From: an uncultured Alphaproteobacteria bacterium
GTDB taxonomy: Bacteria; Pseudomonadota; Alphaproteobacteria; Rhizobiales; Xanthobacteraceae
Direction of reading: 5' to 3'
NCBI GenBank assembly: GCA_963717265.1
Contig: CAVQWD010000011.1
Span: 5,105 to 69,104, forward strand
Length of the DNA: 64,000 bases
The position numbers were made by a program, and so were the translations under genes. Positions 1 through 64,000 of the stretch are shown piece after piece (the stretch's first letter is position 1; every line of letters begins with the position of its first letter). Below the pieces are notes generated by a model, which worked only from the letters and a program-made list of their open reading frames with translations, did no database searches and had not been told where the DNA came from.

Positions 1-480
1 CAGATCGAGCGCACGATAGATCACCGAATCATCGGCGGAGAGCCAGCCGTCGGCAATGCCGAGCACGAGCTTGGATCGCACCACGCGCTTGATGTCGATG
101 CCGTACACCACCTTCTTCACGGTCGGCAGCACTTGGCCGGAGAATTTTATCTCGCCCATACCGAGCGCGCGGCCCTTGCCGGAACAGCCGATCCAGCCGA
201 GGAAAAAGCCGAGCAATTGCCACAGCGCATCGATACCGAGGCAGCCCGGCATGACCGGGTCACCTTTGAAGTGGCAGCTGAAGAACCACAGGTCCGGCTT
301 GAGATCGAGCACCGCACGCACCAAGCCCTTACCGTACTCGCCGCCCACCTCTGCGATTTCACAGATGCGGTCGAACATGAGCATCGGCGGCAACGGCAGC
401 TGCGGGCCTTGGGCGAACATCTCGCCGCGCCCGCAGGCCAAGAGGTCCTCATATTCGAAATTCGAGCGGCGTTCCTGCAT
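1..480 (-). CDS. fabA: 3-hydroxyacyl-ACP dehydratase/isomerase FabA (C-terminal ~10 aa outside window)
   Basis: Reverse frame is open from the window edge to ATG at 480-478 (absent from the ORF track because it runs off the edge). Translation [39 protein letters not shown]...[26 protein letters not shown] matches FabA, including the catalytic His region. Confidence 0.9.
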
Positions 481-692
481 CCGCATCCGTCTCCGCCCTG
501 CTGGTGGGCAGTTGCCGAATCCCTAACATATGGAGGCAAGACGGCAAAGGCGCATCCCGCCGCCCGTCCCCTGCCACGACGGCACGTCGCTCCCCCTCCG
601 CGTTGGCGAGGGTTGCAGCCGGCGCAAGGTGGCGTATAATGATTTCACTTGCAACGATCTCCTTGAGGCCTGCGGGCCCCCGTGGTGGAGCA

Positions 693-1184
693 ATGACTCA
701 GTCGCGTCCGATGGCTACGTGGACCGCCAACGTGCAACCGCGAACGCCGGCGATGCAGGCCGATATGACCGGCTGCCCGTGGCACGACGTCAAGCGCAAG
801 CTGCGGGACGTGGGCCTGCGCCCGACGCGGCAACGCATGGCGCTCGGCTGGATTCTCTTCGCCAAGGGCGACCGCCACCTCACCGCCGAAATGCTCTACG
901 AGGAAGCCACCCGCGCCAAGGTCCCGGTATCGCTCGCCACGGTGTACAATACGCTGCACCAGTTCATCGAGGTCGGCCTGCTTCGCCAAGTCGCCGTCGA
1001 CGGCTCGAAGGCCTATTTCGACACCAATAATTCCGAGCACCACCATTTCTTTGTCGAGGGCGAAAACAACCTGATCGACATTCCCTTAAGCGATGTGGGG
1101 GTCGGCAAGGCGCCGATCCCGCCGGAAGGCTACGAGATTGCCCGCATCGATGTCGTCGTGCGGCTGCGGCGCAAGCAGGGCTGA
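693..1184 (+). CDS. irr: Fur-family iron response regulator Irr
   Basis: GCPWHD heme-regulatory (Cys-Pro) motif near the N-terminus, internal HHH (SEHHHFF), and winged-helix core LRPTRQRMALGWILF...VSLATVYNTLHQF. ATG 693 follows GGTGGAG. Divergent from fabA as in Bradyrhizobium. Confidence 0.9.
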   Translation: MTQSRPMATWTANVQPRTPAMQADMTGCPWHDVKRKLRDVGLRPTRQRMALGWILFAKGDRHLTAEMLYEEATRAKVPVSLATVYNTLHQFIEVGLLRQVAVDGSKAYFDTNNSEHHHFFVEGENNLIDIPLSDVGVGKAPIPPEGYEIARIDVVVRLRRKQG

Positions 1185-1239
1185 ACGGCTGATCATCACG
1201 GCCAGGCGACGGCCGAAAATCACAGTATAAAAGCAATCA

Positions 1240-1755
1240 TCAATCGATCTTCTCGCTCGGGTAGACGCCCCAGAGCGAATCCTGCGCCACCCAGCCGTCA
1301 AAATTCTTGCCGGCGAGGTGACACCAGGTGCCGTTGCACGCGTCGACGGCGCCGATGACCCCGACCTCGAGCTCGGCCGCGATCGAACTCCTTGCATCAG
1401 GCTTGGTATGAACCGGCGCGAGATCGGTCTTTCGCTTCAATTGCACGGCTGCCATGCGTTTGCCGGAAAGGAGCGAATGATAGACCCAGCCCTCCGACCC
1501 GTCCCAGTCGCGAATGCGGCGCCAATTTTCGAATTGGGCCGTGATCTCGACCGGCCAGCCGACGCGAGTGAAGATGAACGAGACTTCGTGGTCCTTGTCG
1601 GGGCCGCCGCGCACGTTGACCCGGTCGGCCTTGATGCTGACGAAACGCGGCACTGGCAGCGAACCGGTGATGTCGCCTGAGCCGGCATGGCTCGGGCCCA
1701 CGGCAGATGCGAATGTGAGCAAAGCCGCAATCGCGGCCCGGATCCAGGCAATCAT
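1240..1755 (-). CDS. Secreted SH3-like domain protein (COG3807-type)
   Basis: Signal-like MIAWIRAAIAALLTFASAVGPSHA, then two SH3b-like segments (RFVSIKADRVNVRGGP..., GWVYHSLLSG...). Start 1755 or 1773 is uncertain. Confidence 0.7.
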   Translation of the reverse strand: MIAWIRAAIAALLTFASAVGPSHAGSGDITGSLPVPRFVSIKADRVNVRGGPDKDHEVSFIFTRVGWPVEITAQFENWRRIRDWDGSEGWVYHSLLSGKRMAAVQLKRKTDLAPVHTKPDARSSIAAELEVGVIGAVDACNGTWCHLAGKNFDGWVAQDSLWGVYPSEKID

Positions 1756-2029
1756 CGGCCTCCCATGCCGCATTAACTCGCGACATGCCCAGACTATAGT
1801 TCCATAAGCTGCAAGACTGGCAACCCGGCGCGCTTTGTAGGAGCGCGGCCATCTGCTAGACAGGATTTGATGAACCATCTCCCGGACCTAGTTTCGATCG
1901 GCCGGGTTAAGGAGACCTGAACGGCGGGCGGCAGAGTCCCCTACGCGCTCGCGGCATGGCAAGCGCGGCGGCTGCCTCGCGGCTCACGTGCGAAGGCCGT
2001 CTTTCGAACCACCGCGCAAGAGACGACTG

Positions 2030-3031
2030 ATGGCACAGGGCAAAAAGCCGCTGGTTGTGGTCACCCGCAGGCTGCCCGACAGCGTCGAGATGCGCATGCG
2101 CGAATTGTTCGATGTGCGGTTGAATGCGGAAGATACGCCGATGAGCCAGGCGCAGCTCGTCGAGGCTGCCAAGAGCGCCGACGTGCTGGTGCCGACGGTC
2201 ACCGATCACATCGACCGCTCCGTGCTCAGCCAATCTGGCGAACGCTTGCGGCTGATTGCCAATTTCGGCAACGGCGTCGACAATATCGACGTTGCCAGTG
2301 CGGTCCAGCGCGGTATCACTGTGACCAATACGCCCGGCGTCCTGACTGAGGATACCGCCGACATGACGATGGCGCTGATCCTGGCCGTGCCGCGCCGGCT
2401 GGTGGAAGGGGCGCGCGTGCTCACCGGCGACGCCGATTGGACCGGCTGGAGCCCGACCTGGATGCTCGGCCATCGCATCTGGGGCAAACGGCTTGGCATC
2501 CTCGGCATGGGGCGCATCGGCCAGGCCGTGGCCCGTCGCGCCCAGGCGTTCGGCTTGAAAATCCACTATCACAACCGCCGCCGCGTGGCGCCGCACATCG
2601 AGGAGGAATTGCACGCCACCTACTGGGAAAGCCTTGATCAGATGCTCGCCCGCATGGACATCATCTCGATCAATTGCCCGCACACGCCGGCGACCTATCA
2701 TCTGCTCTCAGCACGCCGGCTGAAACTGATCCGCCCCGAAGCCTACGTCGTCAATACCGCGCGCGGCGAGGTGATCGACGAGAACGCGCTGGCGCGGCTG
2801 ATCGAGGCGGAGGCCATCGCCGGCGCCGGCCTCGACGTGTTCGAACATGAGCCGGCGGTGAGCCCCAAGCTCGTCAAGCTCGCGCGCGCCGGCAAAGTCG
2901 TGTTGTTGCCGCATCTCGGCTCGGCCACGCTCGAAGGCCGCATCGATATGGGCGAGAAGGTCATCGTCAACATCAAGACCTTCATGGACGGCCACCGCCC
3001 GCCTGACCGCGTCCTGCCGTCTATGTTGTAG
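2030..3031 (+). CDS. D-isomer-specific 2-hydroxyacid dehydrogenase (glyoxylate/hydroxypyruvate reductase family)
   Basis: NAD fold GILGMGRIGQAVARRA. Catalytic region NTARGEVIDENAL...LDVFEHEP...LLPHLGSAT. Confidence 0.85.
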   Translation: MAQGKKPLVVVTRRLPDSVEMRMRELFDVRLNAEDTPMSQAQLVEAAKSADVLVPTVTDHIDRSVLSQSGERLRLIANFGNGVDNIDVASAVQRGITVTNTPGVLTEDTADMTMALILAVPRRLVEGARVLTGDADWTGWSPTWMLGHRIWGKRLGILGMGRIGQAVARRAQAFGLKIHYHNRRRVAPHIEEELHATYWESLDQMLARMDIISINCPHTPATYHLLSARRLKLIRPEAYVVNTARGEVIDENALARLIEAEAIAGAGLDVFEHEPAVSPKLVKLARAGKVVLLPHLGSATLEGRIDMGEKVIVNIKTFMDGHRPPDRVLPSML

Positions 3032-3053
3032 GCGTGCGGCATCCGGCACAGTC

Positions 3054-4043
3054 ATGCATTCCAGAGCGCAGATGGCCAAGCTGTTAACCGAAGAAACAAT
3101 GGTGCCGTCGCTCGATCCTGGCATCGACATTTATGTACGCAACAAGCGACCCGCCGATATGACCGCATTCCGGCCCGAGCGTACCTTGTTGTTCGTGCAT
3201 GGCGCGACCTATCCGGCACATACGACGTTCGACATGCAACTCGATGGCCGCTCGTGGATGGATTACATCGCCTCGGACGGCTATGATGTTTATTTGCTCG
3301 ATGTCCGCGGCTACGGCAGGTCGACGCGCCCGCAAGAAATGGCCGACAAGCCGGACACCCATCCGCCGATCGTCCGCGGCGAAACCGCGCTAAAGGATAT
3401 CGCCGCCGTCGTCGATTTCATTCTCAAACGGCGCGACGTTCCCCGCCTCGCGCTCGCCGGCTGGTCGTGGGGCACAGTATTGATGGCGACCTATGCGACC
3501 CGCAATCCTGACAAGGTCGAACGGCTGGTGCTGCACGCACCGGTCTGGATCCGCAATACTCCCTCGCCGCTGCACGCCGGGTCCGGTCCGCTCGGCGCCT
3601 ACCGGACGGTGACGCGGGAGCAGGCGCGCGCCCGCTGGTACAACGGCGTGGCCGAAGACAAGCAAGCCGGCCTCATTCCGGAAGGCTTCTTCGCCGCCTG
3701 GGCAGACGCGACCTGGGCGAGCGATCCGGAAGGCGCGAAGCTTACGCCTGCGGTGATCCGCGCGCCCAATGGCGTCGTGCTGGACGGTGCCGAATACTGG
3801 TCGGCCGGCAGGCCTTATTACGAGCCGGCAAAGATCACGGTGCCGACGCTGGTGATCGTGGGCGGGTGGGACCACGACACGCCGCCCAATATGGCGCGAA
3901 CACTGTTCCCCCTCTTGGTCAATTCGCCTGGCAAAAGCTTGGTCGAACTCGACGAGGGCACGCATCACGTCATGATGGAAAAGAACCGGCTCGAACTGTT
4001 TGACGCCGTTCAGCGCTTCTTGAACGCACGGGCTGCCGACTGA
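3054..4043 (+). CDS. Alpha/beta hydrolase
   Basis: LLFVHGATY oxyanion region, nucleophile elbow LAGWSWG, C-terminal EGTHHVMMEK. Exact start is uncertain. Confidence 0.75.
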   Translation: MHSRAQMAKLLTEETMVPSLDPGIDIYVRNKRPADMTAFRPERTLLFVHGATYPAHTTFDMQLDGRSWMDYIASDGYDVYLLDVRGYGRSTRPQEMADKPDTHPPIVRGETALKDIAAVVDFILKRRDVPRLALAGWSWGTVLMATYATRNPDKVERLVLHAPVWIRNTPSPLHAGSGPLGAYRTVTREQARARWYNGVAEDKQAGLIPEGFFAAWADATWASDPEGAKLTPAVIRAPNGVVLDGAEYWSAGRPYYEPAKITVPTLVIVGGWDHDTPPNMARTLFPLLVNSPGKSLVELDEGTHHVMMEKNRLELFDAVQRFLNARAAD

Positions 4044-4083
4044 GACCAAAGCTCATAAGATTTGTTGATATGCCGGAATCGCG

Positions 4084-5178
4084 TCACTGCGAGGAGCGAA
4101 AGCGATGGAGCGATCCGTAATCGGCTTCCCCGGTTGTTGCCGGGGCCGTTCCACGGCGGCCGCGCGTGGTTTCATGGCGCAGTTCGGGCATCACCTCGCC
4201 GGCGAACAGGCCGATCGAGCGCAAGCACTCGTCGAGCGTCAAATCGCCGAACGCGAATTGGCCGACGACGTAATTGCAGCCGGTTGCGGCAAGCTGTTCG
4301 GCAATATGTTCGCGCACGCTTGCCGGCGAACCGGCAATGCCCTGGCCGCGCTCCAGAAGGCTGTCGAAGTCCGGCGGCCGCGGATGCGATTGCGGCCGCC
4401 CCTGCAGGCGGAACAGATAGGTGAAGCTCTGGTGCCAGACCGGATAGGCGCGGCGGGCAAGCTGCAACGCCTCGGCGTCGGTTTCCGCGACGACGATAAA
4501 ACGGCCCAGCCCGAGTTTCGGCAGCGGCGCCGCCGCGCCGTGCAGCGATTGCCAGGTCGTGCGGTAGCTGTCGATGGTGACGCGCGCATCGGCGGTCGGA
4601 TCGAGATCGATGACGTTGAGCGCGCGCCGGGCTGCGCGCACAGCGCTATCCGGCGCATGCACACCGTACCAGATCGGCGGGTGCGGCTTCTGCGCCGGAG
4701 CGATCAACATCGGCACCTTGGCGAAGGAAAAATACTTGCCATCGAAGTCGAGCGTCTCATGCGTCAAGCCGCGAATGATCAATTCGACGGCCTCGGCATA
4801 AAGATCCTGCGCCGCAGCCGGATCGACCCCGAAATACTCGATCTCGAGCGGCGAGGCGCCGCGGCCGAAGCTTAATTCGAGCCGGCCGCCGCTCATCTGA
4901 TCGAGCATGCAGATTTCCTCGATCAGCCTTAGCGGGTGATAGAGGGGCAGCACATACACCATCGGCCCGAAGCGCAGCCGCCGCGTGCGCTGCGCCAAGG
5001 CGGCCAAAAACAGGTTCGGCGACGGCGCCATGCCGAGCGGCGTCGCATGGTGCTCGGCGAGGTGATAGGCATAAAAGCCGGTGCGATCGTAGGCTTCGGC
5101 GATTTTCAGCCGGTCCTCGTAATAATCCGACAATGCATCACCGGCGTGATCGAGATGATCGAAGATTCCGAATTCCAT
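4084..5178 (-). CDS. LLM-class (luciferase-like) flavin-dependent oxidoreductase
   Basis: MEFGIFDHLD...YHLAEHHATPLGMAPSPNLFLAALAQRT...GGRLELSFGRG is typical of the family. Confidence 0.85.
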   Translation of the reverse strand: MEFGIFDHLDHAGDALSDYYEDRLKIAEAYDRTGFYAYHLAEHHATPLGMAPSPNLFLAALAQRTRRLRFGPMVYVLPLYHPLRLIEEICMLDQMSGGRLELSFGRGASPLEIEYFGVDPAAAQDLYAEAVELIIRGLTHETLDFDGKYFSFAKVPMLIAPAQKPHPPIWYGVHAPDSAVRAARRALNVIDLDPTADARVTIDSYRTTWQSLHGAAAPLPKLGLGRFIVVAETDAEALQLARRAYPVWHQSFTYLFRLQGRPQSHPRPPDFDSLLERGQGIAGSPASVREHIAEQLAATGCNYVVGQFAFGDLTLDECLRSIGLFAGEVMPELRHETTRGRRGTAPATTGEADYGSLHRFRSSQ

Positions 5179-5262
5179 GCGACACCTTTGCTGCCGGCAA
5201 TGTAGCCTGAATGGTTCGATGGCGAAATACCGGCCTCATTGCGGGCGAAGCGTAAAGAGCAG

Positions 5263-6660
5263 TCAGGCGCGCAGCAACTCGATCAGCTTGCGGCTGTCGT
5301 CAAGCTCTTCCAGTCGCATCACCGCATCGATCAGCGCATCCTGCCGCTTTGCCGCCATGGCGCCGCGGGTCAGCTTGCGAAACTTCGCCACGATATCGTC
5401 TGCGCCGGCAAACGATTGCTCGCTGCCGCGTGGCGCCTCGCGGCTCTCGTGCTCCATCGAACCGTCGCAAAAATTCACTTCGACCCGAACCTTGTGCCGG
5501 AAGGCCGGACCAAGGGCGGTAATCGCGGGATCGTGCACTACCTTGACCCGGCGCGACAGCGCCCTACGCGCCTCGTCGCTGAGGCAGTCTGGCGTGAACT
5601 GATCGACGAACGCGTCGCCCTCGATCAGCAGCGTGGCGACGCAAAAAGGCAGGTTCAGCTGTGCGGCGGTCAGCCCCTCGGGCCGATACGGCCAGCCGAC
5701 GTGATCGACGGAGACCTGCGAGCCGTACACCACGATAGTGTTGATGTCGTCGAGAGCGAACGGCCGCCGCTTACGGATATCTGAAATGGCATCGAGCGTG
5801 GTGTGATTGGAGCCGACGCAGGAATAGAATTTTAGCGCAATGCGCATCGTCTCGAAGCGTTCGCCGAGGCCCGAACTCAGCTCGTCGAGATTAAAGCGGT
5901 CCTGCGAGCGCGAGAACGTGGTGCAGAAGCCACCATAGGGCGCTTCGAACACATCGACGATGCCGGTAAAGCCGTGCTTTGCCAAGAGCGCGCCGTAAAG
6001 GCCGCTCTGCGCCGCGCGGCCGGCATGCATGCGCTTGACCATGGCGCCATATTGGGCCGCCATCAGCCCCGCTGACTGCGTGCCGGCGATGCCAAGCGCG
6101 TGCACGGTTTGGTCGGCATCGAGCGCCAGCGCGCGGGCGGCGCCGGCGGCGGCGGAGAAAATCCCGACGGTCGCGCCCGAGTGCCAACCCTGGCCGATAT
6201 GCTCCTGGCCCATGCACAGGCCGACGCGCGGCCCCACCTCATAGCCGGCAACAGCGGCGGCAAGAAATTCGCGCCCGGAAAGGGTGGCGTGGCTCTCCGC
6301 GACAGCGATCAAGGCCGGCAGCGTCACCGCGCCGACATGCAGCACGGCTTTGCGGTGCACATCGTCAAGCTCGAAACTTTGGACCTGCGTGCCATTGACG
6401 AGCGCCGCGTGCGGCGAAGACAGACGCACGGCAGTGCCCCAAATCGACGTGGTACGCGTGGCGTCGAGGCCTTCCAGCGTATTGCGCAGGATGCAGCACC
6501 ATTCGAGATCCGCCCCGTAGATGCCGCAGCCCAGCGAATCGAGCATGAGCAATTTGATCCGCTCGATCACTGCAAGCGGAATCCGCTCGAAGGTGAGGCC
6601 CGATACGAATTCGGCGATTGCGCGCGTATGGAGGTTGTTCACGCCAGCATGATCGGACAT
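5263..6660 (-). CDS. MmgE/PrpD family protein
   Basis: Full-length 465 aa. N-terminal AEFVSGLTFERIPLAVIERIKLLMLDSLGCG and a central GWHSGATVG-type core. Confidence 0.85.
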   Translation of the reverse strand: MSDHAGVNNLHTRAIAEFVSGLTFERIPLAVIERIKLLMLDSLGCGIYGADLEWCCILRNTLEGLDATRTTSIWGTAVRLSSPHAALVNGTQVQSFELDDVHRKAVLHVGAVTLPALIAVAESHATLSGREFLAAAVAGYEVGPRVGLCMGQEHIGQGWHSGATVGIFSAAAGAARALALDADQTVHALGIAGTQSAGLMAAQYGAMVKRMHAGRAAQSGLYGALLAKHGFTGIVDVFEAPYGGFCTTFSRSQDRFNLDELSSGLGERFETMRIALKFYSCVGSNHTTLDAISDIRKRRPFALDDINTIVVYGSQVSVDHVGWPYRPEGLTAAQLNLPFCVATLLIEGDAFVDQFTPDCLSDEARRALSRRVKVVHDPAITALGPAFRHKVRVEVNFCDGSMEHESREAPRGSEQSFAGADDIVAKFRKLTRGAMAAKRQDALIDAVMRLEELDDSRKLIELLRA

Positions 6661-6669
6661 GCTCGAATT

Positions 6670-7704
6670 TCACCGGGCGGCGGTTTTCGCCTTCATGGCG
6701 TCCCACCACGGGCACACGCCGGTCATGACCTCGTAATTGCCTTCCAGCACCTGTACCGGCCGGCGATAGCCTTCCGCCGCGTTCTTGAGCCGCAGCGCGC
6801 GGGCTTTCTCATTGTCTTGCTTCGACAGCCAGACGCGGTCATGGCCCCACAGGCTCGGGCCTTCCTTGCGTTCCGAAGCCTGCCAGGTGTTGACATCGAT
6901 CGAGCGCGCGCCCCAGCCGTACTCGACCATGAAGCCGGACGGCGTGAAGCTATAGAACGAGGTGATGAAATCGGATGTGTGGCGGCCGAGCGTGACGCCG
7001 ACGCGGCCTTCTTCGCCCACGGCAAGATCATAGGCTTGGCCGACATCGTCGAAACTGAACAGCTCCATCATGATGTGATGGACCGCGTTCTTCCCGGTCT
7101 GGATGAAAGCGAGGCTGTGATGGCGGGGATTGATATGGAGGAAGCGGGCGACAAACGGATGATCGTAATAGTCGGTCAGCCGGAAACCCAGCGTGTCGCG
7201 ATAAAATGCCATCAAGCGGTCGATCGTGTCTCGCGTTTCGACATTGAGCACGACATGGCCCAAGCCCAGCGGCCCGGTACGGAAGCCCGAGATCGAACGG
7301 CCGGGCTTGAACGGCTCGGCCGTGGTCTCGGCGCCATGGAAGATTTCCAGGCGGTTGCCGAGCGGATCGGCAAGCACGATCAAATCTTTGACGTGGCGCT
7401 CGTCGGCGAGCGCGCGGGACCCGCGCGCGACCTTGACCGCGGCCTGCTCAAGATGAGCCGCGAGCGCGTCGAGCGCCGCGGCGTCGGCGACCTCCCAGCC
7501 GAAATAGCCGATGCCTTCGCCGCCATCGGCGTCGACGATGATGCGCTGCTTGCGATCGTCCATGCGGAAGGCAAGGCTCAAGCGCGATTTGTCGATGCGC
7601 TGCAGGCCAAGCAGGCCCGAACCGTAGCCGGCCCAATCGCCCAAATCCTTGGCGCGAACGCCGACGTAACCCAAAGCCTGCGGAGCAAATCCCTTCGCCA
7701 TCAT
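6670..7704 (-). CDS. VOC-family type I extradiol ring-cleavage dioxygenase (BphC-like)
   Basis: Two VOC modules: LGYVGVRAKDLGDW... and GLGHVVLNVETRD...RHHSLAFIQ...HHIMMEL. Start taken at MMAKGF. Confidence 0.8.
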   Translation of the reverse strand: MMAKGFAPQALGYVGVRAKDLGDWAGYGSGLLGLQRIDKSRLSLAFRMDDRKQRIIVDADGGEGIGYFGWEVADAAALDALAAHLEQAAVKVARGSRALADERHVKDLIVLADPLGNRLEIFHGAETTAEPFKPGRSISGFRTGPLGLGHVVLNVETRDTIDRLMAFYRDTLGFRLTDYYDHPFVARFLHINPRHHSLAFIQTGKNAVHHIMMELFSFDDVGQAYDLAVGEEGRVGVTLGRHTSDFITSFYSFTPSGFMVEYGWGARSIDVNTWQASERKEGPSLWGHDRVWLSKQDNEKARALRLKNAAEGYRRPVQVLEGNYEVMTGVCPWWDAMKAKTAAR

Positions 7705-7794
7705 GACGAACCTCGTGCAGCCGGTCGGTGTGGCCGTTGCCATCCTTTTACACCGATGGCATGACGGTTGAAACGCTTAATGGGACGATCATTC

Positions 7795-8923
7795 ATGCAG
7801 CCGCGCAGCAAACCGCCTTTCCGTGCCGATCATGTCGGCAGCCTGATCCGGCCCGATGCGCTCATTGCGGCGCGCGAAACGGCCGAGAAAGGCGAGCTTG
7901 AACCGGCAGCATTGCTGCGCATCCAGCAAGACTCGATCGGAGAAGTCGTGCGGCTGCAGCAGCAGACCGGGCTCAAGCTCGCGACCGACGGCGAGTTCAA
8001 CCGCCATTCCTGGCAGCGCGACTTTCTGCTCAAGATCGGCAATGTCGAGCCGATGGCGTCGAAGCTCGCCGTGCGCTTTCACTCTGCTGCCGGAACCCGC
8101 GATCACTCGCCGCCGTCGCTGCAGGTCGTCGGCAAGCTGTCGCGCCCCGATGGCATATTCGTCGACGACTTCAAGTTCCTCAAATCGATCGTCGCCGCCT
8201 CGGTCACGCCGAAAATCACCATTCCGTCGCCCACGATCGTGCATTTCCGCGGCGGCCGCGAGGCCATCGACGCGCGCGCCTATCCGCAGATGGACGCATT
8301 CTACCAGGACTTGGCAAATGTCTATCGCGCGGAAATCCGGGATCTCGCCGCTGCCGGCTGCCGCTATCTGCAGATCGACGAGGTCAACCTCGCCTATCTG
8401 TGCGACCCCGAGCTGTGCCGTCAGGTCGCCAATATCGGCGAAGACCCGGACTCGCTGCCGAAGATCTATGCACGGCTGCTCAACGACGCGATCAAAGACA
8501 AACCGGCCGACATGACGGTGTGCATGCATCTGTGCCGCGGCAATTTTGCCGGCGCCTGGATCGCCGAAGGCGGCTATGAGCCGATCGCGGAGTCTCTTGT
8601 TCAACGAGATCGGCGTCGACGGCTACTTTCTCGAATACGATTCGCCGCGCGCTGGCGGTTTTGCTCCGTTGCGGCATCTGCCCAGGGGCAAGATCGCCGT
8701 GCTTGGCCTCGTCACCACCAAAAGTCCAAAAATGGAAACCAAGGACGAGCTGAAGCGGCGCATCGAGGAAGCGAGCCGCTATGCGCCGCTCGAGCAACTC
8801 GCGCTGTCGCCGCAATGCGGCTTCTCCTCGGGCATTGGCGGCAACACCATGACGGTCGAGGACGAGATCAAGAAGCTCGAGCTGGTGGTCGAGACGGCGC
8901 GCGAAGTATGGGGCGAAGCGTAG
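7795..8923 (+). pseudogene. Cobalamin-independent methionine synthase (MetE C-terminal domain)-like protein, +1 frameshift
   Basis: FRADHVGSLIRP...CMHLCRGNFAG...GGYEPIAESL continues in the +1 frame as FNEIGVDGYFLEYDSPRAGGF...LSPQCGFSS. There is one extra base within tctcttgttc (8593-8602). Confidence 0.8.
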
Positions 8924-8941
8924 CTCGACGAGTCCGGCCGA

Positions 8942-9922
8942 TCACCGCTCGGCGACGAAGCGATTTTCCATTCGGCCCAGATGCTCGATCTCGGTCTCCA
9001 CGACATCGCCCGGCTTGAGGAAGGTGTTGGTTCCCTGCCCGACGCCGCCGCAGGTGCCGCAGCTGAAAATGTCGCCGCTGTGCAGGGAAAGAATGTTCGA
9101 GCCGTATTCGATCTGCTCCTCGGGCGTGAAGATGAACTGCGAGGTGTTGCCGTTCTGTTTGATCTCGCCGTTGACGGTCAAGCGGATGAACAAATTCTTG
9201 TGATCGGGCACGAAGGCGCGCGGCAGCAGGAACGGCCCCATCGGCGCGAATCGGTCGTGGTTCTTGCCGTTGAGCCAATCCGAGCGCAGGCCCGGCCGGT
9301 CGGCGCGGATCTGCAGGTCGCGGGCGGAAACGTCGTTGGTGGTCATAAAACCCGCCACGTGTTCGAGCGCGCGTTCGGCCTTGATGCGTTTGCCGGGGCG
9401 GCTGATGGCGAGAGCGATCTCCGCCTCCCAGTCGATCTTGTTCAGACCTCGCGGGATTTCGATATCGTCATAGGCGCCGGCAAGGCAGCTCGGCGCTTTC
9501 AGGAACAAATAGGGCTGCGTCGTCGACTTCTCGCCGGTGAACTTCGGCCCGCCGACGGGAGTCATTCCGGCGCGCAGCATCTCGTCGACATGCTCCTGAA
9601 AATTCTGCGCCGCATAGAACATCTTGCCGGGGTGGGCTAACGGCGGCAGCGGGCGCAGCGCGGCGAGCTTGGCGGCGTCCGCCGGCAGCCCCTCCTTTTC
9701 GAAATAGGCCGCCATCTCCTGCAACACGGCAAAATTGGCGTCCCACTCCGGCAACAGGGCCTGAATGCTTTCGGTCGAACCAAGCCTGCCGCCTCGCCCC
9801 GAACGCAGATAGGCGGCCTGTGCCGCCGCGAGGTCGATCGCGTCCTCGCCGATCACGAGCGCAGCGAACGGGCTGCGCTGCGGTCTCGCCAGCGTGGCGA
9901 GCTTGAAAACTTTGCCGTTCAT
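8942..9922 (-). CDS. Fumarylacetoacetate hydrolase (FAH) family protein
   Basis: C-terminal FAH fold: DWEAEIALAI...TTNDVSARDLQ...GDIFSCGTCGGVG. Confidence 0.85.
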   Translation of the reverse strand: MNGKVFKLATLARPQRSPFAALVIGEDAIDLAAAQAAYLRSGRGGRLGSTESIQALLPEWDANFAVLQEMAAYFEKEGLPADAAKLAALRPLPPLAHPGKMFYAAQNFQEHVDEMLRAGMTPVGGPKFTGEKSTTQPYLFLKAPSCLAGAYDDIEIPRGLNKIDWEAEIALAISRPGKRIKAERALEHVAGFMTTNDVSARDLQIRADRPGLRSDWLNGKNHDRFAPMGPFLLPRAFVPDHKNLFIRLTVNGEIKQNGNTSQFIFTPEEQIEYGSNILSLHSGDIFSCGTCGGVGQGTNTFLKPGDVVETEIEHLGRMENRFVAER

Positions 9923-10093
9923 CAGCCGTGGCCCTCCAATGAAGAGAATTGAGCGTCACAAGAGCCCGCCAAGTCGGCGGGCGGCGCCAACCCACAATCG
10001 TTTCGCCCGCCGTGCAAGCCCTTTGTGCAAGCCCTTTGTGAAAGCCCTTTGCGGTTGGCGCGATCCGACTTCGAGAGCCGAGTGCAGTTAGCC

Positions 10094-11140
10094 TCACGCA
10101 GCGCCTTCGCGCCAGAACGCGAGCACGACCGCCACGATTGCAGGTCCGAGGAACAAGCCGATCACGCCGAAACTGTCGATGCCGCCGAAAATGCCGAGCA
10201 ACACCCACAGGAACGGCAGCCGCGTCGAGCTGCCGATCAGGATCGGCCGCACGAAGTGATCGGCAACGAAAGTCACCAGAGTACCAGTCACAAGCAGCGC
10301 GATGGCGCCTGCCGTGTGCGATACCGCGAACAGATAAAGAGCGCAGGCGGCGAAGATGAGCGGCGCGCCGAACGGGACGGTCGCCAGCACGGCGGTCAGC
10401 AGACCGAGCAGCACGGCGTGGGAATACAGCCCAGTCGCGGCATAGGCGATGCCGAGCAATACGCCCTCGGCAAGGCCGACCAGCACCAGCCCGTTAACGG
10501 TGCCGCGCACGGCGGCGACCGCATCCTTGCCTAGCTCTCCGCCCGACGGTCCGAACAATCGGTCGGCAATGACGTGCGCCTGTGCCACGACGCTCTGACC
10601 GTCGCGATAAAGAAAGAACAGCGTGAGCAGCGCGAATAGCAGAATGGTCAGGCGGCTTGCCACTTCGACCCCGAGGGTGCGGGTGAAACCGAGAACCTCG
10701 CCCGTATTGACGTGGCCGACCAGCGGACCAAACAGCTCGGCAGTTCCTTTGCCGGCGAGCGAATCCTGCCACCATGCCGCCAGCTCATCGCCGACAAACG
10801 GCACATGGCGCAAAAGCTGCGGTGGGGCGCCGAAACCGCTTTGCAGCAGTTCGCTCAAATGCGGCGCAATCGCTCGGCTTTCACGCGCCGCCTCGATGCC
10901 GATCCTGATCAACGGCAGCACGACCACAACCGCCAAGAGCAGTGTGAGCAAGGCCGCGATTGCGGTCTTTCCAAGCCCGGACTGAGCGAGCCATTGCCGC
11001 AGCGGCCAAGTCGCGATCGCGAGCACACAGGCCCACGCCAATGCGGGCAGGAAGCGCCACAGCATCCACACGCTCAAGAGCACGATCGCGACGATCAGGG
11101 CGGTGCGCGCCGCCCGCCGCACGTCCCAGTCCGGGTTCAC
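10094..11140 (-). CDS. AI-2E (PerM/YhhT) family transporter
   Basis: 348 aa polytopic membrane protein with the family-typical C-terminal segment FVADHFVRPILIGSSTRLPFLWVLLGIFGG. Confidence 0.85.
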   Translation of the reverse strand: MNPDWDVRRAARTALIVAIVLLSVWMLWRFLPALAWACVLAIATWPLRQWLAQSGLGKTAIAALLTLLLAVVVVLPLIRIGIEAARESRAIAPHLSELLQSGFGAPPQLLRHVPFVGDELAAWWQDSLAGKGTAELFGPLVGHVNTGEVLGFTRTLGVEVASRLTILLFALLTLFFLYRDGQSVVAQAHVIADRLFGPSGGELGKDAVAAVRGTVNGLVLVGLAEGVLLGIAYAATGLYSHAVLLGLLTAVLATVPFGAPLIFAACALYLFAVSHTAGAIALLVTGTLVTFVADHFVRPILIGSSTRLPFLWVLLGIFGGIDSFGVIGLFLGPAIVAVVLAFWREGAA

Positions 11141-11193
11141 GGCCCCGCTCTCCGCTTCGCTTGGTCAGTCCACGCAAGCCGGTCGTGGCGAAA

Positions 11194-12183
11194 TCAGCCG
11201 CCCAGCTTCACCGGCACGAATTGCGTCGCAAACAGGACGTTGTCGGCGGGGACTTGCTTGAGCAGCCCCATCTGAATGAACGACTTCTTGAGCACTTCGA
11301 TGGCCTGCGGGTCGAACGTACCGTCGGTCGAGAAGCCGGGCATCTGTTCGTCATAGGCGCGCGCGGCAATCTCGGGGGTGACGTTGATGACTTTGGCGGA
11401 AATCTCCACCGATTGCTGCTTGTGCGTTTTCATGTAGGCGATGGTGCCAAACCAGCCCTGCAGGAAGCCGCGCACCAGTTCGGGATGTTTCTCGATCAGC
11501 TCGTCGCGCGCGAACAGCACGTGGGTGATGAAATGATCGACGAACGGCGTCGCCGTGGTGATGATGCGCCATTCCTTGGCTTGTTCGAGCTTGTAGCCGG
11601 TATCGACCGCGCCGATATAGCCGTCGATCTGATGGGTCTTGATCGCCGCGCGCGCAGGCGGCATGCCGCCGATCGGCACCACGTCGATGCCGTGGTCGCC
11701 CCAGCCTTCCTCTTCGTTGATGCGGTGGCCGATCCAGGCGGTCAGCGAGCCGACGGTGGTGCAGCCAATTTTCTTGCCCTTCAGGTCGGCGACGGTCTTG
11801 ATCGGCGAATCGTAGCCGACCATCACCGCCATATTGCGCGGCGCGCCGTACATGGCGGCAACCGCCTTGGCGGGCACGCCCTTGGCCGCGAATGCCATGC
11901 CGGGGCCGGAGCCGATGCCGATGTCGATGCTGTTGGAGGTCAGTAGCTGCTGCAGCTTGGCGTCGCCGGCCGAGGAAGATTCGACGATATCGAGGCCATG
12001 CTTGGCGAAAATGCCCTCCTGGATGCCGACATCGAGCGGCGTGAACGTCCAGGCGAACGGCACCACCTTGGCAACGCGAAGCTTTTCGGCGGCGTGCGCG
12101 AGCCGTGCCGAAAGCGGCAGCATGGCGCTGCAGACAAGGCTTGTAAGACCCGCCACGAGGCTTCTGCGGGATAATGTGTGCAT
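11194..12183 (-). CDS. Periplasmic substrate-binding protein, NMT1/THI5 (NitT/TauT-type) family
   Basis: Signal MHTLSRRSLVAGLTSLVCSAMLPLSARLAHA, then an SBP fold (LRVAKVV...IDIGIGSGPG...). No permease or ATPase gene lies next to it. Confidence 0.75.
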   Translation of the reverse strand: MHTLSRRSLVAGLTSLVCSAMLPLSARLAHAAEKLRVAKVVPFAWTFTPLDVGIQEGIFAKHGLDIVESSSAGDAKLQQLLTSNSIDIGIGSGPGMAFAAKGVPAKAVAAMYGAPRNMAVMVGYDSPIKTVADLKGKKIGCTTVGSLTAWIGHRINEEEGWGDHGIDVVPIGGMPPARAAIKTHQIDGYIGAVDTGYKLEQAKEWRIITTATPFVDHFITHVLFARDELIEKHPELVRGFLQGWFGTIAYMKTHKQQSVEISAKVINVTPEIAARAYDEQMPGFSTDGTFDPQAIEVLKKSFIQMGLLKQVPADNVLFATQFVPVKLGG

Positions 12184-12357
12184 CGCTTCCTCCCAGGGGT
12201 GCGCGCTTGGCATTGCGGCATTACACCAATCATCGCAGAAATTGACCGGACTTGCCATGGCGGAGGCAGGCGTTGCGCTCCGCCGACAGCCGACGCAATC
12301 GTTGTGACGGAAGTTGCGGCGATTCACGACGCAACCGGCGCGGCCGCCCCCTCCGCC

Positions 12358-13833
12358 TCAAGCCCGGTTCGGCTTGCCGACGAAGCCGTAGCCGTGGCCT
12401 GCCGCCTGCGCGGCCCAGCCGCCAGCGACGCGCCCGCTGAACACCGACGGCCCGAGCATGGTGCCTTCGAGACCGGCGCGGCCGTTGATGTGACCGCCGG
12501 CCATGCCGGCGAGTTCGCCCGCTGCAAATAGGCCGGTAATCGGCTCAAAATGCCCATCGAGCACGCGGCACTGCAGGTCGGTCTTGACGCCGCCAAAATT
12601 CTTGCGCGCCAGCGGGAAAATCTGAACGGCATAGTAGGGCGGCGTATCGAACGGTTTTGACGATTTCAGCGGCTTGCCGAACTCCGGCTCCTTGTCGAGC
12701 CGTTGTTCGCACGCCTTGTTGTAGCGTTCGACAGTAGCGAGGAACGTCGCCTCGTCGACCTTGATGCGCTTGGCCAGTTCGGCCAGCGTGTCCGCTTTGT
12801 GGATGAAGGGCGAGTTGTTGAGCAGCTCCACGACCTTTTCCCGCGCCACCTTGTCGCCGTCCCGGTAGTACGGATCGGCGACCTCCATTTTCGCAGTCAT
12901 GGGCGTGTCCATGATGGCCCAGGCATGACGCGGTGACTGCGCCATCAGGGCCGGCGTCGCCGAGTTGCCGCCGGAACGCGCCTCGTTGTGAAACCGGCGG
13001 CCCTGCTGATTGACCCAGATGTAACCGGGCACCACACGGAACACGAGGCCGCGGCGCCGCTTGGGATCGCGATAATCAGGCGTCGCATAGACGTAGAACC
13101 AGATATGGTCCATGTGCGTAAGATAGCCGCCGGCATCGCGGATGAACTTGTGTCCGGTTCCGGTCGAGTTGCGGCCCGAGCCTTCGAGGATCCTGTCGTT
13201 GCGCAGCGCCGGATTGTATTCAAGCACCATATCGAGGTTCGAGTTGAAGCCGCCGGTCGCCGCCACGACGGCTTTGCTCCGCACCTCGATCGGCTCGCCG
13301 GTCTTGGTATTGCGACCCGTCAGGCCGGCGACGCGGCCGCCCTCGAGTTTCAGCCCGGCAATCTCGACCTCCGGCACGATCTCGCCGCCCTTGCGGCGGA
13401 AGCTCTCGATCAGGTTGGTCATCAGGCCGAAACCGTTGTGCTCGGTGCGAGTCCAACGCATGACGGAATTGCCCTCCTGCTCTTTCATGTCGGCCCAGCG
13501 CGCGCCGAGGTTTTCCGCCCAGTGGTAGAGATCGTGCAGGTTGTGCTCGATGTAGTAGCGGGCCCACACCTCGTCGGCCGACGGACCGCCCCACGCGATC
13601 CAATCCTTGAACGCCAGGTCCGGCGTGTCCCTGATGCCGCAGTCCTGTTGCAGCTCCGAGCCTACGACCAGGCAGCCGCCCCCGGAGATGATGGCCGCGC
13701 CGCCGGCCTGCGAATCCTTCTCGAACGCGACGACGCGTGCGCCAGCATCGCGGGCCTCAATGCCGGCTGCCACCCCGGCGCCGCCCGCGCCGACAATCGC
13801 AACGTCAGTCTGGTACTGCTTGACGCCTGCCAT
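12358..13833 (-). CDS. FAD-dependent oxidoreductase (fumarate reductase/KstD-like flavoprotein family)
   Basis: DVAIVGAGGAGVAAGIEARDAGARVVAFEK dinucleotide fold and C-terminal GLFAAGELAGMAGGHINGRAGLEG. Start taken at MAGVKQYQTD. Confidence 0.85.
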   Translation of the reverse strand: MAGVKQYQTDVAIVGAGGAGVAAGIEARDAGARVVAFEKDSQAGGAAIISGGGCLVVGSELQQDCGIRDTPDLAFKDWIAWGGPSADEVWARYYIEHNLHDLYHWAENLGARWADMKEQEGNSVMRWTRTEHNGFGLMTNLIESFRRKGGEIVPEVEIAGLKLEGGRVAGLTGRNTKTGEPIEVRSKAVVAATGGFNSNLDMVLEYNPALRNDRILEGSGRNSTGTGHKFIRDAGGYLTHMDHIWFYVYATPDYRDPKRRRGLVFRVVPGYIWVNQQGRRFHNEARSGGNSATPALMAQSPRHAWAIMDTPMTAKMEVADPYYRDGDKVAREKVVELLNNSPFIHKADTLAELAKRIKVDEATFLATVERYNKACEQRLDKEPEFGKPLKSSKPFDTPPYYAVQIFPLARKNFGGVKTDLQCRVLDGHFEPITGLFAAGELAGMAGGHINGRAGLEGTMLGPSVFSGRVAGGWAAQAAGHGYGFVGKPNRA

Positions 13834-14118
13834 CGGCGACACTCCCCGTTTGCCAAAAGCCCTCACTTGCCCCGGCGTGCTCGGCAAACGTGCTTATAGG
13901 GGCCGGAATCGCGCTTGAACACAGGTATCGAGCGGCCGCGCCCCGCCGCATGGCGGAACTGCATTTCGAGCTGCGCGCGAGCGACCCGGAAAGCCGAAGC
14001 AGTTTCATTCGCACTGGAATTGTTGCAAAATCAGCCATGGTGGCCGGCCGCGTCCTCGGAGCGAAGCGCTCTGCCGCGGCAGTCCATGCGCTCGCGCGCG
14101 AAAACCACGGAGGAAACC

Positions 14119-17100
14119 ATGGCGCTCGCCCAGCTCAAATTCCCGGTCATCCTGTTCGGTGCGGCACAGCTTCTCAAAAGCGCAGCACGCCGCAACGCCG
14201 ATTTCAAGGAGCGGCTGCGCGAGCATAATTTCGTCGCGCAGATCATGGCGCGTGACGAAGAGATCGGCCGCTGGATCGAATTCCGCGGCGGCAAGGTCGC
14301 CACGCGCGCCGGACTGCATGCCAAGCCCGACATCAAGCTGATGTTCAAGAACGCCACGATCGGCGCATCGCTGCTATCGCCGCCGATCAATTGGCTCGAT
14401 CAGATCAACGCGCAAAAGGATTTCGTCCTCACCGTCGACGGCCCGGAATACCTGACCAATTGGTTCGCGCAGACCTTGATGTTGGCGCAGTCGGCCGGCC
14501 TCAAATACGGCAGCAAAATGCCGGACGGCACCATGCGCTATTGCAATATGACGAACGGCGGGCCGGTCTTCGTTGATGTCAAGGACGGCAAGATCGTGCG
14601 CCTGACGCCGATCGACCTGACCGAAGATGACGGCGCCTCGTGGACCATCGAGGCCAAGGGCGAAAAACTCACCCCGCCGCGCAAGACCACGCTCGCCCCG
14701 CATGGCCAGAACGCCAAGTCGATCGTCTATTCGCCCGATCGCCTGCTCTATCCGATGAAGCGGGTCGATTTCGATCCGAACGGCGAGCGCAATCCGCAAA
14801 ATCGCGGCAAATCCGGCTATGTCCGCATCTCCTGGGACGAGGCGATCAAAATCGTCACCAACGAGATCAAGCGGCAGAAACGCGAATACGGTCCGGGCGC
14901 CATCACCTTCTCGCACGGCTCGCACCATACCTGGGGCAATGTCGGCTATTACCTCTCGGCGTTGTTCCGCTTCGCCAATGCGGTCGGCATGACGCGCATC
15001 CATCATAACCCCGATTCCTGGGAGGGCTGGTACTGGGGCGCCGTACACCATTGGGGCTATACGCTGCGCGTCGGCCAGTCGGAGACCTACGGCACAGTCG
15101 AGGATTGCCTGCAGAACTGCGACATGATCGTGCACTGGGCCGCCGACCCGGAATCGACCTCAGGCTCGTACGGTGCGCAGGAAGGCACAACGCGGCGGCA
15201 GTGGCTGAAAAACCCGAAACTCGGCATCAAGATCGTTCACGTCGATCCGTACTACAACGCCTCGGCGCAATTCCTGCCGGGCAAATGGTTTGCACCGAAA
15301 CCGACCACTTCGGTCGCGATGGCAATGGCCATCGCTTACGTCTGGATCAAGGAAGACCTCTACGACAAGGAATACGTGAAGACCCACACGATAGGCTTCG
15401 ACAAATGGAAGGCTTATCTGCTCGGCGAGGAAGACGGCGTTGCCAAGACGCCAGAATGGCAGGAAAAGGAAACCGGCGTTCCGGCAAAGGACGTGCGCGC
15501 ACTCGCCCGCGAGTGGGGCAGAAAGCGCGTCTATCTGGCGCCCGGCGGCTGGGGCAACGGCCACGGCGGCGCCTGCCGCAACCAGACCGGCATCCAATGG
15601 GCGCGCGTCATGGTCTGCCTCGTCGCCATGCAGGGACTGGGCAAGCCCGGCATCAACATGGGCAACCTGCAATGGGGCACGCCGCTCGACTTCAATTTCT
15701 ATTTCCCCGGCTACGCCGACGGCGGCATGTCCGGCGACCTCGAAAACACGGCGATGCCGGTCGAGCTTTATCAGCGCATGCCGCAGCTGCCGAGCATGAA
15801 CTCGAACGGCCAGCGCATCCCGCGGATTTTCGTTCCCGAGGCGATCGTCGACGGCAAAGCCGAAGGCTATCCCTGGGTCGGTAAATCGATCGAGCACCAG
15901 TTCGCCCGCTTCGCCTATCCGGCGCCCGGCCATTCGCCGGTACACATGCTGTACAAATACGGCGGCTCGATTCTCTCGACCATGAACAACACCAACCGCT
16001 GGGTGCGGATGTATCAGTCGGAAAATCTCGAATTCGTCGTCAACCAGTCGATCTGGAACGAGGGCGAAGCGAAATTCGCCGATATCCTGCTGCCGGCCTG
16101 CACCAATTTCGAGCGCACCGACATTTCGGAATGGGCAGGGCTCGGCGGCTACGGCCATCACGGCCAGCAGCAGCTCAATCACCGCGTCATCGTGTTCCAG
16201 GCGCCGGCGATCAAGCCGCTCGGCGAGTCGAAATCCGATTTCTGGATCTTCAACGAGCTGTGCAAGCCGCTCGGCCTTGCCAATTACTTCTCCGAAGGCG
16301 TCAACGAGATCGACTGGGTCAAGCGGGTGTTCCTCGCTTCCGACCTGCCGAAATACATTTCGTGGAAGAAATTCGTGCGGCGTGGCTATTTCGTGGTGCC
16401 GGCCGAAAAGGAGAAGCTGCGCGCGCCGGTGTCGTTCCGCTGGTTCTTCGAGAACCGCAAGAAAGACGTGCCGGAAGCGCAGCCGCTGCCGTCGGATTAC
16501 ACCGAGGAATATCTGCGCGGTCTGCAGACGCAATCCGGCAAGCTCGAATTCGAGTGCAATTCGCTTCTGCGCTTCAACGATCCCGAACGGCCGCCGATCG
16601 TCAAATACGAGCCGTCATGGGAAGGCGCGCATTCGGGCGAATTGTTCGAGCGCTACCCGCTGCAATTGCTCACCCCGCATTGCAAGTATTCGTTCCACAC
16701 CCAGGGCGACGGCAAGGACTCGTTCCTGCTCAACATCGAGGACCATCGCGTCAAAGTCGACGGCTATTACTACTGGATCGTGCGGCTCAATACCGAGGAC
16801 GCCAAGGAACGCAGCATCGGCAAGCACGATCTGGTCAAGGTCTTCAACGACCGCGGCGCGGTGATTTGCGCCGCCTTGCCAACGCAGCGGCTGCCGCGCG
16901 GCGTCGCTCACGGCTACGAGTCTTCGGCCATCTACGACCCGATGGGCGAGCCGGGCAAATCGGTCGACCGCGGCGGCTGCCTCAACCTGCTTACGCCCGA
17001 GCGCACCCAGACCAAATCGACCCATTCGCTCGCCGGCTCCAATTCGCTCGTTCAGATCGAGCCGTGGGACGGCCGTATCGAGCATATGTCGGCGGCGTTC

Positions 17101-17169
17101 GCCGCGATGGAGAAGGACAAGGAGATCAAGCGTACGTTGAAGGAGGCCCACTTGGTGCCGGCGAAATAA
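14119..17169 (+). CDS. Molybdopterin (bis-MGD) oxidoreductase, pyrogallol hydroxytransferase large-subunit (AthL)-like, with ~140-aa N-terminal extension
   Basis: ATG 14119 lies 5 nt after GGAGG. From residue ~140 it is collinear with my recollection of Pelobacter AthL ([81 protein letters not shown]). No Tat signal and no N-terminal Cys cluster. Confidence 0.85.
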
Positions 17170-17223
17170 AACACCTCTCCCCGCGTGCGGGGAGGGGGAG
17201 TTGAATGTGGGAGTCAAATAACA

Positions 17224-18060
17224 ATGCAAAAATGGAACCTCATCATCGACGTGGCCGAGTGCACCAATTGCAATCTGTGCACGCTCGCCGCCATGGACGA
17301 ATATGTCGGCAACAACTGGCCCGGCTATTCGGCGCCGATGCCGCGCCACGGCCACAAGTGGATCGACATCCTACAGAAGGAACGCGGCCAGATGCCGATG
17401 ATCGACATCGCCTACGTTCCGACCATGTGCAACCATTGCGACGACCCGCCCTGCATGAAGGCCGACAAGACTGGCGCGATCAAAAAACGCGATGACGGCA
17501 TCGTACTGATCGATCCGGTCAAGGCGAAGGGCCGCAAGGAGCTGGTCGACGCTTGCCCCTACGGCCACATCTGGTGGAACGAAGAGTTTCAGGTGCCTCA
17601 AGCCTGGACCTTCGATGCCCATCTGATCGATCAGGGCTGGCAGCAGACCCGCGGCCAGCAATCGTGCCCGACCGGAGCGATGCGCTCGATCAAGGTCGAG
17701 GACGAGGAAATGGCGCGCCTTGCAAGCGAGCAGGAACTCGAAGTGATGAAGCCGGAGCTTCGCAGCCGGCCGCGCGTGTACTATCGCAATCTGTGGCGCT
17801 ACACGAAGTGCTTCATCGGCGGCACGGTCTCGGAGGAAAAGAACGGCGTCGTTGAATGTGTCGAGGGAGCGAGCGTGCACTTGAGCAAGGACGGCGCCTC
17901 GGTAGCGGTGACGGCGACCGACAATTACGGCGATTTCAAATTCGACAAGCTCGACGAAGACTCGGGGAGCTACAGCCTGCAGATATTCACGGGCGGCCGG
18001 TCGAAAGTGATGGAAACAAGCCTCGGCGCCAGCATCAATCTCGGCGAAATCAGACTGTAG
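17224..18060 (+). CDS. Fe-S subunit, pyrogallol hydroxytransferase small-subunit (BthL)-like
   Basis: MQKWNLIIDVAECTNCNLC, MCNHCDDPPC, DGIVLIDPVKAKGRKELVDACPYG, KPELRSRPRVYYRNLWRY. C-terminal beta-sandwich-like tail (NYGDFKFDKLD...INLGEIRL) as in BthL. Confidence 0.85.
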   Translation: MQKWNLIIDVAECTNCNLCTLAAMDEYVGNNWPGYSAPMPRHGHKWIDILQKERGQMPMIDIAYVPTMCNHCDDPPCMKADKTGAIKKRDDGIVLIDPVKAKGRKELVDACPYGHIWWNEEFQVPQAWTFDAHLIDQGWQQTRGQQSCPTGAMRSIKVEDEEMARLASEQELEVMKPELRSRPRVYYRNLWRYTKCFIGGTVSEEKNGVVECVEGASVHLSKDGASVAVTATDNYGDFKFDKLDEDSGSYSLQIFTGGRSKVMETSLGASINLGEIRL

Positions 18061-18145
18061 AGGCTTATCGAGCGAACCGGTCGCGTGCGCGACGAAGCTT
18101 TCGCGCTTGGCGGCCCGCGACATCGGTTTCAACGGGAGGGCGACC

Positions 18146-19123
18146 ATGAGACGATGGTTTGGCGCGCTGATCGCGCTGCAATGCCTGGGCGCCGCGGCGG
18201 CGGCGCAGGCTCCGGCCTATCCGCAGCGGCCGATCACCTTCATCGTGACGGCCGCGGCTGGCGGGGTGACTGACGTGGTGGCGCGCGCGCTCGGGCAGGA
18301 GCTTAACAAGGCGTGGGGTCAACCGGTCGTCGTCGTCAATCGCGGCGGCGCCGGCCACATCCTCGGCATGGAAGCCGTCGCCAGGGCCGCACCCGACGGC
18401 TACACGCTGATGGTCTCGGAATCCGGCTCCGCCGTCATCGATCCGCTGATCTATCCGCCGGGCAAACTGCCGTTCGACATCGAGAAGGATTTCGTGCCCA
18501 TCAGCGGCCTGGTGCGGATCAATCAGGCGATTCTGGCCAATCGCGCGCTGCCGGTCTCCAATGCGGCGGAACTCATTGCTATGGCGAAGCGAGAACCGGG
18601 CAAGCTCACCTACGGCACCGCCGGCATCGGCACCGCGCCGCACATGAACATCGCGCTGTTCGAGAGCATGGCCGGCGTCAAATTCGTGCCCGTGCATTAT
18701 CGCGGCGCAGTCCCTGCGCTCAACGATGTGCGCGCCGGCACCATCAATCTGATGTCGGTCGGGGTGAGCCTGGCGCTGCCGGCGTATCGCGCCGGCGAGA
18801 TCAAGATACTCGGCATCGGCAGTGAGAAACGTCTGCCGCAAGTGCCCGACATTCCGACCATCGCCGAAAGCGGCCTGCCCGGTTATCAGGCGGTCGCCTG
18901 GTTCGCGCTGTTTGGACCCGCCGCGATGCCGCACGACATCGTCGTCAAGCTGAACGCTCAAGTGCAGCGGATATTCAACGACGAGGCGTTCCGCAAGCGC
19001 TTCCTCGATCCGCAGCTCTACCAATCCATCGCCGGGCCGCAGCAGGACTTCATTGCCTACATCAAGGCCGATCGGGCGAAGTGGTCGAAGGTGATCGGCG
19101 AAGCTCATATCAAGCTCGACTGA
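18146..19123 (+). CDS. Bug-family (TctC-like) tripartite tricarboxylate transporter substrate-binding protein
   Basis: Signal MRRWFGALIALQCLGAAAAAQA, then YPQRPITFIVTAAAGGVTDVVAR...NRGGAGHILG...PDGYTLMV. Confidence 0.85.
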   Translation: MRRWFGALIALQCLGAAAAAQAPAYPQRPITFIVTAAAGGVTDVVARALGQELNKAWGQPVVVVNRGGAGHILGMEAVARAAPDGYTLMVSESGSAVIDPLIYPPGKLPFDIEKDFVPISGLVRINQAILANRALPVSNAAELIAMAKREPGKLTYGTAGIGTAPHMNIALFESMAGVKFVPVHYRGAVPALNDVRAGTINLMSVGVSLALPAYRAGEIKILGIGSEKRLPQVPDIPTIAESGLPGYQAVAWFALFGPAAMPHDIVVKLNAQVQRIFNDEAFRKRFLDPQLYQSIAGPQQDFIAYIKADRAKWSKVIGEAHIKLD

Positions 19124-19152
19124 TCCTACCGAATCCGAATGATCACGTCATC

Positions 19153-19254
19153 CGTCATTCCGGATCGTCGCAAAGCGGCGAGTCCGGAATCCATAATCCC
19201 CGCGCTGGGGTTATGGATTCCGGGCTCCTCGCTGCGCTCGGCCCCGGAATGGCG
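19153..19254. repeat. REP/MITE-like nested palindromic intergenic element
   Basis: Terminal inverted repeats cgtcattccgg / ccggaatggcg. Internal near-perfect hairpin tccggaatccataatcccc-gcgct-ggggttatggattccggg. Resembles the 'cattccgg...ccggaatg' intergenic repeat common in Bradyrhizobiaceae genomes. Confidence 0.6.
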
Positions 19255-19303
19255 ATCTAATTCTCGGCATCGGTATCACTGAAGCGTTCGGGCGGATTTC
19301 GTA

Positions 19304-19741
19304 TCACTCGTTGCCGACGCGTGGCCTGGCAAACCGTTCGCGAATGCGCGCTAAAAGCTGGTCGCGCACGTCGCGGTAGGCGTCGAGCCGCTGCGCCCGG
19401 CTGCCTTCGACGCTGGCCGGGTCGGCGGTCGGCCAATACTCGACCTCCACGGCGCTGGTGCGGGTGAGTTCGAGCGCGCGGTGATGCGCTTCCGGCGCCA
19501 AGGTGACGATGAGATCGAAGTTGAGCCCCTCGCCGTCTTCCAATTCCTCGAAGGTCACCGGCTTGTGCCGCGAAATGTCGAGTCCAATCTCCGCCATCAC
19601 GGCGACCGCGAACGGATCGAGCTCGCCTTTGCGCACGCCAACCGAGCCGACATAGACGCTGCGCCCGAAGACTTGCGAGCACAAGCCGGCCGCGATCGGC
19701 GAGCGTAGCGAGTTCAGGCCGCAGGCAAACAAGACCGCCAT
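19304..19741 (-). CDS. Low-molecular-weight protein-tyrosine-phosphatase / ArsC-like family protein
   Basis: P-loop AVLFACGLNSLRSP (C-X5-R-S). Start 19741 or 19777. Confidence 0.8.
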   Translation of the reverse strand: MAVLFACGLNSLRSPIAAGLCSQVFGRSVYVGSVGVRKGELDPFAVAVMAEIGLDISRHKPVTFEELEDGEGLNFDLIVTLAPEAHHRALELTRTSAVEVEYWPTADPASVEGSRAQRLDAYRDVRDQLLARIRERFARPRVGNE

Positions 19742-19784
19742 TGGCAGCGTCGCCGGTCGCGTCGCCTCTGCCGACATCGGGCCC

Positions 19785-20276
19785 TCAGCCCCTCCAGTGC
19801 AGCACCGAAATCAGCGTGAACAGACGCCGTGCCGTGTCGAAATCGAGCTCGACCTTGCGCCTGAGCCGCTCCATCACGACGCGGGAACCTTCGTCGTGCA
19901 GGGCGCGTCGGCCCATGTCGAGCGCCTCGATGCGTTCGGGCGTGGCGTTGCGGATTGCCGCGTAATAGGTGTCGCAGACGGTGAAGTAGTCCTTCACGAT
20001 GCGGCGGAACGGCGCCAGCGACAGCATATGGGCGACCACCGGCGTGCCGTCGCTTTGCCGGATGTCGAACACCAGCCTGTTGCCGCTGATGCCGAGCTGC
20101 AACGTGTAAGGCCCGTCGTCATCGCCGAGCGGCCGAAATTGGTTGTCGCTGATCAGATCGTAGATGGCGACCGCTCTCTCATGTTCGACCTCGCGGCTCG
20201 AACGGCCAATCGATGATTCGTCAAGCGTGACGGATGCCAGGCGCCCGGTTTGATCTTTGCGGGATTCGCGCGCCAC
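19785..20276 (-). CDS. UPF0262 family protein
   Basis: [35 protein letters not shown]...[16 protein letters not shown] start at 20276 lies 14 nt after the hisD stop. The longer ORF-track start would overlap hisD. Confidence 0.75.
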
Positions 20277-20289
20277 GGCAAATCGCGCT

Positions 20290-21583
20290 TTAGCAGTTGA
20301 GCCGGATGGCGACCGAACGGGCATGGGCGTCGAGCCCCTCCGCCCGGCCCAGCGTGATCGCGGCGCCGCCAAGCGCGCGCAATTGTTCCGGCCCGCACTT
20401 GAGAATGGACGTGCGCTTCATGAAGTCGAGCACGCCGAGGCCCGAGGAGAAACGCGCCGAACGCGCCGTCGGCAGCACGTGGTTGGAGCCGGCGACATAA
20501 TCGCCGATGGCTTCGGGCGTGTGTGGGCCGATGAAAATCGCGCCGGCGTTGCGGACGCGCTGAGCGAGCCAATCGCCGTCGGCCGCGGCGATCTCCAGAT
20601 GCTCGGGCGCGATGGCGTCGACGAGCGGCACGGCTTCGTCGAGATCGCGCACCAAGATCACCGCGCCGAAATCGCGCCACGACGCGCCGGCGACTTTTTC
20701 GCGCGGCAATTGCGCAAGCTCGGCCTCGACGGCGCGTTCGACCGCGGCGGCGAGGTTGGCATCGTCGGTGATCAGGATGGCCTGGGCGCTGGCATCGTGC
20801 TCGGCCTGCGCCAACAGGTCGGCGGCGATCCAGTCCGGGTTGGCGTCCTTGTCGGCGACGATCAGCACCTCCGACGGGCCCGCAATCATGTCGATGCCGA
20901 CCTTGCCGAATACCATGCGCTTGGCGGCGGCGACGTAGGCGTTGCCCGGCCCCACGATCTTGGCGACCGGCGCGATTGACTCGGTGCCATAGGCCAAAGC
21001 GGCAACCGCCTGGGCGCCGCCGATGCGGAAAATCTCATCGACGCCGGCGAGTTTTGCCGCAGCAAGCACCAGGGGATTGAGCTTGCCGTCTGGAGCCGGC
21101 ACCACCATCGCGATGCGCGGCACGCCGGCAACCTTCGCCGGCACCGCATTCATCAGCACTGAGGACGGGTAGGCAGCGGTGCCGCCAGGCACGTAGAGCC
21201 CGACCGCCTCGATGGCGGTCCAGCGCGAGCCGAGCTCGACGCCGAGCGCATCGATGAAACGATCGTCTTTCGGCAGGCTGACGCCGGTGGAAAGCTTCAA
21301 TCCGGTCGCGGGCGAATTCCAGCGCCGCGAGCGCCTCGCCGGAGCAGGCGCCGAGCGCCGCGGCAATCTCGTCCGCCGCGACCCGCATCGGCACCCGGTC
21401 GAGATCAAGCCGATCGAATTTTCGCGTCAAATCGCGCAGCGCCCGGTCGCCGTGCGCGGCGACATCGGCGATGATGGTGCGGACCGACGCTTCGACGTCA
21501 GCCGAGGTTTCGCGCTTGGTGTCGAGAAAAGCGCGGAAGCTTTCGGCAAAATCGCGGGAGCGCGTGTCAAGGCGGATCGGCAT
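20290..21583 (-). pseudogene. hisD: Histidinol dehydrogenase HisD, +1 frameshift (probable assembly artefact)
   Basis: N-terminal MPIRLDTRSRDF...ARDRIEAFHRRQ in one frame continues as LPKDDRFIDALGVELGSRWTAIEAVGLYVPGG...to the stop in another. Extra base in cagCCtg (plus-strand gg 21266-21267). Confidence 0.9.
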
Positions 21584-21626
21584 GGTATCGACCAATGTGC
21601 TGATGAGGCCTATCAGCACTTTGATA

Positions 21627-21643
21627 TTATAACAATTCTAATA
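21627..21643. promoter_or_regulatory. Candidate iron control element (Irr box)-like motif
   Basis: ATTATAA-CAA-TTCTAAT matches 11/14 positions of the Bradyrhizobium ICE TTTAGAA-N3-TTCTAAA. It sits in an AT-rich island between hisD and the cupredoxin-FTR1 pair. Confidence 0.3.
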
Positions 21644-21723
21644 TACGTCTTTTTGATTGACAAAAAGTCCGCCATTCCCCAACTCCTGCCTGTGTTCTAC
21701 TCACCCGGACAGGCGGCTAACCG

Positions 21724-22101
21724 ATGATGACTCGACGCAGATTCAGGGGACACGGCTCGAAACTCGCAACAGGTATGGCGGCTGCGGCGCTGTTGGCGCT
21801 GGCGCTGATCGCAGGCCCGGGCGCCGCCCGCGCGCAGAACGCGGTGTCACTTTCGATCACGATCAAGAATCACGAGTTTGATCCAGCCGAACTCCATGCG
21901 CCGGCCGGTAAACAGATCGCGATCCACGTCAAGAATCTCAACTCGGCCGTGTCGGAATTTGAAAGCAGCGCGCTGCACTTCGAGAAGATCGTACCAGCGG
22001 GCAAAGAGGCCGTAGTCTATGTCCGTCCGCTCAAAGCCGGTCGTTATAAGTTCTATGATGACTTCCACCGCGCGACCGAGGGCTATCTGGTCGTACCGTA
22101 A
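21724..22101 (+). CDS. Periplasmic cupredoxin-domain protein
   Basis: Tat/Sec-like leader MMTRRRFRG...AARA. Single cupredoxin-like beta domain (ITIKNHEFDPAELHAPAGKQIAIHVKNLN...YKFYDDFH). Confidence 0.75.
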   Translation: MMTRRRFRGHGSKLATGMAAAALLALALIAGPGAARAQNAVSLSITIKNHEFDPAELHAPAGKQIAIHVKNLNSAVSEFESSALHFEKIVPAGKEAVVYVRPLKAGRYKFYDDFHRATEGYLVVP

Positions 22102-22163
22102 AGCTCTTGCCGGAGATGCACGGCGCGAGCGTGTTGTCATGAGCGTCTTGTCTTGAGGTCTGC

Positions 22164-22991
22164 ATGCTTGCCTCGCTGCTGATCGTCTTTCGCGAAGTCT
22201 TCGAGGCCGGGCTGATTGTCGGCATCGTCATGGCTTGTACGGTCGGCGTCCGGGGTCGCGGCTTTTGGGTTTCCGGCGGCGTCCTCGCCGGCGTGCTGGG
22301 CGCCTGCATCGTGGCTTTGTTTACTGGTGTCTTGTCACAGCTATTCGGCGGCAGCGGCCAAGAAGTGTTCAACGCCGGCATTCTTGCCTTCGCCGTGTTG
22401 ATGCTGACCTGGCACAATGTGTGGATGGCGCGGCACGGCCGCGAACTCGCCGCCGAACTGCAGGCAGCCGGCGAGGCAGTCGTTTCCGGCTCGAAATCGC
22501 TGTTCGCGCTCGCCGTGGTAGTGGCGATCGCGGTGCTGCGCGAGGGTTCCGAAGTCGTGCTGTTTCTTTACGGCGTGGCCGCCGCGCAAGGGGGTGCCAG
22601 TTGGGGTATGTTGGGTGGCGGCATCGTCGGGCTCATTCTCGGCTCGCTGGTCTGCCTGATGACCTATCTCGGTCTCATCACCATCCCGAGCCGTTATTTA
22701 TTCAGCGTCACCAGCACGTTGATCGCATTTCTCGCCGCCGGACTCGCCGCGCAGGCGATCGCCTTCCTCGAACAGGCCGACATCGTCACCGCGCTTGATC
22801 AGACGGTGTGGAACACCTCGTGGATATTGAGTGATTCGAGCTATCTGGGCCGCGCGCTGCACACGCTTATCGGCTATGTCGATCAGCCGACCGCGATGCA
22901 ACTCCTCGTCTATACGACGACGCTCACCGCCATCGCCGTGCTGATGAAGCTGTTCGCCGCACCCGCGGCACGGCAGCCGCGAACGGCCTGA
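22164..22991 (+). CDS. FTR1-family high-affinity iron permease
   Basis: Two REXXE motifs (REVFEAG, REGSEVV) in a polytopic membrane protein. Confidence 0.85.
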   Translation: MLASLLIVFREVFEAGLIVGIVMACTVGVRGRGFWVSGGVLAGVLGACIVALFTGVLSQLFGGSGQEVFNAGILAFAVLMLTWHNVWMARHGRELAAELQAAGEAVVSGSKSLFALAVVVAIAVLREGSEVVLFLYGVAAAQGGASWGMLGGGIVGLILGSLVCLMTYLGLITIPSRYLFSVTSTLIAFLAAGLAAQAIAFLEQADIVTALDQTVWNTSWILSDSSYLGRALHTLIGYVDQPTAMQLLVYTTTLTAIAVLMKLFAAPAARQPRTA

Positions 22992-23056
22992 ACGAAGCGC
23001 CGTCCGCGTTCGGCACGCGTTTCAGGCTGGCGGCGCAGCGCAGCCGCACTAACGGC

Positions 23057-23530
23057 TTACGCCGCTGTCGGCCCGACGGCAAAGTGGTTCGGGCACGTCG
23101 CCGCGACAAAAACCTCGCCGAGGTCGGCAAGCTCGGCCTCGAGGCACTCGACTTCGAGACGAATGATCCCGCCCCCGGAAAACGTCATGGTGACGACGCC
23201 TGCCGGCGCGTCGCGCTCGGCGTATTCGACGGCGAGCAAGTTAAGCTGCGCCTGCGTGTTCGACTGGTCGAGATTGCGACATTTGCAGCTCAGCACGCGC
23301 TCGAAGCGAAGCGCGGTCCGGCAGCGGCGATAATCCGGCTTACCATCGGCCTGGGCCCCGGCTGCCGTCAACCAGTCGAAGCGGTTGAGCGCCATGACGA
23401 AGCGATGCTCCCGCGATTGCCAGAAAATATCGGCGACTCTGACAATTGCGTCCTGCAGGTGGGCTGAAACCACTTCGATATCGTCGCGATCAAGCGCGAC
23501 GAGTTTAAGCTCATCGATATTCGGCTTCAT
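23057..23530 (-). CDS. DUF2948 family protein
   Basis: LKLVALDRDDIEVVSAHLQDAIVRVADI...ALNRFDW...LRFERVLSCKCRNLD...IRLEVECLEAELADLG matches my recollection of the family. Confidence 0.75.
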   Translation of the reverse strand: MKPNIDELKLVALDRDDIEVVSAHLQDAIVRVADIFWQSREHRFVMALNRFDWLTAAGAQADGKPDYRRCRTALRFERVLSCKCRNLDQSNTQAQLNLLAVEYAERDAPAGVVTMTFSGGGIIRLEVECLEAELADLGEVFVAATCPNHFAVGPTAA

Positions 23531-23658
23531 GCGTAGCCGCTCCCCACTATCAACGTTTTGAAGCTAGGAACGCCGTCCACTGCGTGCAAGACCCCAAGGG
23601 TCGCCGCGCTGACATTCTCGGCGCGGCGCGCCAAGCCTCACCGGGGTGCCGCAGCCAG

Positions 23659-24096
23659 CTAGAACGAAACGCAGGCCGACTGCACGATGATTCCGACCGA
23701 GCGTTGGCGGAATTGCCGTTTGTACGCTCGGACAATGGCGTCGAGGCGGGCTTCGTCGTCCTGACCGCCCGGCAGCACGATCTCGACCTTCTTGCTTCGC
23801 TCCCGCACGATGTCGCCGTTTCCAGGGTCGCGCCATTGGCCCGCCGCGTCGGTGACGGTCAAACCGTCGGGAAAGCGCGGCGTGATTTCGCGCCTGACGA
23901 AGCGCATCCAGGCGGACTCGCTCACGCCGGGGCGACCGGCGATATCGCGGCCGAACATGAGTTCGGCGATTTCCTTGCGCTGCAGCCTGCCATGGCAGCC
24001 AGGCTCCTGAGCCTGGACGCCGGTCGAGGTGACGACGGCCGCGAGCGGCATCGCAGCCAAGATTCCAGCCAACAGCGTTAGGCAGGGAATGCGCAT
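23659..24096 (-). CDS. Secreted DUF3574-like protein
   Basis: Signal MRIPCLTLLAGILAAMPLAAV, then ELMFGRDIAG...WMRFVRREITPRFPDGLTVTDAAGQW. Confidence 0.55.
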   Translation of the reverse strand: MRIPCLTLLAGILAAMPLAAVVTSTGVQAQEPGCHGRLQRKEIAELMFGRDIAGRPGVSESAWMRFVRREITPRFPDGLTVTDAAGQWRDPGNGDIVRERSKKVEIVLPGGQDDEARLDAIVRAYKRQFRQRSVGIIVQSACVSF

Positions 24097-24550
24097 GCTT
24101 CAGGTACCGGGATCATGTGCCCGACAATCCGGGCGAGCTGCGGTGCCAAACGAGCGGCACAGCAGAACAATCCGACCCGGCTTAATGACGATACCGCTCC
24201 GGATCAACGTCCGTATTCTGCTCCTGCAATTATCTGCAGCCCCCCTGGAGTGGGCCGTTTGCCAGGCGGACAACCCGGTTCATGTCAGGCCCGGCATGTG
24301 AATAGACCACCGCCGCTTGACCGGCAGCGATCCGCGGCGGACAAGATTTGCAATCCGGTGCGCCGGAGCCGCTCCGATTCCGTGCGCCGCACTGCCCGCG
24401 CAACCGGCGCCGCCTGTTCATCGTATTTGATTGGAACGTTCACCGGCCGCCAAAACGGCAGCGGCGGGGTCTTATGCGGTCGCTGATCAGATCAAAGCGC
24501 TCCAACTGCCGCCGCCACGGTAGCGTGGAGATGCTCCGAGGCGGCGAATC

Positions 24551-24583
24551 GGGGCAAAACGGGCCGGGCCGGGTCGGGCCGGG
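24551..24583 (+). repeat. G-run cluster (GGGCC-type microrepeat, G-quadruplex-capable)
   Basis: ggggcaaaacgggccgggccgggtcgggccggg: six G3-4 runs separated by 2-6 nt, inside a ~650-bp stretch with no convincing CDS. Confidence 0.5.
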
Positions 24584-24761
24584 CGCGAAAGATGTATTTG
24601 CGTCCCTGCTCATATCTTGTTAAGGCGTTTCTAACAAATCTTGTGCACCGCCAAATCCCGGGGTGGCTCGACTGCAACAAGCATGTTCTATAAGCTACAT
24701 TTTTGCTTTTCTTTCGCTCCCGCAAGGGATACAACTTGCCTGCATTTGAATGGGAGGTTCT

Positions 24762-24938
24762 ATGGCTAAGAGGACAAAGAAGCGGCGCGCGTGGACTTCA
24801 AGCGAAGTTCGTGAGCTGAAGACTATGGCGAAGAGGAAGACTCCGGCGTCGAGGATCGCCAAGAAGTTGAAGCGGACTGAAGGCGCGACGCGGCAAAAGG
24901 CGTTCAGCATCGGACTTTCGCTCAATTCGCGTTCCTGA
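24762..24938 (+). CDS. Small basic hypothetical protein (58 aa)
   Basis: ATG 24762 is preceded by GGGAGG. Non-shadow amino-acid composition (MAKRTKKRRAWTSSEVRELKTMAKRKTPASRIAKKLKRTEGATRQKAFSIGLSL). A hairpin follows downstream. Confidence 0.5.
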   Translation: MAKRTKKRRAWTSSEVRELKTMAKRKTPASRIAKKLKRTEGATRQKAFSIGLSLNSRS

Positions 24939-24975
24939 CCTTTTCCCAGAGTTTTTTCTTTTCGAGCGCATTGGG

Positions 24976-25006
24976 CGCCGACCGATGTCGCAGACATCGG
25001 TCGGCG
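24976..25006 (+). terminator. Hairpin downstream of small ORF (possible terminator)
   Basis: Perfect 14-bp stem cgccgaccgatgtc-gca-gacatcggtcggcg. The T-run (catttttgttt) starts 9 nt after the stem, so it is not a textbook intrinsic terminator. Confidence 0.4.
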
Positions 25007-25294
25007 TTGCTGCGCATTTTTGTTTCCCGTTTGGTGGACCGTGCACGCTTCCTTTACGGGCGGGCCGGACCACTCTCCGGAACGCGCTTTACCCTCGTTC
25101 CGGCACCAATCGGAATTAGGAATAATGTCCACACGGCTGGAGTCGAGCCGCGCGCTGGCCGGTGAAGCCCGCCGCATATCGCCATAGAATTTCACCCGCT
25201 TCGATGCTACCCAGCCCAGGGGGCCGTGACCGGCACAGCCGCGGCGGCGCCGGCCGCATTGACCGACGAGAACAATTGCATTGGGACGAAACAC

Positions 25295-26122
25295 ATGGGC
25301 CAGATCGTTGCCGGGTTCGGCATGCCGCACAATCCGGGTTCGCCCGCCGTGGTGCTTCGCGACGGGGCGCAATGCGAAACGGCGCGCTATTACGCCGAGA
25401 TAGCGAAGCAGATCGCGGCCGTCGCGCCGGATGTGCTGATCATCTTCACCGACGACCACTTCAACACCTTCTTTCTCGATAATTTTCCGACCTTTGCGAT
25501 TGGCGTCGCTGAAACGACAGCCGGCCCCAATGATCAGACGCCGATGCCGCGCTATAAGGTTGCGGTGCCTGGCGCGCTGGCGGCTCATATCCGCAACAGC
25601 TCGATCGAGCACGGCTTCGATCTTGCGCTGGTGCAGGATTTCGAGGTCGATCACGCCGTCATGGTGCCGCTGCACTTTCTGACGCCGGACATGAAAATTC
25701 CCGTGCTGCCGATCTTCATCAACTGCCTGGCACCGCCCCTGCCTACAGCAAGCCGCTGCTTCGCGCTCGGGGAGGCGGTGCGCGCTGCGGTCAACGACTG
25801 GCCCGAGCCGCTGCGCGTTGTGGCGATCGGCAGTGGCAGCTTTTCGCTGGAGATCGGCGGCCCGAAAATTCCAGTCGGCCCGCGCGCTGCCGGCACGCCC
25901 GACCCAGGGTGGTCCCAGCACGTGCAGGATCTCCTGCATGAAATGCGCGTCGACGACCTGATCACCGAGGCTACTCCGGCGCGAATGTTCCGCGCCGGCA
26001 ATATTGGCGGCGAACTGCTCAACTGGATCGCGCTGCTTGGCGTCATCGGCGCGCGCAAGCCCGTCAACATCCTGCCGCAGAACGATCATGGCCAAGCCTT
26101 TGTGGCATGGCGGTGGAACTGA
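25295..26122 (+). CDS. Class III extradiol dioxygenase catalytic subunit (LigB/gallate dioxygenase-like)
   Basis: MGQIVAGFGMPHNP...IIFTDDHFNTFFLDNFPTFAIG...DHAVMVPLHFL. Start at MGQIV. Confidence 0.8.
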   Translation: MGQIVAGFGMPHNPGSPAVVLRDGAQCETARYYAEIAKQIAAVAPDVLIIFTDDHFNTFFLDNFPTFAIGVAETTAGPNDQTPMPRYKVAVPGALAAHIRNSSIEHGFDLALVQDFEVDHAVMVPLHFLTPDMKIPVLPIFINCLAPPLPTASRCFALGEAVRAAVNDWPEPLRVVAIGSGSFSLEIGGPKIPVGPRAAGTPDPGWSQHVQDLLHEMRVDDLITEATPARMFRAGNIGGELLNWIALLGVIGARKPVNILPQNDHGQAFVAWRWN

Positions 26123-26139
26123 GCGGAGCGCGTAAAACC

Positions 26140-26415
26140 ATGAGCGTTTATGCCGTCAACAAGCTTTGCCGCGACGCACTTCACGACCTCGCCTTTCGCG
26201 AGGCGGTCAAGCGAGATCCGGCCGCCGCCGTTGCTTCGCGCGATCTCACAGATGAAGAACGCACAGCGCTTCTCGCCGGCGACGTCGCCAAGCTCTACGA
26301 GCACGGCTGCCATCCGTTCCTGCTCGCGTATCTCACGCGCTGGAACCTGTTCGGCCTTACGCCCTTGATCTACACCCAGCGCATCCAGAAGGCGCGCGAC
26401 GAACGCGTTCAATGA
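26140..26415 (+). CDS. LigA-like small subunit of class III extradiol dioxygenase
   Basis: 91 aa, MSVYAVNKLCRDALHDLAFREAVKRDPAAAV...LTDEERTALLAGDVAKLYEHGCHPFLL, 18 nt after the LigB-like gene. Confidence 0.65.
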   Translation: MSVYAVNKLCRDALHDLAFREAVKRDPAAAVASRDLTDEERTALLAGDVAKLYEHGCHPFLLAYLTRWNLFGLTPLIYTQRIQKARDERVQ

Positions 26416-26561
26416 CGCTCCCGCCGGTGTCCGCGCGGGCCAAACGGTGTGGGATTACCTCGCCGCATACGGCATGACGATGTCGAATGGATAGCTGTCG
26501 GCCTTGGCCGCGATCTTCGGCTTTGTCCTGGTGGCGCAAGGTCACGATGACGGGGGCAGGT

Positions 26562-27401
26562 TCACCCCGCCTGCTTCCGGTAAGCGTCGATGATTTCCGA
26601 TCCGGTAGCAAACCAGACGTTGCGATGCGAGGCGATGTAGGACAGCGCCCGATCCAGCGTGCGGATGCGGTGCGGCACCCCGATCAGGAAGGGATGCAGC
26701 GCGATCGCCATCACGCGTGCGTTGCGCGCGCCCTCCTCGTAGAGCACGTCGAAGCTTTCGCAGATGCGGCGATAGAACTCATCGATAGCGATGCTCGGCA
26801 TGTTGAATAGCGGCATGTCGTTGAGTTCGATCGAATATGGAATTGAGAAGAGCCCGTTATTCATGCGGTAGGGCAGATCGTCATTGACCCAGTCGCAGAC
26901 ATAGTCGACGCCATGTTCACGCAACAGGCCGAGCGTCTGCCAGGTCTCGGCCAAGCCCGGACCGAGCCAACCTCGCATTTTCTGGCCCCATTGCTCGATG
27001 ATCGCGCGTGTCTCGGCAATGATGGCGGTCTCTGCTTCCTTGCCTAGTCCCGAGAGCAGCACGGAATTGGTCAGCCCGTGGCCCATCAATTCCCACTTGA
27101 GCCGCACCGCCTCTTCCATGATGCGAGGGTAGTGGCGGCCGACCTCGCCGTTGAGCGCGACCGTACCCCGCATGCCGTGCTTGGCCAGCACCTCCATGAT
27201 TCGCCAAATGCCGACCCGATTGCCGTAATCGCGCCGCGAGTGATTGCGGATGTCGGGCGGCTCGTTGCCGATCTCGATATGGAAGTGCTCGATGTTCGGA
27301 ATCACCCACACCGCGATTTGCGCGCCGTGCGGCCAATTGATGCGTGGCCGGTCGACAATCGCCTGGTAGGGGAACAGGGAAAAGGGTCCGGGATCCGCCA
27401 C
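26562..27401 (-). CDS. Polysaccharide deacetylase (PuuE/allantoinase-like) family protein
   Basis: INWPHGAQIAVWVIPNIEHF...YGNRVGIWRIMEVLAKHGMRGTVALNG...MAIALHPFLIG. Confidence 0.8.
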   Translation of the reverse strand: MADPGPFSLFPYQAIVDRPRINWPHGAQIAVWVIPNIEHFHIEIGNEPPDIRNHSRRDYGNRVGIWRIMEVLAKHGMRGTVALNGEVGRHYPRIMEEAVRLKWELMGHGLTNSVLLSGLGKEAETAIIAETRAIIEQWGQKMRGWLGPGLAETWQTLGLLREHGVDYVCDWVNDDLPYRMNNGLFSIPYSIELNDMPLFNMPSIAIDEFYRRICESFDVLYEEGARNARVMAIALHPFLIGVPHRIRTLDRALSYIASHRNVWFATGSEIIDAYRKQAG

Positions 27402-27419
27402 GGCTGTGGCCTCCGCTGT

Positions 27420-28460
27420 TCAGGCGCTTCGTGCCAGCCGAGCCTCGCCGCCGATCGGCGGCAACAGCGGCATGACGCGTTCTTTGAATATTTCCAAACC
27501 CTGCAACATCGGATGGAAGCCGATCAAGAACAATTCCACCCCGATCTCTTCGAACCGCCGCATGCGCTCGGCGATCAGTTGCGGCGTTCCGACCAGGCAG
27601 GCGCCAAGGCCGCGCGACGCCGTCGAGGAAACGCGGTCGCGCTGTCCGTAGGCTTCAAGATCGTCGGCGCGCGCCTGCGCTTCGGCAAGCGTATCCGCGC
27701 AGATGACGTGCGCGTTGATGCCGAATGAAAGCTTGCGGCCGAACCGGCTCGCGCGTCCCGCGAGATCGGCGACCTCGCGCCTGATGACGGCGAAGTTCTC
27801 CTCGTAGCGCCGATAGTCAGCCTGGTAGTTCACGAACCACAGGTCGCAATGTTTGGCGACCACGTCCTTGCCGGCATCGGTGCGGCTTGCGGTGTAGATC
27901 GGCGGATGCGGGGTGCGCACCGGCTTGGTCGCGAGCGTCGCGTCATCGGCCCGGTAGAACTCGCCTTGAAAGGTGAAATGATCCTCCGTCCACAGCCCTT
28001 TCATGACCTGAACAAATTCGTTCATGCGGTTGTAGCGCGCATCCGACGAGCCGATCCAGCCGCCATTGGTGTACAGCTCGAATTCCTTCTGGAACCAGCC
28101 ATTGACCACATTGACGACGAAACGGCCGCCGCTGATGCGGTCGAGCGTCGCGCCCATCTTGGCGGTGAGTTGCGGCGTCAGCATGCCAGGATAGACGGCG
28201 GGCATGATCTGAATGGTCTTGGTGCGAGCAATAAGCGCCGACGCCAGCATCCAGGCTTCGAGGTCGGGGCCGGAAAGGCGCTCGGCGATCAAGGTGATAT
28301 CGAAACCGTAAATTTCGCCCTTCGACACCACGTCGAGCGCGAACTGGAAGAACTTGTCGGGACTTTCGTCGCCGCGCGTGCCGACCTGGCGAATCCCTTC
28401 CTCGATCGCCGGCTCGGATCTGATTGTCGCCGGCAGCGGCGTCCATATGCCAAGGCGCAT
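27420..28460 (-). CDS. LLM-class flavin-dependent oxidoreductase
   Basis: LIAERLSGPDLEAWMLASALIARTKTIQIMPAV...LDRISGGRFVVNVVNGW. Confidence 0.85.
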   Translation of the reverse strand: MRLGIWTPLPATIRSEPAIEEGIRQVGTRGDESPDKFFQFALDVVSKGEIYGFDITLIAERLSGPDLEAWMLASALIARTKTIQIMPAVYPGMLTPQLTAKMGATLDRISGGRFVVNVVNGWFQKEFELYTNGGWIGSSDARYNRMNEFVQVMKGLWTEDHFTFQGEFYRADDATLATKPVRTPHPPIYTASRTDAGKDVVAKHCDLWFVNYQADYRRYEENFAVIRREVADLAGRASRFGRKLSFGINAHVICADTLAEAQARADDLEAYGQRDRVSSTASRGLGACLVGTPQLIAERMRRFEEIGVELFLIGFHPMLQGLEIFKERVMPLLPPIGGEARLARSA

Positions 28461-28472
28461 CGGCTCCCCCTG

Positions 28473-28640
28473 TTATGATGTTTCGACGCCAGCGCTGCGC
28501 CAGCGCAGAAAATGCTGCTCGATCTTCAAAAACGCACATTTGGTGATAAAGCCAAGGATGCCCAGGGTGAAGATGGCGGCGAACATGTCGGGAATGCGCA
28601 AGCTGCGCTGCCTATCGAGGGCGTGGCAGCCGATCGCAAC
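28473..28640 (-). pseudogene. Possible C-terminal remnant of a NitT/TauT-type ABC permease
   Basis: Only the last ~45 codons (ALDRQRSLRIPDMFAAIFTLGILGFITKCAFLKIEQHFLRWR) resemble the end of such permeases. The upstream part of the long ORF has no permease character and collides with the cupin gene. Confidence 0.3.
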
Positions 28641-29045
28641 GTGACGCGTCCATGGGCCGAAAAATACCTCGGCGAGGCTTTGCAATTCGACGATCGGCTG
28701 GGCCAAGACCCGCTCCGGTTCCGTAGACTTGGTGCGCGGCGATAGTGTTCGAGCAATGTCGGCAATGCAAGCCTCAGCCGCGCCGGCGGGCCGCGCTTCG
28801 AATTGATCGGCGCCGGATTTCCCGGCTGACGGAGGCGCAACAGACATGACGCTTACCCTGTCAAGCATCGAAGCGGCCATGCCGTTCACGGTGCCAGTTG
28901 GCATCGCGGTGCCCGGACAGGCCGATCCGGAGCTTGCCCACCGCCGCGGGCTTCCGCGGACCGGCGGATTGCAAAGGAGGAATTGCAGCAGTAATCTTCT
29001 GTTGGCGCGACAATAAAAATTGAGCGCGATCGAAGGGAGAGGGCA

Positions 29046-29555
29046 ATGTCGGACAAACCCAATTACCGGGTCAACAGGCGCGACGTTAAGATGAGCGAGC
29101 GCGTCGCCATGGCGGCGGTCGGCAATTCCGTGATCCGCGCGCAGAAGGTCCACGGCACCGACACCAGCATCATGTTCGCCGAACGCGCGTCGGGTTATCA
29201 CACCAGGCCGCACATGCACGATTGCGAGCAGATGAACTATATCGTCTCCGGCGAAATGTATTTCTTCGTCGACGGCCGCGGCTACCGCTGCAGGCTCGGC
29301 GACGTCATGCGCATCCCCCGCAACAAGGTGCATTGGGCCTGGAACCGGGGCAAAGACACGGCGGTCATCTTTGAATCGCATTCGCCGCCATTGCGCGACC
29401 GCGGCGGCGACGCCTATCCGTTGCTCGGCCCGGACGACGATCCGACCAAGGTCCAGCACATGCAGAATATCCTGGTCAAGTTGGATCAGGCTGAGGTCGA
29501 CGCGATCGAGGCGCGCGCCATCGCCGAAGAGGAAGGCCAGGAGGCCGCGGAATAG
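29046..29555 (+). CDS. Cupin domain protein
   Basis: GYHTRPHMHDCEQMNYIVSGEMYFFVDG...IPRNKVHWAW. GGGAGAGG lies upstream of the ATG. Confidence 0.75.
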   Translation: MSDKPNYRVNRRDVKMSERVAMAAVGNSVIRAQKVHGTDTSIMFAERASGYHTRPHMHDCEQMNYIVSGEMYFFVDGRGYRCRLGDVMRIPRNKVHWAWNRGKDTAVIFESHSPPLRDRGGDAYPLLGPDDDPTKVQHMQNILVKLDQAEVDAIEARAIAEEEGQEAAE

Positions 29556-29578
29556 CTCCGCCGGGCGCGGAGAAGGCG

Positions 29579-30611
29579 ATGCGAGCCCGGTTTACCTGCC
29601 GTCTCGGTGTCGCGATTGCGGTCGTCGGCATCGCGCTCTCGACGCTGGCCAGTGTGGCCGCCGCCGAGGACTTCTATCGGGGCAAGACACTCCAGATTAT
29701 CGTTCCGTCGGGCGTCGGCGGCGACAGCTACGATTTGCTGAGCCGGCTCGTCGCGCGCCATATCGGCAACCACCTGCCGGGCGACCCGGCCGTTATCGTG
29801 CAGAACATGCCGGGCGCCGGCGGCATCCTCGCCGCCAATCAGCTTTACAATATTGCGCCTCGCGACGGCACCGTGATCGGCATGCCCGACCAGTCGATCT
29901 ATGAGGACCAAATGTTCAAGGTGGCGGCGCTGAAGGCCGACGTTACCAAGATGAACTGGATCGGCCGCATCATCAGCAACAACGCCGCCCTGGTCGCCTG
30001 GCATACCGCCGCCGTGAAGAAAATCGATGACGCCTACATCAAGCCGCTGATTGTCTGCTCGACCGGCAGCGCTTCGCAGTCTGCGCTGGACCATGCTGAA
30101 GCGGCTGCTTGGGCTGAAGTTCGAGCTCGTGACCGGCTACAAGGGAACCGGCGAGGGACTGGTTGCGATGGAGCGCGGCGAAGTCGAAGCGCTCAGCATG
30201 CCATGGACGGTCTTTCGCGCGATCCGCGCCGATTGGCTGCACGACAAGAAGGTGAACGTATTGTTGCAGACCGGGCTCGATAAGGCGCCCGATCTGCCGC
30301 ACGTGCCGCGGCTCGTCGACCTCGCCCGCACCGACGAGCAGCGGCAGATTCTGAAACTGTTCTCGCAACCTGAAAAGGTCGGCCGGTCCCTGACGGCGCC
30401 TCCCGGGCTGCCACCGGAACGCGTGGCGCAATTGCGCTCGGCTTTCGCGGCGACGCTCAAGGATCCCGCCTTTCTTGCCGAAGCTGCGCGCATGCGCGTC
30501 GCGCTGTCGCCGTTGTCGGGAGAACAGCTTCAGGCCATAATCGAAAAGTCGTTCGATTATCCGCCGGCGATTGTCGCCAAGGCGGAAACCCTGGTACGAA
30601 ACGCGGAATAG
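29579..30611 (+). pseudogene. Bug/TctC-like periplasmic substrate-binding protein, +1 frameshift
   Basis: Signal + FYRGKTLQIIVPSGVGGDSYD...NMPGAGGILA...STGSASQSAL continues in the +1 frame as MLKRLLGLKFELVTGYKGTGEG...to the stop at 30611. The extra base is most simply the cc at 30089-30090. Confidence 0.75.
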
Positions 30612-30616
30612 CACCG

Positions 30617-31352
30617 ATGCAGGAAGCCACCTTCGAAGGCGAAACTATCCACCTGAACGTCTTGGGCCGGTCGATGGACGTGCACATCGCGGTGCCGGCT
30701 GGCCGCGGACCGCACCCGGGCGTGCTGTTGATGTTCCATCGCGGCGGACTCGACGCATGCACAGCCCATTACTTCAAGGAATTCCCTAAGGCCGGCTACC
30801 TGACGATCGTACCGAACTTCTATCATCACTGTCCGAAGGACGTGCCGCTGCACGATTGCAAGAAATTCCTCAAGGACAACGAGGTCGTCGCCGAAATCGC
30901 CGCTTCTGCTGAATATGCGCTGTCCCGCCCGGACCTCGATCGCGGCCGCTTCTTCATCGCCGGCCACTGCATGGGCGGCCGGCTGTTGTTTCTCGGCGCC
31001 GCTACGAAACCGGTTTTCACGGCCGCGATAGCGTATTACGGCGGCGGGATGATGAGCCGTTGGGGCGAGGGCATGCCGCCGCCGTTCGAGTTGATCAAGA
31101 ATATCCGCTGTCCGGTTTACGGCTTTTTCGGCGATCTCGACACCAATCCATCGCCTGCCGACGTTGACCGCTTCGAAGCCGAGGCTGAAGCACTACGGCA
31201 TTCCCCATGTCTTCCATCGCTACTCCAAAGCCGGCCATGGTTTTCAAAATCCCGCGCGCGACAAGGGGCGCAATGCCGACGAGATCGCAACCTCGGATGC
31301 GGCCTGGGCGGCCATGCTGGATTCTGATGCGCGCATCGGCTGCGGCACCTGA
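30617..31352 (+). pseudogene. Dienelactone hydrolase family protein, +1 frameshift
   Basis: HPGVLLMFHRGG..., nucleophile elbow IAGHCMGG. ...PADVDRFEAE continues in the +1 frame as LKHYGIPHVFHRYSKAGHGF. Extra g in gaGGctg (31183-31184). Confidence 0.75.
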
Positions 31353-31482
31353 CCGCCTGAGGGCGCGGGCGGGGTGAGTGCAGCGCCGCAAACCCCGGCC
31401 AATTCGCTTGCGAGCTTCCCCCGATTTGCCGGGAGAACCTCGGCGACCCATCGCGAGCCCCACGCGCGAACGAGTGGATGGC

Positions 31483-32556
31483 ATGACCCTCATTCTGTCT
31501 AACGACGATGCCGCCAAGCTGATCACGATGCCGGATTGCATCGCGGTGCTGGAAGAGGCCTATGTCGAGCTAGCCGACGGCCGCGGCGTCTCGCGCACAC
31601 GCTCAGATTGTCTCACGCCGACCGGGCGCGAGGATGCGCTCTACAGCCTCAAATCGATGGACGGCGTGGTACCGAAACTCGGCGTCGGCGCGGTGCGGAT
31701 CAATTCCGACATCGTCACCTGGCCCAAGCGCGGCAACAATGTGCGGCGCGAGAAAGTGCCGGCGGCGCCGGGAGACCGCTACGTCGGCCTCGTGCTCTTG
31801 TTCTCGACCGAGAATGGCGAGCCGCTCGCGATCTTTCCGGACGGCGTGATGCAGCGCATGCGGGTCGGCGCCGCCAACGGTCTAGGCGCCAAATATTTGG
31901 CGCGCAAAGACGCCAAGAGTGTCGGCATTCTCGGCTCCGGCTGGCAGGCGGGCTCGCAGCTCATGGCGGTCTGCGCCGTGCGCCCCATCGAGACGATCCG
32001 CTGTTTCAGCCCGAATGCGCAGAACCGCGAGGCGTTTGCGGCGCAGATGAGCGATGTACTCGGCGTGACGGTCACTCCGGTCGCAACGCCCGAGGACGCG
32101 ATCAAGGGCGCCGATATTGCCATGTGCGCCACCAACACGCTGGATCCGGTCTTTTTCGCACAGTGGGTCGAACCGGGAATGCATTTGAGCTCGATCAAGA
32201 AGCCTGAAATCGAAGCGACCGCGGTCAAGCGCGCCGATCGCGTGGTCATCCACACCAAGGACACCCGCCCGATCCATGTCATGACCAAGGACCTGCCGGT
32301 GCCCGAGAAGGCCGACGGACGCGGCTGGGACGCCGCCGAAGAGATCGAATTCGACAAGCTGCCGAGCCTGCCGGAACTCATCGCCGGCCACGCGCAGGGA
32401 CGCCGGTCTGACCGCGAGGTCACCTGCTTCATCAATAATCTCGGTCTCGGCTATCAATTCGCCGCCGCGGGCTCGCTGCTGTACCGCAAAGCCAAGGAGA
32501 GCGGCGCCGGCCACGATCTGCCGACCGACTGGTTCACCGAAGACGAGCATCCGTAA
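31483..32556 (+). CDS. Ornithine cyclodeaminase/mu-crystallin family protein
   Basis: MTLILSNDDAAKLITMPDCIAVLEEAY...VGILGSGWQAGSQL (Rossmann)...VTCFINNLGLG. Confidence 0.8.
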   Translation: MTLILSNDDAAKLITMPDCIAVLEEAYVELADGRGVSRTRSDCLTPTGREDALYSLKSMDGVVPKLGVGAVRINSDIVTWPKRGNNVRREKVPAAPGDRYVGLVLLFSTENGEPLAIFPDGVMQRMRVGAANGLGAKYLARKDAKSVGILGSGWQAGSQLMAVCAVRPIETIRCFSPNAQNREAFAAQMSDVLGVTVTPVATPEDAIKGADIAMCATNTLDPVFFAQWVEPGMHLSSIKKPEIEATAVKRADRVVIHTKDTRPIHVMTKDLPVPEKADGRGWDAAEEIEFDKLPSLPELIAGHAQGRRSDREVTCFINNLGLGYQFAAAGSLLYRKAKESGAGHDLPTDWFTEDEHP

Positions 32557-32585
32557 GGCTAGCGTAAGGCGTAACTGAACGAGTC

Positions 32586-34176
32586 CTACGCGTGCGGTTC
32601 GGTCGCGACCGCCGCTGCACCCGGCCAGCGTTCGTGGGTGAGCGGAACCACAAGGTGCACCGACAGCCCCTTGCGCGTGAACGAGCGCGTGACTTCGCCG
32701 TTCAATTGCCGCTCGATGACGAGCGCGATCAACCGCGAGCCGAAGCCGAGCCGCCTCGGCCGTCGCGCCGGCGGGCCGTTCTTCTCGACCCAATCGAGCA
32801 CGAGCGTAATGCCGCGCCGGGTCCGGCTCACCGACCAGTGCAGATCGAGCGTTCCCTTGGGACGCGACAGGCTGCCGTGCTTGACCGCATTGTCGGCAAG
32901 TTCGTGGAGCGCCGCGCTCAGGTTGAACACCGGATCGGGTTCGAGTTCCACATTGGGTCCGTTGAAAGAGATGCGGTCGAGATAGGGACCAAGCAGGACG
33001 TACAACAGCTCCATGATCGGAATCGATTTCCAGCCACCCTCGGTGATCAGCCGGTGCGCGTTGGCCGAGCGCCAGCACGCGGGCCCGGTACTTGCTGGTA
33101 AGATCGGCAACGTTCTTCGAAGTCCGCGCCGTCTGCGAGAACAGCGCCAGCAGTTGTGAAAACAGATTCCCGGAGCGATGCCGCATGTCGCGAATCATCA
33201 GTTCATGGCGCGCTTCGAGCTGGCGGCGGGCAATGGCACCAGCCAGTAGATTGGCAACGGCGACGATAAACGCGGTGTCCTGCGCGGCGAACTCTCGCCT
33301 CGTCTTGGTGCCGACGCCGAGGATGCCGTAGAAGCGGTCGTCGCGTCCGGCGATCGTCACGCTCACGCCGCTGACGCAGCCGTGCTCTTTCAGGTACGGG
33401 GTGGCGGCGAACCTCGCTTCGGCCGCGAAATCCGCCGTGACGATCGGCAGCGGGGAATCCAAAGTGTAGCGGGCGCGGCCGCCCGGCTCGGCCGCAGTTA
33501 CAACCGAGCCGACCAGGTCGGTGTTCCAGCCGAGACCGGCGCGCAGCAGCAGATCGCCGTCGCCGGGGAGAAGTTCGAGAATTTCGACAAATTCAACCGA
33601 TAGCATAAGCGCCACCGTGCTGGCGGCATCGTCGAGCAGCCGGTCGAGCTCTGGCTGCACGAGCGCGCGCTCCCCAAGCTGCGCTAGCGCCTCCTGCTGC
33701 CTGACCCGGCTGCGCAACTCCGACTCAAGTTTGACCCGTTCGGTAATGTCGTGGCAGAGGCCAAGTATGCGCTCCGGCACCCCATCCTTGAGCGCCACCG
33801 TTCCGCTTGCTTCGAGCCAGAACTCTTCCATCCCTTCGCGCTGCGGCAGCCGGTAGCGGACGCGATAGGCCTTCTGCGATTGCAGCGTTTCGTTGAGGGA
33901 CGCCTGGACGTCACGCCGGTCGTCCGGATGGATGTCCTCTACATAACCGGCATAGGTGCCGTCGAAGCTGCCGGCGGGCAGGTGATGAATGGCCTCGAGG
34001 TTGCTCGACCATGTCACCTTGTCGGTCGCGATATCCCAGCGCCAGATGCCGATCTGCGCCGCTTCGAGCACGGCGCGAACTGTTGCAAAATTTGGAAAGA
34101 ACTCGTTCGCCGTCGCTGCCGCCTTGTCGCGATCCGGCTCGGTCTCGGCGGGTTTGTTGCGCTCAAGCGCGCTCAT
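32586..34176 (-). pseudogene. PAS-GAF-HWE sensor histidine kinase, +1 frameshift
   Basis: PAS (IGIWRWDIATDKVTWS...HPDD), GAF, then HWE H-box (ELMIRDMRHRSGNLFS). ...KYRARVLAL continues in the +1 frame as ANAHRLITEGGWKS...ALHELADNAVKHG...GFGSRLI. Extra base at plus-strand cc 33065-33066. Confidence 0.8.
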
Positions 34177-34325
34177 TTATCGACACTCTCATCCTGTCTC
34201 GCCCCGGGACAGGATACTTGCTTCTTTATACCAAAACGACCGAAGCGCCCGCGCGTTGCGCTCCGGCCGTTCGAGCCGCACTTTGAATACACAGGGGTCG
34301 GCGTCCGGAACGCCGCCTCGGCTTG

Positions 34326-35051
34326 TCAGTAGATACCGACCAGCGACCCCTCGTTTCGTGTTGCGGCGCGCACCGGAACGTCCGCCTGATGCACGGGCTT
34401 CGCCGTTGTTCCCGCATCGGCCAGCGTATTGGTCCATTGCCGTCGCGGATCGGGCAGCACGATCACCTTGGTCCCGATGCCGACGCGATTGTACAGGTCC
34501 GTCACATCCTTGTTGAGGAGCCGGATGCATCCGCTCGACATGTGCTTGCCGATCGAATCCGGCTCGTTGGTGCCATGGATGCGATAGTCGGTATGGCCGA
34601 GGTAGAGGGCGCGCGCGCCCAGCGGGTTGCCCGGACCGCCGCCGATCCAGCGCGGCAAATAGGGCTGCCGGGCAATCATGGCGGCCGGGGGCGTCCAGTC
34701 CGGCCATTCGGCCTTCTGCGTGATCGTCTCGACGCCGGACCAGGCAAAGCCCGCACGTCCGACTCCGATCCCGTATCGTATCGCCTTGCCGCCGCCAAGC
34801 GTCAGATAAAGGAAGGTGTGAGCGGTATCGATGATGATGGTGCCGGGCGGCTGGTCGCCGGCGTAGGAGACGATCTGACGCTGCAGCGCCGGCGCCACTT
34901 CATCGGCCTCCGGAAGGGACTGATAAACCGGAGCGGCCGGATTGCCCGCCGCATCGGAGAACGACTGGGCAAAGGCGGGAGCGGCGGGAGCCGCGATCAG
35001 GCCGAGGAACAACGTTGCGCTGCACAGACGCCGTAAAATCGTTGCTGACAT
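34326..35051 (-). CDS. L,D-transpeptidase (YkuD domain)
   Basis: Signal peptide. Catalytic YRIHGTNEPDSIGKHMSSGCIRL motif. Confidence 0.85.
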   Translation of the reverse strand: MSATILRRLCSATLFLGLIAAPAAPAFAQSFSDAAGNPAAPVYQSLPEADEVAPALQRQIVSYAGDQPPGTIIIDTAHTFLYLTLGGGKAIRYGIGVGRAGFAWSGVETITQKAEWPDWTPPAAMIARQPYLPRWIGGGPGNPLGARALYLGHTDYRIHGTNEPDSIGKHMSSGCIRLLNKDVTDLYNRVGIGTKVIVLPDPRRQWTNTLADAGTTAKPVHQADVPVRAATRNEGSLVGIY

Positions 35052-35467
35052 GACACTCGCACCGTGCGGAGAATGCGGTCCACCAATAAATCAGGCGGCG
35101 AAAAGTTCCGTGCGCGCTGTCGACGGCAAATGCCGGACACCACCCGGCGCGCCTTGCGAGGCGACTTTTCGCGCCTGTGATTTGACGATTGGTCGGGCGG
35201 GGAAATGTTCAACGCGGCGCTCCGCCGTCAAGTATGGTGCCGCGTCGACGGAAGCCTGATGCGGCGATACGGCGGCGCATGCACACCATGCATCGCCCGT
35301 AAACCACAACCCGCGATGAAGTAGCGAACGGACTGAAAGCCGGATCGCAGCCGAGTGGCGTTCGTCTGGCCGTTTCGAAGCCGTCCGGAGCACGACGCTC
35401 GTGCGGTGCATCGGCTGCTCGAAGGCGGTCTGAGACGGCCGAGTTAAAGAGCGGCGACCGGTCGCCT

Positions 35468-35638
35468 TTACGGAAGCGGTTGACCGTAAATGCCGGTGCG
35501 CTGGCGCTGCTCGCGGGCCGCGCAAACGGAGTCTGCGCTCAAAAACGGGTTGATCGCGCCGAGGAAGTAACCGAGCGAGAGCAGCACGCAGGCGCCAGCG
35601 ATGCGGACAATGGTGCGAGCGGAGAACAAATTGGCCAT
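35468..35638 (-). CDS. Small single-pass membrane protein (56 aa), candidate EcfG regulon member
   Basis: Below the ORF-track size cut-off. ATG 35638 lies 7 nt after GGAGG. MANLFSARTIVRIAGACVLLSLGYFLGAINPFLSADSVCAAREQRQRTGIYGQPLP. A perfect GGAAC-N16-CGTT lies ~95 nt upstream. Confidence 0.45.
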   Translation of the reverse strand: MANLFSARTIVRIAGACVLLSLGYFLGAINPFLSADSVCAAREQRQRTGIYGQPLP

Positions 35639-35733
35639 CGGAGCACCTCCGAAGCGCAGCGATCGTCATCGGGGAGCCGATCGTCGCATGCGCGCGTAGG
35701 CGATGCCCCCGAGCTGAACCACACCGATCCGGC

Positions 35734-35758
35734 AACGTGCGATTCCAATCGCGGTTCC
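35734..35758 (-). promoter_or_regulatory. EcfG-type (general stress) promoter GGAAC-N16-CGTT
   Basis: Plus strand reads aacg(35734-37)-N16-gttcc(35754-58), i.e. the exact consensus on the minus strand, facing the small ORF. Confidence 0.55.
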
Positions 35759-35903
35759 TGCACCCCTGCAACCTCACTCTCTCGTGATGGCGTTCGGCCG
35801 CGCCGCGGACGAAGAAATTCGCGGGAACGAAGCTTGCCGCTGCGCTTTGTCGTGGCGGACCGGCCATCCTTCCCCCCTACCCCCGCGTTTGGCCGGCCGT
35901 AAC

Positions 35904-35947
35904 GGGCGCAGCCGATATGCCGATCGGCTGCGCCCTGGTTTTTGTTT
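35904..35947 (+). terminator. Strong plus-strand intrinsic terminator with no upstream plus-strand CDS
   Basis: Perfect 13-bp GC-rich stem gggcgcagccgat-atgccg-atcggctgcgccc, followed by tggtttttgtttg. Confidence 0.6.
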
Positions 35948-36099
35948 GTCCATCCGACATTCCGCGGCGCAGACGTTAGGCTGCGAGCCCGGGATCCCTA
36001 AGCGCGCACGGAGCAGTATTTGTACCGATCGTGGCTGCGAATCCAGTTCGCGGTCGGCACCGGAATGACGATGATTGAAAAATGGCGGCGCTGGTAAGC

Positions 36100-36918
36100 T
36101 TACGCCGTCGGTCGGTGCTCGCTCTGCGGCTGATTGCGCTGCCGAGCCTTGCGCCCGAAAAACAATGCCTGGCTCACGACAGCCGAGACGACGGCGAGCT
36201 GGAACGGCTTGGCGATGAGAAAGGCGGGCTCGGGCCGCTGCCCGGTCAGGAAGCGTTCCGGATAGGCGGTAATGAAAATCACCGGCACCTCGAGCGAGCC
36301 GAGCAGCTCGTTCACCGCGTCGAGCCCGGAACTGCCGTCGGCCAGCTGGATATCGGCGAGGATAAGCCCGGGCCGCTTCTGCCGCGCCAGCGCAACGGCT
36401 TCGCCGTGGGTGCGCGCGATGCCGATCACGGTATGGCCCAGGCTTTCGACCAGAGTCTCGATATCCATGGCGATGAATATCTCGTCCTCGATGATGAGGA
36501 CATCGGTCGCGATTTCGGCGGCGAGCTCCCGGCCGGATTCCTCGACCAGGCGGCGGAGGCTAGCCAGATCGCAGCCGAGCACTTCCGCCGCGTCCTCTTC
36601 GGAAAAACCCTCCAGCGCAACCAGGAGGAAGGCCTGTCGAGGACGCGGGGTGATCTGCGTCAGGTGCTGCTCCGGAGGTAGCAGCGTAACGCCCGCCTCC
36701 GGCAAGCTGTTGACCGGCACCGAATTCCAAATCTTGGTGAAAGCGCGGTAAAGCGCGACCCGGGAGCTCGACCCGCTCTCCAGAATTTGCGGGCTGGCGA
36801 TCAGCGACTCCAAGGCGGCCGCGACATAGGCGTCGCCGGACGCTTGGCTGCCGGACAGAGCCCGCGCGTAGCGGCGCAAATAGGGTAATTGCTTGCGTAC
36901 GGTTTGCGAGGTTGACAC
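36100..36918 (-). CDS. phyR: Anti-anti-sigma response regulator PhyR
   Basis: N-terminal sigma-like domain (LPYLRRYARALSG...) fused to a C-terminal receiver (VLIIEDEIFIAMDIE...ILADIQLADGSSG...FITAYPE). GTG start after GGAAGG. Confidence 0.9.
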   Translation of the reverse strand: MSTSQTVRKQLPYLRRYARALSGSQASGDAYVAAALESLIASPQILESGSSSRVALYRAFTKIWNSVPVNSLPEAGVTLLPPEQHLTQITPRPRQAFLLVALEGFSEEDAAEVLGCDLASLRRLVEESGRELAAEIATDVLIIEDEIFIAMDIETLVESLGHTVIGIARTHGEAVALARQKRPGLILADIQLADGSSGLDAVNELLGSLEVPVIFITAYPERFLTGQRPEPAFLIAKPFQLAVVSAVVSQALFFGRKARQRNQPQSEHRPTA

Positions 36919-36956
36919 AATACCTTCCCCTTCGATGGCCCAGGCTTACTCACGAA

Positions 36957-36981
36957 AACGTCGCCCGGTGAAGAAGGTTCC
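36957..36981 (-). promoter_or_regulatory. EcfG-type promoter of phyR (GGAAC-N16-CGTT)
   Basis: aacg(36957-60)-N16-gttcc(36977-81) on the plus strand equals the consensus on the minus strand, ~40 nt upstream of the phyR start. Confidence 0.65.
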
Positions 36982-37001
36982 CGAAAATCATGCCAAGTCT
37001 C

Positions 37002-37026
37002 GGAACAAGCGGGCGGCCGGCGCGTT
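37002..37026 (+). promoter_or_regulatory. EcfG-type promoter of nepR-ecfG (GGAAC-N16-CGTT)
   Basis: ggaac(37002-06)-N16-cgtt(37023-26). Its -35 box is back-to-back (20 bp) with the phyR -35 box. Confidence 0.7.
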
Positions 37027-37156
37027 TAAGAGCAAGCGGTTGCAACGATGACGCCGGCTGCCGCAGGGGCAAGGGGAAGTACAGAAATGAAGAGCCGCAA
37101 CACAAATCTTGAGGCTGTCGATCCGGATTCTGAACACGCAAGAGTTGCACTCTCCC

Positions 37157-37312
37157 ATGGGCAAGGGTACGCACAAAACAGAGGCACGCCTTGGTCGCGA
37201 GGCCCAGGCCCGGATCGGAGAGCTGTTGCGCGCCATGTACAATTCCTACGTCAATCAGGGCGTACCCCGGCATCTTGAAGATTTGCTCCGCCGGCTTGGC
37301 GAAGAAGATTGA
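37157..37312 (+). CDS. nepR: Anti-sigma factor NepR
   Basis: 51 aa, MGKGTHKTEARLGREAQARIGELLRAMYNSYVNQGVPRHLEDLLRRL. Position between phyR and ecfG. Confidence 0.8.
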   Translation: MGKGTHKTEARLGREAQARIGELLRAMYNSYVNQGVPRHLEDLLRRLGEED

Positions 37313-37333
37313 GTCAGGACGAGGCGCCAACGC

Positions 37334-37885
37334 ATGAAGCTCGACCCTGCGATACGCGATCAGGTGCTGGCCACGGTGCCAAGCCTGCGTGCTTTTGCCA
37401 TCTCGCTGTGCGGCAATATCGACCGCGCCGATGACCTGGTGCAGGAGACATTGCTGCGGGCGCTTACGCATATCGACTCGTTTGAGCCCGGCACCAACAT
37501 GCCGGCATGGCTGTTCACGATTCTGCGCAACCTGTTCCGCTCCGAATACCGCAAGCGGCGGCGCGAAGTGGAAGATGCCGACGGGCGGTACGCAGAAACG
37601 CTGAAATCCCATCCGGAGCAGACCGGCCGGGTCGAGTTCGAAGAATTTCGCGCCGCGCTTGCCAAGCTGCCGTCCGATCAGCGCGAAGCATTGATCCTGG
37701 TCGGCGCTTCGGGATTTTCCTACGACGATGCCGCGGCGATTTGCGACTGCGCCGTCGGCACCATCAAGAGCCGGGTCAATCGCGCGCGCACGCGGCTTGC
37801 CGACCTGCTCTCTATCGACAGCGTCGACGATTTTGGCCCCGACCGAACCACCCGCGCCGTCCTTGCCGGCGGTGGGCGCGGATGA
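37334..37885 (+). CDS. ecfG: ECF sigma factor EcfG (general stress response)
   Basis: Sigma-70 regions 2 and 4: DDLVQETLLRAL...MPAWLFTILRNLF...REALILVGASGFSYDDAAAICDCAVGTIKSRVNRAR. Confidence 0.9.
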   Translation: MKLDPAIRDQVLATVPSLRAFAISLCGNIDRADDLVQETLLRALTHIDSFEPGTNMPAWLFTILRNLFRSEYRKRRREVEDADGRYAETLKSHPEQTGRVEFEEFRAALAKLPSDQREALILVGASGFSYDDAAAICDCAVGTIKSRVNRARTRLADLLSIDSVDDFGPDRTTRAVLAGGGRG

Positions 37886-37997
37886 CTTGTCCTGGCCCGC
37901 GAGAGCGGACCGTTAGGCGCACAGCCCCGCTTCGTTTTGCCAGTCCAAATGACCGGAGCTTCCTGGAGCGTCCGCGCTGCGCGGACGATGGCGGGAC

Positions 37998-38780
37998 CTA
38001 CGGCAAGCCGCCGCGATAAGCGAGGCCGCCGTCGATGGTGACGATGGTGCCGCTTGTGTACGAGCTGAGATCGGAAGCGAGGAAGACGACAGTCGCGGCG
38101 ATTTCATCCGACGTTGCCGGACGACCGAGCGGCATGTTGGCGAAGCCCTCTCGCCACCGGCTCTCGTCGCCATGAAGCCTCGCCGCGCGTTTACGACCCA
38201 ATACCTCGATGCGTTCGGTCAGCACTGGACCGGGATTGACGCCGACGACGCGGACGCCGTGATCGATGCTGCTGCCGCCGATCGCGCGCGTGAAAGCCAT
38301 TAGTCCGGCATTACCCACGGCGCCGGCGATGTAGGTCGAATCGAGCCGCTCGCCGCCCACGCCGATGATATTGATGATGACGCCGCGGCGGCGCTTTTCC
38401 ATTTCTTTCAGATAGTGCCGCGTCAACCCGACATAGCCGAATACTTTAAGGTCCCATGCGGCGCGCCAAGCCGGCTCGTCGACATCGTGGATCGATCCGC
38501 CCGGAATGGCGCCCGCATTGTTCACTAGAATGTCGACGTCGGGGAACGTCTTGTATACGCGCTCGCGCGCGGCGGCGTCAGCGAGGTCGGCGGCAAGCGT
38601 TTGCGCCTTCACTCCAGTGCTCTTGCTGATGATTTCGGCTTCCCGTTTGAGCGTCTCGGCGGAGCGCGCCACCAGGCACACATGCACACCCTCGCGCGCG
38701 AACCATTGCGCCACTGCAAGACCGATTCCCTTTGAACTGCCGGTAATGAGCGCGGTGCGTCCGGAAAGCTTCAAATCCAT
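37998..38780 (-). CDS. SDR-family oxidoreductase
   Basis: TALITGSSKGIGLAVA, NNAG. The catalytic Tyr region is atypical (AGAVGNAGLMAF). C-terminal GTIVTIDGG. Confidence 0.85.
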   Translation of the reverse strand: MDLKLSGRTALITGSSKGIGLAVAQWFAREGVHVCLVARSAETLKREAEIISKSTGVKAQTLAADLADAAARERVYKTFPDVDILVNNAGAIPGGSIHDVDEPAWRAAWDLKVFGYVGLTRHYLKEMEKRRRGVIINIIGVGGERLDSTYIAGAVGNAGLMAFTRAIGGSSIDHGVRVVGVNPGPVLTERIEVLGRKRAARLHGDESRWREGFANMPLGRPATSDEIAATVVFLASDLSSYTSGTIVTIDGGLAYRGGLP

Positions 38781-38925
38781 GAATTCCCCCTCCTACCGCC
38801 GCGACGGCTGACGCGGCGCTTCACGCCCCGGCTGGCCCTCAGACAACGGCACTCTCCTCTTCCCTCACCGGCCCAAATCATTACAGTGCCCCGGCAATTT
38901 TCGCACCGGGAAAGGCTCTTGCATC

Positions 38926-39822
38926 ATGAAGGAAGAAGCAGTCAGTTTTCAATCGGCGGGTTTGCGCCTGCATGGCGTGCTCGGGGTGCCCGAGGGCATG
39001 CAGCCGTCGGAGCGGCGCGCCGCGTTCCTGGTGCTGCACGGCTTCGGCTCCAACTGCAAATCCTCAAACGTGCTGCAGCCGACGCGGATGCTCAGCGATT
39101 TCGGCTACGTCACGCTGCGCTTCGACATGCGCGGCTGCGGCAAGAGCCAGGGCGAGTTCGGCCGCGTCATCTGCCTCGAACAGGTCGAGGATTTGGGCAA
39201 TGCGCTCGATTTCCTAAGCCACCATCGAGCAGTCGATCCCGACCGGATCGGGGCGATCGGATCGAGCTTCGGCGGCGCGGTCGCGGTCTATGCCGGCGGC
39301 ACCAACCTGCGCGTCGCCGCCGTAATCTCCAATGGCGGCTGGGGTCACGGAGAACGCAAATTCCGCGGCCAGCATCCTAGTCAGGAAGCCTGGGCGAAAT
39401 TCACCAAAATGCTCGAAGAGGGCCGTACCTACCGCGCCCGCACCGGCCAATCGCTCATGGTGCCACGCTACGACATCGTGCCAATCCCCGATCACGTGCG
39501 GGCGAACCTCGAAAAGCAGGGCGTAGGTATGCTGGCACCGGGCTCGGTCGAAATGTTTCCAGCCGAAACCGCACGGAGCATGTATGACTTCCGCGCCGAA
39601 GAAGTGGTCGGCAAGATCGCGCCGCGCCCGCTTCTGCTGATCCACGCGGCGAAGGATTCGGTGACACCCACCGAGCAATCGATCGAAATGTTCAGGCGCG
39701 CCGGCCAGCCGGCGGAGCTGCACCTGTTCTCCGGCCTCGATCACTTTCTGTTCGCAGAAAAATCCACGCGCGTGTGGACCATGATGCGAGGCTGGCTCGA
39801 CACCTATTTCCGGGCGAAGTGA
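38926..39822 (+). CDS. Alpha/beta hydrolase
   Basis: FLVLHGFGS, nucleophile elbow GSSFGG, C-terminal LDHFLF. Confidence 0.8.
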   Translation: MKEEAVSFQSAGLRLHGVLGVPEGMQPSERRAAFLVLHGFGSNCKSSNVLQPTRMLSDFGYVTLRFDMRGCGKSQGEFGRVICLEQVEDLGNALDFLSHHRAVDPDRIGAIGSSFGGAVAVYAGGTNLRVAAVISNGGWGHGERKFRGQHPSQEAWAKFTKMLEEGRTYRARTGQSLMVPRYDIVPIPDHVRANLEKQGVGMLAPGSVEMFPAETARSMYDFRAEEVVGKIAPRPLLLIHAAKDSVTPTEQSIEMFRRAGQPAELHLFSGLDHFLFAEKSTRVWTMMRGWLDTYFRAK

Positions 39823-40008
39823 GATGAAAAGCGCATTGTTTCCCCGATGCGCCGCGGCGCGCAGCGATCCATGCATGACCTGGCATCGTCGCGGACGCTG
39901 CGCCTGGGATCTGAGCTTGCGACGATCCCGGGTCTGCGGCGCATCATTCCGCTTCGTTCGATGCTGGGCCGTACCCGGGAAAAGCATGGCAATGATTGGA
40001 GGCGCAAT

Positions 40009-41094
40009 GTGAGTGCGGACAAGATCGTGGTCCGCCACGAGGAACTTGTGCGTTTCATTGCTGACGTGCTGACGGCCTGCGGCGCAAGCGCGGCAGATGC
40101 GGCGAGCGTCGCAGAAGGTTTGGTCTGGGCCAATCTACGCGGCATCGACGGCCACGGCGTCTCGCGCCTGCCGCGCTATCTGAGAATCATCGAGCGCGGC
40201 GAGATCGACGCAAAGGCACAGCCGAAATTGATACATGATCGCGCCGCCACCTTCGTGCTCGACAGCGGTCACGGCTTCGGGCCCGTCGCGGCCATGCAGG
40301 CCGCGGCGCTGGCGGTCGAGCGGGCAAAGAACGTCGGCGTCTGTTTCGGCCTGATCCGGGAGACCACTCATACCGGCGCGATCGGCCGCTATGCGCAATG
40401 GATGGCCGAGCGCGGCTGTGCCGCCATCGTCATGGGCGCTGGACCGGCGCTGATGGCCTACCACGGCGCACGCATTGCCAGCATGGCAACGAGCCCGGTA
40501 GCGATCGCGGTGCCGAGCGGCGACGGCGCGATCGTGCTCGACATGGCGACCAGCACCATCTCCAATGGCAAAATAGTGCAGGCGCGACATACCGGCGAGG
40601 CGCTGCCGCCTGGAACGGTGCTGACCGCCTTCGGCCAGCCGACCACTGATCCAAGCAAGGCCGAGATTCTGCTTCCGCTCGGCGGTCCGAAAGGTTCCGG
40701 ACTCGCCCTGATGTTCGAAATGCTTACAAGTGTACTCGCCGCCGCGCCAATTCAGGCGCGCGCGCTCGGCCCGGAAAAACGCAGCCGTCACGTCAACAAC
40801 ACTGCGATGCTCGCCGTCGACATCGTGAGCTTTCGGCCGCTTGGCGATTTCACCCGCGACGCTGATGCACTGGCCGCAATCATCAAGGCGCTGCCGCGTC
40901 AAGCGGGTTTCGACGAGATCACGCTGCCGGGCGAACGCTCGCGTCGCACCGAAGCCATGCGCCGGAGATCCGGCATCCCGATCCCGGGGAAGCTGTGGGC
41001 GGAACTCAAGAGCATCGCCGAAGCGCGCAGAATCAAAATGCCGGGGCGCTTCCGGGCCGCCGCGGGCGAGTCTGGCGAATCCGATTCGGCATAA
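40009..41094 (+). CDS. Ldh2-family (malate/L-lactate/sulfolactate dehydrogenase type 2) oxidoreductase
   Basis: GTG 40009 lies 6 nt after GGAGG. LRGIDGHGVSRLPRYL...THTGAIGRYA...ISNGKI...PLGGPKGSGLALMFE. Confidence 0.8.
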   Translation: MSADKIVVRHEELVRFIADVLTACGASAADAASVAEGLVWANLRGIDGHGVSRLPRYLRIIERGEIDAKAQPKLIHDRAATFVLDSGHGFGPVAAMQAAALAVERAKNVGVCFGLIRETTHTGAIGRYAQWMAERGCAAIVMGAGPALMAYHGARIASMATSPVAIAVPSGDGAIVLDMATSTISNGKIVQARHTGEALPPGTVLTAFGQPTTDPSKAEILLPLGGPKGSGLALMFEMLTSVLAAAPIQARALGPEKRSRHVNNTAMLAVDIVSFRPLGDFTRDADALAAIIKALPRQAGFDEITLPGERSRRTEAMRRRSGIPIPGKLWAELKSIAEARRIKMPGRFRAAAGESGESDSA

Positions 41095-41428
41095 TTTGCC
41101 AAACGAAGAAAGGTTTTCAATAAACAGCAAGCGCAACTTGGCAAGAAACGAGCAATTTCTGGGAGAAATCCAGGCGTCAGCCGCAAATGGCTTGGCCGCA
41201 GCCGCGGAGCCGAACGCAAGACGCAGATCGTTGCGGACCCGTGGCGGATACTTGCATCCTCGACAAGACCACGTCGGCTTGCGCAGAACGGCAATTTCGC
41301 CTTCGAAAATTCCACCTTTGGCGTTTCTCGCCGCGCGAGGCGTGCTAATATGGCAGTGGGCCCGCAGGCCAGCGAGGCAATCGACGTCGAAATGTGCGTA
41401 GCCAAGACCGGCAAGAGGATAGGGACAC

Positions 41429-41867
41429 GTGCGCGATAAATATTTTGGCTCGCACGAGTTCCAGGCGAGAACCGAAGTCACCAAAACGTCGTCCGATCGC
41501 GGCTTCGGACTTGTATTTGCAGCTTTTGCAACTCTTGCCGGAGCGATTGGTCTTTGGCGTGGAACCGGGCGTTGGCCGATCTGGTTCGGCGTCGCCCTCG
41601 TGATACTGATTCTGGCGCTCGCAATCCCGCGCGCGCTCGCGCCCCTCAATCGGGCCTGGACTAAGTTCGGGCTTCTGCTCCACGCCGCTGTCAGCCCGGT
41701 GATCTTGGCCGTTCTCTTCTACGGCTGCATCGCGCCGATCGGATTCCTTATGCGGCTGAGCGGTCGGGATCCGCTGCAGCCAGCGCTACGAGCCCCGCGG
41801 CGAGAGCTACTGGATCAAGCGCGAGCCGCCCGGTCCGCCGGCCGAAAGCTTCCGCAACCAGTTTTGA
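41429..41867 (+). pseudogene. SxtJ-like membrane protein, +1 frameshift
   Basis: Two TM helices. ...MRLSGRDPLQ continues in the +1 frame as QRYEPRGESYWIKREPPGPPAESFRNQF-stop. Extra c in gcagCCagc (41780-41781). Confidence 0.65.
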
Positions 41868-41875
41868 GGTGCCCG

Positions 41876-42028
41876 ATGGTGTCCTTCCTTAAAGAGTTCT
41901 GGGCGTTTCTGCGCGTGCGCAAGAAATATTGGCTCCTACCCGTCTTCGTCGTCATGGCGGTGTTCGGCGGGCTCGTCGTGCTGACAAAGGGCACTGCGGT
42001 TGCCCCGTTCATCTACACTCTGTTCTAA
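41876..42028 (+). CDS. SxtK-like / DUF5989 small membrane protein (50 aa)
   Basis: MVSFLKEFWAFLRVRKKYWLLPVFVVMAVFGGLVVLTKGTAVAPFIYTLF. Sandwiched between the SxtJ-like and carbamoyltransferase genes, as in the conserved triad. Confidence 0.65.
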   Translation: MVSFLKEFWAFLRVRKKYWLLPVFVVMAVFGGLVVLTKGTAVAPFIYTLF

Positions 42029-42037
42029 AGTCGTCCC

Positions 42038-43873
42038 ATGCGCGTGCTCGGGCTTTCCGCCTTCTACCACGACAGCGCCGCAGCCCTGGTTGACGACGGC
42101 CGCATTGTCGCCGCCGCACAGGAGGAGCGCTTTACCCGCAAGAAATTCGATGCCGGCTATCCGCGGCTGGCCATCGAGTATTGCTTGAGCGCTGCCGGGA
42201 TCGGCCTTAAAGACGTCGACTGCGTTGTCTTTTACGACAAGCCGTTCATCAAGTTCGAGCGGCTCCTCGAGACGTATCTGACCTTAAGCCCGCGCGGATT
42301 CACATCATTCCGGATGGCGCTGCCGCTGTGGCTGCGCGAAAAACTGTTTCAGAAGTCGCTGCTTGCCGGCGAACTGAAGGCGCTCCAGCCGGATTTTGAC
42401 TGGCAGAAGCGGCTATTGTTCTGCGAGCACCATCTCAGCCACGCCGCGTCGGCATTCTTTCCGTCGCCGTTTGAGCGCGCGGCGGTGCTGACGCTCGATG
42501 GCGTCGGCGAATGGACCACGACCGCCGCGGCCGTCGGAAACGGCAAGGATCTTGCAATCCATAAGGAGATCCATTTTCCTCACAGTCTAGGTCTGCTCTA
42601 CTCGGCGTTCACCTATTACGCCGGTTTCAAGGTCAATTCCGGCGAATACAAGCTGATGGGCCTTGCACCCTACGGCACACCGCGCTTCGCTCAAACGATC
42701 CGCGACAATCTCATCGACATCAAGCCCGACGGTTCGTTTCGCCTCAACCTCGACTATTTCAATTATTGCACAGGGCTGACGATGACCAATGAGCGCTTTC
42801 ACATGCTCTTTGGCGCGCCGCCACGCGACCCGGAATCGCTGCTTGCACAAAAGGACATGGATCTCGCCGCATCGGTGCAGGTCGTCCTGGAAGAGGCGGT
42901 GTTGCGGCTCACTCGCAGTCTGGCCCGCGAGAGTGGGTCGGAGAATCTCTGCCTGGCCGGCGGCGTTGCGCTCAATTGCGTCGCAAACGGCAAGATCCTC
43001 CGCGACGGCGCGTTCCGCAATCTCTGGATCCAACCGGCTGCGGGGGATGCGGGCGGCGCGCTGGGCGCCGCACTCGCCGCCTATCACATCTATGCCGACA
43101 GGCCGCGCGCCACACTGAACGCAATCGACGGCATGCAGGGCGCCTTTCTCGGCCCGCAATTCAGCCAGAGCGAGATTGAAGCACGCTTGCAGCGGGCCGG
43201 TGCGCGCTTTGCCACACTCAGCACCCAGGCCATGCTGGACTCGACCGCGAAGGCGCTGGCGGAGGGCAAAGCCGTCGGCTGGTTCCAGGGGCGCATGGAA
43301 TTTGGACCGCGGGCGCTCGGTAACCGCTCGATTCTCGGCGATCCGCGCAGCCCGATGATGCAGAAGAACTTGAACTTGAAGGTGAAATATCGCGAAAGCT
43401 TTCGCCCTTTCGCACCCTCGGTGTTGCGCGACCAAGTTCCGAACTGGTTCGAGCTCGACGTCGACAGCCCCTACATGCTGCTCGTGGCGCCGGTGGCGCC
43501 TCAGCACATCAAGCCGATGAGCGCAGACGAAGAGGCGTTGTTCGGCATCGACAAGCTCAACGTCGTCCGCTCAACGATACCGGCGGTGACCCACATCGAC
43601 TACTCGGCGCGCGTGCAGACCGTGCATCGTGAGACCAATCCGCTCTACTGGGAGCTGATCACAAGGTTTCACGAACTCACCGGCTGTCCGATCCTGGTCA
43701 ACACCAGCTTCAACGTGCGCAGCGAGCCTATCGTCTGCACGCCGGAAGACGCGTTCCGCTGCTTCATGGGCACCGACATCGACATGCTGGTCGCCGGCAA
43801 CTCCATCCTCGACAAACGGCAGCAGAATCCGGCGCTGAAAGTCGACTACAAGGATCAGTTCGAGCTCGACTGA
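42038..43873 (+). CDS. Carbamoyltransferase (NodU/CmcH/SxtI family)
   Basis: MRVLGLSAFYHDSAAALVDDGRIVAAAQEERFTRKK...full length 611 aa, with the C-terminal YrdC-like/transfer domain (NTSFNVRSEPIVCTPEDA). Confidence 0.9.
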   Translation: MRVLGLSAFYHDSAAALVDDGRIVAAAQEERFTRKKFDAGYPRLAIEYCLSAAGIGLKDVDCVVFYDKPFIKFERLLETYLTLSPRGFTSFRMALPLWLREKLFQKSLLAGELKALQPDFDWQKRLLFCEHHLSHAASAFFPSPFERAAVLTLDGVGEWTTTAAAVGNGKDLAIHKEIHFPHSLGLLYSAFTYYAGFKVNSGEYKLMGLAPYGTPRFAQTIRDNLIDIKPDGSFRLNLDYFNYCTGLTMTNERFHMLFGAPPRDPESLLAQKDMDLAASVQVVLEEAVLRLTRSLARESGSENLCLAGGVALNCVANGKILRDGAFRNLWIQPAAGDAGGALGAALAAYHIYADRPRATLNAIDGMQGAFLGPQFSQSEIEARLQRAGARFATLSTQAMLDSTAKALAEGKAVGWFQGRMEFGPRALGNRSILGDPRSPMMQKNLNLKVKYRESFRPFAPSVLRDQVPNWFELDVDSPYMLLVAPVAPQHIKPMSADEEALFGIDKLNVVRSTIPAVTHIDYSARVQTVHRETNPLYWELITRFHELTGCPILVNTSFNVRSEPIVCTPEDAFRCFMGTDIDMLVAGNSILDKRQQNPALKVDYKDQFELD

Positions 43874-44000
43874 TCGGCCTGATTTTTGCGACCGTAAAGA
43901 GACCAGATCTCCGGATTTCTCGATCGCCTGCCGGCCTTGACATCGACGCTTGCTCCAGTAACGTAACTTGCAGCGCAGCATAAAAGCCGGTGGTCCGCAT

Positions 44001-45159
44001 ATGAGCGATCTGCGCCCATCTGGAAGCCTCGGAAAACGCGGGCTTCTCAGAAAACTGGAGCCGGTATTTCTCATCATCCCTTCGGCTTTGATCGGCATAT
44101 TGTTGGTTGAGCTGTTCTGCCGGCTGTTCGTGCCTTCAGTCGGCCCAGCTCAGGACGCATTTGATGGAACGAGGCGTCTGTTTTTTCTCGACGGCGCCGG
44201 CACGATTTTTCAAGACCACGGCGACATATTCACCTTCTTTCCCCACGATGACGTTAGAACCGTTTCGGTATATTTCTCCGATGACGGCTACCAAGTCGTG
44301 TACGACTACCGCTTCCGAACCAACAATTTCGGGTTAGTCCAGGACGCCAACGTCGTGCCCGGACGCGACTCTTCTCCTGATCGTCGGCGACTCCTTCACC
44401 GAAGGACTCGGCGCCGAACCGTGGTTCCGGCTCGTAAGCCCGCAAATCAGCCTGCTCGGCTATCAACCGGTCAATGGCGGATTACGGGGGGCCGGATTCG
44501 AACAGTGGCTCAAGCTCATTCGCTTCTTGACGGCCAAAGACGTCCGCATTCGAAAGCTGGTCGTCGTCTTCATTTCCGACGACTATCATCGAGTGGTGTA
44601 TAACTATAATTCGAACGATCTTCGGTGCCTTACGGATCTCACGCTTTGCGATCTCAAAACGGGAAAGACGTACGTTTATCGTTTGCCGCCGGCGGATCAG
44701 CTCCCGGCCTGGATCGCGAAGCTTAGAGCGGCTCGCGCGCCTCTGACAAAGAAATCGTGGCTTGGATCCCATGTGGCGAAGCTACTGCCGGCGAGCTATC
44801 AGGTTTTCCATTATTTCAAAATGCGTCTCGTAAGCGCCCGGCAGAACGCGCGTTTGGCCGCAGCCGAGGAGCTATCTCGTCGTGCCATTGCCGAATTGGT
44901 CAGGAATTATGGGGCTGAAAACGTCGCGTTCATACACATACCGCAGAAGGGCGAGATCAGCCGGCCGGATGAGCTCGGTTTGAAGGCACGGCAGTCGATC
45001 CGAGACGCGGGTGGGCGATTGTTCGACGGCTTCAAGCTTTGCCATCTGACAGTGTCTGACTATTACGTCTATGACGATCACCCGAACCCCGGCGGCTATG
45101 CCAAAATCGCATCTTGCGTCAATGCCATCTTGCACGGCTGGCTGGCAAAGCCTGAATAA
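44001..45159 (+). pseudogene. Membrane-anchored SGNH/GDSL hydrolase-like protein, +1 frameshift
   Basis: N-terminal TM (VFLIIPSALIGILLVELF). ...NNFGLVQDANVVP continues in the +1 frame as (D)ATLLLIVGDSFTEGLG...block V YVYDDHPNPGGY. Repaired by removing one c of ccc 44358-44360. Confidence 0.7.
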
Positions 45160-45169
45160 GGCGCTGGTG

Positions 45170-46036
45170 CTAAAAGGCGCCGCAGCCGCAAATGACCTGC
45201 TTGAGCGTGTGCAGCAGGACCTTCAGGTCGAGAAGAACGCTTCGTGTGCGCACGTATTCCAAATCCCAGTTCAGGGTTTCGCCCCAGTCCAGAAACCCGC
45301 GTCCGTGGACCTGGGCCAGGCCGGTAATTCCCGGCATGCATGAAAATTTATACATCTCCTCGGGCGTATAGTATTTCAGCACTTCGGACGCCTCCGGACG
45401 CGGGCCTACCAATCGCATGTCTCCGGCGAGGACCGACCACAGGTTCGGCAGTTCGTCTATCGAGAGTTTGCGCAGGATGCGCCCGGCGCGGGTGACTCTG
45501 GGGTCGTGACGAAGCGTCGGAAACCGAGAATGGAACTCCCCCGGTGCAAAATCGTAGGCGTAGAACTCCGGAAAGCGGCTGCGCGCATCGTGAAACATCG
45601 TGCGCAGTTTTATCATCGTGAAATAGGTCGGCACGTAGTACCAGGTCGCCGGCTCGTAACCGCCGGGTGGCGGCTGCAAATCCGATCGATCTCTAAGATC
45701 GCGGCCCAGCACTTTGATCGAGCGCCCCGGACGTCGGTGGTAGAAGATTGGCGGCCCCGGGGAATCGAGGCAGATCACCGCGGCCGCGATCAGGATCAGC
45801 GGCAAGCTGACAATCAGCCCGATCAACGCCGCAGTGATCTCGAAACACCTGTAGCCCGCCTCCGCCAGGTGGCTAGGCGATTGTCCGATTTCGCGGACCG
45901 GCACGGCGTGGACCCGGCCGTGCCTTTGCGCCGCGAAGGCCACCAGCGCCGGCCTCGGATCCACCGAAAGCGCGGCGCCAGCAACTGCGTCGGGCGGGAC
46001 GCGCATTGGCGTTTGCCCTCCTGCGTCCGCCAACAT
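45170..46036 (-). CDS. Polyprenyl-phosphate sugar-1-phosphate (priming) transferase, bacterial sugar transferase family
   Basis: FEITAALIGLIVSLPLILIAAAVICLDSPGPPIF...KLRTM...DPRVTRAGRILRKLSIDELPNLWSVLAGDMRLVGPRP. Confidence 0.85.
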   Translation of the reverse strand: MLADAGGQTPMRVPPDAVAGAALSVDPRPALVAFAAQRHGRVHAVPVREIGQSPSHLAEAGYRCFEITAALIGLIVSLPLILIAAAVICLDSPGPPIFYHRRPGRSIKVLGRDLRDRSDLQPPPGGYEPATWYYVPTYFTMIKLRTMFHDARSRFPEFYAYDFAPGEFHSRFPTLRHDPRVTRAGRILRKLSIDELPNLWSVLAGDMRLVGPRPEASEVLKYYTPEEMYKFSCMPGITGLAQVHGRGFLDWGETLNWDLEYVRTRSVLLDLKVLLHTLKQVICGCGAF

Positions 46037-46055
46037 ATCGGCAGACGCTCCCGCT

Positions 46056-47357
46056 CTACTGGGCGTGCCAGTTCTCCAACGAGTGCGACCACTTGTTGAA
46101 GAAGTCCTTGCTGAGATCGGACAAGGGCAGACCGATCGGCAACCGAGAACGGCCGTATTTCGCGAACGCCAGGTACGCCTTGATTGTCTTGAGATCGTCT
46201 TCCGAAGCCAAGGCAAGGCCCTCGTTGACGAAGTGCATGATCATCCCCTTCTTGAGAGCCGCCTCGAGCATGCGGTCGCGCTCGGACTCCTCTTCCGGCA
46301 GGGCGAAAATGCTGTACAAAATCACGTTGACGTTGCGGTGTTCGACGATGTGCCACAACGTCGGCAGGTGCAGCATGTCTTCGAGATCGAACAACTCGAG
46401 ATCGGCGGTGAGGCCGTTCTTCTTGCTGTAGTCGAGCAGCATGTAGCGCTGCAGGTGCACCGGGATCGGGTACGTCGACGAGGTGTTGTTGGCAACGTAG
46501 AAGATGTTGGACTTGCCGTTGTTGAAGATGACCTCTCGCGACGGCCGCGCAGCAAGTCTCTCCTCTTCCTCCTCGGTCTCGGGAATGAGGTGGAAATAGC
46601 CAGCCGGGATCTTGCGGCCGAGCAGGTCGCCATAGATGCCCTCGGCGATGCGGAAGTCCATGCTGACCCGGGTCTTGTTGGTGAGGTTCGGGTGCCCGGA
46701 GCCGTGGATGTTCTCCTGCGTGAAGGCGCAGAAGCTGCCAGGCTTGGCCTTGATCTGATGGCTGTACTTGTCGAACAGCGCCGTCATGTCTTCCATGCTG
46801 AGCCGCTGGTCGATTGCCTGCTTGATCAGCTCGCGCGACTTCTTGATGCCGATGATCTGCATCGAGCGGCTGCGGTCCTCGTCCTTGGTCACGTCGACGA
46901 ATGGCATCCAAAGGCTGCGCGACGCGATGCCGTGACCGTAGAGCAAGCCCGTGTGATACGGGAAAAACAGGTCTGGCGTGGTCGGCAGCATGATGCGCAC
47001 GTTCATGTACCGTTGCACCGCAACCGGCGTCCGCAGCTTGCCTTTCGGGACGACCACCTCGCGCACGAAGCGGTTGAGCATTCGCCGAAACTCCGGAAGA
47101 TTGGTATCGGCGCAGAGCTGCTTGGTGACTTTGAACGTTTCCGGCTGAGGCACTACCTTGTGCAGGTAATTCAGATCATCGAGCGGGTATCCCATCTTGC
47201 GGATGCGATCGAGAATCCATTCGCTGAACGGAAACCGGTCAGGCGGATACTCAATGATTTGCGCATCCCATTCATGGGTCAGGCTGTACTCCAACTGCTC
47301 GTCGATCTCGTTCGCCTGAACCGGGACTAGCTTCTTGGCCTCGACTGCCACATTCAT
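46056..47357 (-). CDS. Two-domain hypothetical: oxygenase-like N-domain fused to a small C-domain reminiscent of 'sporadic carbohydrate cluster' (LIC12192-type) proteins
   Basis: Uninterrupted 433-aa ORF. N-part has a distal His/RxS-like segment (FTQENIHGSGHP...KTRVSMDFRI). C-part (IFYVANNTSSTYPIPVHLQRYMLLDYSKKNGL...VILYSIFALPEEESERDRMLEAALKKGMIMHFVNEGL) resembles recalled TIGR04323-type sequences. The assignment is tentative. Confidence 0.6.
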   Translation of the reverse strand: MNVAVEAKKLVPVQANEIDEQLEYSLTHEWDAQIIEYPPDRFPFSEWILDRIRKMGYPLDDLNYLHKVVPQPETFKVTKQLCADTNLPEFRRMLNRFVREVVVPKGKLRTPVAVQRYMNVRIMLPTTPDLFFPYHTGLLYGHGIASRSLWMPFVDVTKDEDRSRSMQIIGIKKSRELIKQAIDQRLSMEDMTALFDKYSHQIKAKPGSFCAFTQENIHGSGHPNLTNKTRVSMDFRIAEGIYGDLLGRKIPAGYFHLIPETEEEEERLAARPSREVIFNNGKSNIFYVANNTSSTYPIPVHLQRYMLLDYSKKNGLTADLELFDLEDMLHLPTLWHIVEHRNVNVILYSIFALPEEESERDRMLEAALKKGMIMHFVNEGLALASEDDLKTIKAYLAFAKYGRSRLPIGLPLSDLSKDFFNKWSHSLENWHAQ

Positions 47358-47684
47358 AACGCCCCTCCGAGAGTACCTTACGATTCGCTCTTGGGTTCAT
47401 CCCAGGAGCGAGAGTAAATTTAGCACTCTTTCGCGGAAGAGAAAAGCAGGCGCTGCAAGATATAGATGGAACTTCCCCGGCGCTCGCAAGGGTCCGCCTT
47501 AGTTTGGCCACAAGGGCTTGAACCGAGGGCTCTCCGCATCCGAGTATCATGCGTCCAATACCGATGGCCAAATAAGCCCGCCGCGGATATCTTGCTTTAA
47601 GGCAGAGGCCCAGACCGTCGGACAATAAGGCGATCATTTAGCGTCAGGCGCTTGCGAAGACTTCAAGGCATTCTGGGTACGACG

Positions 47685-48068
47685 ATGGATGGTGGTGAAT
47701 CGTTCTACTTTGGCAACGCGGCTTTGGACCAGATCGGCGGGAGCGGCTGGTTCGTCGGCCAGTTCGTTCCCCCCGAATTGGGTCAACGGCACCAGACCGC
47801 TGTCGAAGTGAAATGGGGCAAACACTTCGATGGCGAAAGGCGGTCCCAGCCGTGGGCGCAAGGACACGGCACAACAATTTCGGTCTTGATCCGCGGCCTG
47901 TTACGCGTGCAATTCCATGCCGGCTGCAAAGCGCAGGTCGTGACGCTGCAGCGAGAGGGAGACTACGTCATTTACGGCCCATCGGTCGTACACTCGTGGG
48001 AGGCGACCGGCGATACCCTGGTTCTCACCGTGCGTTTCCCGTCGGTTCAAGTTGGCGGGGCAGTCTGA
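47685..48068 (+). CDS. Cupin-like hypothetical protein
   Basis: MDGGESFYFGNAALDQIGGSGWFVGQFVPPE...EVKWGKHFDGE...VVHSWEATGDTLVLTVRFPS. Beta-barrel-like pattern. Function unknown. Confidence 0.45.
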   Translation: MDGGESFYFGNAALDQIGGSGWFVGQFVPPELGQRHQTAVEVKWGKHFDGERRSQPWAQGHGTTISVLIRGLLRVQFHAGCKAQVVTLQREGDYVIYGPSVVHSWEATGDTLVLTVRFPSVQVGGAV

Positions 48069-48148
48069 AAATATATGATGTCAAGTCGACGGCCCGCGAT
48101 CCGAAACGAGCGATGGGATCGCGCACCATGTCCAGCAGGGACTGAGGC

Positions 48149-49957
48149 GTGAAAGTCTTCAGGCAGCTCTGGTATATTCTCGATCGGCGTGAGCGGATTG
48201 AGGGTCTTTTTCTGCTGGTCTTCATGACGCTCGGCGCTGGCTTGGAAACCGTAAGCATTGGTCTCGTTCTGCCATTTATCCCGATCCTCAATGATCCCAG
48301 CCTGTTGCTCAAGTACACGGCCACCCGCAAACTGGCTTTCTGGCTCGGTTTGCACCAGCCACTGCAGTTGCTGATGGCGGCGGGCTTTGGATTGATCGGC
48401 GCCTTTATCTTCAAGAGTGTTGTCTTGATAGCCTTGTCCCGATTTGAGTTCCGTTACATCTTTTCAATTCACCGCAGATTAAGCAAGCAGCTGATGGCCG
48501 GATATCTGTATGCGCCCTACACGTTCCACTTGCAACGCAACAGCGCGGAACTGATACAGGCCGCAGTCGAGAGCGTTCATCGCTTTGCATCCGCCTTTCT
48601 CATCGGTCTGGTAATGCTGCTGGGGGAATTACTGTTGGTGACGGCGCTTTCGATCCTGCTGTTGATCGTCCAACCGATGGCGACGCTTGCCGCCATAGCT
48701 ATTATTGGATTGCCGACGATCGTCATGGAGCGCGCGATGCGGCGTCGGCTCACCGTGGCCGGACAAGTTGCGAGCCAGAGTTTCGCCGCGGTGCTGCAAT
48801 GGATCGATCAGGCAATCGGCGGGATCAAGGAGACAATCGTTACCGGCCGCGCTTCATTCTTTGTCGGGCGCCAAGATTATTATCTTGGCCGTTTGACCGA
48901 GAGTATGCGAACGTTGACATATCTTTCCGGGATGCCGCGACTACTGATGGACACGGTTACCGTGATCGCCGTGGTCGCCATCGTGCTGATTATCATGATG
49001 CGCGGCCAGAATCTGCAGTCGGTATTGCCGCTTCTGACCGTCTTTGCCGTGGCGGCGATCCGGCTGTTGCCCTCGGCGAGCCGGATTACCAACTCGCTTG
49101 GGCAACTTCGCTATCATTATTCCGCCACCGAAATCGTCTATAAGGAACTGCTCGAAACACAAAGCTACCAGCCGCAGTCACAACGCGTTCGCGCTCCCGA
49201 TCTGGGGCAGCCGCCGCCTTCGCCGTTTCGGCGTTCGCTGGTATTGGAAAACGTATCATTTACCTATCCGTCAAAGTCACTGCCGGCGGTCGACGGCGTG
49301 TCGATGGAGATTGCGAAGGGTGACTGGATAGCTCTGGTTGGACTAACCGGAGCCGGCAAGACTACGCTGATCGACCTTATTCTTGGCCTGTTCACTCCGA
49401 CTTGCGGACGGATTCTCGTCGATGGCCGAGATTTGCAAGACGACATCTTGGGCTGGCAATGCAATATCGGTCTGGTGCCGCAGAGCATCTATCTGATGGA
49501 CGATACGATTCGTCGCAATGTCGCGTTCGGACTGCCCGACGAAATGATCGACGATGAACGGGTGTGGGATTCGCTGCGCGCCGCTCAGATCGACGCCTTC
49601 GTGCGTGCGCTGCCGGGCGGATTGGATGCGATGGTCGGGGAACGGGGCGACCGGATTTCGGGTGGAGAGCGTCAACGGCTGGGTATCGCGCGCGCGCTCT
49701 ATTGCAATTTCGAAGTGCTGGTAATCGATGAGGGCACGGCCCATCTTGATAACGAGACCGAGTCGAGCATCGGGCGAACGCTGAAAGAACTGCGCGGCAA
49801 GAAAACCATTGTAACCATCGCCCACCGATTGGCATTGGTCAAAGACTGCGACCGCATCTTCTTCCTGGACACCGGCCGCATCCGCGCTTGCGGCAACTAT
49901 TCTAGGCTGCTCGCGACCGACCCGGCGTTTCGCAGCCTTGCCGGCGCTTCGGGGTGA
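48149..49957 (+). CDS. ABC exporter, fused TMD-NBD half-transporter (MsbA/PglK-like)
   Basis: Six-TM N-domain, Walker A GLTGAGKTT, signature ISGGERQR, Walker B VLVIDEGT. GTG start. Confidence 0.9.
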   Translation: MKVFRQLWYILDRRERIEGLFLLVFMTLGAGLETVSIGLVLPFIPILNDPSLLLKYTATRKLAFWLGLHQPLQLLMAAGFGLIGAFIFKSVVLIALSRFEFRYIFSIHRRLSKQLMAGYLYAPYTFHLQRNSAELIQAAVESVHRFASAFLIGLVMLLGELLLVTALSILLLIVQPMATLAAIAIIGLPTIVMERAMRRRLTVAGQVASQSFAAVLQWIDQAIGGIKETIVTGRASFFVGRQDYYLGRLTESMRTLTYLSGMPRLLMDTVTVIAVVAIVLIIMMRGQNLQSVLPLLTVFAVAAIRLLPSASRITNSLGQLRYHYSATEIVYKELLETQSYQPQSQRVRAPDLGQPPPSPFRRSLVLENVSFTYPSKSLPAVDGVSMEIAKGDWIALVGLTGAGKTTLIDLILGLFTPTCGRILVDGRDLQDDILGWQCNIGLVPQSIYLMDDTIRRNVAFGLPDEMIDDERVWDSLRAAQIDAFVRALPGGLDAMVGERGDRISGGERQRLGIARALYCNFEVLVIDEGTAHLDNETESSIGRTLKELRGKKTIVTIAHRLALVKDCDRIFFLDTGRIRACGNYSRLLATDPAFRSLAGASG

Positions 49958-51232
49958 GAACATCTCCGCCGGCGGTCGTCCGCCGCGGGATTCACTCGCA
50001 CCTTAATTTCCACGTCTCGGCTGATATCTCGGCTGCTCAACAACGCCGCGTCATCGAGATGTACTGCGCATTTTGGACGACAGCCCCATGCCTCCGCCGC
50101 GACGCAGCGGGACTTGTCGAACTAAGCCAAGAGTGCTTGTATCTTCAAAGTGATTCGGCGTTATCCTCAACTGCCATGAGGCCTCCAGACTATGCCGAAT
50201 ATAGACCCGCCCGAAGTCGAATCCAACGTCCGTCCTAAATCTTCCACTGTATTCTACGATGGCGCGCTGATCGGCCCGCCAGAGTTTATCGAAGAGTTGA
50301 TCCGCAAGAAATCTGCTCTTGCCTGCAATGAAGACGGCGCTGGCCAACGCCCTGCGTCTGAGGCCGGACAGAATTCGGACGCCGGCGGGGTAGATCCGCT
50401 GCAAAGCGCCCCGTTCCGGCTGGTGGCGTGAGGGATCGTCACAACCTTTGGAATATATTATGAAAATACGCAACCTTTGTCCGAGGCATACGGCAGGCCA
50501 ACACTGTCCTTGGTGCCCGTAATCCGGAGCGGACCAGCGACCGCTCCGGCAATCCTGCCGCCGCGCGCGCTCCAGGATGCGGCGACGGAAAGGCAATTCC
50601 GGCACTTGCAGACGTTCAAGCTGGCAGAGAGACGCGATAATTCCGGCGATTCCAGCTAGGGCGCGGCCTGCTTCCAGAAAATAAATCGGCAACATCGCCA
50701 TTGGCGTTGCCAGATAGTCGTCGGCGGTGCTATCGGCTTCTGACGACGACGGGGCCGTGCGACGGACACGGTCAAGGCCGTTCGGAGGAGGACTGCACGG
50801 GGCGAGCCGCCCGCCGACGGGCTGCCGAATCCCTCCTTCAGATTTGGCTTTTTCCAGCACCTTTACCCTTGCATCCGGCAACCGCCCTCCGGTCTAACGA
50901 CAGGCGGCCGTCCGGCGTGGAATGCGTTACGCTTCGGGTTTGTCTGACGCCTCGCTTGAAGCCGGCGCTCCTTCGGCAGATCGTTGCGCGGCTATGAGTT
51001 GGACTACGCATTCGATCCATCGGTCAACATTAGACCAGCGGCGGCATCCACGTGTGCGCAACTCCCAACGTCACATCGTGTCTCACGCATTGAAATGTCT
51101 GAGAGCAGACAGCATTCCACGATTGTAAGAACGTCCGGGGGGCGTCGCCGAAATCCATATTTCGCTTGACTTGAAAGACACGCTCTGGCCACTATTTTCG
51201 GATAGAGCAGCTCAGTTTTAGGGGTATACGAA

Positions 51233-51976
51233 GTGCTGCAAAAACTGCCGACGAAGCTGCTGCGGTTGAGCGAGCTCAGGCGGTTGATGTCTGAGACGCT
51301 GGAGTTGCGACAAGCGTTTTCGGCGCTGCACGCGCAGATCCGGCTGAGCGACACTTTCCAATCGGGAAAGTCTATCCTGATAACAAGCTCACGGCCGCAG
51401 GAAGGCAAGACGACCGTTGCGACCTGCCTCGCCATCACGGCATCGCTCGCGGGCCAGCGCGCGCTCTTGATCGATGGTGATCTGCGCCGGCCGTGGATCG
51501 GCTCGGCGCTTGGACTTGCCAACGGTCTGGGCCTTAGCGACGTCTTGGACGGTCGCGCCGAACCGGCAGAAGTCGTCTACGACGTCAACCTGTTTGATGA
51601 CGGACCAGAGGCTGCGAGCCTCAGCGTCATGTCTGCTGGCTGTAAACCCGCATCGTTCCTTCCGGCGGTTGATTGGTCGAAAGCGCGCCGAGTGTTCCAG
51701 TCCATGTCAGAGCAGTTCAGCGTTATCATACTCGATACGCCGCCGGTTCTGGCTGCAAATGACGCATTGTTGCTTGCCCGCATCGTGGACGCGGTGCTCC
51801 TCGTCATCGGCGCCGGAAGAGCTGATCGCGATGAGGTGTTGCAGACGAAGCAGCTCCTGGAGCCGGCCGGCGTTCCAATCGTCGGCGCTGTGCTCAATAG
51901 CTTCGACCCGAAGGAGCACGGCAAATCGTCACAGCCTCATGGCGCCTATTACTCCGCTCATCGCCTCGAGGTCTAG
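51233..51976 (+). CDS. Stand-alone BY-kinase-type (CpsD/CapB-like) polysaccharide tyrosine autokinase ATPase
   Basis: Walker A SSRPQEGKTT, A' LLIDGDLRRP, B VIILDTPPV. GTG start after AGGGG. Confidence 0.85.
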   Translation: MLQKLPTKLLRLSELRRLMSETLELRQAFSALHAQIRLSDTFQSGKSILITSSRPQEGKTTVATCLAITASLAGQRALLIDGDLRRPWIGSALGLANGLGLSDVLDGRAEPAEVVYDVNLFDDGPEAASLSVMSAGCKPASFLPAVDWSKARRVFQSMSEQFSVIILDTPPVLAANDALLLARIVDAVLLVIGAGRADRDEVLQTKQLLEPAGVPIVGAVLNSFDPKEHGKSSQPHGAYYSAHRLEV

Positions 51977-51986
51977 GAGCGGACCG

Positions 51987-53000
51987 ATGGCGAATGCAAG
52001 GCCTGCTGGCGATATTGAGCCGGGGCGAGTCGGGATGCTGTCCATCATCATCGCCACCTATAACGCGGCCGAGCTGTTGTCGGGTTGTCTGAAATCGATA
52101 TACCAGAACCCGCCGAGCCTCGATTACGAAATCATCGTCGTCGATGACGCTTCCTACGACGGCACAAGCGAGACGGTGCGCGCTTGCTTTCCGGATGTCC
52201 GCCTTTTCACCAATACGACCAATCGGCATTATGCGAGCTCGAATAACCTGGCATTCGAACATGCTCGCGGCGAATTCCTCTACCTGCTGAACAACGATAC
52301 AGTCATGCTGCCAGGCGCACTCGACGCGATGATTGCTTTTCTACAAGCCCATCCCGAGGTGGGCGTAGTCGGCAGCACGTTGTTGAACGAAGACGGGACG
52401 ATTCAATGGTCGGTCAAATCGCTGCCCAATGTCGGCTCGGCGCTGTTCGGAGCCCGATCGATCATCTCCCGCGTATTCCGCGGCAATCGGTTTTCGCGAA
52501 GACACCTGCTGCACCTTGATCGCGACCTGTCGCAGCCACTCGTCGCCGGCTACGTTTCCAGCGCATCGATGATGATGCCGCGCCACGTCGTGCGCAAGGT
52601 CGGCGGACTCGACGAGCGGCTGTCGTATCACGTGGACGCCGACTACTGCAAAAGAGTGACCGATCTCGGCTACCAGTGCTACTACCTGCCTGACGCACGG
52701 GTGATGCATTTGAATCACAGGGGCGGCACGATGGTGACGCGAAGGCGGCGTTTCCGCTCGGTGCTCGAGTTCCACCGCGGCAGCTACATTTTTTTCCAAA
52801 AGCATCTCCGCAACAGCGCCTCAGCCTTGACGCGACTTATCGTGCCGGCTGGACTGTTCCTGCGATTCGTATGCTGCATCACGATTCAAGCGGTGATCGA
52901 GCTTTGCACGATGACGTTCGCGTTCGCCAGCAGGTTACTTGGTATCTCGACGCGGCGCGCGAGATCGGCAGCGCCGATGTCGCCCGCGATCCAGCCATGA
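51987..53000 (+). CDS. GT2-family glycosyltransferase (distinct from the downstream array)
   Basis: ATG 51987 after AGGAG. LSIIIATYNAAELL...IIVVDDASYDGT...LLNNDT. Confidence 0.85.
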   Translation: MANARPAGDIEPGRVGMLSIIIATYNAAELLSGCLKSIYQNPPSLDYEIIVVDDASYDGTSETVRACFPDVRLFTNTTNRHYASSNNLAFEHARGEFLYLLNNDTVMLPGALDAMIAFLQAHPEVGVVGSTLLNEDGTIQWSVKSLPNVGSALFGARSIISRVFRGNRFSRRHLLHLDRDLSQPLVAGYVSSASMMMPRHVVRKVGGLDERLSYHVDADYCKRVTDLGYQCYYLPDARVMHLNHRGGTMVTRRRRFRSVLEFHRGSYIFFQKHLRNSASALTRLIVPAGLFLRFVCCITIQAVIELCTMTFAFASRLLGISTRRARSAAPMSPAIQP

Positions 53001-53019
53001 CCCGTCGTCGACTAGATCG

Positions 53020-53934
53020 ATGAGAGTGCTTGCTCACGTTCATACTTTCAACGATGCCGACATCATCGAGGGGACCATTGCGTCGGTGTTGCAACAGACC
53101 CGCCCAGTGGACGGGCTCCTTCTTGTCGACAATGCCTCGACCGACGGCACACTCGACCAACCTTCCCTCAAGCATGCCACTGTCATGCGCCACTCGGAAA
53201 ATCGGGGTACCAGCGGCGCCGTCGTCACCGGCATGCGGTACGCGCTTGAGCGAGGTTACGACTGGATCTGGCTGTTTGATGCCGACAGCAATCCTGAACC
53301 AGACGCGCTGGAGAAGCTGCTGGAACTGTACGCCAGTTGGCCGCACGACGTGCAGGAAAAGGTGGGGTATATCGCCTGCCTTCCATTCGATGCAAAAGAT
53401 CACTTTCCGTATCACGCCAGCGTATTCGCTCCGCGTGGATTCATGAAGGTCACCCCGAAGCCAGATGAATACTACTATTCCTGCCATATAACGCTGTGGT
53501 CGGGGATATTGTTTCGCTTGGCGGCGGTTCGCCGTATTGGATTGCCCAATCCGGATTACGTGCTCGATTGGGGTGAATGCGAATATGCCTATCGCGTGAT
53601 GAAGGCTGGATATCAAGGCTACATGCATCAGCAGGCCTTGCTCCACCACAACACTCGCGGTAAGACGAGCATGCCTGCCCCCGAAGGCGAGCGTGGACCG
53701 GCGGAGTTCGCATTTCACAGGTTTCCGCCGATACGCTGCTATTACTTGTGCCGCAATGCCGTTTATTTTGCGCTATACGAAGAGGCAGATGGACATTTTC
53801 GTCTGGTATGCCTGGGAATGCTTGTACTGACCATGAAACTTTTCGTCCGGCCGTGGCATCACGGCAAGCAAATTAGCGCGTGCTTCCGCGGCATGTGGCA
53901 CGGGCTCACCGGAAACATCGCCGCGCGTTACTAA
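53020..53934 (+). CDS. GT2-family glycosyltransferase, tandem paralogue 1 of 5
   Basis: MRVLAHVHTFNDADIIEGTI...VDNASTDGT...WLFDADSNPEPDAL...PPIRCYY...GNIAARY-stop. Confidence 0.85.
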   Translation: MRVLAHVHTFNDADIIEGTIASVLQQTRPVDGLLLVDNASTDGTLDQPSLKHATVMRHSENRGTSGAVVTGMRYALERGYDWIWLFDADSNPEPDALEKLLELYASWPHDVQEKVGYIACLPFDAKDHFPYHASVFAPRGFMKVTPKPDEYYYSCHITLWSGILFRLAAVRRIGLPNPDYVLDWGECEYAYRVMKAGYQGYMHQQALLHHNTRGKTSMPAPEGERGPAEFAFHRFPPIRCYYLCRNAVYFALYEEADGHFRLVCLGMLVLTMKLFVRPWHHGKQISACFRGMWHGLTGNIAARY

Positions 53935-53939
53935 GACCA

Positions 53940-54863
53940 ATGCGTGTCCTTGCCCACATTCACACCTTCAATGACGCCGATATCATCGACCGAACCATCG
54001 AGGCGGTGCGGCGACAAACGCGTCCCGTGGACGGCATCCTCGTTGTCGATAACGCGTCGAGCGACGGCACACTCGATCAACCGTCGCTAAAGAATGCGAC
54101 GGTCATACGCCATTCGGAGAATCTGGGAACCAGCGGCACCGTCGTCACCGGCATGCGGTACGCGCTTGAAAGAGGCTACGATTGGATTTGGCTGTTTGAT
54201 GCCGACAGCAATCCGGAGCCGGACGCGCTGAGGAAGTTGCTTGAACTCTACGCCGGCTGGTCGCCGAAACTTCAGGCCGAGACGGGCTTTATCACCTGCG
54301 TGCGTTATAATGTCGAGAATGGGACGGCTGAATACGGTGGCCTATTCACTCCCTACGGATTAACCACAGCCACGCCGGCCGCAGACGCCCGCTGTGTGCC
54401 CTGTCACTTCAACTTCTGGTCCGGTTGCCTGTATCGTCTGGCCGTCGTGCGCGAGATCGGCCTTCCCAATGCCGACTACGTGCTCGACTGGGGTGATGGC
54501 GAATATGGTTATCGCGTGATCAAGGCCGGATACAAAGCGTTCGTTGACCGCGAAGCGGTGCTGCACCACAACATACGCGGCTATGAAACTCTGACTCCAA
54601 TCAAAGTGCGGCGCGGAGAGACCACCGTCACAATGCACGACTTCCCGCCAATTCGCTGCTACTACCAGTGCCGCAATATACTCTATTTCATGCTGTACGA
54701 CGTTGGTCAGCTGCGGATGTGGGTGCATAATCGAGCCGTGTTAGGTCCGGCGTCATTGATGTTCAGGCTGTTACAGCAGCCGAGGCGCCATGAAAAGCAT
54801 CTTCGCGCCTGCCTGCGGGGGATTTGGCACGGACTTACCGGCAATATCGCGGCGCGGTACTAG
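53940..54863 (+). CDS. GT2-family glycosyltransferase, tandem paralogue 2 of 5
   Basis: Starts 5 nt after the previous stop. Same N- and C-terminal signatures (MRVLAHIHTFNDADIIDRTIEAVRRQTRPVD...GNIAARY). Confidence 0.85.
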   Translation: MRVLAHIHTFNDADIIDRTIEAVRRQTRPVDGILVVDNASSDGTLDQPSLKNATVIRHSENLGTSGTVVTGMRYALERGYDWIWLFDADSNPEPDALRKLLELYAGWSPKLQAETGFITCVRYNVENGTAEYGGLFTPYGLTTATPAADARCVPCHFNFWSGCLYRLAVVREIGLPNADYVLDWGDGEYGYRVIKAGYKAFVDREAVLHHNIRGYETLTPIKVRRGETTVTMHDFPPIRCYYQCRNILYFMLYDVGQLRMWVHNRAVLGPASLMFRLLQQPRRHEKHLRACLRGIWHGLTGNIAARY

Positions 54864-54868
54864 CAGCG

Positions 54869-55789
54869 ATGCGCGTTCTCGCTCACATCCACACATTCAA
54901 TGACGCCGACATCATTGACCGAACGATCGAGGCGGTGCGGCGCCAAACCCGTCCTGTGGACGAGATCCTCGTTGTCGATAACGCGTCGAGCGATGGCACG
55001 CTCGATCAACCGTCGCTGAAGAATGTGACGGTCATACGCCATTCGGAGAATCTTGGAACCAGCGGCACCGTCGTCACCGGCATGCGCTACGCGCTGGAAG
55101 GAGGCTACGATTGGATCTGGCTGTTTGATGCCGACAGCAATCCGGAGCCTGACGCACTGGAGAAGTTGCTCGAACTCTATGCGGGCTGGCCGCAAAGCCT
55201 TCGCGACCAAACATGCTTCATCGCCTGCGTGCATTATAATGTCGAAGACGGGGTTGCGCAGTACGGCGGCGTATTCACCCGTTCGGGGTTTACCGAGGCG
55301 AAGCCCTCCTCCGACGCCCGCTATTTGCCCTGTCACTTCAACATCTGGTCCGGCTGCCTGTACCGTCTGGCTGCGGTGCGCGAGATCGGCCTTCCCAATG
55401 CAGACTACGTGCTCGACTGGGGCGAAGGCGAGTATGGGTATCGGGTGATGAAGGCCGGCTACAAGGCGTTCATCGACCGAGAAGCGGTACTGCACCACAA
55501 CATTCGCGGATACAGAACCCTCACTCCGGTCAAAGTACGGCGCGGAGCGGCTACCGTCACCATCTATGAATTTGCCCCGATTCGCTGCTACTATTCATGC
55601 CGTAACATACTTTATTTCATGTTATATGATGGTCGGTTGCAGCTGTCGCTACTGCCTCGCGCAGTGTTGGTTCCGGGGTCACTCCTGCTGGGGTTTTTGC
55701 GGCAGCCCAGGCAGCATGGAAAACATCTTCGCGCCTGCCTGCGAGGGATATGGCACGGACTGACCGGCAACATCGCTGCGCGGTACTAG
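54869..55789 (+). CDS. GT2-family glycosyltransferase, tandem paralogue 3 of 5
   Basis: Starts 5 nt after the previous stop. By eye roughly 80% aa identical to paralogue 2. Confidence 0.85.
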   Translation: MRVLAHIHTFNDADIIDRTIEAVRRQTRPVDEILVVDNASSDGTLDQPSLKNVTVIRHSENLGTSGTVVTGMRYALEGGYDWIWLFDADSNPEPDALEKLLELYAGWPQSLRDQTCFIACVHYNVEDGVAQYGGVFTRSGFTEAKPSSDARYLPCHFNIWSGCLYRLAAVREIGLPNADYVLDWGEGEYGYRVMKAGYKAFIDREAVLHHNIRGYRTLTPVKVRRGAATVTIYEFAPIRCYYSCRNILYFMLYDGRLQLSLLPRAVLVPGSLLLGFLRQPRQHGKHLRACLRGIWHGLTGNIAARY

Positions 55790-55794
55790 CGGCG

Positions 55795-56718
55795 ATGCGC
55801 GTTCTCGCTCATATCCACACGTTCAACGACGCGGATATCATCGATCGAACGATTGATGCAGTGCTGCGGCAGACGCATCCCGTAGACGAAATCGTGGTTG
55901 TCGACAACGCCTCCACCGATGCCACGCTGGAGCAGCGCTCGCTGCGAAATGTCACGATTCTGCGGGAGCGGGAAAATGTGGGAACGAGCGGCGCCGTTGT
56001 CAGAGGAATGCGGTATGCACTGGAGAAGAATTACGATTGGATTTGGATCCTCGACGCCGACAGTTTCGTGGAACCGGAAGCACTGGCGAAACTACTCGAA
56101 CTCTATGACGAGATACCGCGAGACATGCGGCGGCGGACCGCCTTTGTCGCCTGCCTGCCGCGCAATCTGAAGGACGGCAAACCCTATCACGGCGCCTTGT
56201 TCACGCCGCGCGGCCTTGCGTTATGCACTCCGCGACCAAACGAACGCTGCTATCCGTGCCACATCAGCATCTGGTCCGGATCGCTGTACCGCATGGCGAC
56301 TGTCCGCGAGATCGGCGTACCCAATCCGGACTATGTGCTCGACTGGGGCGAATTCGAATACGGCAATCGTGTCAAAAAGGCAGGGTACCAAGGTTTCATT
56401 GATCAGACGTCGATCCTGCGTCACAATGTTCGCGGTGCTCCGAGCCTCAACCCCGTCGACATCAGTCTCGGATTTGCCAGGGCTACGGTCTACGAGTTCC
56501 CTCCGATACGCTGCTATTACATGGCCCGCAATATGCTCTATTTCCTGCTTTACGATGCCGCGCAGGGACGGCTGGCGCTGGCGCGCCGCGTCGTTTGGAC
56601 CACCTGCAAGTTGACGGCTAATTTTTTGCTGAGGCCGCGCAACCACAAAAGGGAAATTGTCGCGTGCTTCCGCGGCATCTGGGACGGCGTCAGCGGCAAT
56701 ATCGCAGCACGGTACTAG
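55795..56718 (+). CDS. GT2-family glycosyltransferase, tandem paralogue 4 of 5
   Basis: Starts 5 nt after the previous stop. MRVLAHIHTFNDADIIDRTIDAVLRQTHPVD...ILDADS...GNIAARY. Confidence 0.85.
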   Translation: MRVLAHIHTFNDADIIDRTIDAVLRQTHPVDEIVVVDNASTDATLEQRSLRNVTILRERENVGTSGAVVRGMRYALEKNYDWIWILDADSFVEPEALAKLLELYDEIPRDMRRRTAFVACLPRNLKDGKPYHGALFTPRGLALCTPRPNERCYPCHISIWSGSLYRMATVREIGVPNPDYVLDWGEFEYGNRVKKAGYQGFIDQTSILRHNVRGAPSLNPVDISLGFARATVYEFPPIRCYYMARNMLYFLLYDAAQGRLALARRVVWTTCKLTANFLLRPRNHKREIVACFRGIWDGVSGNIAARY

Positions 56719-56811
56719 AGCAATGCACATTTCGCCCCACCTGCGTCCCCGCGCTCAGCCACCACTCGTCTGCTGGCGACACTGCAGTGGCGGACGCGCC
56801 GGTTCAATTCC

Positions 56812-57783
56812 GTGCCGAACGCCGTGAAAGTCCTTGCATACCTTCATACCTTCAACGACGCCGACGTCGTCGAGGGGACGATTGAAGCACTCTGCGCACA
56901 GACTTACCCAATTCCGGAGATTCTCCTTGTCGACAACGCTTCCACCGATGCGACCCTCGACCGGACGTTTCCGAGCAAGGTCACGATTATCAGGAACAGT
57001 TACAATCTCGGAACCAGCGGCGCGGTGGCGATCGGGATGGAGTATGCCATCGCCAATGGCTACGACTGGATCTACATTCTCGACGCCGATTCGACCCCAC
57101 AGCCGGATGCGATCGACAAACTGGTGCGCTGCTTCGAAGGCTTCAGCCCGGAATTGCAGGCAAGCACGTGGCGGCTGAGCAGCTTGCTTAAGGACAACGG
57201 CGTTGAACCCCATGAGGGCGTGATATTCACCCCGCGCGGCGTCGAGCTGGTTCGACCTCCTGCGAAGCCGTCGTATTATGCGTGCGACAGCAACATGTGG
57301 AGCGGAAGCCTTTATCGGCTCGATGTGGTGCGCAAGCTTGGGCTGCCCAATCGTGACCTTGTGCTCGACTGGGGCGACATCATCTATGGCTACGAAGGCG
57401 CGGTCCGCGGCTATACAGGGTTCGTTGAGCGATCGAGCGTCGTCACCCACCATCTGCACCCGTTCGAGACCCTGCACATTCGCCGCTTCGGCTTGCGTTC
57501 GGTCAAGATGGCCTATTCACCGCCGATGCGCTGCTATTATCATTGGCGCAACAGCATTTATTTCTGGCTTTACGTCTACCGCGGCAACAGGTTTGGTCCA
57601 GCGACCATCAGCCAATTCACGATGTTTCTCAAATGGTCGATCAAGGCGGTGCTGTTCCTAAAGAAGCCGTGGCCGATCCTGCAGGCTTGTTTTCGCGGCC
57701 TCTGGGACGGCATCCACGCCCGTCTGGAGAATCGCTACGGCTCGACGGTTCCGCCGCCCCTGCCGCCGTCCGCCGAACGCTGA
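56812..57783 (+). CDS. GT2-family glycosyltransferase, tandem paralogue 5 of 5 (most divergent)
   Basis: VKVLAYLHTFNDADVVEGTIEAL...VDNASTDAT...ILDADSTPQPDAI...PPMRCYY. By analogy the start may be GTG 56824 rather than 56812. Confidence 0.8.
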   Translation: MPNAVKVLAYLHTFNDADVVEGTIEALCAQTYPIPEILLVDNASTDATLDRTFPSKVTIIRNSYNLGTSGAVAIGMEYAIANGYDWIYILDADSTPQPDAIDKLVRCFEGFSPELQASTWRLSSLLKDNGVEPHEGVIFTPRGVELVRPPAKPSYYACDSNMWSGSLYRLDVVRKLGLPNRDLVLDWGDIIYGYEGAVRGYTGFVERSSVVTHHLHPFETLHIRRFGLRSVKMAYSPPMRCYYHWRNSIYFWLYVYRGNRFGPATISQFTMFLKWSIKAVLFLKKPWPILQACFRGLWDGIHARLENRYGSTVPPPLPPSAER

Positions 57784-57798
57784 GAGCAGTAGGCGTCG

Positions 57799-59403
57799 TC
57801 ACGAGCCCCGCGAGAGAGCCGGGACTGTGTGCGGCCCACCGATGAGCGGCGGCCCTGCAACGACCTGTGCCGCCCACTTTCGCTCCGACGCGGCCAGACG
57901 GGCTGTGACGACGATCAGACCGGCGAGGAGCCAGACCAATGCACTGATCGAATGGCCGGCAAGCGGATTGTCGCCGAGATTTTGAAACGCCAGACTCGAC
58001 AGACCGCCGATAATCCCCGCCAGCAACACCTTGGCCTCAAGGTCGGCCGTCCTCATCGATTGGAACGCAAAGGCAATAATTTTCCCAAAGAAACCGAAAA
58101 ACAACAGAAATCCGACGATTTCGGATTCTATAAGAATGACGAGATAATGGCAGGGAATTGCCGCCTGGGCGGCATTTGGACCTTCCGTAGGCAGGCCCTC
58201 AAACGCATATTTTAGCGCGGAGGAGCCGTTGTTCAAACCAACGCCGAGGATTGGCTGATGCCAATAGCTCTCGATTGCTATTTCGGCATACGCAAAGCGT
58301 GCGTGATAGCTGGCCGGGCGCGTCTCGAGGAACGGGATCAGAAACGGCAAGCTCGCCAAAACCGCCGCAACGAATGCAACGACGCACAACATGAATGTCC
58401 GCCGGGAAATAAGCTCAGCCCATCGCCCGACAAGAAAGAATGCCGTACTTCCGACAACCAGGCCCAACAGTCCAGCTCGCGAATACGTCAGATAGGACGC
58501 CAGATAGCCCAACGCCAGTAGTCCGCCGAACAGTAGCACATCCCGCCGCCGTCTGGCCGCCACCAGGAAAGCGAGCGCGAACGGCGCGGTGAGCCCGATA
58601 TAGCAGGCTGCGATCGCCGGATGGGCGAATATCCCCTCGCTGCGTTTTGCGTCTTTGGTGCTCTTGGCGTTGTCGACATACATGGTGCCCTCGGCCCGGC
58701 CGTTTCGATCTCGGGGTGCTTGCTTGGAAAATAGGAAGTCGAAGGCCCTATTGCCGGTTCCTACGCCGAGAGCGGAATAGGCAATCACAGAGGTCGATGC
58801 GACCGCAAACCCGACAAATATCGCCGCGACGACGATCCGTAGATGTTTGCGCGTCCTGAGGTTGTTGATGAGATACAGGAACGACAGGAAATACAAAAGT
58901 TGCCGGCACCACTCGAAGTAGGCGGCGTATGGCGATACTGCCACTGTCACGCAGCCGATCAGCGCCCAGGCCAGGTAGAAGACAAAAAGATAGCAGACCG
59001 TGGGAAAATACGGCCGTTCGTGATTGATACAAAGCCGGACCAGCCATTGCAGCACCATCGGGATCAGGATGGCGTCCGTCAAGAAGAAATCCATGCTCAG
59101 ATTGCCGGCGGTTGGCGGTCCGTATTGTTGGATCAATATTTCTGGTGCCACGATCCACCGCGACAGACTCTTATAGATGTCGAACGGGATCGAGACGGCC
59201 AAAAGAAACAGCCAATAGGCCTTGGCATCTTTCAGCAGCAAGGTCGGAAGAAACACAACGAGACCAACGAACATAACCATGATGATGGGCAGCCGCAAAT
59301 CGATCATCGTCAGTACGGTGATGACGCCGGCCAGGATTCCGATTGCAACCACGGCGACGCCAAGCTGGCGCGGCTTGTTTGTTATGCCTAAGACGACCGA
59401 CAC
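57799..59403 (-). CDS. Wzy-like polymerase / O-antigen-ligase-domain membrane protein
   Basis: More than 10 hydrophobic helices with a large loop. GTG 59403 is preceded by GAGAGAGGA. The family call rests on topology and context only. Confidence 0.65.
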   Translation of the reverse strand: MSVVLGITNKPRQLGVAVVAIGILAGVITVLTMIDLRLPIIMVMFVGLVVFLPTLLLKDAKAYWLFLLAVSIPFDIYKSLSRWIVAPEILIQQYGPPTAGNLSMDFFLTDAILIPMVLQWLVRLCINHERPYFPTVCYLFVFYLAWALIGCVTVAVSPYAAYFEWCRQLLYFLSFLYLINNLRTRKHLRIVVAAIFVGFAVASTSVIAYSALGVGTGNRAFDFLFSKQAPRDRNGRAEGTMYVDNAKSTKDAKRSEGIFAHPAIAACYIGLTAPFALAFLVAARRRRDVLLFGGLLALGYLASYLTYSRAGLLGLVVGSTAFFLVGRWAELISRRTFMLCVVAFVAAVLASLPFLIPFLETRPASYHARFAYAEIAIESYWHQPILGVGLNNGSSALKYAFEGLPTEGPNAAQAAIPCHYLVILIESEIVGFLLFFGFFGKIIAFAFQSMRTADLEAKVLLAGIIGGLSSLAFQNLGDNPLAGHSISALVWLLAGLIVVTARLAASERKWAAQVVAGPPLIGGPHTVPALSRGS

Positions 59404-59676
59404 TGCAAATCCTCTCTCAAGTGATCGCCGGCGGCAGGCCGGACAGACCCGCAATTAAACCACATCGCACTTGACCAGCGAAAAGATCTCTGGCGTGTCG
59501 GGACACATTCAATCCCTTGGCACCGGGTTCCGTCCGGGTCGGGTACATCGCCTTGGATGCCAGCACTTCACCCGATTCCGGTGGCGATTGAGGCATCGCA
59601 AACCCGCTGTGGCGGGACAACCGCATCCCTTTTTGCCTCAAATACCGAGATGGCGTCACGGCCTATCCTGCCCGGT

Positions 59677-61311
59677 TCAACGAGGAGGCGGCTGGATGAT
59701 CGCCAGAATCCGATCGGCAACCCTTTCTGCCTCGCTATTGTCGCCCGCTTTCATCGCGGCATCAAGCTTTGGAATGAGAGATCGGATTACGGGTTGCTGG
59801 TCGGGGTGCCTCCTCACCCAATTGATGACATTGGCTTGGATGCGCTGGACCTTGGAAAACAGATCGTGGGCCGGAGCCGCCGAGTGCGGCGGAAAGAGCG
59901 AGCCGGCCGATGAATCCGGTGGCCCGGCTTCCTCCGTTAGCTGTGCGTCGCGCAAAAACTTCCGATACGCCGCGACCGCATCCGCGCTGCCGCCGGCCTG
60001 CGCAAATTGGCGATCATGTGCTGCATCGGAAAAGGCGCCGAAGACATTGACGAACACCGCACCGTGGTTGAACGCCCGTCCCAAATAATTCTCCATGGTA
60101 TATTTGCTTGGTCGCGGACCGCCGAAAAAGCTATTTGACAAGTTCACATTAGTTCCCTCCGCGACGCCCCAGGGCGTTGCGGGGTAGCGTGCGAGTACTT
60201 TGTAAAGTCCCGGGAAACTGTCTGCGCTGTACACGCTGAACCCCGGCCGCGAATAGCGATTGAATGCGGGCGCGATCGGCACGGAATCTCTGAAATAGTC
60301 GCCGAGCTGATTGTGGAAGGGCGCAACACGCGGCGGATCGCCGGTAAAGGCCAGATGGGTGTAGACGTTGCTTTCGGGGATTCCCGCCTCCTCGAGCCCC
60401 CGCGCCCACAGCACGATCCAGTCCCTGATCACGCCCGCAACGGCCTTGTCGAAGTCCTTGGGAGGGTTCTGCGCGCTGTAACCGAGATTGTGAAGCGCGT
60501 GATAGATCGCGTAATCGTGCCGACCGTGATCGCCGAATTGGTCCTGCATCCTGGTCTCCCAACCGGCCATGACGCCGGCAAAGAGATACGGCTTGCCTAT
60601 TTTGGCCAGATGATCGATGCCTTTTTTGATTTCGGCACCGATGACATCACGGGCCAGGTGTGTCGCTGCAGCGGTGATCGCAGGGCAATTGTAGCACATT
60701 GGCGGGGCAAGCACGGGCGCGCCGTTCGCGACCCAACCGATGATGCGGTGGGGAACGGTCGTGCCGTTCCAATCGATCCATTCAACGTTGTTGTTGTCGG
60801 ACCACAGATCCTTGCGTCGGTTCCAAAACATCGAATTGTCGATGTGGAAGGCGACGGCAACGTCCTTTGCTTCGGCAACCGCAAAGCAGTTCGCGATCAA
60901 GGTGCGAAGCTGCGCGTCGGTAAGGTCGAAACTGAGCGGCCCGGCGCTAAAGCCGAGCTGAGTGTGGATGTGATCGCCGCGCTCCCCGATCACGGCTAGC
61001 ATGCGATCGACCGCCTTTTCGGTTTGCGCTTCGGGGTCGGGAGCCGCCAGGTGGCCGAGCGGGACTTCGGGCGAAGCGCCAGTGATATAGAACAGAAGGT
61101 ACTTTGGCTGAGCCGTAGCAGCAATCGGGGAAGCATCGGGATTGGTACCGGAGGCCAGAGCCGGGGTTGCTATTAGGCCTGCCAGAATTGATGCCGATGC
61201 CCGATCCGAAAGCACGAACGCTAAGGCCGAATCGAGCGAATAGAATATTATCGCCAGCAAGATTGCGAGCGCCAGGAGAGCCCTGTCCATGGCTACAAAA
61301 TTTAAGCGCAT
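59677..61311 (-). CDS. Secreted/anchored hypothetical protein (~545 aa) of the polysaccharide locus
   Basis: N-terminal hydrophobic segment (LLALAILLAIIFYS). No family recognised. Coding-like composition over the full length. Start uncertain (61311/61290/61344). Confidence 0.6.
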   Translation of the reverse strand: MRLNFVAMDRALLALAILLAIIFYSLDSALAFVLSDRASASILAGLIATPALASGTNPDASPIAATAQPKYLLFYITGASPEVPLGHLAAPDPEAQTEKAVDRMLAVIGERGDHIHTQLGFSAGPLSFDLTDAQLRTLIANCFAVAEAKDVAVAFHIDNSMFWNRRKDLWSDNNNVEWIDWNGTTVPHRIIGWVANGAPVLAPPMCYNCPAITAAATHLARDVIGAEIKKGIDHLAKIGKPYLFAGVMAGWETRMQDQFGDHGRHDYAIYHALHNLGYSAQNPPKDFDKAVAGVIRDWIVLWARGLEEAGIPESNVYTHLAFTGDPPRVAPFHNQLGDYFRDSVPIAPAFNRYSRPGFSVYSADSFPGLYKVLARYPATPWGVAEGTNVNLSNSFFGGPRPSKYTMENYLGRAFNHGAVFVNVFGAFSDAAHDRQFAQAGGSADAVAAYRKFLRDAQLTEEAGPPDSSAGSLFPPHSAAPAHDLFSKVQRIQANVINWVRRHPDQQPVIRSLIPKLDAAMKAGDNSEAERVADRILAIIQPPPR

Positions 61312-61827
61312 GCGCTCGCTCAATATCTGTTCGCAGCGTAGCACGCCTCTATGCTGGCGTCCACGATATACAAGAAATGCATTGAACGGAGTCGGTCAAT
61401 AATTCACCACAAATTCGCCACCAGATCGATAGGGCTCGTTGCATCGGCCAACTTGCGAACCTGCGGTTTCTGCCGCAAGGAACTGGTTGCTGCAGACTGC
61501 CTCGAACCAGCGTCAGTGCGCCGCACTGCCGTTTCGTTTGGCGCTCCACGCACGGCGTAGCATTGTTTGCGGCAGAGCATTGTCAGTGTCGCAAGCGGCC
61601 AAAAATGTGGACTTCGGCACGTTGCCAAGACCATTGCCGAGACGCGAGCACGCCGTGCCGACGACTGTGGCAAAACTGTCACACGCGCAGGGATTAGTTT
61701 GTTCCCCGCTGGAAAAAGCCAAATACGTGTTGTCAAAATCACAGCACTCGAGCCACTCTGGTAATCAACTGATCCGACCTCGCGAAGTCGGCTCAGCGTG
61801 TCCCAAGCGTGCGCGTAATGAATGTAG

Positions 61828-63039
61828 ATGTGGCGTAAACGAAGTTCACGGTCCGTAATTCCTCTTCTTGCGATGCTGGGACTCTGCGGATGCGGGTTCG
61901 TCACCCCGCAGGCGGGGCCGTCGAGCGTTGCCATCAATCTCGATCTGCCGTCAACAACGGGGCTCCACTATGGCTTGGTCGAGATTACGCCCAAGGTCAT
62001 CGATATTCTTGCTCGCGCCGAGCCATGGAGCATCGCCGGAGCGTTTTCCGATAAGCGTCCGCCGCCCGAGATTAAGTTTGGCGTCGGTGACGTGCTCAGC
62101 GTATCCATTTTCGAAGCGGCGGCTGGCGGCCTATTCATTCCGATCGAAGCGGGCGTCCGTCCGGGCAATTTTGTTACCCTTCCGAACGAGCCCATCGACG
62201 CGGCGGGAAATATTTCCGTGCCGTATGCAGGAGCAATCCAAGCAGCGGGCCTGACCCAAAGTCAGGTGCAGGCGGAAATCGTCAAAGCCCTCGGCAATCT
62301 CGCAATTCGGCCGCAGGCGGTGGTTGCGCTGGCAACGCAAAACACCTCTCTGATCAGCGTGCTGGGCGAGGTCAATCAGCCCAATCGCTTTCCCGCTCAG
62401 CCAGCGGGCGAGCACATTCTCGATGCCATAACGCGAGCGGGAGGCATTAAGGATCAGGGCTACGACACTTGGGTGGTGCTCGAACGCCATGGCCGTCGCG
62501 CCGCCGTACCGTTTGGCGCTCTGATTTACGATCTGAGAAACAACATCTGGGTGCATCCGGGGGATACCATCTACGTCTACAGCCAACCGCAGACCTTTTT
62601 GGCGTTTGGCGCGTTCGCCTTTGGGGCGGCGAACGCGGCAAGCCAGCAGGCGCAGTTTTCATTCGGTAATTGGCGCATAACCCTCGCGGAGGGCGTCGCC
62701 AAGACGGGTGGCCTGCTTGACTCGCAAGCTGACCCGGCATCGGTTTACCTGTACCGCCGCGAGCCGCGCCAGCTCGCCGACGCACTCGGCGTCAACGTCC
62801 GCGGATACCGTAGAGAATTAATCCCGATTATTTATCACATCAGCTTCCGCGACCCGGCGGGCTACTTTCTGGCCACCAGGTTTCTGATGCGAGACCATGA
62901 CATCGTCTTCGCGGCGAACGCACACACGGTGGAGATGACCAAACTGCTGGTGTTCCTCCAGACCGCAATAAATACCTACGGAGACGTCGCAGCCGCGGGC
63001 TTAAATTCCGAGCAGTGGCGAATACTTTCCAAACAGTAA
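61828..63039 (+). CDS. Outer-membrane polysaccharide export lipoprotein (Wza/ExoF-like, OPX family)
   Basis: Lipobox LLAMLGLCGCG. Export-domain pattern GVGDVLSVSIFEA...ISVPYAGAIQAAGLTQSQVQAEI...ISVLGEVNQPNRF. Confidence 0.85.
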   Translation: MWRKRSSRSVIPLLAMLGLCGCGFVTPQAGPSSVAINLDLPSTTGLHYGLVEITPKVIDILARAEPWSIAGAFSDKRPPPEIKFGVGDVLSVSIFEAAAGGLFIPIEAGVRPGNFVTLPNEPIDAAGNISVPYAGAIQAAGLTQSQVQAEIVKALGNLAIRPQAVVALATQNTSLISVLGEVNQPNRFPAQPAGEHILDAITRAGGIKDQGYDTWVVLERHGRRAAVPFGALIYDLRNNIWVHPGDTIYVYSQPQTFLAFGAFAFGAANAASQQAQFSFGNWRITLAEGVAKTGGLLDSQADPASVYLYRREPRQLADALGVNVRGYRRELIPIIYHISFRDPAGYFLATRFLMRDHDIVFAANAHTVEMTKLLVFLQTAINTYGDVAAAGLNSEQWRILSKQ

Positions 63040-63064
63040 TAAATTCGGGGCGGCGCGACCCGCC

Positions 63065-64000
63065 TCACGAAGCCGCGAGCTGCAGCTCTTCAGCCGGCAT
63101 CCGAGGGATGGTCGCGAGAACCTTCAGTCCAACAAGGTCCTCGACTTCGCGAATGCTGCGGACACTCCGATTTAGATATTCCAGCAAAAACACAAGACCT
63201 GCGCCCATGACCAACCCACCAAGGAGCGATCCCAGTGCAAATACCGCATGGGTCGGACCAGATGGATATTGTGGCGGAACCGCTTGACCGACCAACTCCA
63301 GCTCATGCTCGGCGTAGGAACCTTTGATCTGAGCTTCTTGATATTCCTTGTCGACGGCCTCGTAGGCCGTAAGTGCACTCTTCTCGGCGAGATCCAGCGC
63401 TTTGAATTCCCGCTCCATTTCAGGCAGCTCGCTCAGTTTCGCCTGCCGGTCACGAAGCTGACTGAGAATGTTCGCCTGCTTGGCAGCAAGAGTCACACTT
63501 GATGTCGACGCGTTATTTTGACTCGCCACCGCCCTCAAGCCCGCAACGGTTTCCTCCAATTTGCCCAGCTCGGTTTGCAAGTCGGCTATGACCTTAAGTT
63601 GGGATTCATACTCCGAGTTGTATTTGAACATGTTGTGCGCCTGCTTGAAAGCTTCCACATTCTCGCGTGCAAGTCTGACTTGCTGGCGCGTCTTATCCAA
63701 CTCTGTGCGCAGTGCGTCTCGGGCTCGCTGTCCTTCCGACTGACGCAGCTCGCCGATGGTTGCGACAAGCAATCCCGCTGCCGAGTTGGCCACCTCTGAC
63801 GCCAGACGCGCGTCCTTCGCCGTATATTTTATTGTGAAAAGATAGGTCTCAGCGCGCGCCTCCAACGCCAGGTTAGTTTCCACGTTTTTGACGGCTTGGG
63901 CAAAGTTGTCCTTCGGGATCACGGTGCCATATACCGCAACCGACAGCGCGTTCCTGACGAATTGCTTGAGGTCATCGAAGGCCCGCTTTATCGACTCGGG
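63065..64000 (-). CDS. Polysaccharide co-polymerase (PCP/GumC/Wzz-like chain-length determinant), N-terminus outside window
   Basis: The frame stays open upstream to the window edge (PESIKRAFDDLKQFVRNALSVAVYGTVIPKDNF...). Long coiled-coil region, then a C-terminal TM (HAVFALGSLLGGLVMGAGLVFLLEYL). Confidence 0.8.
   Translation of the reverse strand, partial: PESIKRAFDDLKQFVRNALSVAVYGTVIPKDNFAQAVKNVETNLALEARAETYLFTIKYTAKDARLASEVANSAAGLLVATIGELRQSEGQRARDALRTELDKTRQQVRLARENVEAFKQAHNMFKYNSEYESQLKVIADLQTELGKLEETVAGLRAVASQNNASTSSVTLAAKQANILSQLRDRQAKLSELPEMEREFKALDLAEKSALTAYEAVDKEYQEAQIKGSYAEHELELVGQAVPPQYPSGPTHAVFALGSLLGGLVMGAGLVFLLEYLNRSVRSIREVEDLVGLKVLATIPRMPAEELQLAAS

Follow-up and report, generated by a model that had tools for sequence, protein, structure and literature searches.

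[quoted passage not shown] The Pelobacter enzyme has long stood out as an oddity, as it performs a reaction without net redox change and yet contains a three-cluster electron relay of no known purpose. The original prediction took AthL to be the only characterised member of its subfamily, which overlooks a second one, the resorcinol hydroxylase RhL (PMC10100899). RhL/RhS of Aromatoleum (Azoarcus) anaerobium and the pair described below fall into the same RhL/PgtL subfamily of Ser-coordinated, cytoplasmic, phenol-acting enzymes of the DMSO reductase family (PMC10100899), but the RhLS reaction is a net oxidation that requires an electron acceptor, whereas transhydroxylation proceeds without net electron flow. 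The next-closest solved structures, the S-/N-oxide reductases TorA, DorA, BisC and MtsZ, share the Ser-ligated bis-MGD fold; their E-values fall short of that of AthL by about 220 orders of magnitude, they lack a beta subunit, and most of them are periplasmic with Tat signals.

We analysed a stretch of 64,000 nt from an uncultured soil alphaproteobacterium (hereafter the window), and gene calls placed all five genes of the original prediction where it had put them. Judged by sequence homology, the alpha/beta pair is an intact two-subunit molybdenum enzyme and represents a widespread, so far undescribed long form of the pyrogallol-phloroglucinol transhydroxylase family. The genes considered are the following.

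10094..11140, minus strand: AI-2E family membrane transporter gene, adjoining the NMT1 gene
11194..12183, minus strand: NMT1/SsuA-type binding protein with Tat-like signal (longest ORF to 12327)
12358..13836, minus strand: FAD_binding_2 flavoprotein of the soluble fumarate-reductase / flavocytochrome c flavin-domain type
14119..17169, plus strand: alpha subunit, long-form AthL homologue of 1016 aa (GGAGGA precedes the ATG at 14119)
17224..18060, plus strand: beta subunit, BthL homologue of 278 aa (longest ORF from 17185)
18146..19123, plus strand: TctC/Bug-type periplasmic binding protein (PF03401, E 4.7e-61)
36100-36918: PhyR gene, in the same window

An aerobic alphaproteobacterial setting had been proposed and is borne out: the best-matching MAGs are Xanthobacteraceae, O2-dependent ring-cleavage dioxygenases (extradiol and LigAB-type) are encoded within the window, and a PhyR gene is present, PhyR being to our knowledge confined to Alphaproteobacteria. 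Unlike P. acidigallici, the host is thus an aerobe. Both ORFs are intact and share 92% amino-acid and 87% nucleotide identity with those of the related locus L001, a pattern expected under purifying selection. The statement that such homologues are uncharacterised in aerobes is partly outdated, given that Bradyrhizobium, Mesorhizobium and marine proteobacteria are reported to carry the phloroglucinol cluster (PMC10470551) and that pgthAB homologues were annotated across SAR116 (2026 preprint).

The long form was sampled in 80 related loci from Alphaproteobacteria and some Gamma- and Betaproteobacteria, the hosts being mostly aerobic soil and marine Alphaproteobacteria, SAR116 included. A database search for alpha yielded more than 5000 homologues, the best 120 of which are 1005-1054 aa long and cover 96-100% of the query. 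A neighbor-joining tree without bootstrap groups the long-form sequences into a single monophyletic clade, sister to the AthL type. An additional, lipid-carrier-like N-terminal domain, the loss of middle-cluster Cys in beta and three active-site replacements are common to all or nearly all sampled members of the clade. The SCP2-like N-terminal domain, the missing Fe-S cluster and these clade-marking replacements had all escaped the original prediction.

Homology and active site of the alpha subunit

Among solved structures, alpha is best matched by the large subunit of pyrogallol hydroxytransferase (4v4c_A, E 1.8e-288, 963 bits), and the next match is a TorA-like S-oxide reductase (229 bits, E 1.1e-66). 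The Pfam domain PF21423 (AhtL-like_1st), the first domain of AthL, is recognised with 86 bits at a cut-off of 27. Alpha residues 139-985 align with residues 5-869 of the 875 residues of the AthL chain at 52% identity over 841 aligned positions. The pair therefore consists of true full-length homologues of AthL/BthL, as had been proposed; the alignment is not limited to generic MGD-binding segments, and with AthL far above the TorA-like match alpha does not fall into another clade of DMSO reductases. The claim of collinearity over essentially the whole length stands for AthL, which is covered end to end, and fails for alpha itself, since residues 1-138 and 986-1016 have no AthL counterpart. Consistent with the predicted cytoplasmic location, and as in AthL, no twin-arginine (Tat) leader was found in the alpha sequence, and neither a match to Molybdop_Fe4S4 (PF04879) nor a Cys before residue 142 that could belong to an FS0 motif. 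Alpha is divided as follows.

14119..14493, plus strand: N-terminal domain with predicted SCP2 fold, aa 1-125, absent from AthL (AF2 model and Foldseek)
14494..14532, plus strand: linker, aa 126-138, with conserved G131 and G137
14533..17073, plus strand: AthL-homologous catalytic body, aa 139-985 (AthL 5-869)
17074..17169, plus strand: C-terminal tail, aa 986-1016, plus stop codon, without AthL counterpart

Compared to AthL, alpha thus adds a 125-aa domain and a tail of roughly 30 aa, for which a helix (992-1008) is predicted in a low-confidence part of the model. The AF2 model of whole alpha is poor (pLDDT 44.6, shallow alignment) and its Foldseek matches merely repeat the sequence homology.

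Mapping of the active site onto AthL is in line with the proposed homology. Alpha keeps S300 (AthL Ser175), H269 (His144), D299 (Asp174), Y532 (Tyr404) and Y678 (Tyr560). In AthL, Ser175 is the Mo ligand, and His144, Asp174 and Tyr404 are reported to be the proton-handling set (Messerschmidt et al. 2004). Across 76 long-form alphas, S175, H144, Y404, Y560, Y152 and W176 (AthL numbering) are kept without exception, and D174 in 75. Three residues near the active site are replaced, namely Arg153 by Tyr (Y278), His154 by Leu (L279) and Trp354 by His (H482), and the replacements run throughout the long form; among 71 AthL-type sequences, Arg153 is found in 68, His154 in 62 and Trp354 in 63. All three are presumably substrate-pocket residues of AthL. 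Their replacement throughout the long form suggests that the substrate or co-substrate may differ from that of AthL.

Cysteine ligands of the beta subunit

Residues 1-277 of beta align with 1-273 of the 274 residues of BthL (4v4c_B, E 1.2e-71, 45% identity). The subunit consists of a ferredoxin-type part and a C-terminal beta-sandwich, the third domain that is also present in BthL; this region gives a CarboxypepD_reg match at 7.8e-6, which is below the Pfam cut-off. BthL carries three [4Fe-4S] clusters with 12 ligand Cys, eight of which are found in the window beta (C13, C16, C19, C148 and C69, C72, C77, C111). The remaining four, BthL Cys23, 126, 129 and 145, correspond to A23, W128, D131 and G144. 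Trp and Asp at the lost-Cys sites are nearly invariant in the long form (51/52 and 52/52 betas, respectively); Cys126, 129, 145 and 149 are all kept in each of 65 short-form betas.

Cys residues were assigned to clusters by the ligand pattern of NarH in the NarGHI structure. By this pattern the kept residues represent FS1 (group I Cys1-3 with group IV Cys4) and FS3 (group II Cys1-3 with group III Cys4), and the lost ones are the predicted ligands of FS2, the middle [4Fe-4S] cluster. With these gone, the remaining two clusters would not be neighbours in the relay and the distal cluster would be isolated. Clade-wide loss of the ligands of one cluster fits a reaction that has no need for an electron relay. 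The ferredoxin-type Cys groups resemble those of four-cluster subunits of the NarH/DmsB/PsrB type, but FS4 is already missing in BthL and the window beta appears to lack FS2 as well.

An N-terminal domain with a predicted SCP2 fold

The N-terminal domain of alpha was modelled by AF2 with good confidence (pLDDT 87.4, pTM 0.77); the model shows a sheet of five strands flanked by helices, and the elements follow one another as in SCP2. In a Foldseek search against the PDB the top 37 matches were all of SCP2 type (probability 0.98-1.00, E down to 4.5e-6, TM up to 0.62/0.70) and comprised alkylsulfatase C-domains, UbiJ-SCP2 and SCP2. According to this model, the domain has an SCP2 fold. Its predicted fold and order of elements are those of UbiJ-SCP2 (6H6O), of the C-terminal domains of SdsA1 and Pisa1 (2CFU, 2YHE) and of sterol carrier protein 2, and as in these two alkylsulfatases it is an accessory fused to an enzyme, although at the N-terminus and not at the C-terminus. 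It differs from known SCP2 domains by an identity of just 9-20%, by the lack of a Pfam SCP2 match and by several conserved polar residues (R51, K100, D46, Q41).

The domain is conserved across the 76 long-form alphas and missing from 80 AthL-type loci; one short-form locus (L149) has 163 in-frame residues upstream, without similarity to it. Sequence searches gave no Pfam match at E up to 10, and a 36-sequence profile of the domain found only noise among PDB sequences (nothing below E 0.36). phmmer against 1.8 billion representatives returned 358 matches; judged by length and alignment range, these look like partial or complete members of this one family, and nothing pointed to a link with another. 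Proteins of 135-140 aa are among them, and the one case examined as a possible natural stand-alone SCP2 gene (L163) was rejected, as an in-frame stop replaces the codon after R140 in an otherwise continuous alpha; the fragments end at scattered positions, as random truncation would produce. The SCP2 domain might bind a small hydrophobic or redox-labile ligand, or anchor the enzyme. For UbiJ-SCP2, binding of ubiquinone intermediates is proposed (PMC9499169).

Linkage to phloroglucinol pathway genes in close relatives and proposed function

In 13 of the 17 loci with an alpha identity of at least 89%, both an SDR and a cyclase gene lie upstream, and 13 of these 17 closest loci encode homologues of phloroglucinol reductase, dihydrophloroglucinol cyclohydrolase, triacetate-forming dehydrogenase and hydroxybenzoate decarboxylase. 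The SDR has its best PDB match in 5g4k (170 bits versus 141 for the next entry), which we take to be phloroglucinol reductase. The relatives' cyclase belongs to PF04199, to which, by our own mapping, the 'cyclase' family of DPGC presumably corresponds. The cyclohydrolase DPGC is a member of that 'cyclase' family (PMC10470551). Cluster c10 is a 3HCDH-type enzyme (3-hydroxyacyl-CoA-dehydrogenase type) like TfD, and the relatives' amidohydrolase_2 matches gamma-resorcylate decarboxylase at 2.6e-67. Some AthL-type loci from anoxic metagenomes are also flanked by homologues of the SDR (32-40% identity), the cyclase (35-37%) and the 3HCDH enzyme (35-54%). Within the 64-kb window no SDR, cyclase, TfD-type, decarboxylase or 2-hydroxyacid dehydrogenase homologue was found. 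Neighbours in other long-form subclades are quite different, with extradiol dioxygenases and FAA hydrolase in SAR116 and DoxX, cupins and LysR elsewhere, and the members of the clade need not all share the same function.

We consider it fairly probable, from homology and from the gene neighbourhoods of the relatives, that alpha/beta is a cytoplasmic Mo bis-MGD enzyme of the transhydroxylase family that carries out hydroxyl transfer between polyphenols. Its substrate would be pyrogallol, or a near analogue in view of R153Y/H154L/W354H, which it would convert to phloroglucinol. As in Pelobacter, the transfer would occur without net electron flow, and an interrupted Fe-S chain would be tolerated for this reason. 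The phloroglucinol would then enter the O2-independent reductive phloroglucinol route, and the TctC protein may serve the uptake of trihydroxybenzoate. The SCP2 domain counts against this explanation, as one would not expect it in an enzyme for small water-soluble phenols, and so do the pocket replacements, the absence of pathway partners from the window and the different neighbours in other subclades.

It seems quite unlikely that the long form is a re-engineered transhydroxylase in which the fused SCP2 domain carries a ligand obtained from solution by the Pelobacter enzyme. The ligand could be the O2-labile co-substrate 1,2,3,5-tetrahydroxybenzene, which the domain would protect and thereby allow the reaction to run in air; alternatively, it could be an alkyl- or prenyl-phenol or a lipophilic quinone. 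In the case of a quinone, electrons would leave straight from the proximal cluster, which would explain how the middle cluster could be lost, and aerobes would have in this enzyme a phenol hydroxylase that works without O2 and is linked to their quinone pool.

With a large sister clade that in nature lacks the middle-cluster ligands and has an SCP2-type domain, a direct experimental handle on the role of the relay in catalysis becomes available, and the long form raises the question how O2-sensitive polyphenol chemistry runs in oxic cells. Genome surveys already score such genes as 'pgthAB' for polyphenol turnover in soils, peat and ocean; the pocket replacements and the variable neighbourhoods caution that, as far as the long form is concerned, there is as yet no justification for this label.

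Alternative functions and flanking genes

Instead of a transhydroxylase, the pair might be a true hydroxylase like RhLS, which would react a phenol with water at the Mo centre and pass the product on to O2-dependent ring cleavage. Two electrons would then exit via the proximal cluster and reach an acceptor, which might be a quinone bound to DoxX or to the SCP2 domain. This appears possible but rather unlikely. RhL belongs to the same RhL/PgtL family, the substrate-pocket residues are not those of AthL, and UbiJ-SCP2 with its proposed ubiquinone-intermediate ligand is among the best structural matches of the N-terminal domain; a DoxX membrane protein gene follows beta in 19 long-form loci, and dioxygenases occur in the window (extradiol and LigAB-type) as well as beside the SAR116 copies. 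However, the Fe-S relay is interrupted and not extended, the pair has no conserved companion that is a cytochrome or an NAD(P)-binding or quinone-reducing subunit, and the closest relatives have genes of the reductive phloroglucinol pathway, not of the hydroxyquinol pathway. An S- or N-oxide reductase of the TMAO, DMSO or biotin sulfoxide reductase type is suggested by JGI homologue names ('trimethylamine-N-oxide reductase', 'S/N-oxide reductase-like') and by matches to the NCBIfam models bisC_fam and TorA, but these matches reach only 314 bits at a cut-off of 1018 and 283 at 909, respectively. Together with the far higher score of AthL than of the best S-oxide reductase (see above) and the dedicated Fe-S beta subunit with its BthL-specific third domain, this makes such a function exceedingly unlikely.

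The original prediction regarded the FAD oxidoreductase, together with both binding proteins, as meaningful context, and it is conceivable, if very unlikely, that the former is a functional partner (redox or next step) and that the latter deliver the substrate. FAD and alpha genes are indeed divergent, sharing an intergenic region of 282 bp and not 285 bp as had been given, and one further metagenomic contig (L161) has the FAD, NMT1 and AI-2E genes on the same side of alpha. In L161, however, three other genes (2.7 kb) lie between FAD and alpha, an 82%-identical FAD homologue has unrelated neighbours, with neither alpha/beta nor NMT1 among them, and when the 10 kb around alpha were searched by tblastn in the 80 related loci, those of 89-93% identity included, none had an orthologue of FAD or NMT1. 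The NMT1 gene keeps company with the FAD and AI-2E transporter genes, not with alpha/beta; as this transporter gene lies next to NMT1, the statement that no membrane transporter component is nearby is not strictly correct. TctC is the sole flanking gene that recurs beside the pair, in some close relatives (62-80% identity by tblastn), with copies downstream of beta in L002, L003, L005, L006, L008, L009, L011, L012, L014 and L037. We judge the flavoprotein to be a chance neighbour that lies outside the module.

The following features were located upstream of alpha.

13837-14118: divergent intergenic region between the FAD and alpha genes, 282 bp
13888..13995, no strand: synteny breakpoint (the closest relatives become similar in DNA from 13986-13996 onwards)
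14002..14034, plus strand: conserved upstream element GTTTCATTCGCACTGGAATTGTTGCAAAATCAG, 85-117 nt 5' of the alpha ATG

Synteny with the relatives is lost some 125-135 nt ahead of the alpha start codon. A rearrangement in this genome has probably put the FAD, NMT1, AI-2E and FAA-hydrolase genes in place of the upstream pathway block, and these genes would then be bystanders to the transhydroxylase proposed above. With regard to a simple inversion as origin of the window arrangement, we observed that the flanks of the relatives end inside the inverted block. No sigma-70 consensus match was found in the conserved element, and a sigma-54 reading was rejected, as the GG-to-GC distance is 9 nt and not 12. 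The element ends before the breakpoint, which also argues against the flavoprotein as a partner, and it is kept in relatives regardless of what lies further upstream; it may act as promoter or operator for alpha/beta transcription.

Identity of the alpha/beta pair

The alpha and beta subunit genes of the molybdoenzyme lie among the following features of the window:

11194-12183, minus strand: NMT1/SsuA-type binding protein with a Tat-like signal
12358-13836, minus strand: FAD_binding_2 flavoprotein
14002-14034, plus strand: conserved 33-nt element GTTTCATTCGCACTGGAATTGTTGCAAAATCAG, 85-117 nt before the alpha ATG
14119-17169, plus strand: alpha, 1016 aa
17224-18060, plus strand: beta, 278 aa
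18146-19123, plus strand: TctC binding protein

The best solved relative of alpha is the large subunit of the Pelobacter pyrogallol hydroxytransferase (4v4c_A, E 1.8e-288), to which residues 139-985 align over positions 5-869 of 875, while beta aligns over 1-273 of the 274 residues of the small subunit (E 1.2e-71). The pair is thus collinear with AthL/BthL over essentially the whole of the two Pelobacter chains, as the original prediction held, and not only over generic MGD-binding segments or with another DMSO-reductase clade. The second-best solved structure for alpha is a TorA-like S-oxide reductase (E 1.1e-66), and alpha carries the family-specific Pfam domain 'AhtL-like_1st'. Neither an FS0 motif nor a Tat leader is present in alpha, again as predicted. 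AthL is, however, not the sole characterised member of its kind as had been stated, since two members of the recognised RhL/PgtL subfamily have been characterised (PMC10100899). The gene pair itself is ordinary. The enzyme is of a known kind, in a structural variant that is undescribed.

A predicted SCP2-fold domain in the long form

Alpha residues 1-138 and 986-1016 are without counterpart in AthL. The N-terminal extension is no start-codon artefact, since the database holds more than 5000 homologues, the best 120 of which are similarly long (1005-1054 aa, query coverage 96-100%). We sampled 80 such long-form genome loci, 60-93% identical to alpha, from Xanthobacteraceae, other Hyphomicrobiales, Rhodospirillales, SAR116, Magnetospirillum and some Gamma- and Betaproteobacteria. 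Where the gene start was present, the match began at residues 1-8 in nearly all and at residue 20-29 in the remainder, and invariant positions of the N-domain include G50, R51, A98, K100, F102, G108 and W115. Sequence methods found no family for this domain. An AlphaFold model of residues 1-140, built on a 63-sequence alignment, was confident (pLDDT 87.4, pTM 0.77), and its top 37 matches among PDB folds were all SCP2-type domains, namely the C-terminal domains of the alkylsulfatases Pisa1 and SdsA1, AF1534, sterol carrier protein 2 and, among others, UbiJ-SCP2 (TM 0.60/0.70). From these matches we infer the predicted layout of alpha: an AthL-like body, joined at its N-terminus to an SCP2-fold domain by a linker of 13 residues and ending in a short C-terminal tail. 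On one metagenomic scaffold (L163:1756-3408) the codon following R140, exactly between SCP2 domain and AthL-like body, is changed to an in-frame stop, so that the gene caller gives an SCP2-like protein of 139 aa standing alone, with a separate alpha behind it; the gene may be naturally split, a pseudogene or the result of an error.

Predicted loss of the middle cluster and changes in the pocket

The ferredoxin part of BthL contains 12 Cys. In NarH-type proteins, as seen in the NarGHI structure, FS1 is bound by group I Cys1-3 and group IV Cys4, FS2 by group IV Cys1-3 and group I Cys4, and FS3 by group II Cys1-3 and group III Cys4. Across 52 long-form betas, Cys13, 19, 149, 68, 71, 76 and 109 (BthL numbering) are invariant and Cys16 is retained in 50, whereas Cys126 is replaced by Trp (51/52), Cys129 by Asp (52/52), Cys145 mostly by Gly and Cys23 mostly by Ala, Val or Thr. 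The window beta shows the same pattern. By the NarH-type assignment, the four lost Cys are presumably exactly the FS2 ligands. FS2 is the middle one of the three clusters of BthL, and in its absence the distance between FS1 and FS3 should be too great for efficient transfer. Among 65 betas of AthL-type (short-form) loci, Cys126, 129, 145 and 149 are kept in all, and position 23 holds Cys in 47 of them and Asp in the other 18. The latter (among L089-L154) retain the other three ligands of the middle cluster, whose fourth is Cys23, which suggests an Asp-ligated [4Fe-4S] or a [3Fe-4S] cluster.

Active-site positions are given in AthL numbering, and in the PDB sequence each of them carries the type of residue expected there. 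The long form retains Ser175, His144, Asp174, Tyr404, Tyr560, Tyr152 and Trp176, but Arg153 is Tyr in 75 of 76 alphas, His154 is Leu or Ile, and Trp354 is mostly His. In AthL-type alphas (n=71) Arg153 and Trp354 are found in 68 and 63, respectively.

The short-form sample comprised 80 metagenome loci, 57-86% identical to AthL. In 67 of 68 of these the in-frame upstream sequence is too short to hold the N-domain, and no similarity to it was found within 6 kb. A rough neighbour-joining tree of the catalytic body (no support values), rooted on a 34%-identical paralogue, placed every long-form sequence in a single clade, sister to all short forms sampled. As judged from sequence, N-domain, cluster loss and pocket substitutions define this clade. 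The literature searched contained no mention of any of the three. Two JGI Ga0209269 contigs (L087, L088) carry both an AthL orthologue (82% identity) and a divergent alpha paralogue (34% to AthL) with Ala152, Cys153 and Gly354 and without Tyr560, near SDR and cyclase homologues; this paralogue may differ in specificity, as a transhydroxylase or as a hydroxylase.

Gene neighbourhood

In tblastn searches of the 80 long-form loci with the window proteins, beta was the sole constant companion of alpha where the contig permits. The FAD and NMT1 proteins, which the original prediction had listed as context, were found in none. The spacer between FAD gene and alpha is 282 bp, with GGAGGA preceding the alpha ATG. 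DNA similarity to the nearest relatives starts at 13986-13996, just 5' of the 33-nt element, and returns only at 4.2-8.2 kb, inverted. The element, with a TTGCAA core, is kept in nine relatives regardless of the sequence further upstream and fits no sigma-70 or sigma-54 consensus. On the contig of the closest FAD homologue (L161), FAD-NMT1-AI2E lie on the same side of alpha, 2.7 kb off with three genes between, and an 82% identical FAD homologue sits in unrelated context; the adjacency in the window is therefore lineage-specific, a product of rearrangement. The 2.7 kb missing from the window include, at L161:8086-9545 (minus strand), a small glyoxalase gene and two ORFs, one of 414 aa for which no Pfam match is recorded and one of 72 aa.

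In place of the FAA hydrolase, AI-2E, NMT1 and FAD genes of the window, most of the nearest relatives have genes for a 3-hydroxyacyl-CoA-dehydrogenase (3HCDH)-type enzyme, an SDR, a cyclase, an amidohydrolase_2 and a 2-hydroxyacid dehydrogenase, followed by alpha, beta and often TctC. None of these five was found in the 64-kb window. The relatives' SDR matches best PDB 5g4k, which we take to be the Clostridium phloroglucinol reductase, and their cyclase belongs to PF04199. The amidohydrolase_2 is homologous to hydroxybenzoate decarboxylases, with gamma-resorcylate decarboxylase matched at E 2.6e-67. In the phloroglucinol pathway, dihydrophloroglucinol cyclohydrolase belongs to the 'cyclase' family, and triacetate is formed by a dehydrogenase of 3HCDH type; the cluster has been reported from marine proteobacteria and rhizobia (PMC10470551). 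The 'cyclase' family presumably corresponds to PF04199. Homologues of the relatives' SDR, cyclase and 3HCDH also adjoin short-form loci. In SAR116, across which a 2026 preprint annotated pgthAB, long-form neighbours are FAA hydrolase and extradiol dioxygenases; other distant subclades have LysR, and two cupins between alpha and beta, and DoxX follows beta in 19 loci. The cupin-bearing loci of one long-form subclade (L028, L036, L038, L040, L041, L042 and neighbours) have two small cupin genes, DoxX after beta, and surroundings with xanthine-dehydrogenase-type Mo hydroxylase subunits, LysR, enoyl-CoA hydratase and SDR.

Possible function

The best-supported reading is that alpha/beta is probably a cytoplasmic transhydroxylase, which would transfer a hydroxyl on pyrogallol or a near analogue, the product entering the reductive phloroglucinol route. 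The main rival, an acceptor-dependent hydroxylase like the resorcinol hydroxylase RhLS of Aromatoleum (Azoarcus) anaerobium, with a quinone perhaps held by the SCP2 domain or DoxX, draws its support from the pocket substitutions relative to AthL, from the SCP2 domain and from contexts rich in dioxygenases, and we consider it a less likely but serious candidate. The partnership with the FAD oxidoreductase implied by the original prediction is improbable given the empty search of the 80 loci, and the annotated S-/N-oxide reductase function is more doubtful still, as alpha scores far under the cut-offs of the corresponding NCBIfam models.

Other features of the window

Many genes of O2-dependent aromatic catabolism, for LigB/LigA-type ring-opening dioxygenase, BphC-like extradiol dioxygenase, FAA-family hydrolase and alpha/beta hydrolase, were located at 25226-26415 (plus strand), 6670-7743 (minus), 8942-9922 (minus) and 3054-4043 (plus), and MmgE/PrpD and luciferase-like monooxygenase genes also occur in the alpha/beta neighbourhood. 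A MetE-like gene (PF01717; 7795-8923, plus strand), at the edge of the block inverted relative to relatives, has an apparent frameshift near 8550: the N-terminal two thirds are read in ORF 7768-9018, the final ~72 positions of the profile in ORF 8546-8923. The gene is a pseudogene unless the shift is a sequencing error. A PhyR-type anti-anti-sigma response regulator (36100-36918, minus strand) is consistent with an alphaproteobacterial host, PhyR not being known outside Alphaproteobacteria. At ~42000-64000 the G+C content falls from ~63% to ~58%, and genes including carbamoyltransferase and family-2 glycosyltransferases suggest a surface-polysaccharide cluster, possibly acquired.

Follow-up and report, generated by a model that had tools for sequence, protein, structure and literature searches.

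The Exo glucosyltransferases of succinoglycan biosynthesis are homologous GT2 proteins. In building the succinoglycan repeat unit ExoA, L, M, O, U and W act in succession (PMC1403797), in a Wzy-dependent alphaproteobacterial cluster where each transferase adds one sugar of the same kind to a lipid-linked unit begun by a polyprenyl-phosphate sugar transferase (PMC1403797), a layout that the locus described here appears to share. The exo genes are, however, spread over two operons (exoHKLAMONP and exoUVWTI) and interleaved with others, without a strict array joined by 5-nt junctions. The five transferases of the present array (G1–G5) moreover appear to belong to a subfamily separate from the succinoglycan enzymes, with a rhamnosyltransferase and GlfT1 as nearest curated models.

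Other described enzymes resemble the array proteins in part. Of the mycobacterial GT2 enzymes GlfT1 and GlfT2, the latter is among the best fold matches (query-normalised TM 0.66–0.69) and has the same GT-A core followed by C-terminal helices. Sequence identity is only 15–17%, however, and GlfT2 is a processive and bifunctional polymerase of 630 aa, in contrast to the copies, which are single-domain proteins of ∼305 aa. The WbbL-type rhamnosyltransferase model TIGR01556 is the top-scoring curated family for all five copies, and a related five-copy array (locus L079) adjoins rmlB, rmlC and rmlD; the scores, however, are 58.0–90.5 bits against a cut-off of 200.55, and L079 is the only such case, rml genes being missing from our sequence and from all the remaining close loci that were examined. 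The best PDB sequence matches for the nucleotide-binding half are K4CP (chondroitin synthase) and PmHS2 (heparosan synthase), two-domain synthases in which two GT-A modules work side by side, like those fused in P0166, P0173 and other distant relatives of the array proteins. These matches nevertheless reach E-values of only 1e-6 to 1e-7 over ∼100 residues, and both synthases are alternating co-polymerases rather than repeat-unit transferases.

Five intact GT2 genes lie head to tail on the forward strand at 53020–57783 of the window, the whole 64-kb stretch of DNA that was analysed (Table 1). The earlier note had described five same-strand paralogues, the first four 5 nt apart, and this was confirmed by the ORF listing and by our own extraction: the G1/G2, G2/G3 and G3/G4 gaps are exactly 5 nt each (GACCA, CAGCG and CGGCG), with start-to-start periods of 920, 929 and 926 bp from G1 to G4. 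The 93 nt given there for the last gap probably needs correcting. The start of G5 is likely the GTG at 56824 (M-K-V-L-A-Y), because it is homologous to the corresponding junction sequence (..CGCC GTG AAA GTC CT..) in the closest relatives, and the G4–G5 gap would therefore be 105 nt; an alternative GTG at 56812 would give a protein of 323 aa. In the closest relatives this spacer is occupied by a clade-B gene, of which no remnant was detectable in it, and the 64-kb window holds no family members beyond G1–G5. The GT2 gene immediately upstream, which the note had called unrelated, indeed belongs to a different subfamily and was not matched by a profile built from the five copies.

An ATPase gene, this upstream GT2 gene and G1 to G5 form one co-directional string, of which the ATPase is probably the first gene of the transcription unit; a promoter-like site at 51171–51198 is a consensus match only. 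Judged by its predicted neighbours (a priming transferase, a PglK-like ABC protein, the BY-kinase-like ATPase, Wzy and Wza), the array appears to lie inside a Wzy-type exopolysaccharide locus of an uncultured bacterium from soil. The putative priming enzyme scores 197.8 bits against TIGR03025, under the cut-off of 295. A Wzz-like ORF at 63065–63922 has no Pfam Wzz match, and its syntenic homologues in the related loci L038 and L040 carry PF02706. The ORF scan of 41–64 kb turned up no Wzx-like protein (MOP family), the cluster running past the window end, and our guess is that the ABC exporter is a candidate flippase for a lipid-linked oligosaccharide. Sugar-nucleotide genes, including rmlABCD, are absent from the 64-kb window, and no glf (UDP-galactopyranose mutase) was seen near any array.

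Table 1. Features of the GT2 array and the surrounding polysaccharide locus (positions in the window).
Feature	Position	Strand	Remarks
NodU/CmcH-type carbamoyltransferase	42038–43873	+	Start of low-GC polysaccharide island
Polyprenyl glycosylphosphotransferase (priming enzyme)	45170–46216	-	PF02397, 164 bits; ORF start probably over-extended
Fused TMD-NBD ABC exporter, PglK/MsbA-like	48149–49957	+	Best match PglK, 284.8 bits (cut-off 1000)
P-loop ATPase, BY-kinase or CbiA/MinD-like	51233–51976	+	CbiA 24.7 (cut-off 25.4); syntenic CbiA-like gene in L040
GT2, other subfamily	52032–53000	+	PF00535, 98.9 bits; directly upstream, 19-nt gap to G1
G1, GT2 paralogue	53020–53934	+	304 aa, ATG..TAA; clade A, within-clade position not fixed by tree
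G2, GT2 paralogue	53940–54863	+	307 aa, ATG..TAG; clade A, sister of G3
G3, GT2 paralogue	54869–55789	+	306 aa, ATG..TAG; clade A, sister of G2
G4, GT2 paralogue	55795–56718	+	307 aa, ATG..TAG; clade A
G4–G5 spacer	56719–56823		105 nt; place of a further clade-B family member in closest relatives
G5, GT2 paralogue	56824–57783	+	319 aa from GTG 56824, stop TGA; clade D
Wzy / O-antigen-ligase-like polymerase	57799–59454	-	PF04932 Wzy_C, 39.8 bits (cut-off 31.7); polymerase and ligase not separable by sequence; convergent with G5; syntenic in L038, L040
Conserved 555-aa protein	59677–61344	-	No family match; syntenic beside Wzy in relatives
Wza-type outer-membrane polysaccharide export protein	61828–63039	+	Poly_export 57.2 bits, plus SLBB

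All five proteins match PF00535 (67.4–88.1 bits; cut-off 23.3). The motifs MRVLAH.HTFNDAD, VDNAS.D(G/A)T and (L/I)xDADS noted previously are present, as is the GNIAARY C-terminus of four copies (G1–G4), but the PPIRCYY block said to be common to all reads APIRCYY in G3. Each of the five copies retains D37, D87-x-D89, D183, H210 and the R239-C-Y-Y block without change, and these positions are also invariant across 124 homologues, apart from C240, which is nearly so. The DxD metal/nucleotide-sugar-binding motif, D87-A-D89 in G1 numbering, is thus among the residues kept throughout, and in the alignment with heparosan synthase it falls on that enzyme's equivalent acidic motif. An AlphaFold2 model of G4 (pLDDT 85.3, pTM 0.86) gave 475 PDB matches at E ≤ 0.001, of which the best 50 are GT-A glycosyltransferases; the best fold matches listed include GlfT2, GalNAc-T2 and WrtF at probability 1.00, and also heparosan synthase. 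The model and alignment predict that G1–G5 adopt a GT-A fold with a DxD motif, and the enzymes are presumably inverting.

The subfamily is small, at 192 clusters at E ≤ 1e-30 compared with 63,175 proteins at E ≤ 0.001 for the same profile, and is common in soil Alphaproteobacteria, Binataceae and Nitrospiraceae. Membership of G1–G5 in the WbbL-like family TIGR01556 was rejected, the scores falling far under its cut-off; so was membership in GlfT1 (NCBIfam NF050113), the second-best curated model, at 49.8–66.7 bits against a cut-off of 330. Some homologues carry a GlfT1 annotation in JGI. Automatic labels of ‘rhamnosyltransferase’ or ‘GlfT1’ reflect sub-threshold similarity and are not to be trusted.

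Pairwise identity among the five copies is 41–82% at the amino acid and 53–82% at the nucleotide level. G2 and G3 are the closest pair (82% amino acid identity, dS 0.64), all others sharing 41–60% of residues with dS above 1.2. With dN/dS of 0.13–0.40 across pairs, all five copies are under purifying selection. A recent tandem amplification was rejected, since units with ∼95% nucleotide identity or more, or long exact repeats, would be expected, whereas no two copies share an exact stretch of more than 32 nt; the copies are old paralogues. Their divergence is concentrated in two modules, residues 106–161 and 257–296, and the nucleotide-binding/catalytic core is conserved: in G1–G4 pairs other than G2/G3, pN is 0.38–0.52 in the two modules and 0.05–0.21 in residues 1–105, 162–216 and the C-terminus. 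G2/G3 follow the same pattern, with pN ≤ 0.03 in the core regions and 0.21–0.26 in the variable modules. In module 257–296 pN approaches pS and model pLDDT is low (61–76), and the variable modules might reflect relaxed constraint instead of new specificity.

In L010, L038 and L040 the array opens with the orthologue of G4 (76–77% amino acid identity, bootstrap 100), and in L038 and L040 it closes, beside Wzy, with that of G5 (bootstrap 93). Gene order is common to the window and these three loci, and also to L004 from Binataceae; the closest loci come from Alphaproteobacteria/Hyphomicrobiales metagenome-assembled genomes. The G2+G3 sister pair has a bootstrap of 100 and monophyly of G1–G4 a bootstrap of 0, and G2/G3 is the only lineage-specific duplication in the array.

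Same-family arrays, with copy numbers from two to six and above, are found repeatedly in these three groups. Complete same-strand runs of two, three, four and five copies were found at two, eight, three and three loci, respectively, and two further runs of five and ∼6 copies end at contig edges and are lower bounds. The description of the five-fold array as unusual was therefore overstated, as 13 other independent complete loci hold 3–5 copies of the same family, with at least two more cut by contig ends. Frameshifted or truncated family copies occur in L010, L053 and L007. Copy number and clade composition vary between loci, from one to at least six, even the nearest being only 76–77% identical in the G4 orthologue, and this difference between lineages fits slow birth-and-death evolution. 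The junction also recurs: the spacing is 5 nt in 56 of 116 tandem junctions, 4 nt in 16 and 6 nt in 11, with the consensus TAY-TAG-nnCCG-ATG, and the 5-nt form is found across phyla. So stereotyped a stop-N5-ATG junction, in which a Shine–Dalgarno sequence is absent, suggests translational coupling.

Taken together, we favour a reading, to which we assign a probability of roughly 0.6 as a whole, in which G1–G5 are functional paralogues of one small, uncharacterised GT2 subfamily, each serving one step of repeat-unit assembly as in succinoglycan, in an array that arose by slow birth-and-death of tandem duplicates. The priming phosphotransferase would put the first sugar onto a polyprenyl-phosphate carrier, after which the upstream GT2 and then G1–G5 would add one sugar each. 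Conservation of their N-terminal nucleotide-binding half and catalytic core suggests that the five draw on one nucleotide sugar or on similar ones, and the concentration of their divergence in residues 106–161 and 257–296 that they differ in the acceptor used or the linkage made. Translational coupling would provide near-equal amounts of successive enzymes. The finished unit would then be flipped, the PglK-like ABC protein being a possible flippase, before Wzy polymerises it and Wza exports the product. The suggestion in the earlier note of one dedicated enzyme per similar linkage thus survives as the best-supported, if indirect, reading of copies that are intact, keep the invariant residues, are under purifying selection, are old (with orthologues of G4 and G5 in other genomes) and diverge mainly in two modules outside the nucleotide-binding core. 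The rhamnan- or galactan-like product proposed with it is not established, given the sub-threshold TIGR01556 and GlfT1 scores, the lack of sugar-nucleotide genes in the window and the occurrence of rmlBCD beside L079 only. The array is real but fairly ordinary and does not represent a novel type of system, since exopolysaccharide loci with several transferases are standard. Its value is as a natural experiment: the donor-side core is conserved among the five paralogues of this locus and in dozens of related arrays, and the differences fall into two well-bounded modules, so that determinants of acceptor and linkage specificity in a GT-A enzyme could be mapped by module swaps. Exopolysaccharides in soil play a part in aggregation and water retention.

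Several copies could instead catalyse the same reaction, the array serving to raise the amount of enzyme. The motifs common to all copies and the near-identity of the G2 and G3 cores fit such a role, and these two, 82% identical, could do the same job. Dosage amplifications are, however, normally young and nearly identical, whereas even G2 and G3 have a dS of 0.64 and differ appreciably in both variable modules, the remaining pairs are just 41–60% identical, and other genomes retain G4 and G5 as distinct lineages of orthologues, which leaves dosage rather improbable. More doubtful again is a recombination-prone array, as the earlier note had offered. Frequent unequal crossing-over would then generate copy-number variants or chimeras in the population, and with them glycan variation. 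Copy number and clade composition do differ among related loci, defective copies are found in L010, L053 and L007, and codons 51–105 of G1/G2/G3 have a pS of 0.24–0.52, compared with 0.41–0.82 elsewhere in the gene, as would fit an old conversion tract. Yet 53–82% nucleotide identity with no exact match beyond 32 nt makes a poor substrate for RecA-dependent exchange, dS values of at least 0.64 mean that no duplication or homogenisation is recent, and there are no simple-sequence tracts pointing to phase variation. Frequent exchange within the strain is accordingly not supported, and copy number varies between lineages.

Compatible with one enzyme per step, though unlikely, is that the paralogues work in one multi-enzyme complex, a hetero-oligomeric assembly line whose proportions are fixed by the tight junctions. 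The spread of the stop-N5-ATG junction across phyla would suit this, as would two-GT2-domain fusions of 615–657 aa (P0166, P0173, P0208 and P0261) and the reference to a ‘complex of glucosyltransferases’ in a rhizobial review of succinoglycan (PMC1403797); but the fusions are distant relatives (130–183 bits compared with ∼450 for close ones), and many operons have short junctions although their products form no complex. It is similarly a long shot that the subfamily forms an evolvable cassette system, in which coupled modules joined by TAG-nnCCG-ATG are gained, lost or replaced through tandem duplication, each change in module number or type rewriting the repeat unit, with the paralogues forming a hetero-oligomeric line of the kind hinted at by the fused two-domain relatives. 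Were this true, the window would represent a variant with three additional clade-A modules in the places that clade-B and clade-C modules occupy in relatives. That the assembler merely duplicated a unit, so that fewer copies are real, is very unlikely, because an independent short-read contig (L037; Logan, ERR12036785) matches 55120–59165 at 99.9%, covering G4, G5, Wzy and part of G3, and ends exactly within the 32-nt repeat common to G1 and G3. The copies also differ at 18–47% of nucleotides, each with its own substitutions and indels, which an assembler cannot invent, and more than 15 unrelated contigs carry arrays of a similar kind. In favour of an artefact, no record matches the G1, G2 or G3 protein exactly, so that the G1/G2 and G2/G3 junctions lack independent confirmation, and the neighbouring gene at 43968–45159 is frameshift-split relative to L001, so the assembly may carry indel errors.

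The GT2 glycosyltransferase array exists as described, has clear limits and is old in evolutionary terms, with no recent amplification. ORF listing and direct extraction bore out the five head-to-tail, same-strand genes (G1–G5) described in the earlier note, and the 5-nt spacing claimed for the first four is exact at three junctions (GACCA, CAGCG and CGGCG). The motifs quoted there are present in the copies, except that G3 reads APIRCYY, not PPIRCYY. The 93-nt gap between G4 and G5 needs revision, since sequence homologous to the closest relatives' junction (CGCC-GTG-AAA-GTC) points to GTG 56824 as the start of G5, which would make the gap 105 nt. All five copies match PF00535 (Pfam) well over threshold, a profile built from them detected no sixth member elsewhere in the 64-kb window, and the GT2 gene preceding them belongs to another subfamily, as its description as unrelated implied.

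Features of the polysaccharide locus and of the array within it (window positions)
Feature	Position	Strand	Remarks
SxtJ/DUF5989 membrane protein, small	41429-42028		edge of locus, precedes carbamoyltransferase
NodU/CmcH-type carbamoyltransferase	42038-43873		
Two overlapping ORFs	43968-44603 and 44527-45159	+	
Priming phosphotransferase	45170-46216	-	
433-aa protein	46056-47357	-	resembles 'sporadic carbohydrate cluster' 2OG-Fe(II) oxygenase
PglK/MsbA-like ABC exporter	48149-49957		
BY-kinase-like ATPase	51233-51976		
GT2 of other subfamily	52032-53000		
G1-G5 array	53020-57783		
G1	53020-53934	+	ORF listing and direct extraction
G2	53940-54863	+	ORF listing and direct extraction
G3	54869-55789	+	ORF listing and direct extraction
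G4	55795-56718	+	ORF listing and direct extraction
G5	56812 or 56824 to 57783	+	ORF listing and direct extraction
Wzy-like gene	57799-59454	-	convergent
Conserved unknown protein, 555 aa	59677-61344	-	
Wza	61828-63039		
Wzz-like ORF	63065-63922	-	

The pairwise comparison proposed in the earlier note gave identities among G1–G5 of 41–82% (amino acid) and 53–82% (nucleotide), with dS of 0.64 for G2/G3 and >1.2 in all remaining pairs, dN/dS of 0.13–0.40 and exact matches of at most 32 nt from one copy to another. An independent short-read contig (L037; Logan, ERR12036785) is 99.9% identical to 55120–59165, a stretch that takes in the 3′ portion of G3 followed by G4, G5 and Wzy. Assembly duplication was rejected on the strength of this contig and of the divergence between copies. 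The contig ends within a 32-nt repeat common to G1 and G3 (55112–55143), a likely breakpoint for an assembler working with short k-mers. Exact-protein look-up gave no record to corroborate the G1/G2 and G2/G3 junctions, which fits the breaking of short-read assemblies at 31–32-nt exact repeats. Even so, because the copies have diverged, a duplication artefact is implausible, and we regard its probability as the origin of the array as negligible.

Relatives were sought by scanning one genome per species and by a metagenome scan, which contributed 80 soil contigs. The genome scan turned up tandem arrays of the same GT2 family in MAGs of Alphaproteobacteria/Hyphomicrobiales (including Methylocella), Candidatus Binataceae and Nitrospiraceae. 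With duplicates removed, complete same-strand runs held two copies at two loci, three at eight, four at three and five at three, runs interrupted by contig ends in L041 (five copies) and L053 (about six) being kept apart. Five copies, previously thought unusual, are therefore towards the upper end of the range yet unexceptional. Our literature search found no specific report on tandem paralogous bacterial glycosyltransferase arrays, succinoglycan being the one helpful parallel.

The subfamily divides into clades A–D, with G1–G4 in A and G5 in D. In the closest loci (L010, L038 and L040) G4 orthologues are 76–77% identical and the surrounding gene order is as in the window; an opposite-strand clade-C copy is followed by three tandem copies: a G4 orthologue, a clade-B copy (C-terminal ..HMERRY) and a G5 orthologue. 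The clade-C copy occupies the equivalent of 49958–51232 in L040 and lies slightly further upstream in L010 and L038. The window lacks clades B and C, neither having left a detectable remnant in the 105 nt between G4 and G5 or in the 1.27 kb of 49958–51232, and has three additional clade-A copies, G1, G2 and G3. Bootstrapped neighbour-joining, the phylogeny suggested earlier, recovered G2 with G3 (100), G4 with its orthologues (100) and G5 with its orthologues (93), the monophyly of G1–G4 receiving a bootstrap of 0. The array thus mixes ancient paralogues with one lineage-specific, non-recent duplication, the signature of birth-and-death evolution. Some array members elsewhere are frameshifted or N-terminally truncated (L010 11715–12768, L053 3157–4625 and L007 13036–13857), the G5 orthologue of L010 being split near residue 90 and the L053 member likewise broken into a pair of ORFs; such cases reflect either gene decay or indel errors of long reads.

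Stop and start codons of tandem neighbours, compared over all loci, are 5 nt apart in 56/116 pairs, 4 nt in 16/116 and 6 nt in 11/116, counts that are not independent events, the sequences being phylogenetically related. The 48 distinct 5-nt junctions share the consensus ..CGN-TAY-TAG-nnCCG-ATG-CGN-GTN, with C at position −2 in 44, and contain no Shine–Dalgarno-like sequence. Since synonymous sites are saturated, the retained spacing suggests selection, and the junction probably serves translational coupling through termination and re-initiation. Fusion of adjacent copies by programmed frameshifting or read-through seems unlikely, the next ATG being out of frame (stop plus 5 nt) with no slippery site visible by eye; the downstream gene's frame is open 5′ of each ATG in the array, which carries little weight for frameshifting because alternative open frames are expected at 58% GC. 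No Rfam family matched at gathering score across 41–64 kb to indicate a structured RNA or riboswitch, and promoter and terminator scans of the cluster gave consensus-level matches only, terminators scoring no higher than background.

An AlphaFold2 model of G4 (124 homologues) was confident (pLDDT 85.3, pTM 0.86) and has a GT-A fold, its top PDB matches being GlfT2, GalNAc-T2 and the rhizobial fucosyltransferase WrtF, each at 15–20% identity; at sequence level PDB matches were weak and confined to the nucleotide-binding half. The copies are not members of the nearest curated families, scoring 58–90 bits against the WbbL-type rhamnosyltransferase model (cut-off 200.55) and 50–67 bits against GlfT1 (cut-off 330), so that the labels 'rhamnosyltransferase' and 'GlfT1' carried by homologues in source records are unverified. 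A profile search of 1.84 billion representatives returned 63,175 proteins at E≤0.001 and only 192 at E≤1e-30; judged by sequence, the subfamily is small and distinct. The invariant residues D37, N38, D87, D89, D183, H210, R239, Y241, Y242, R245 and N246 are retained in all five copies, none of which looks catalytically dead.

The donor sugar could not be read from neighbouring genes. The window has no sugar-nucleotide synthesis genes, and glf was absent from every gene table and ORF family scan of this analysis. Only in L079, the sole close locus with such linkage, do rmlD, rmlB and rmlC (255–2936, each above its NCBIfam cut-off) immediately precede an array of this family, one with five copies. 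Rhamnose is hinted at, the pointers being limited to these genes and the best sub-threshold model; common donors, UDP-glucose or UDP-galactose for instance, would be just as consistent with the lack of dedicated genes at the other loci.

Non-synonymous divergence between the copies peaks at residues 106–161, a beta-rich segment past the DxD strand, and again at 257–296, C-terminal helices where model confidence is lower (pN 0.38–0.52 in both for G1–G4 pairs, G2/G3 left out); in residues 1–105, 162–216 and the C-terminal GNIAARY segment pN is 0.05–0.21. In the GT-A fold, nucleotide-sugar binding falls to the N-terminal half and the shape of the acceptor site to the C-terminal half. Given this division of labour, the pattern would fit a shared donor type with different acceptors. 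We favour, at a probability of about 60%, G1–G5 as transferases that act one after another, without redundancy, in assembling the lipid-linked repeat of an exopolysaccharide made by the Wzy-dependent route. The earlier proposal of one enzyme per linkage step is, in this general form, the best-supported reading, with succinoglycan synthesis by ExoA, L, M, O, U and W as the textbook precedent (PMC1403797).

A physically associated, hetero-oligomeric line of enzymes would add to successive transfer, not exclude it; two-domain fusions in distant relatives hint at such a line, which we consider unlikely. These relatives (P0166, P0173, P0208 and P0261, 615–657 aa) carry two tandem GT2 domains of the same broad class and look like fused tandem duplicates; either half of P0166 terminates in a GxRGD..S(R/W)Y motif recalling GNIAARY. 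Redundancy or dosage, which would have the copies do the same work, is a little less probable still, set beside segments that diverge as described. Less probable again is a recombination-prone, variable array: synonymous divergence is somewhat reduced at codons 51–105 of G1/G2/G3 (pS 0.24–0.52), which may be the trace of an old conversion tract, and the copies themselves are old. The array is an uncharacterised new example in a familiar class, multi-glycosyltransferase exopolysaccharide loci; what stands out is the recurrence of same-family arrays in several phyla and the stereotyped 5-nt junction.

GC drops from 0.63 to 0.58 from ∼42 kb onward, over the whole polysaccharide locus (about 42000–64000). 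A Binataceae MAG (L004) appears to repeat the gene order (oxygenase-like, Wza-like, ABC, ATPase, GT2, array, Wzy-like), its neighbour genes being assigned from position and N-terminal sequence alone. Low GC and this recurrence suggest that the whole cluster was horizontally transferred between phyla. The carbamoyltransferase indicates that the polysaccharide may be O-carbamoylated. The two overlapping ORFs jointly match one 387-aa ORF of L001 (15911–17074), which has a GDSxS-type motif and looks like an SGNH/acyl-esterase; the window gene is therefore frameshifted, either a pseudogene or an assembly indel error. The 433-aa protein has sub-threshold matches to TIGR04324 (2OG-Fe(II) oxygenase) and TIGR04323 (LIC12192 family) and may well be the two fused together; the Binataceae locus L004 (1727–3076) encodes an N-terminus resembling its own. 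ORFs in the ∼1.27-kb gap between ABC exporter and ATPase lack family matches, leaving no convincing gene there, and ORF family scans found no Wzx within the window. The 555-aa protein, with no match in Pfam or NCBIfam, is conserved in relatives (68–72% nucleotide identity), its gene adjoining the Wzy-like one (L038, L010) or lying near it in opposite relative orientation (L040), which makes it a candidate unknown component of such loci.

The remainder of the window holds unrelated metabolism genes. Genes of ring-cleavage type (extradiol dioxygenase, FAA hydrolase, PrpD-like) are found at 5–10 kb, and a molybdopterin oxidoreductase with a pyrogallol-hydroxytransferase-large-subunit-like domain, then a 4Fe-4S subunit, at 13915–18060; these genes make up an aromatic-compound catabolic neighbourhood unconnected with the array.
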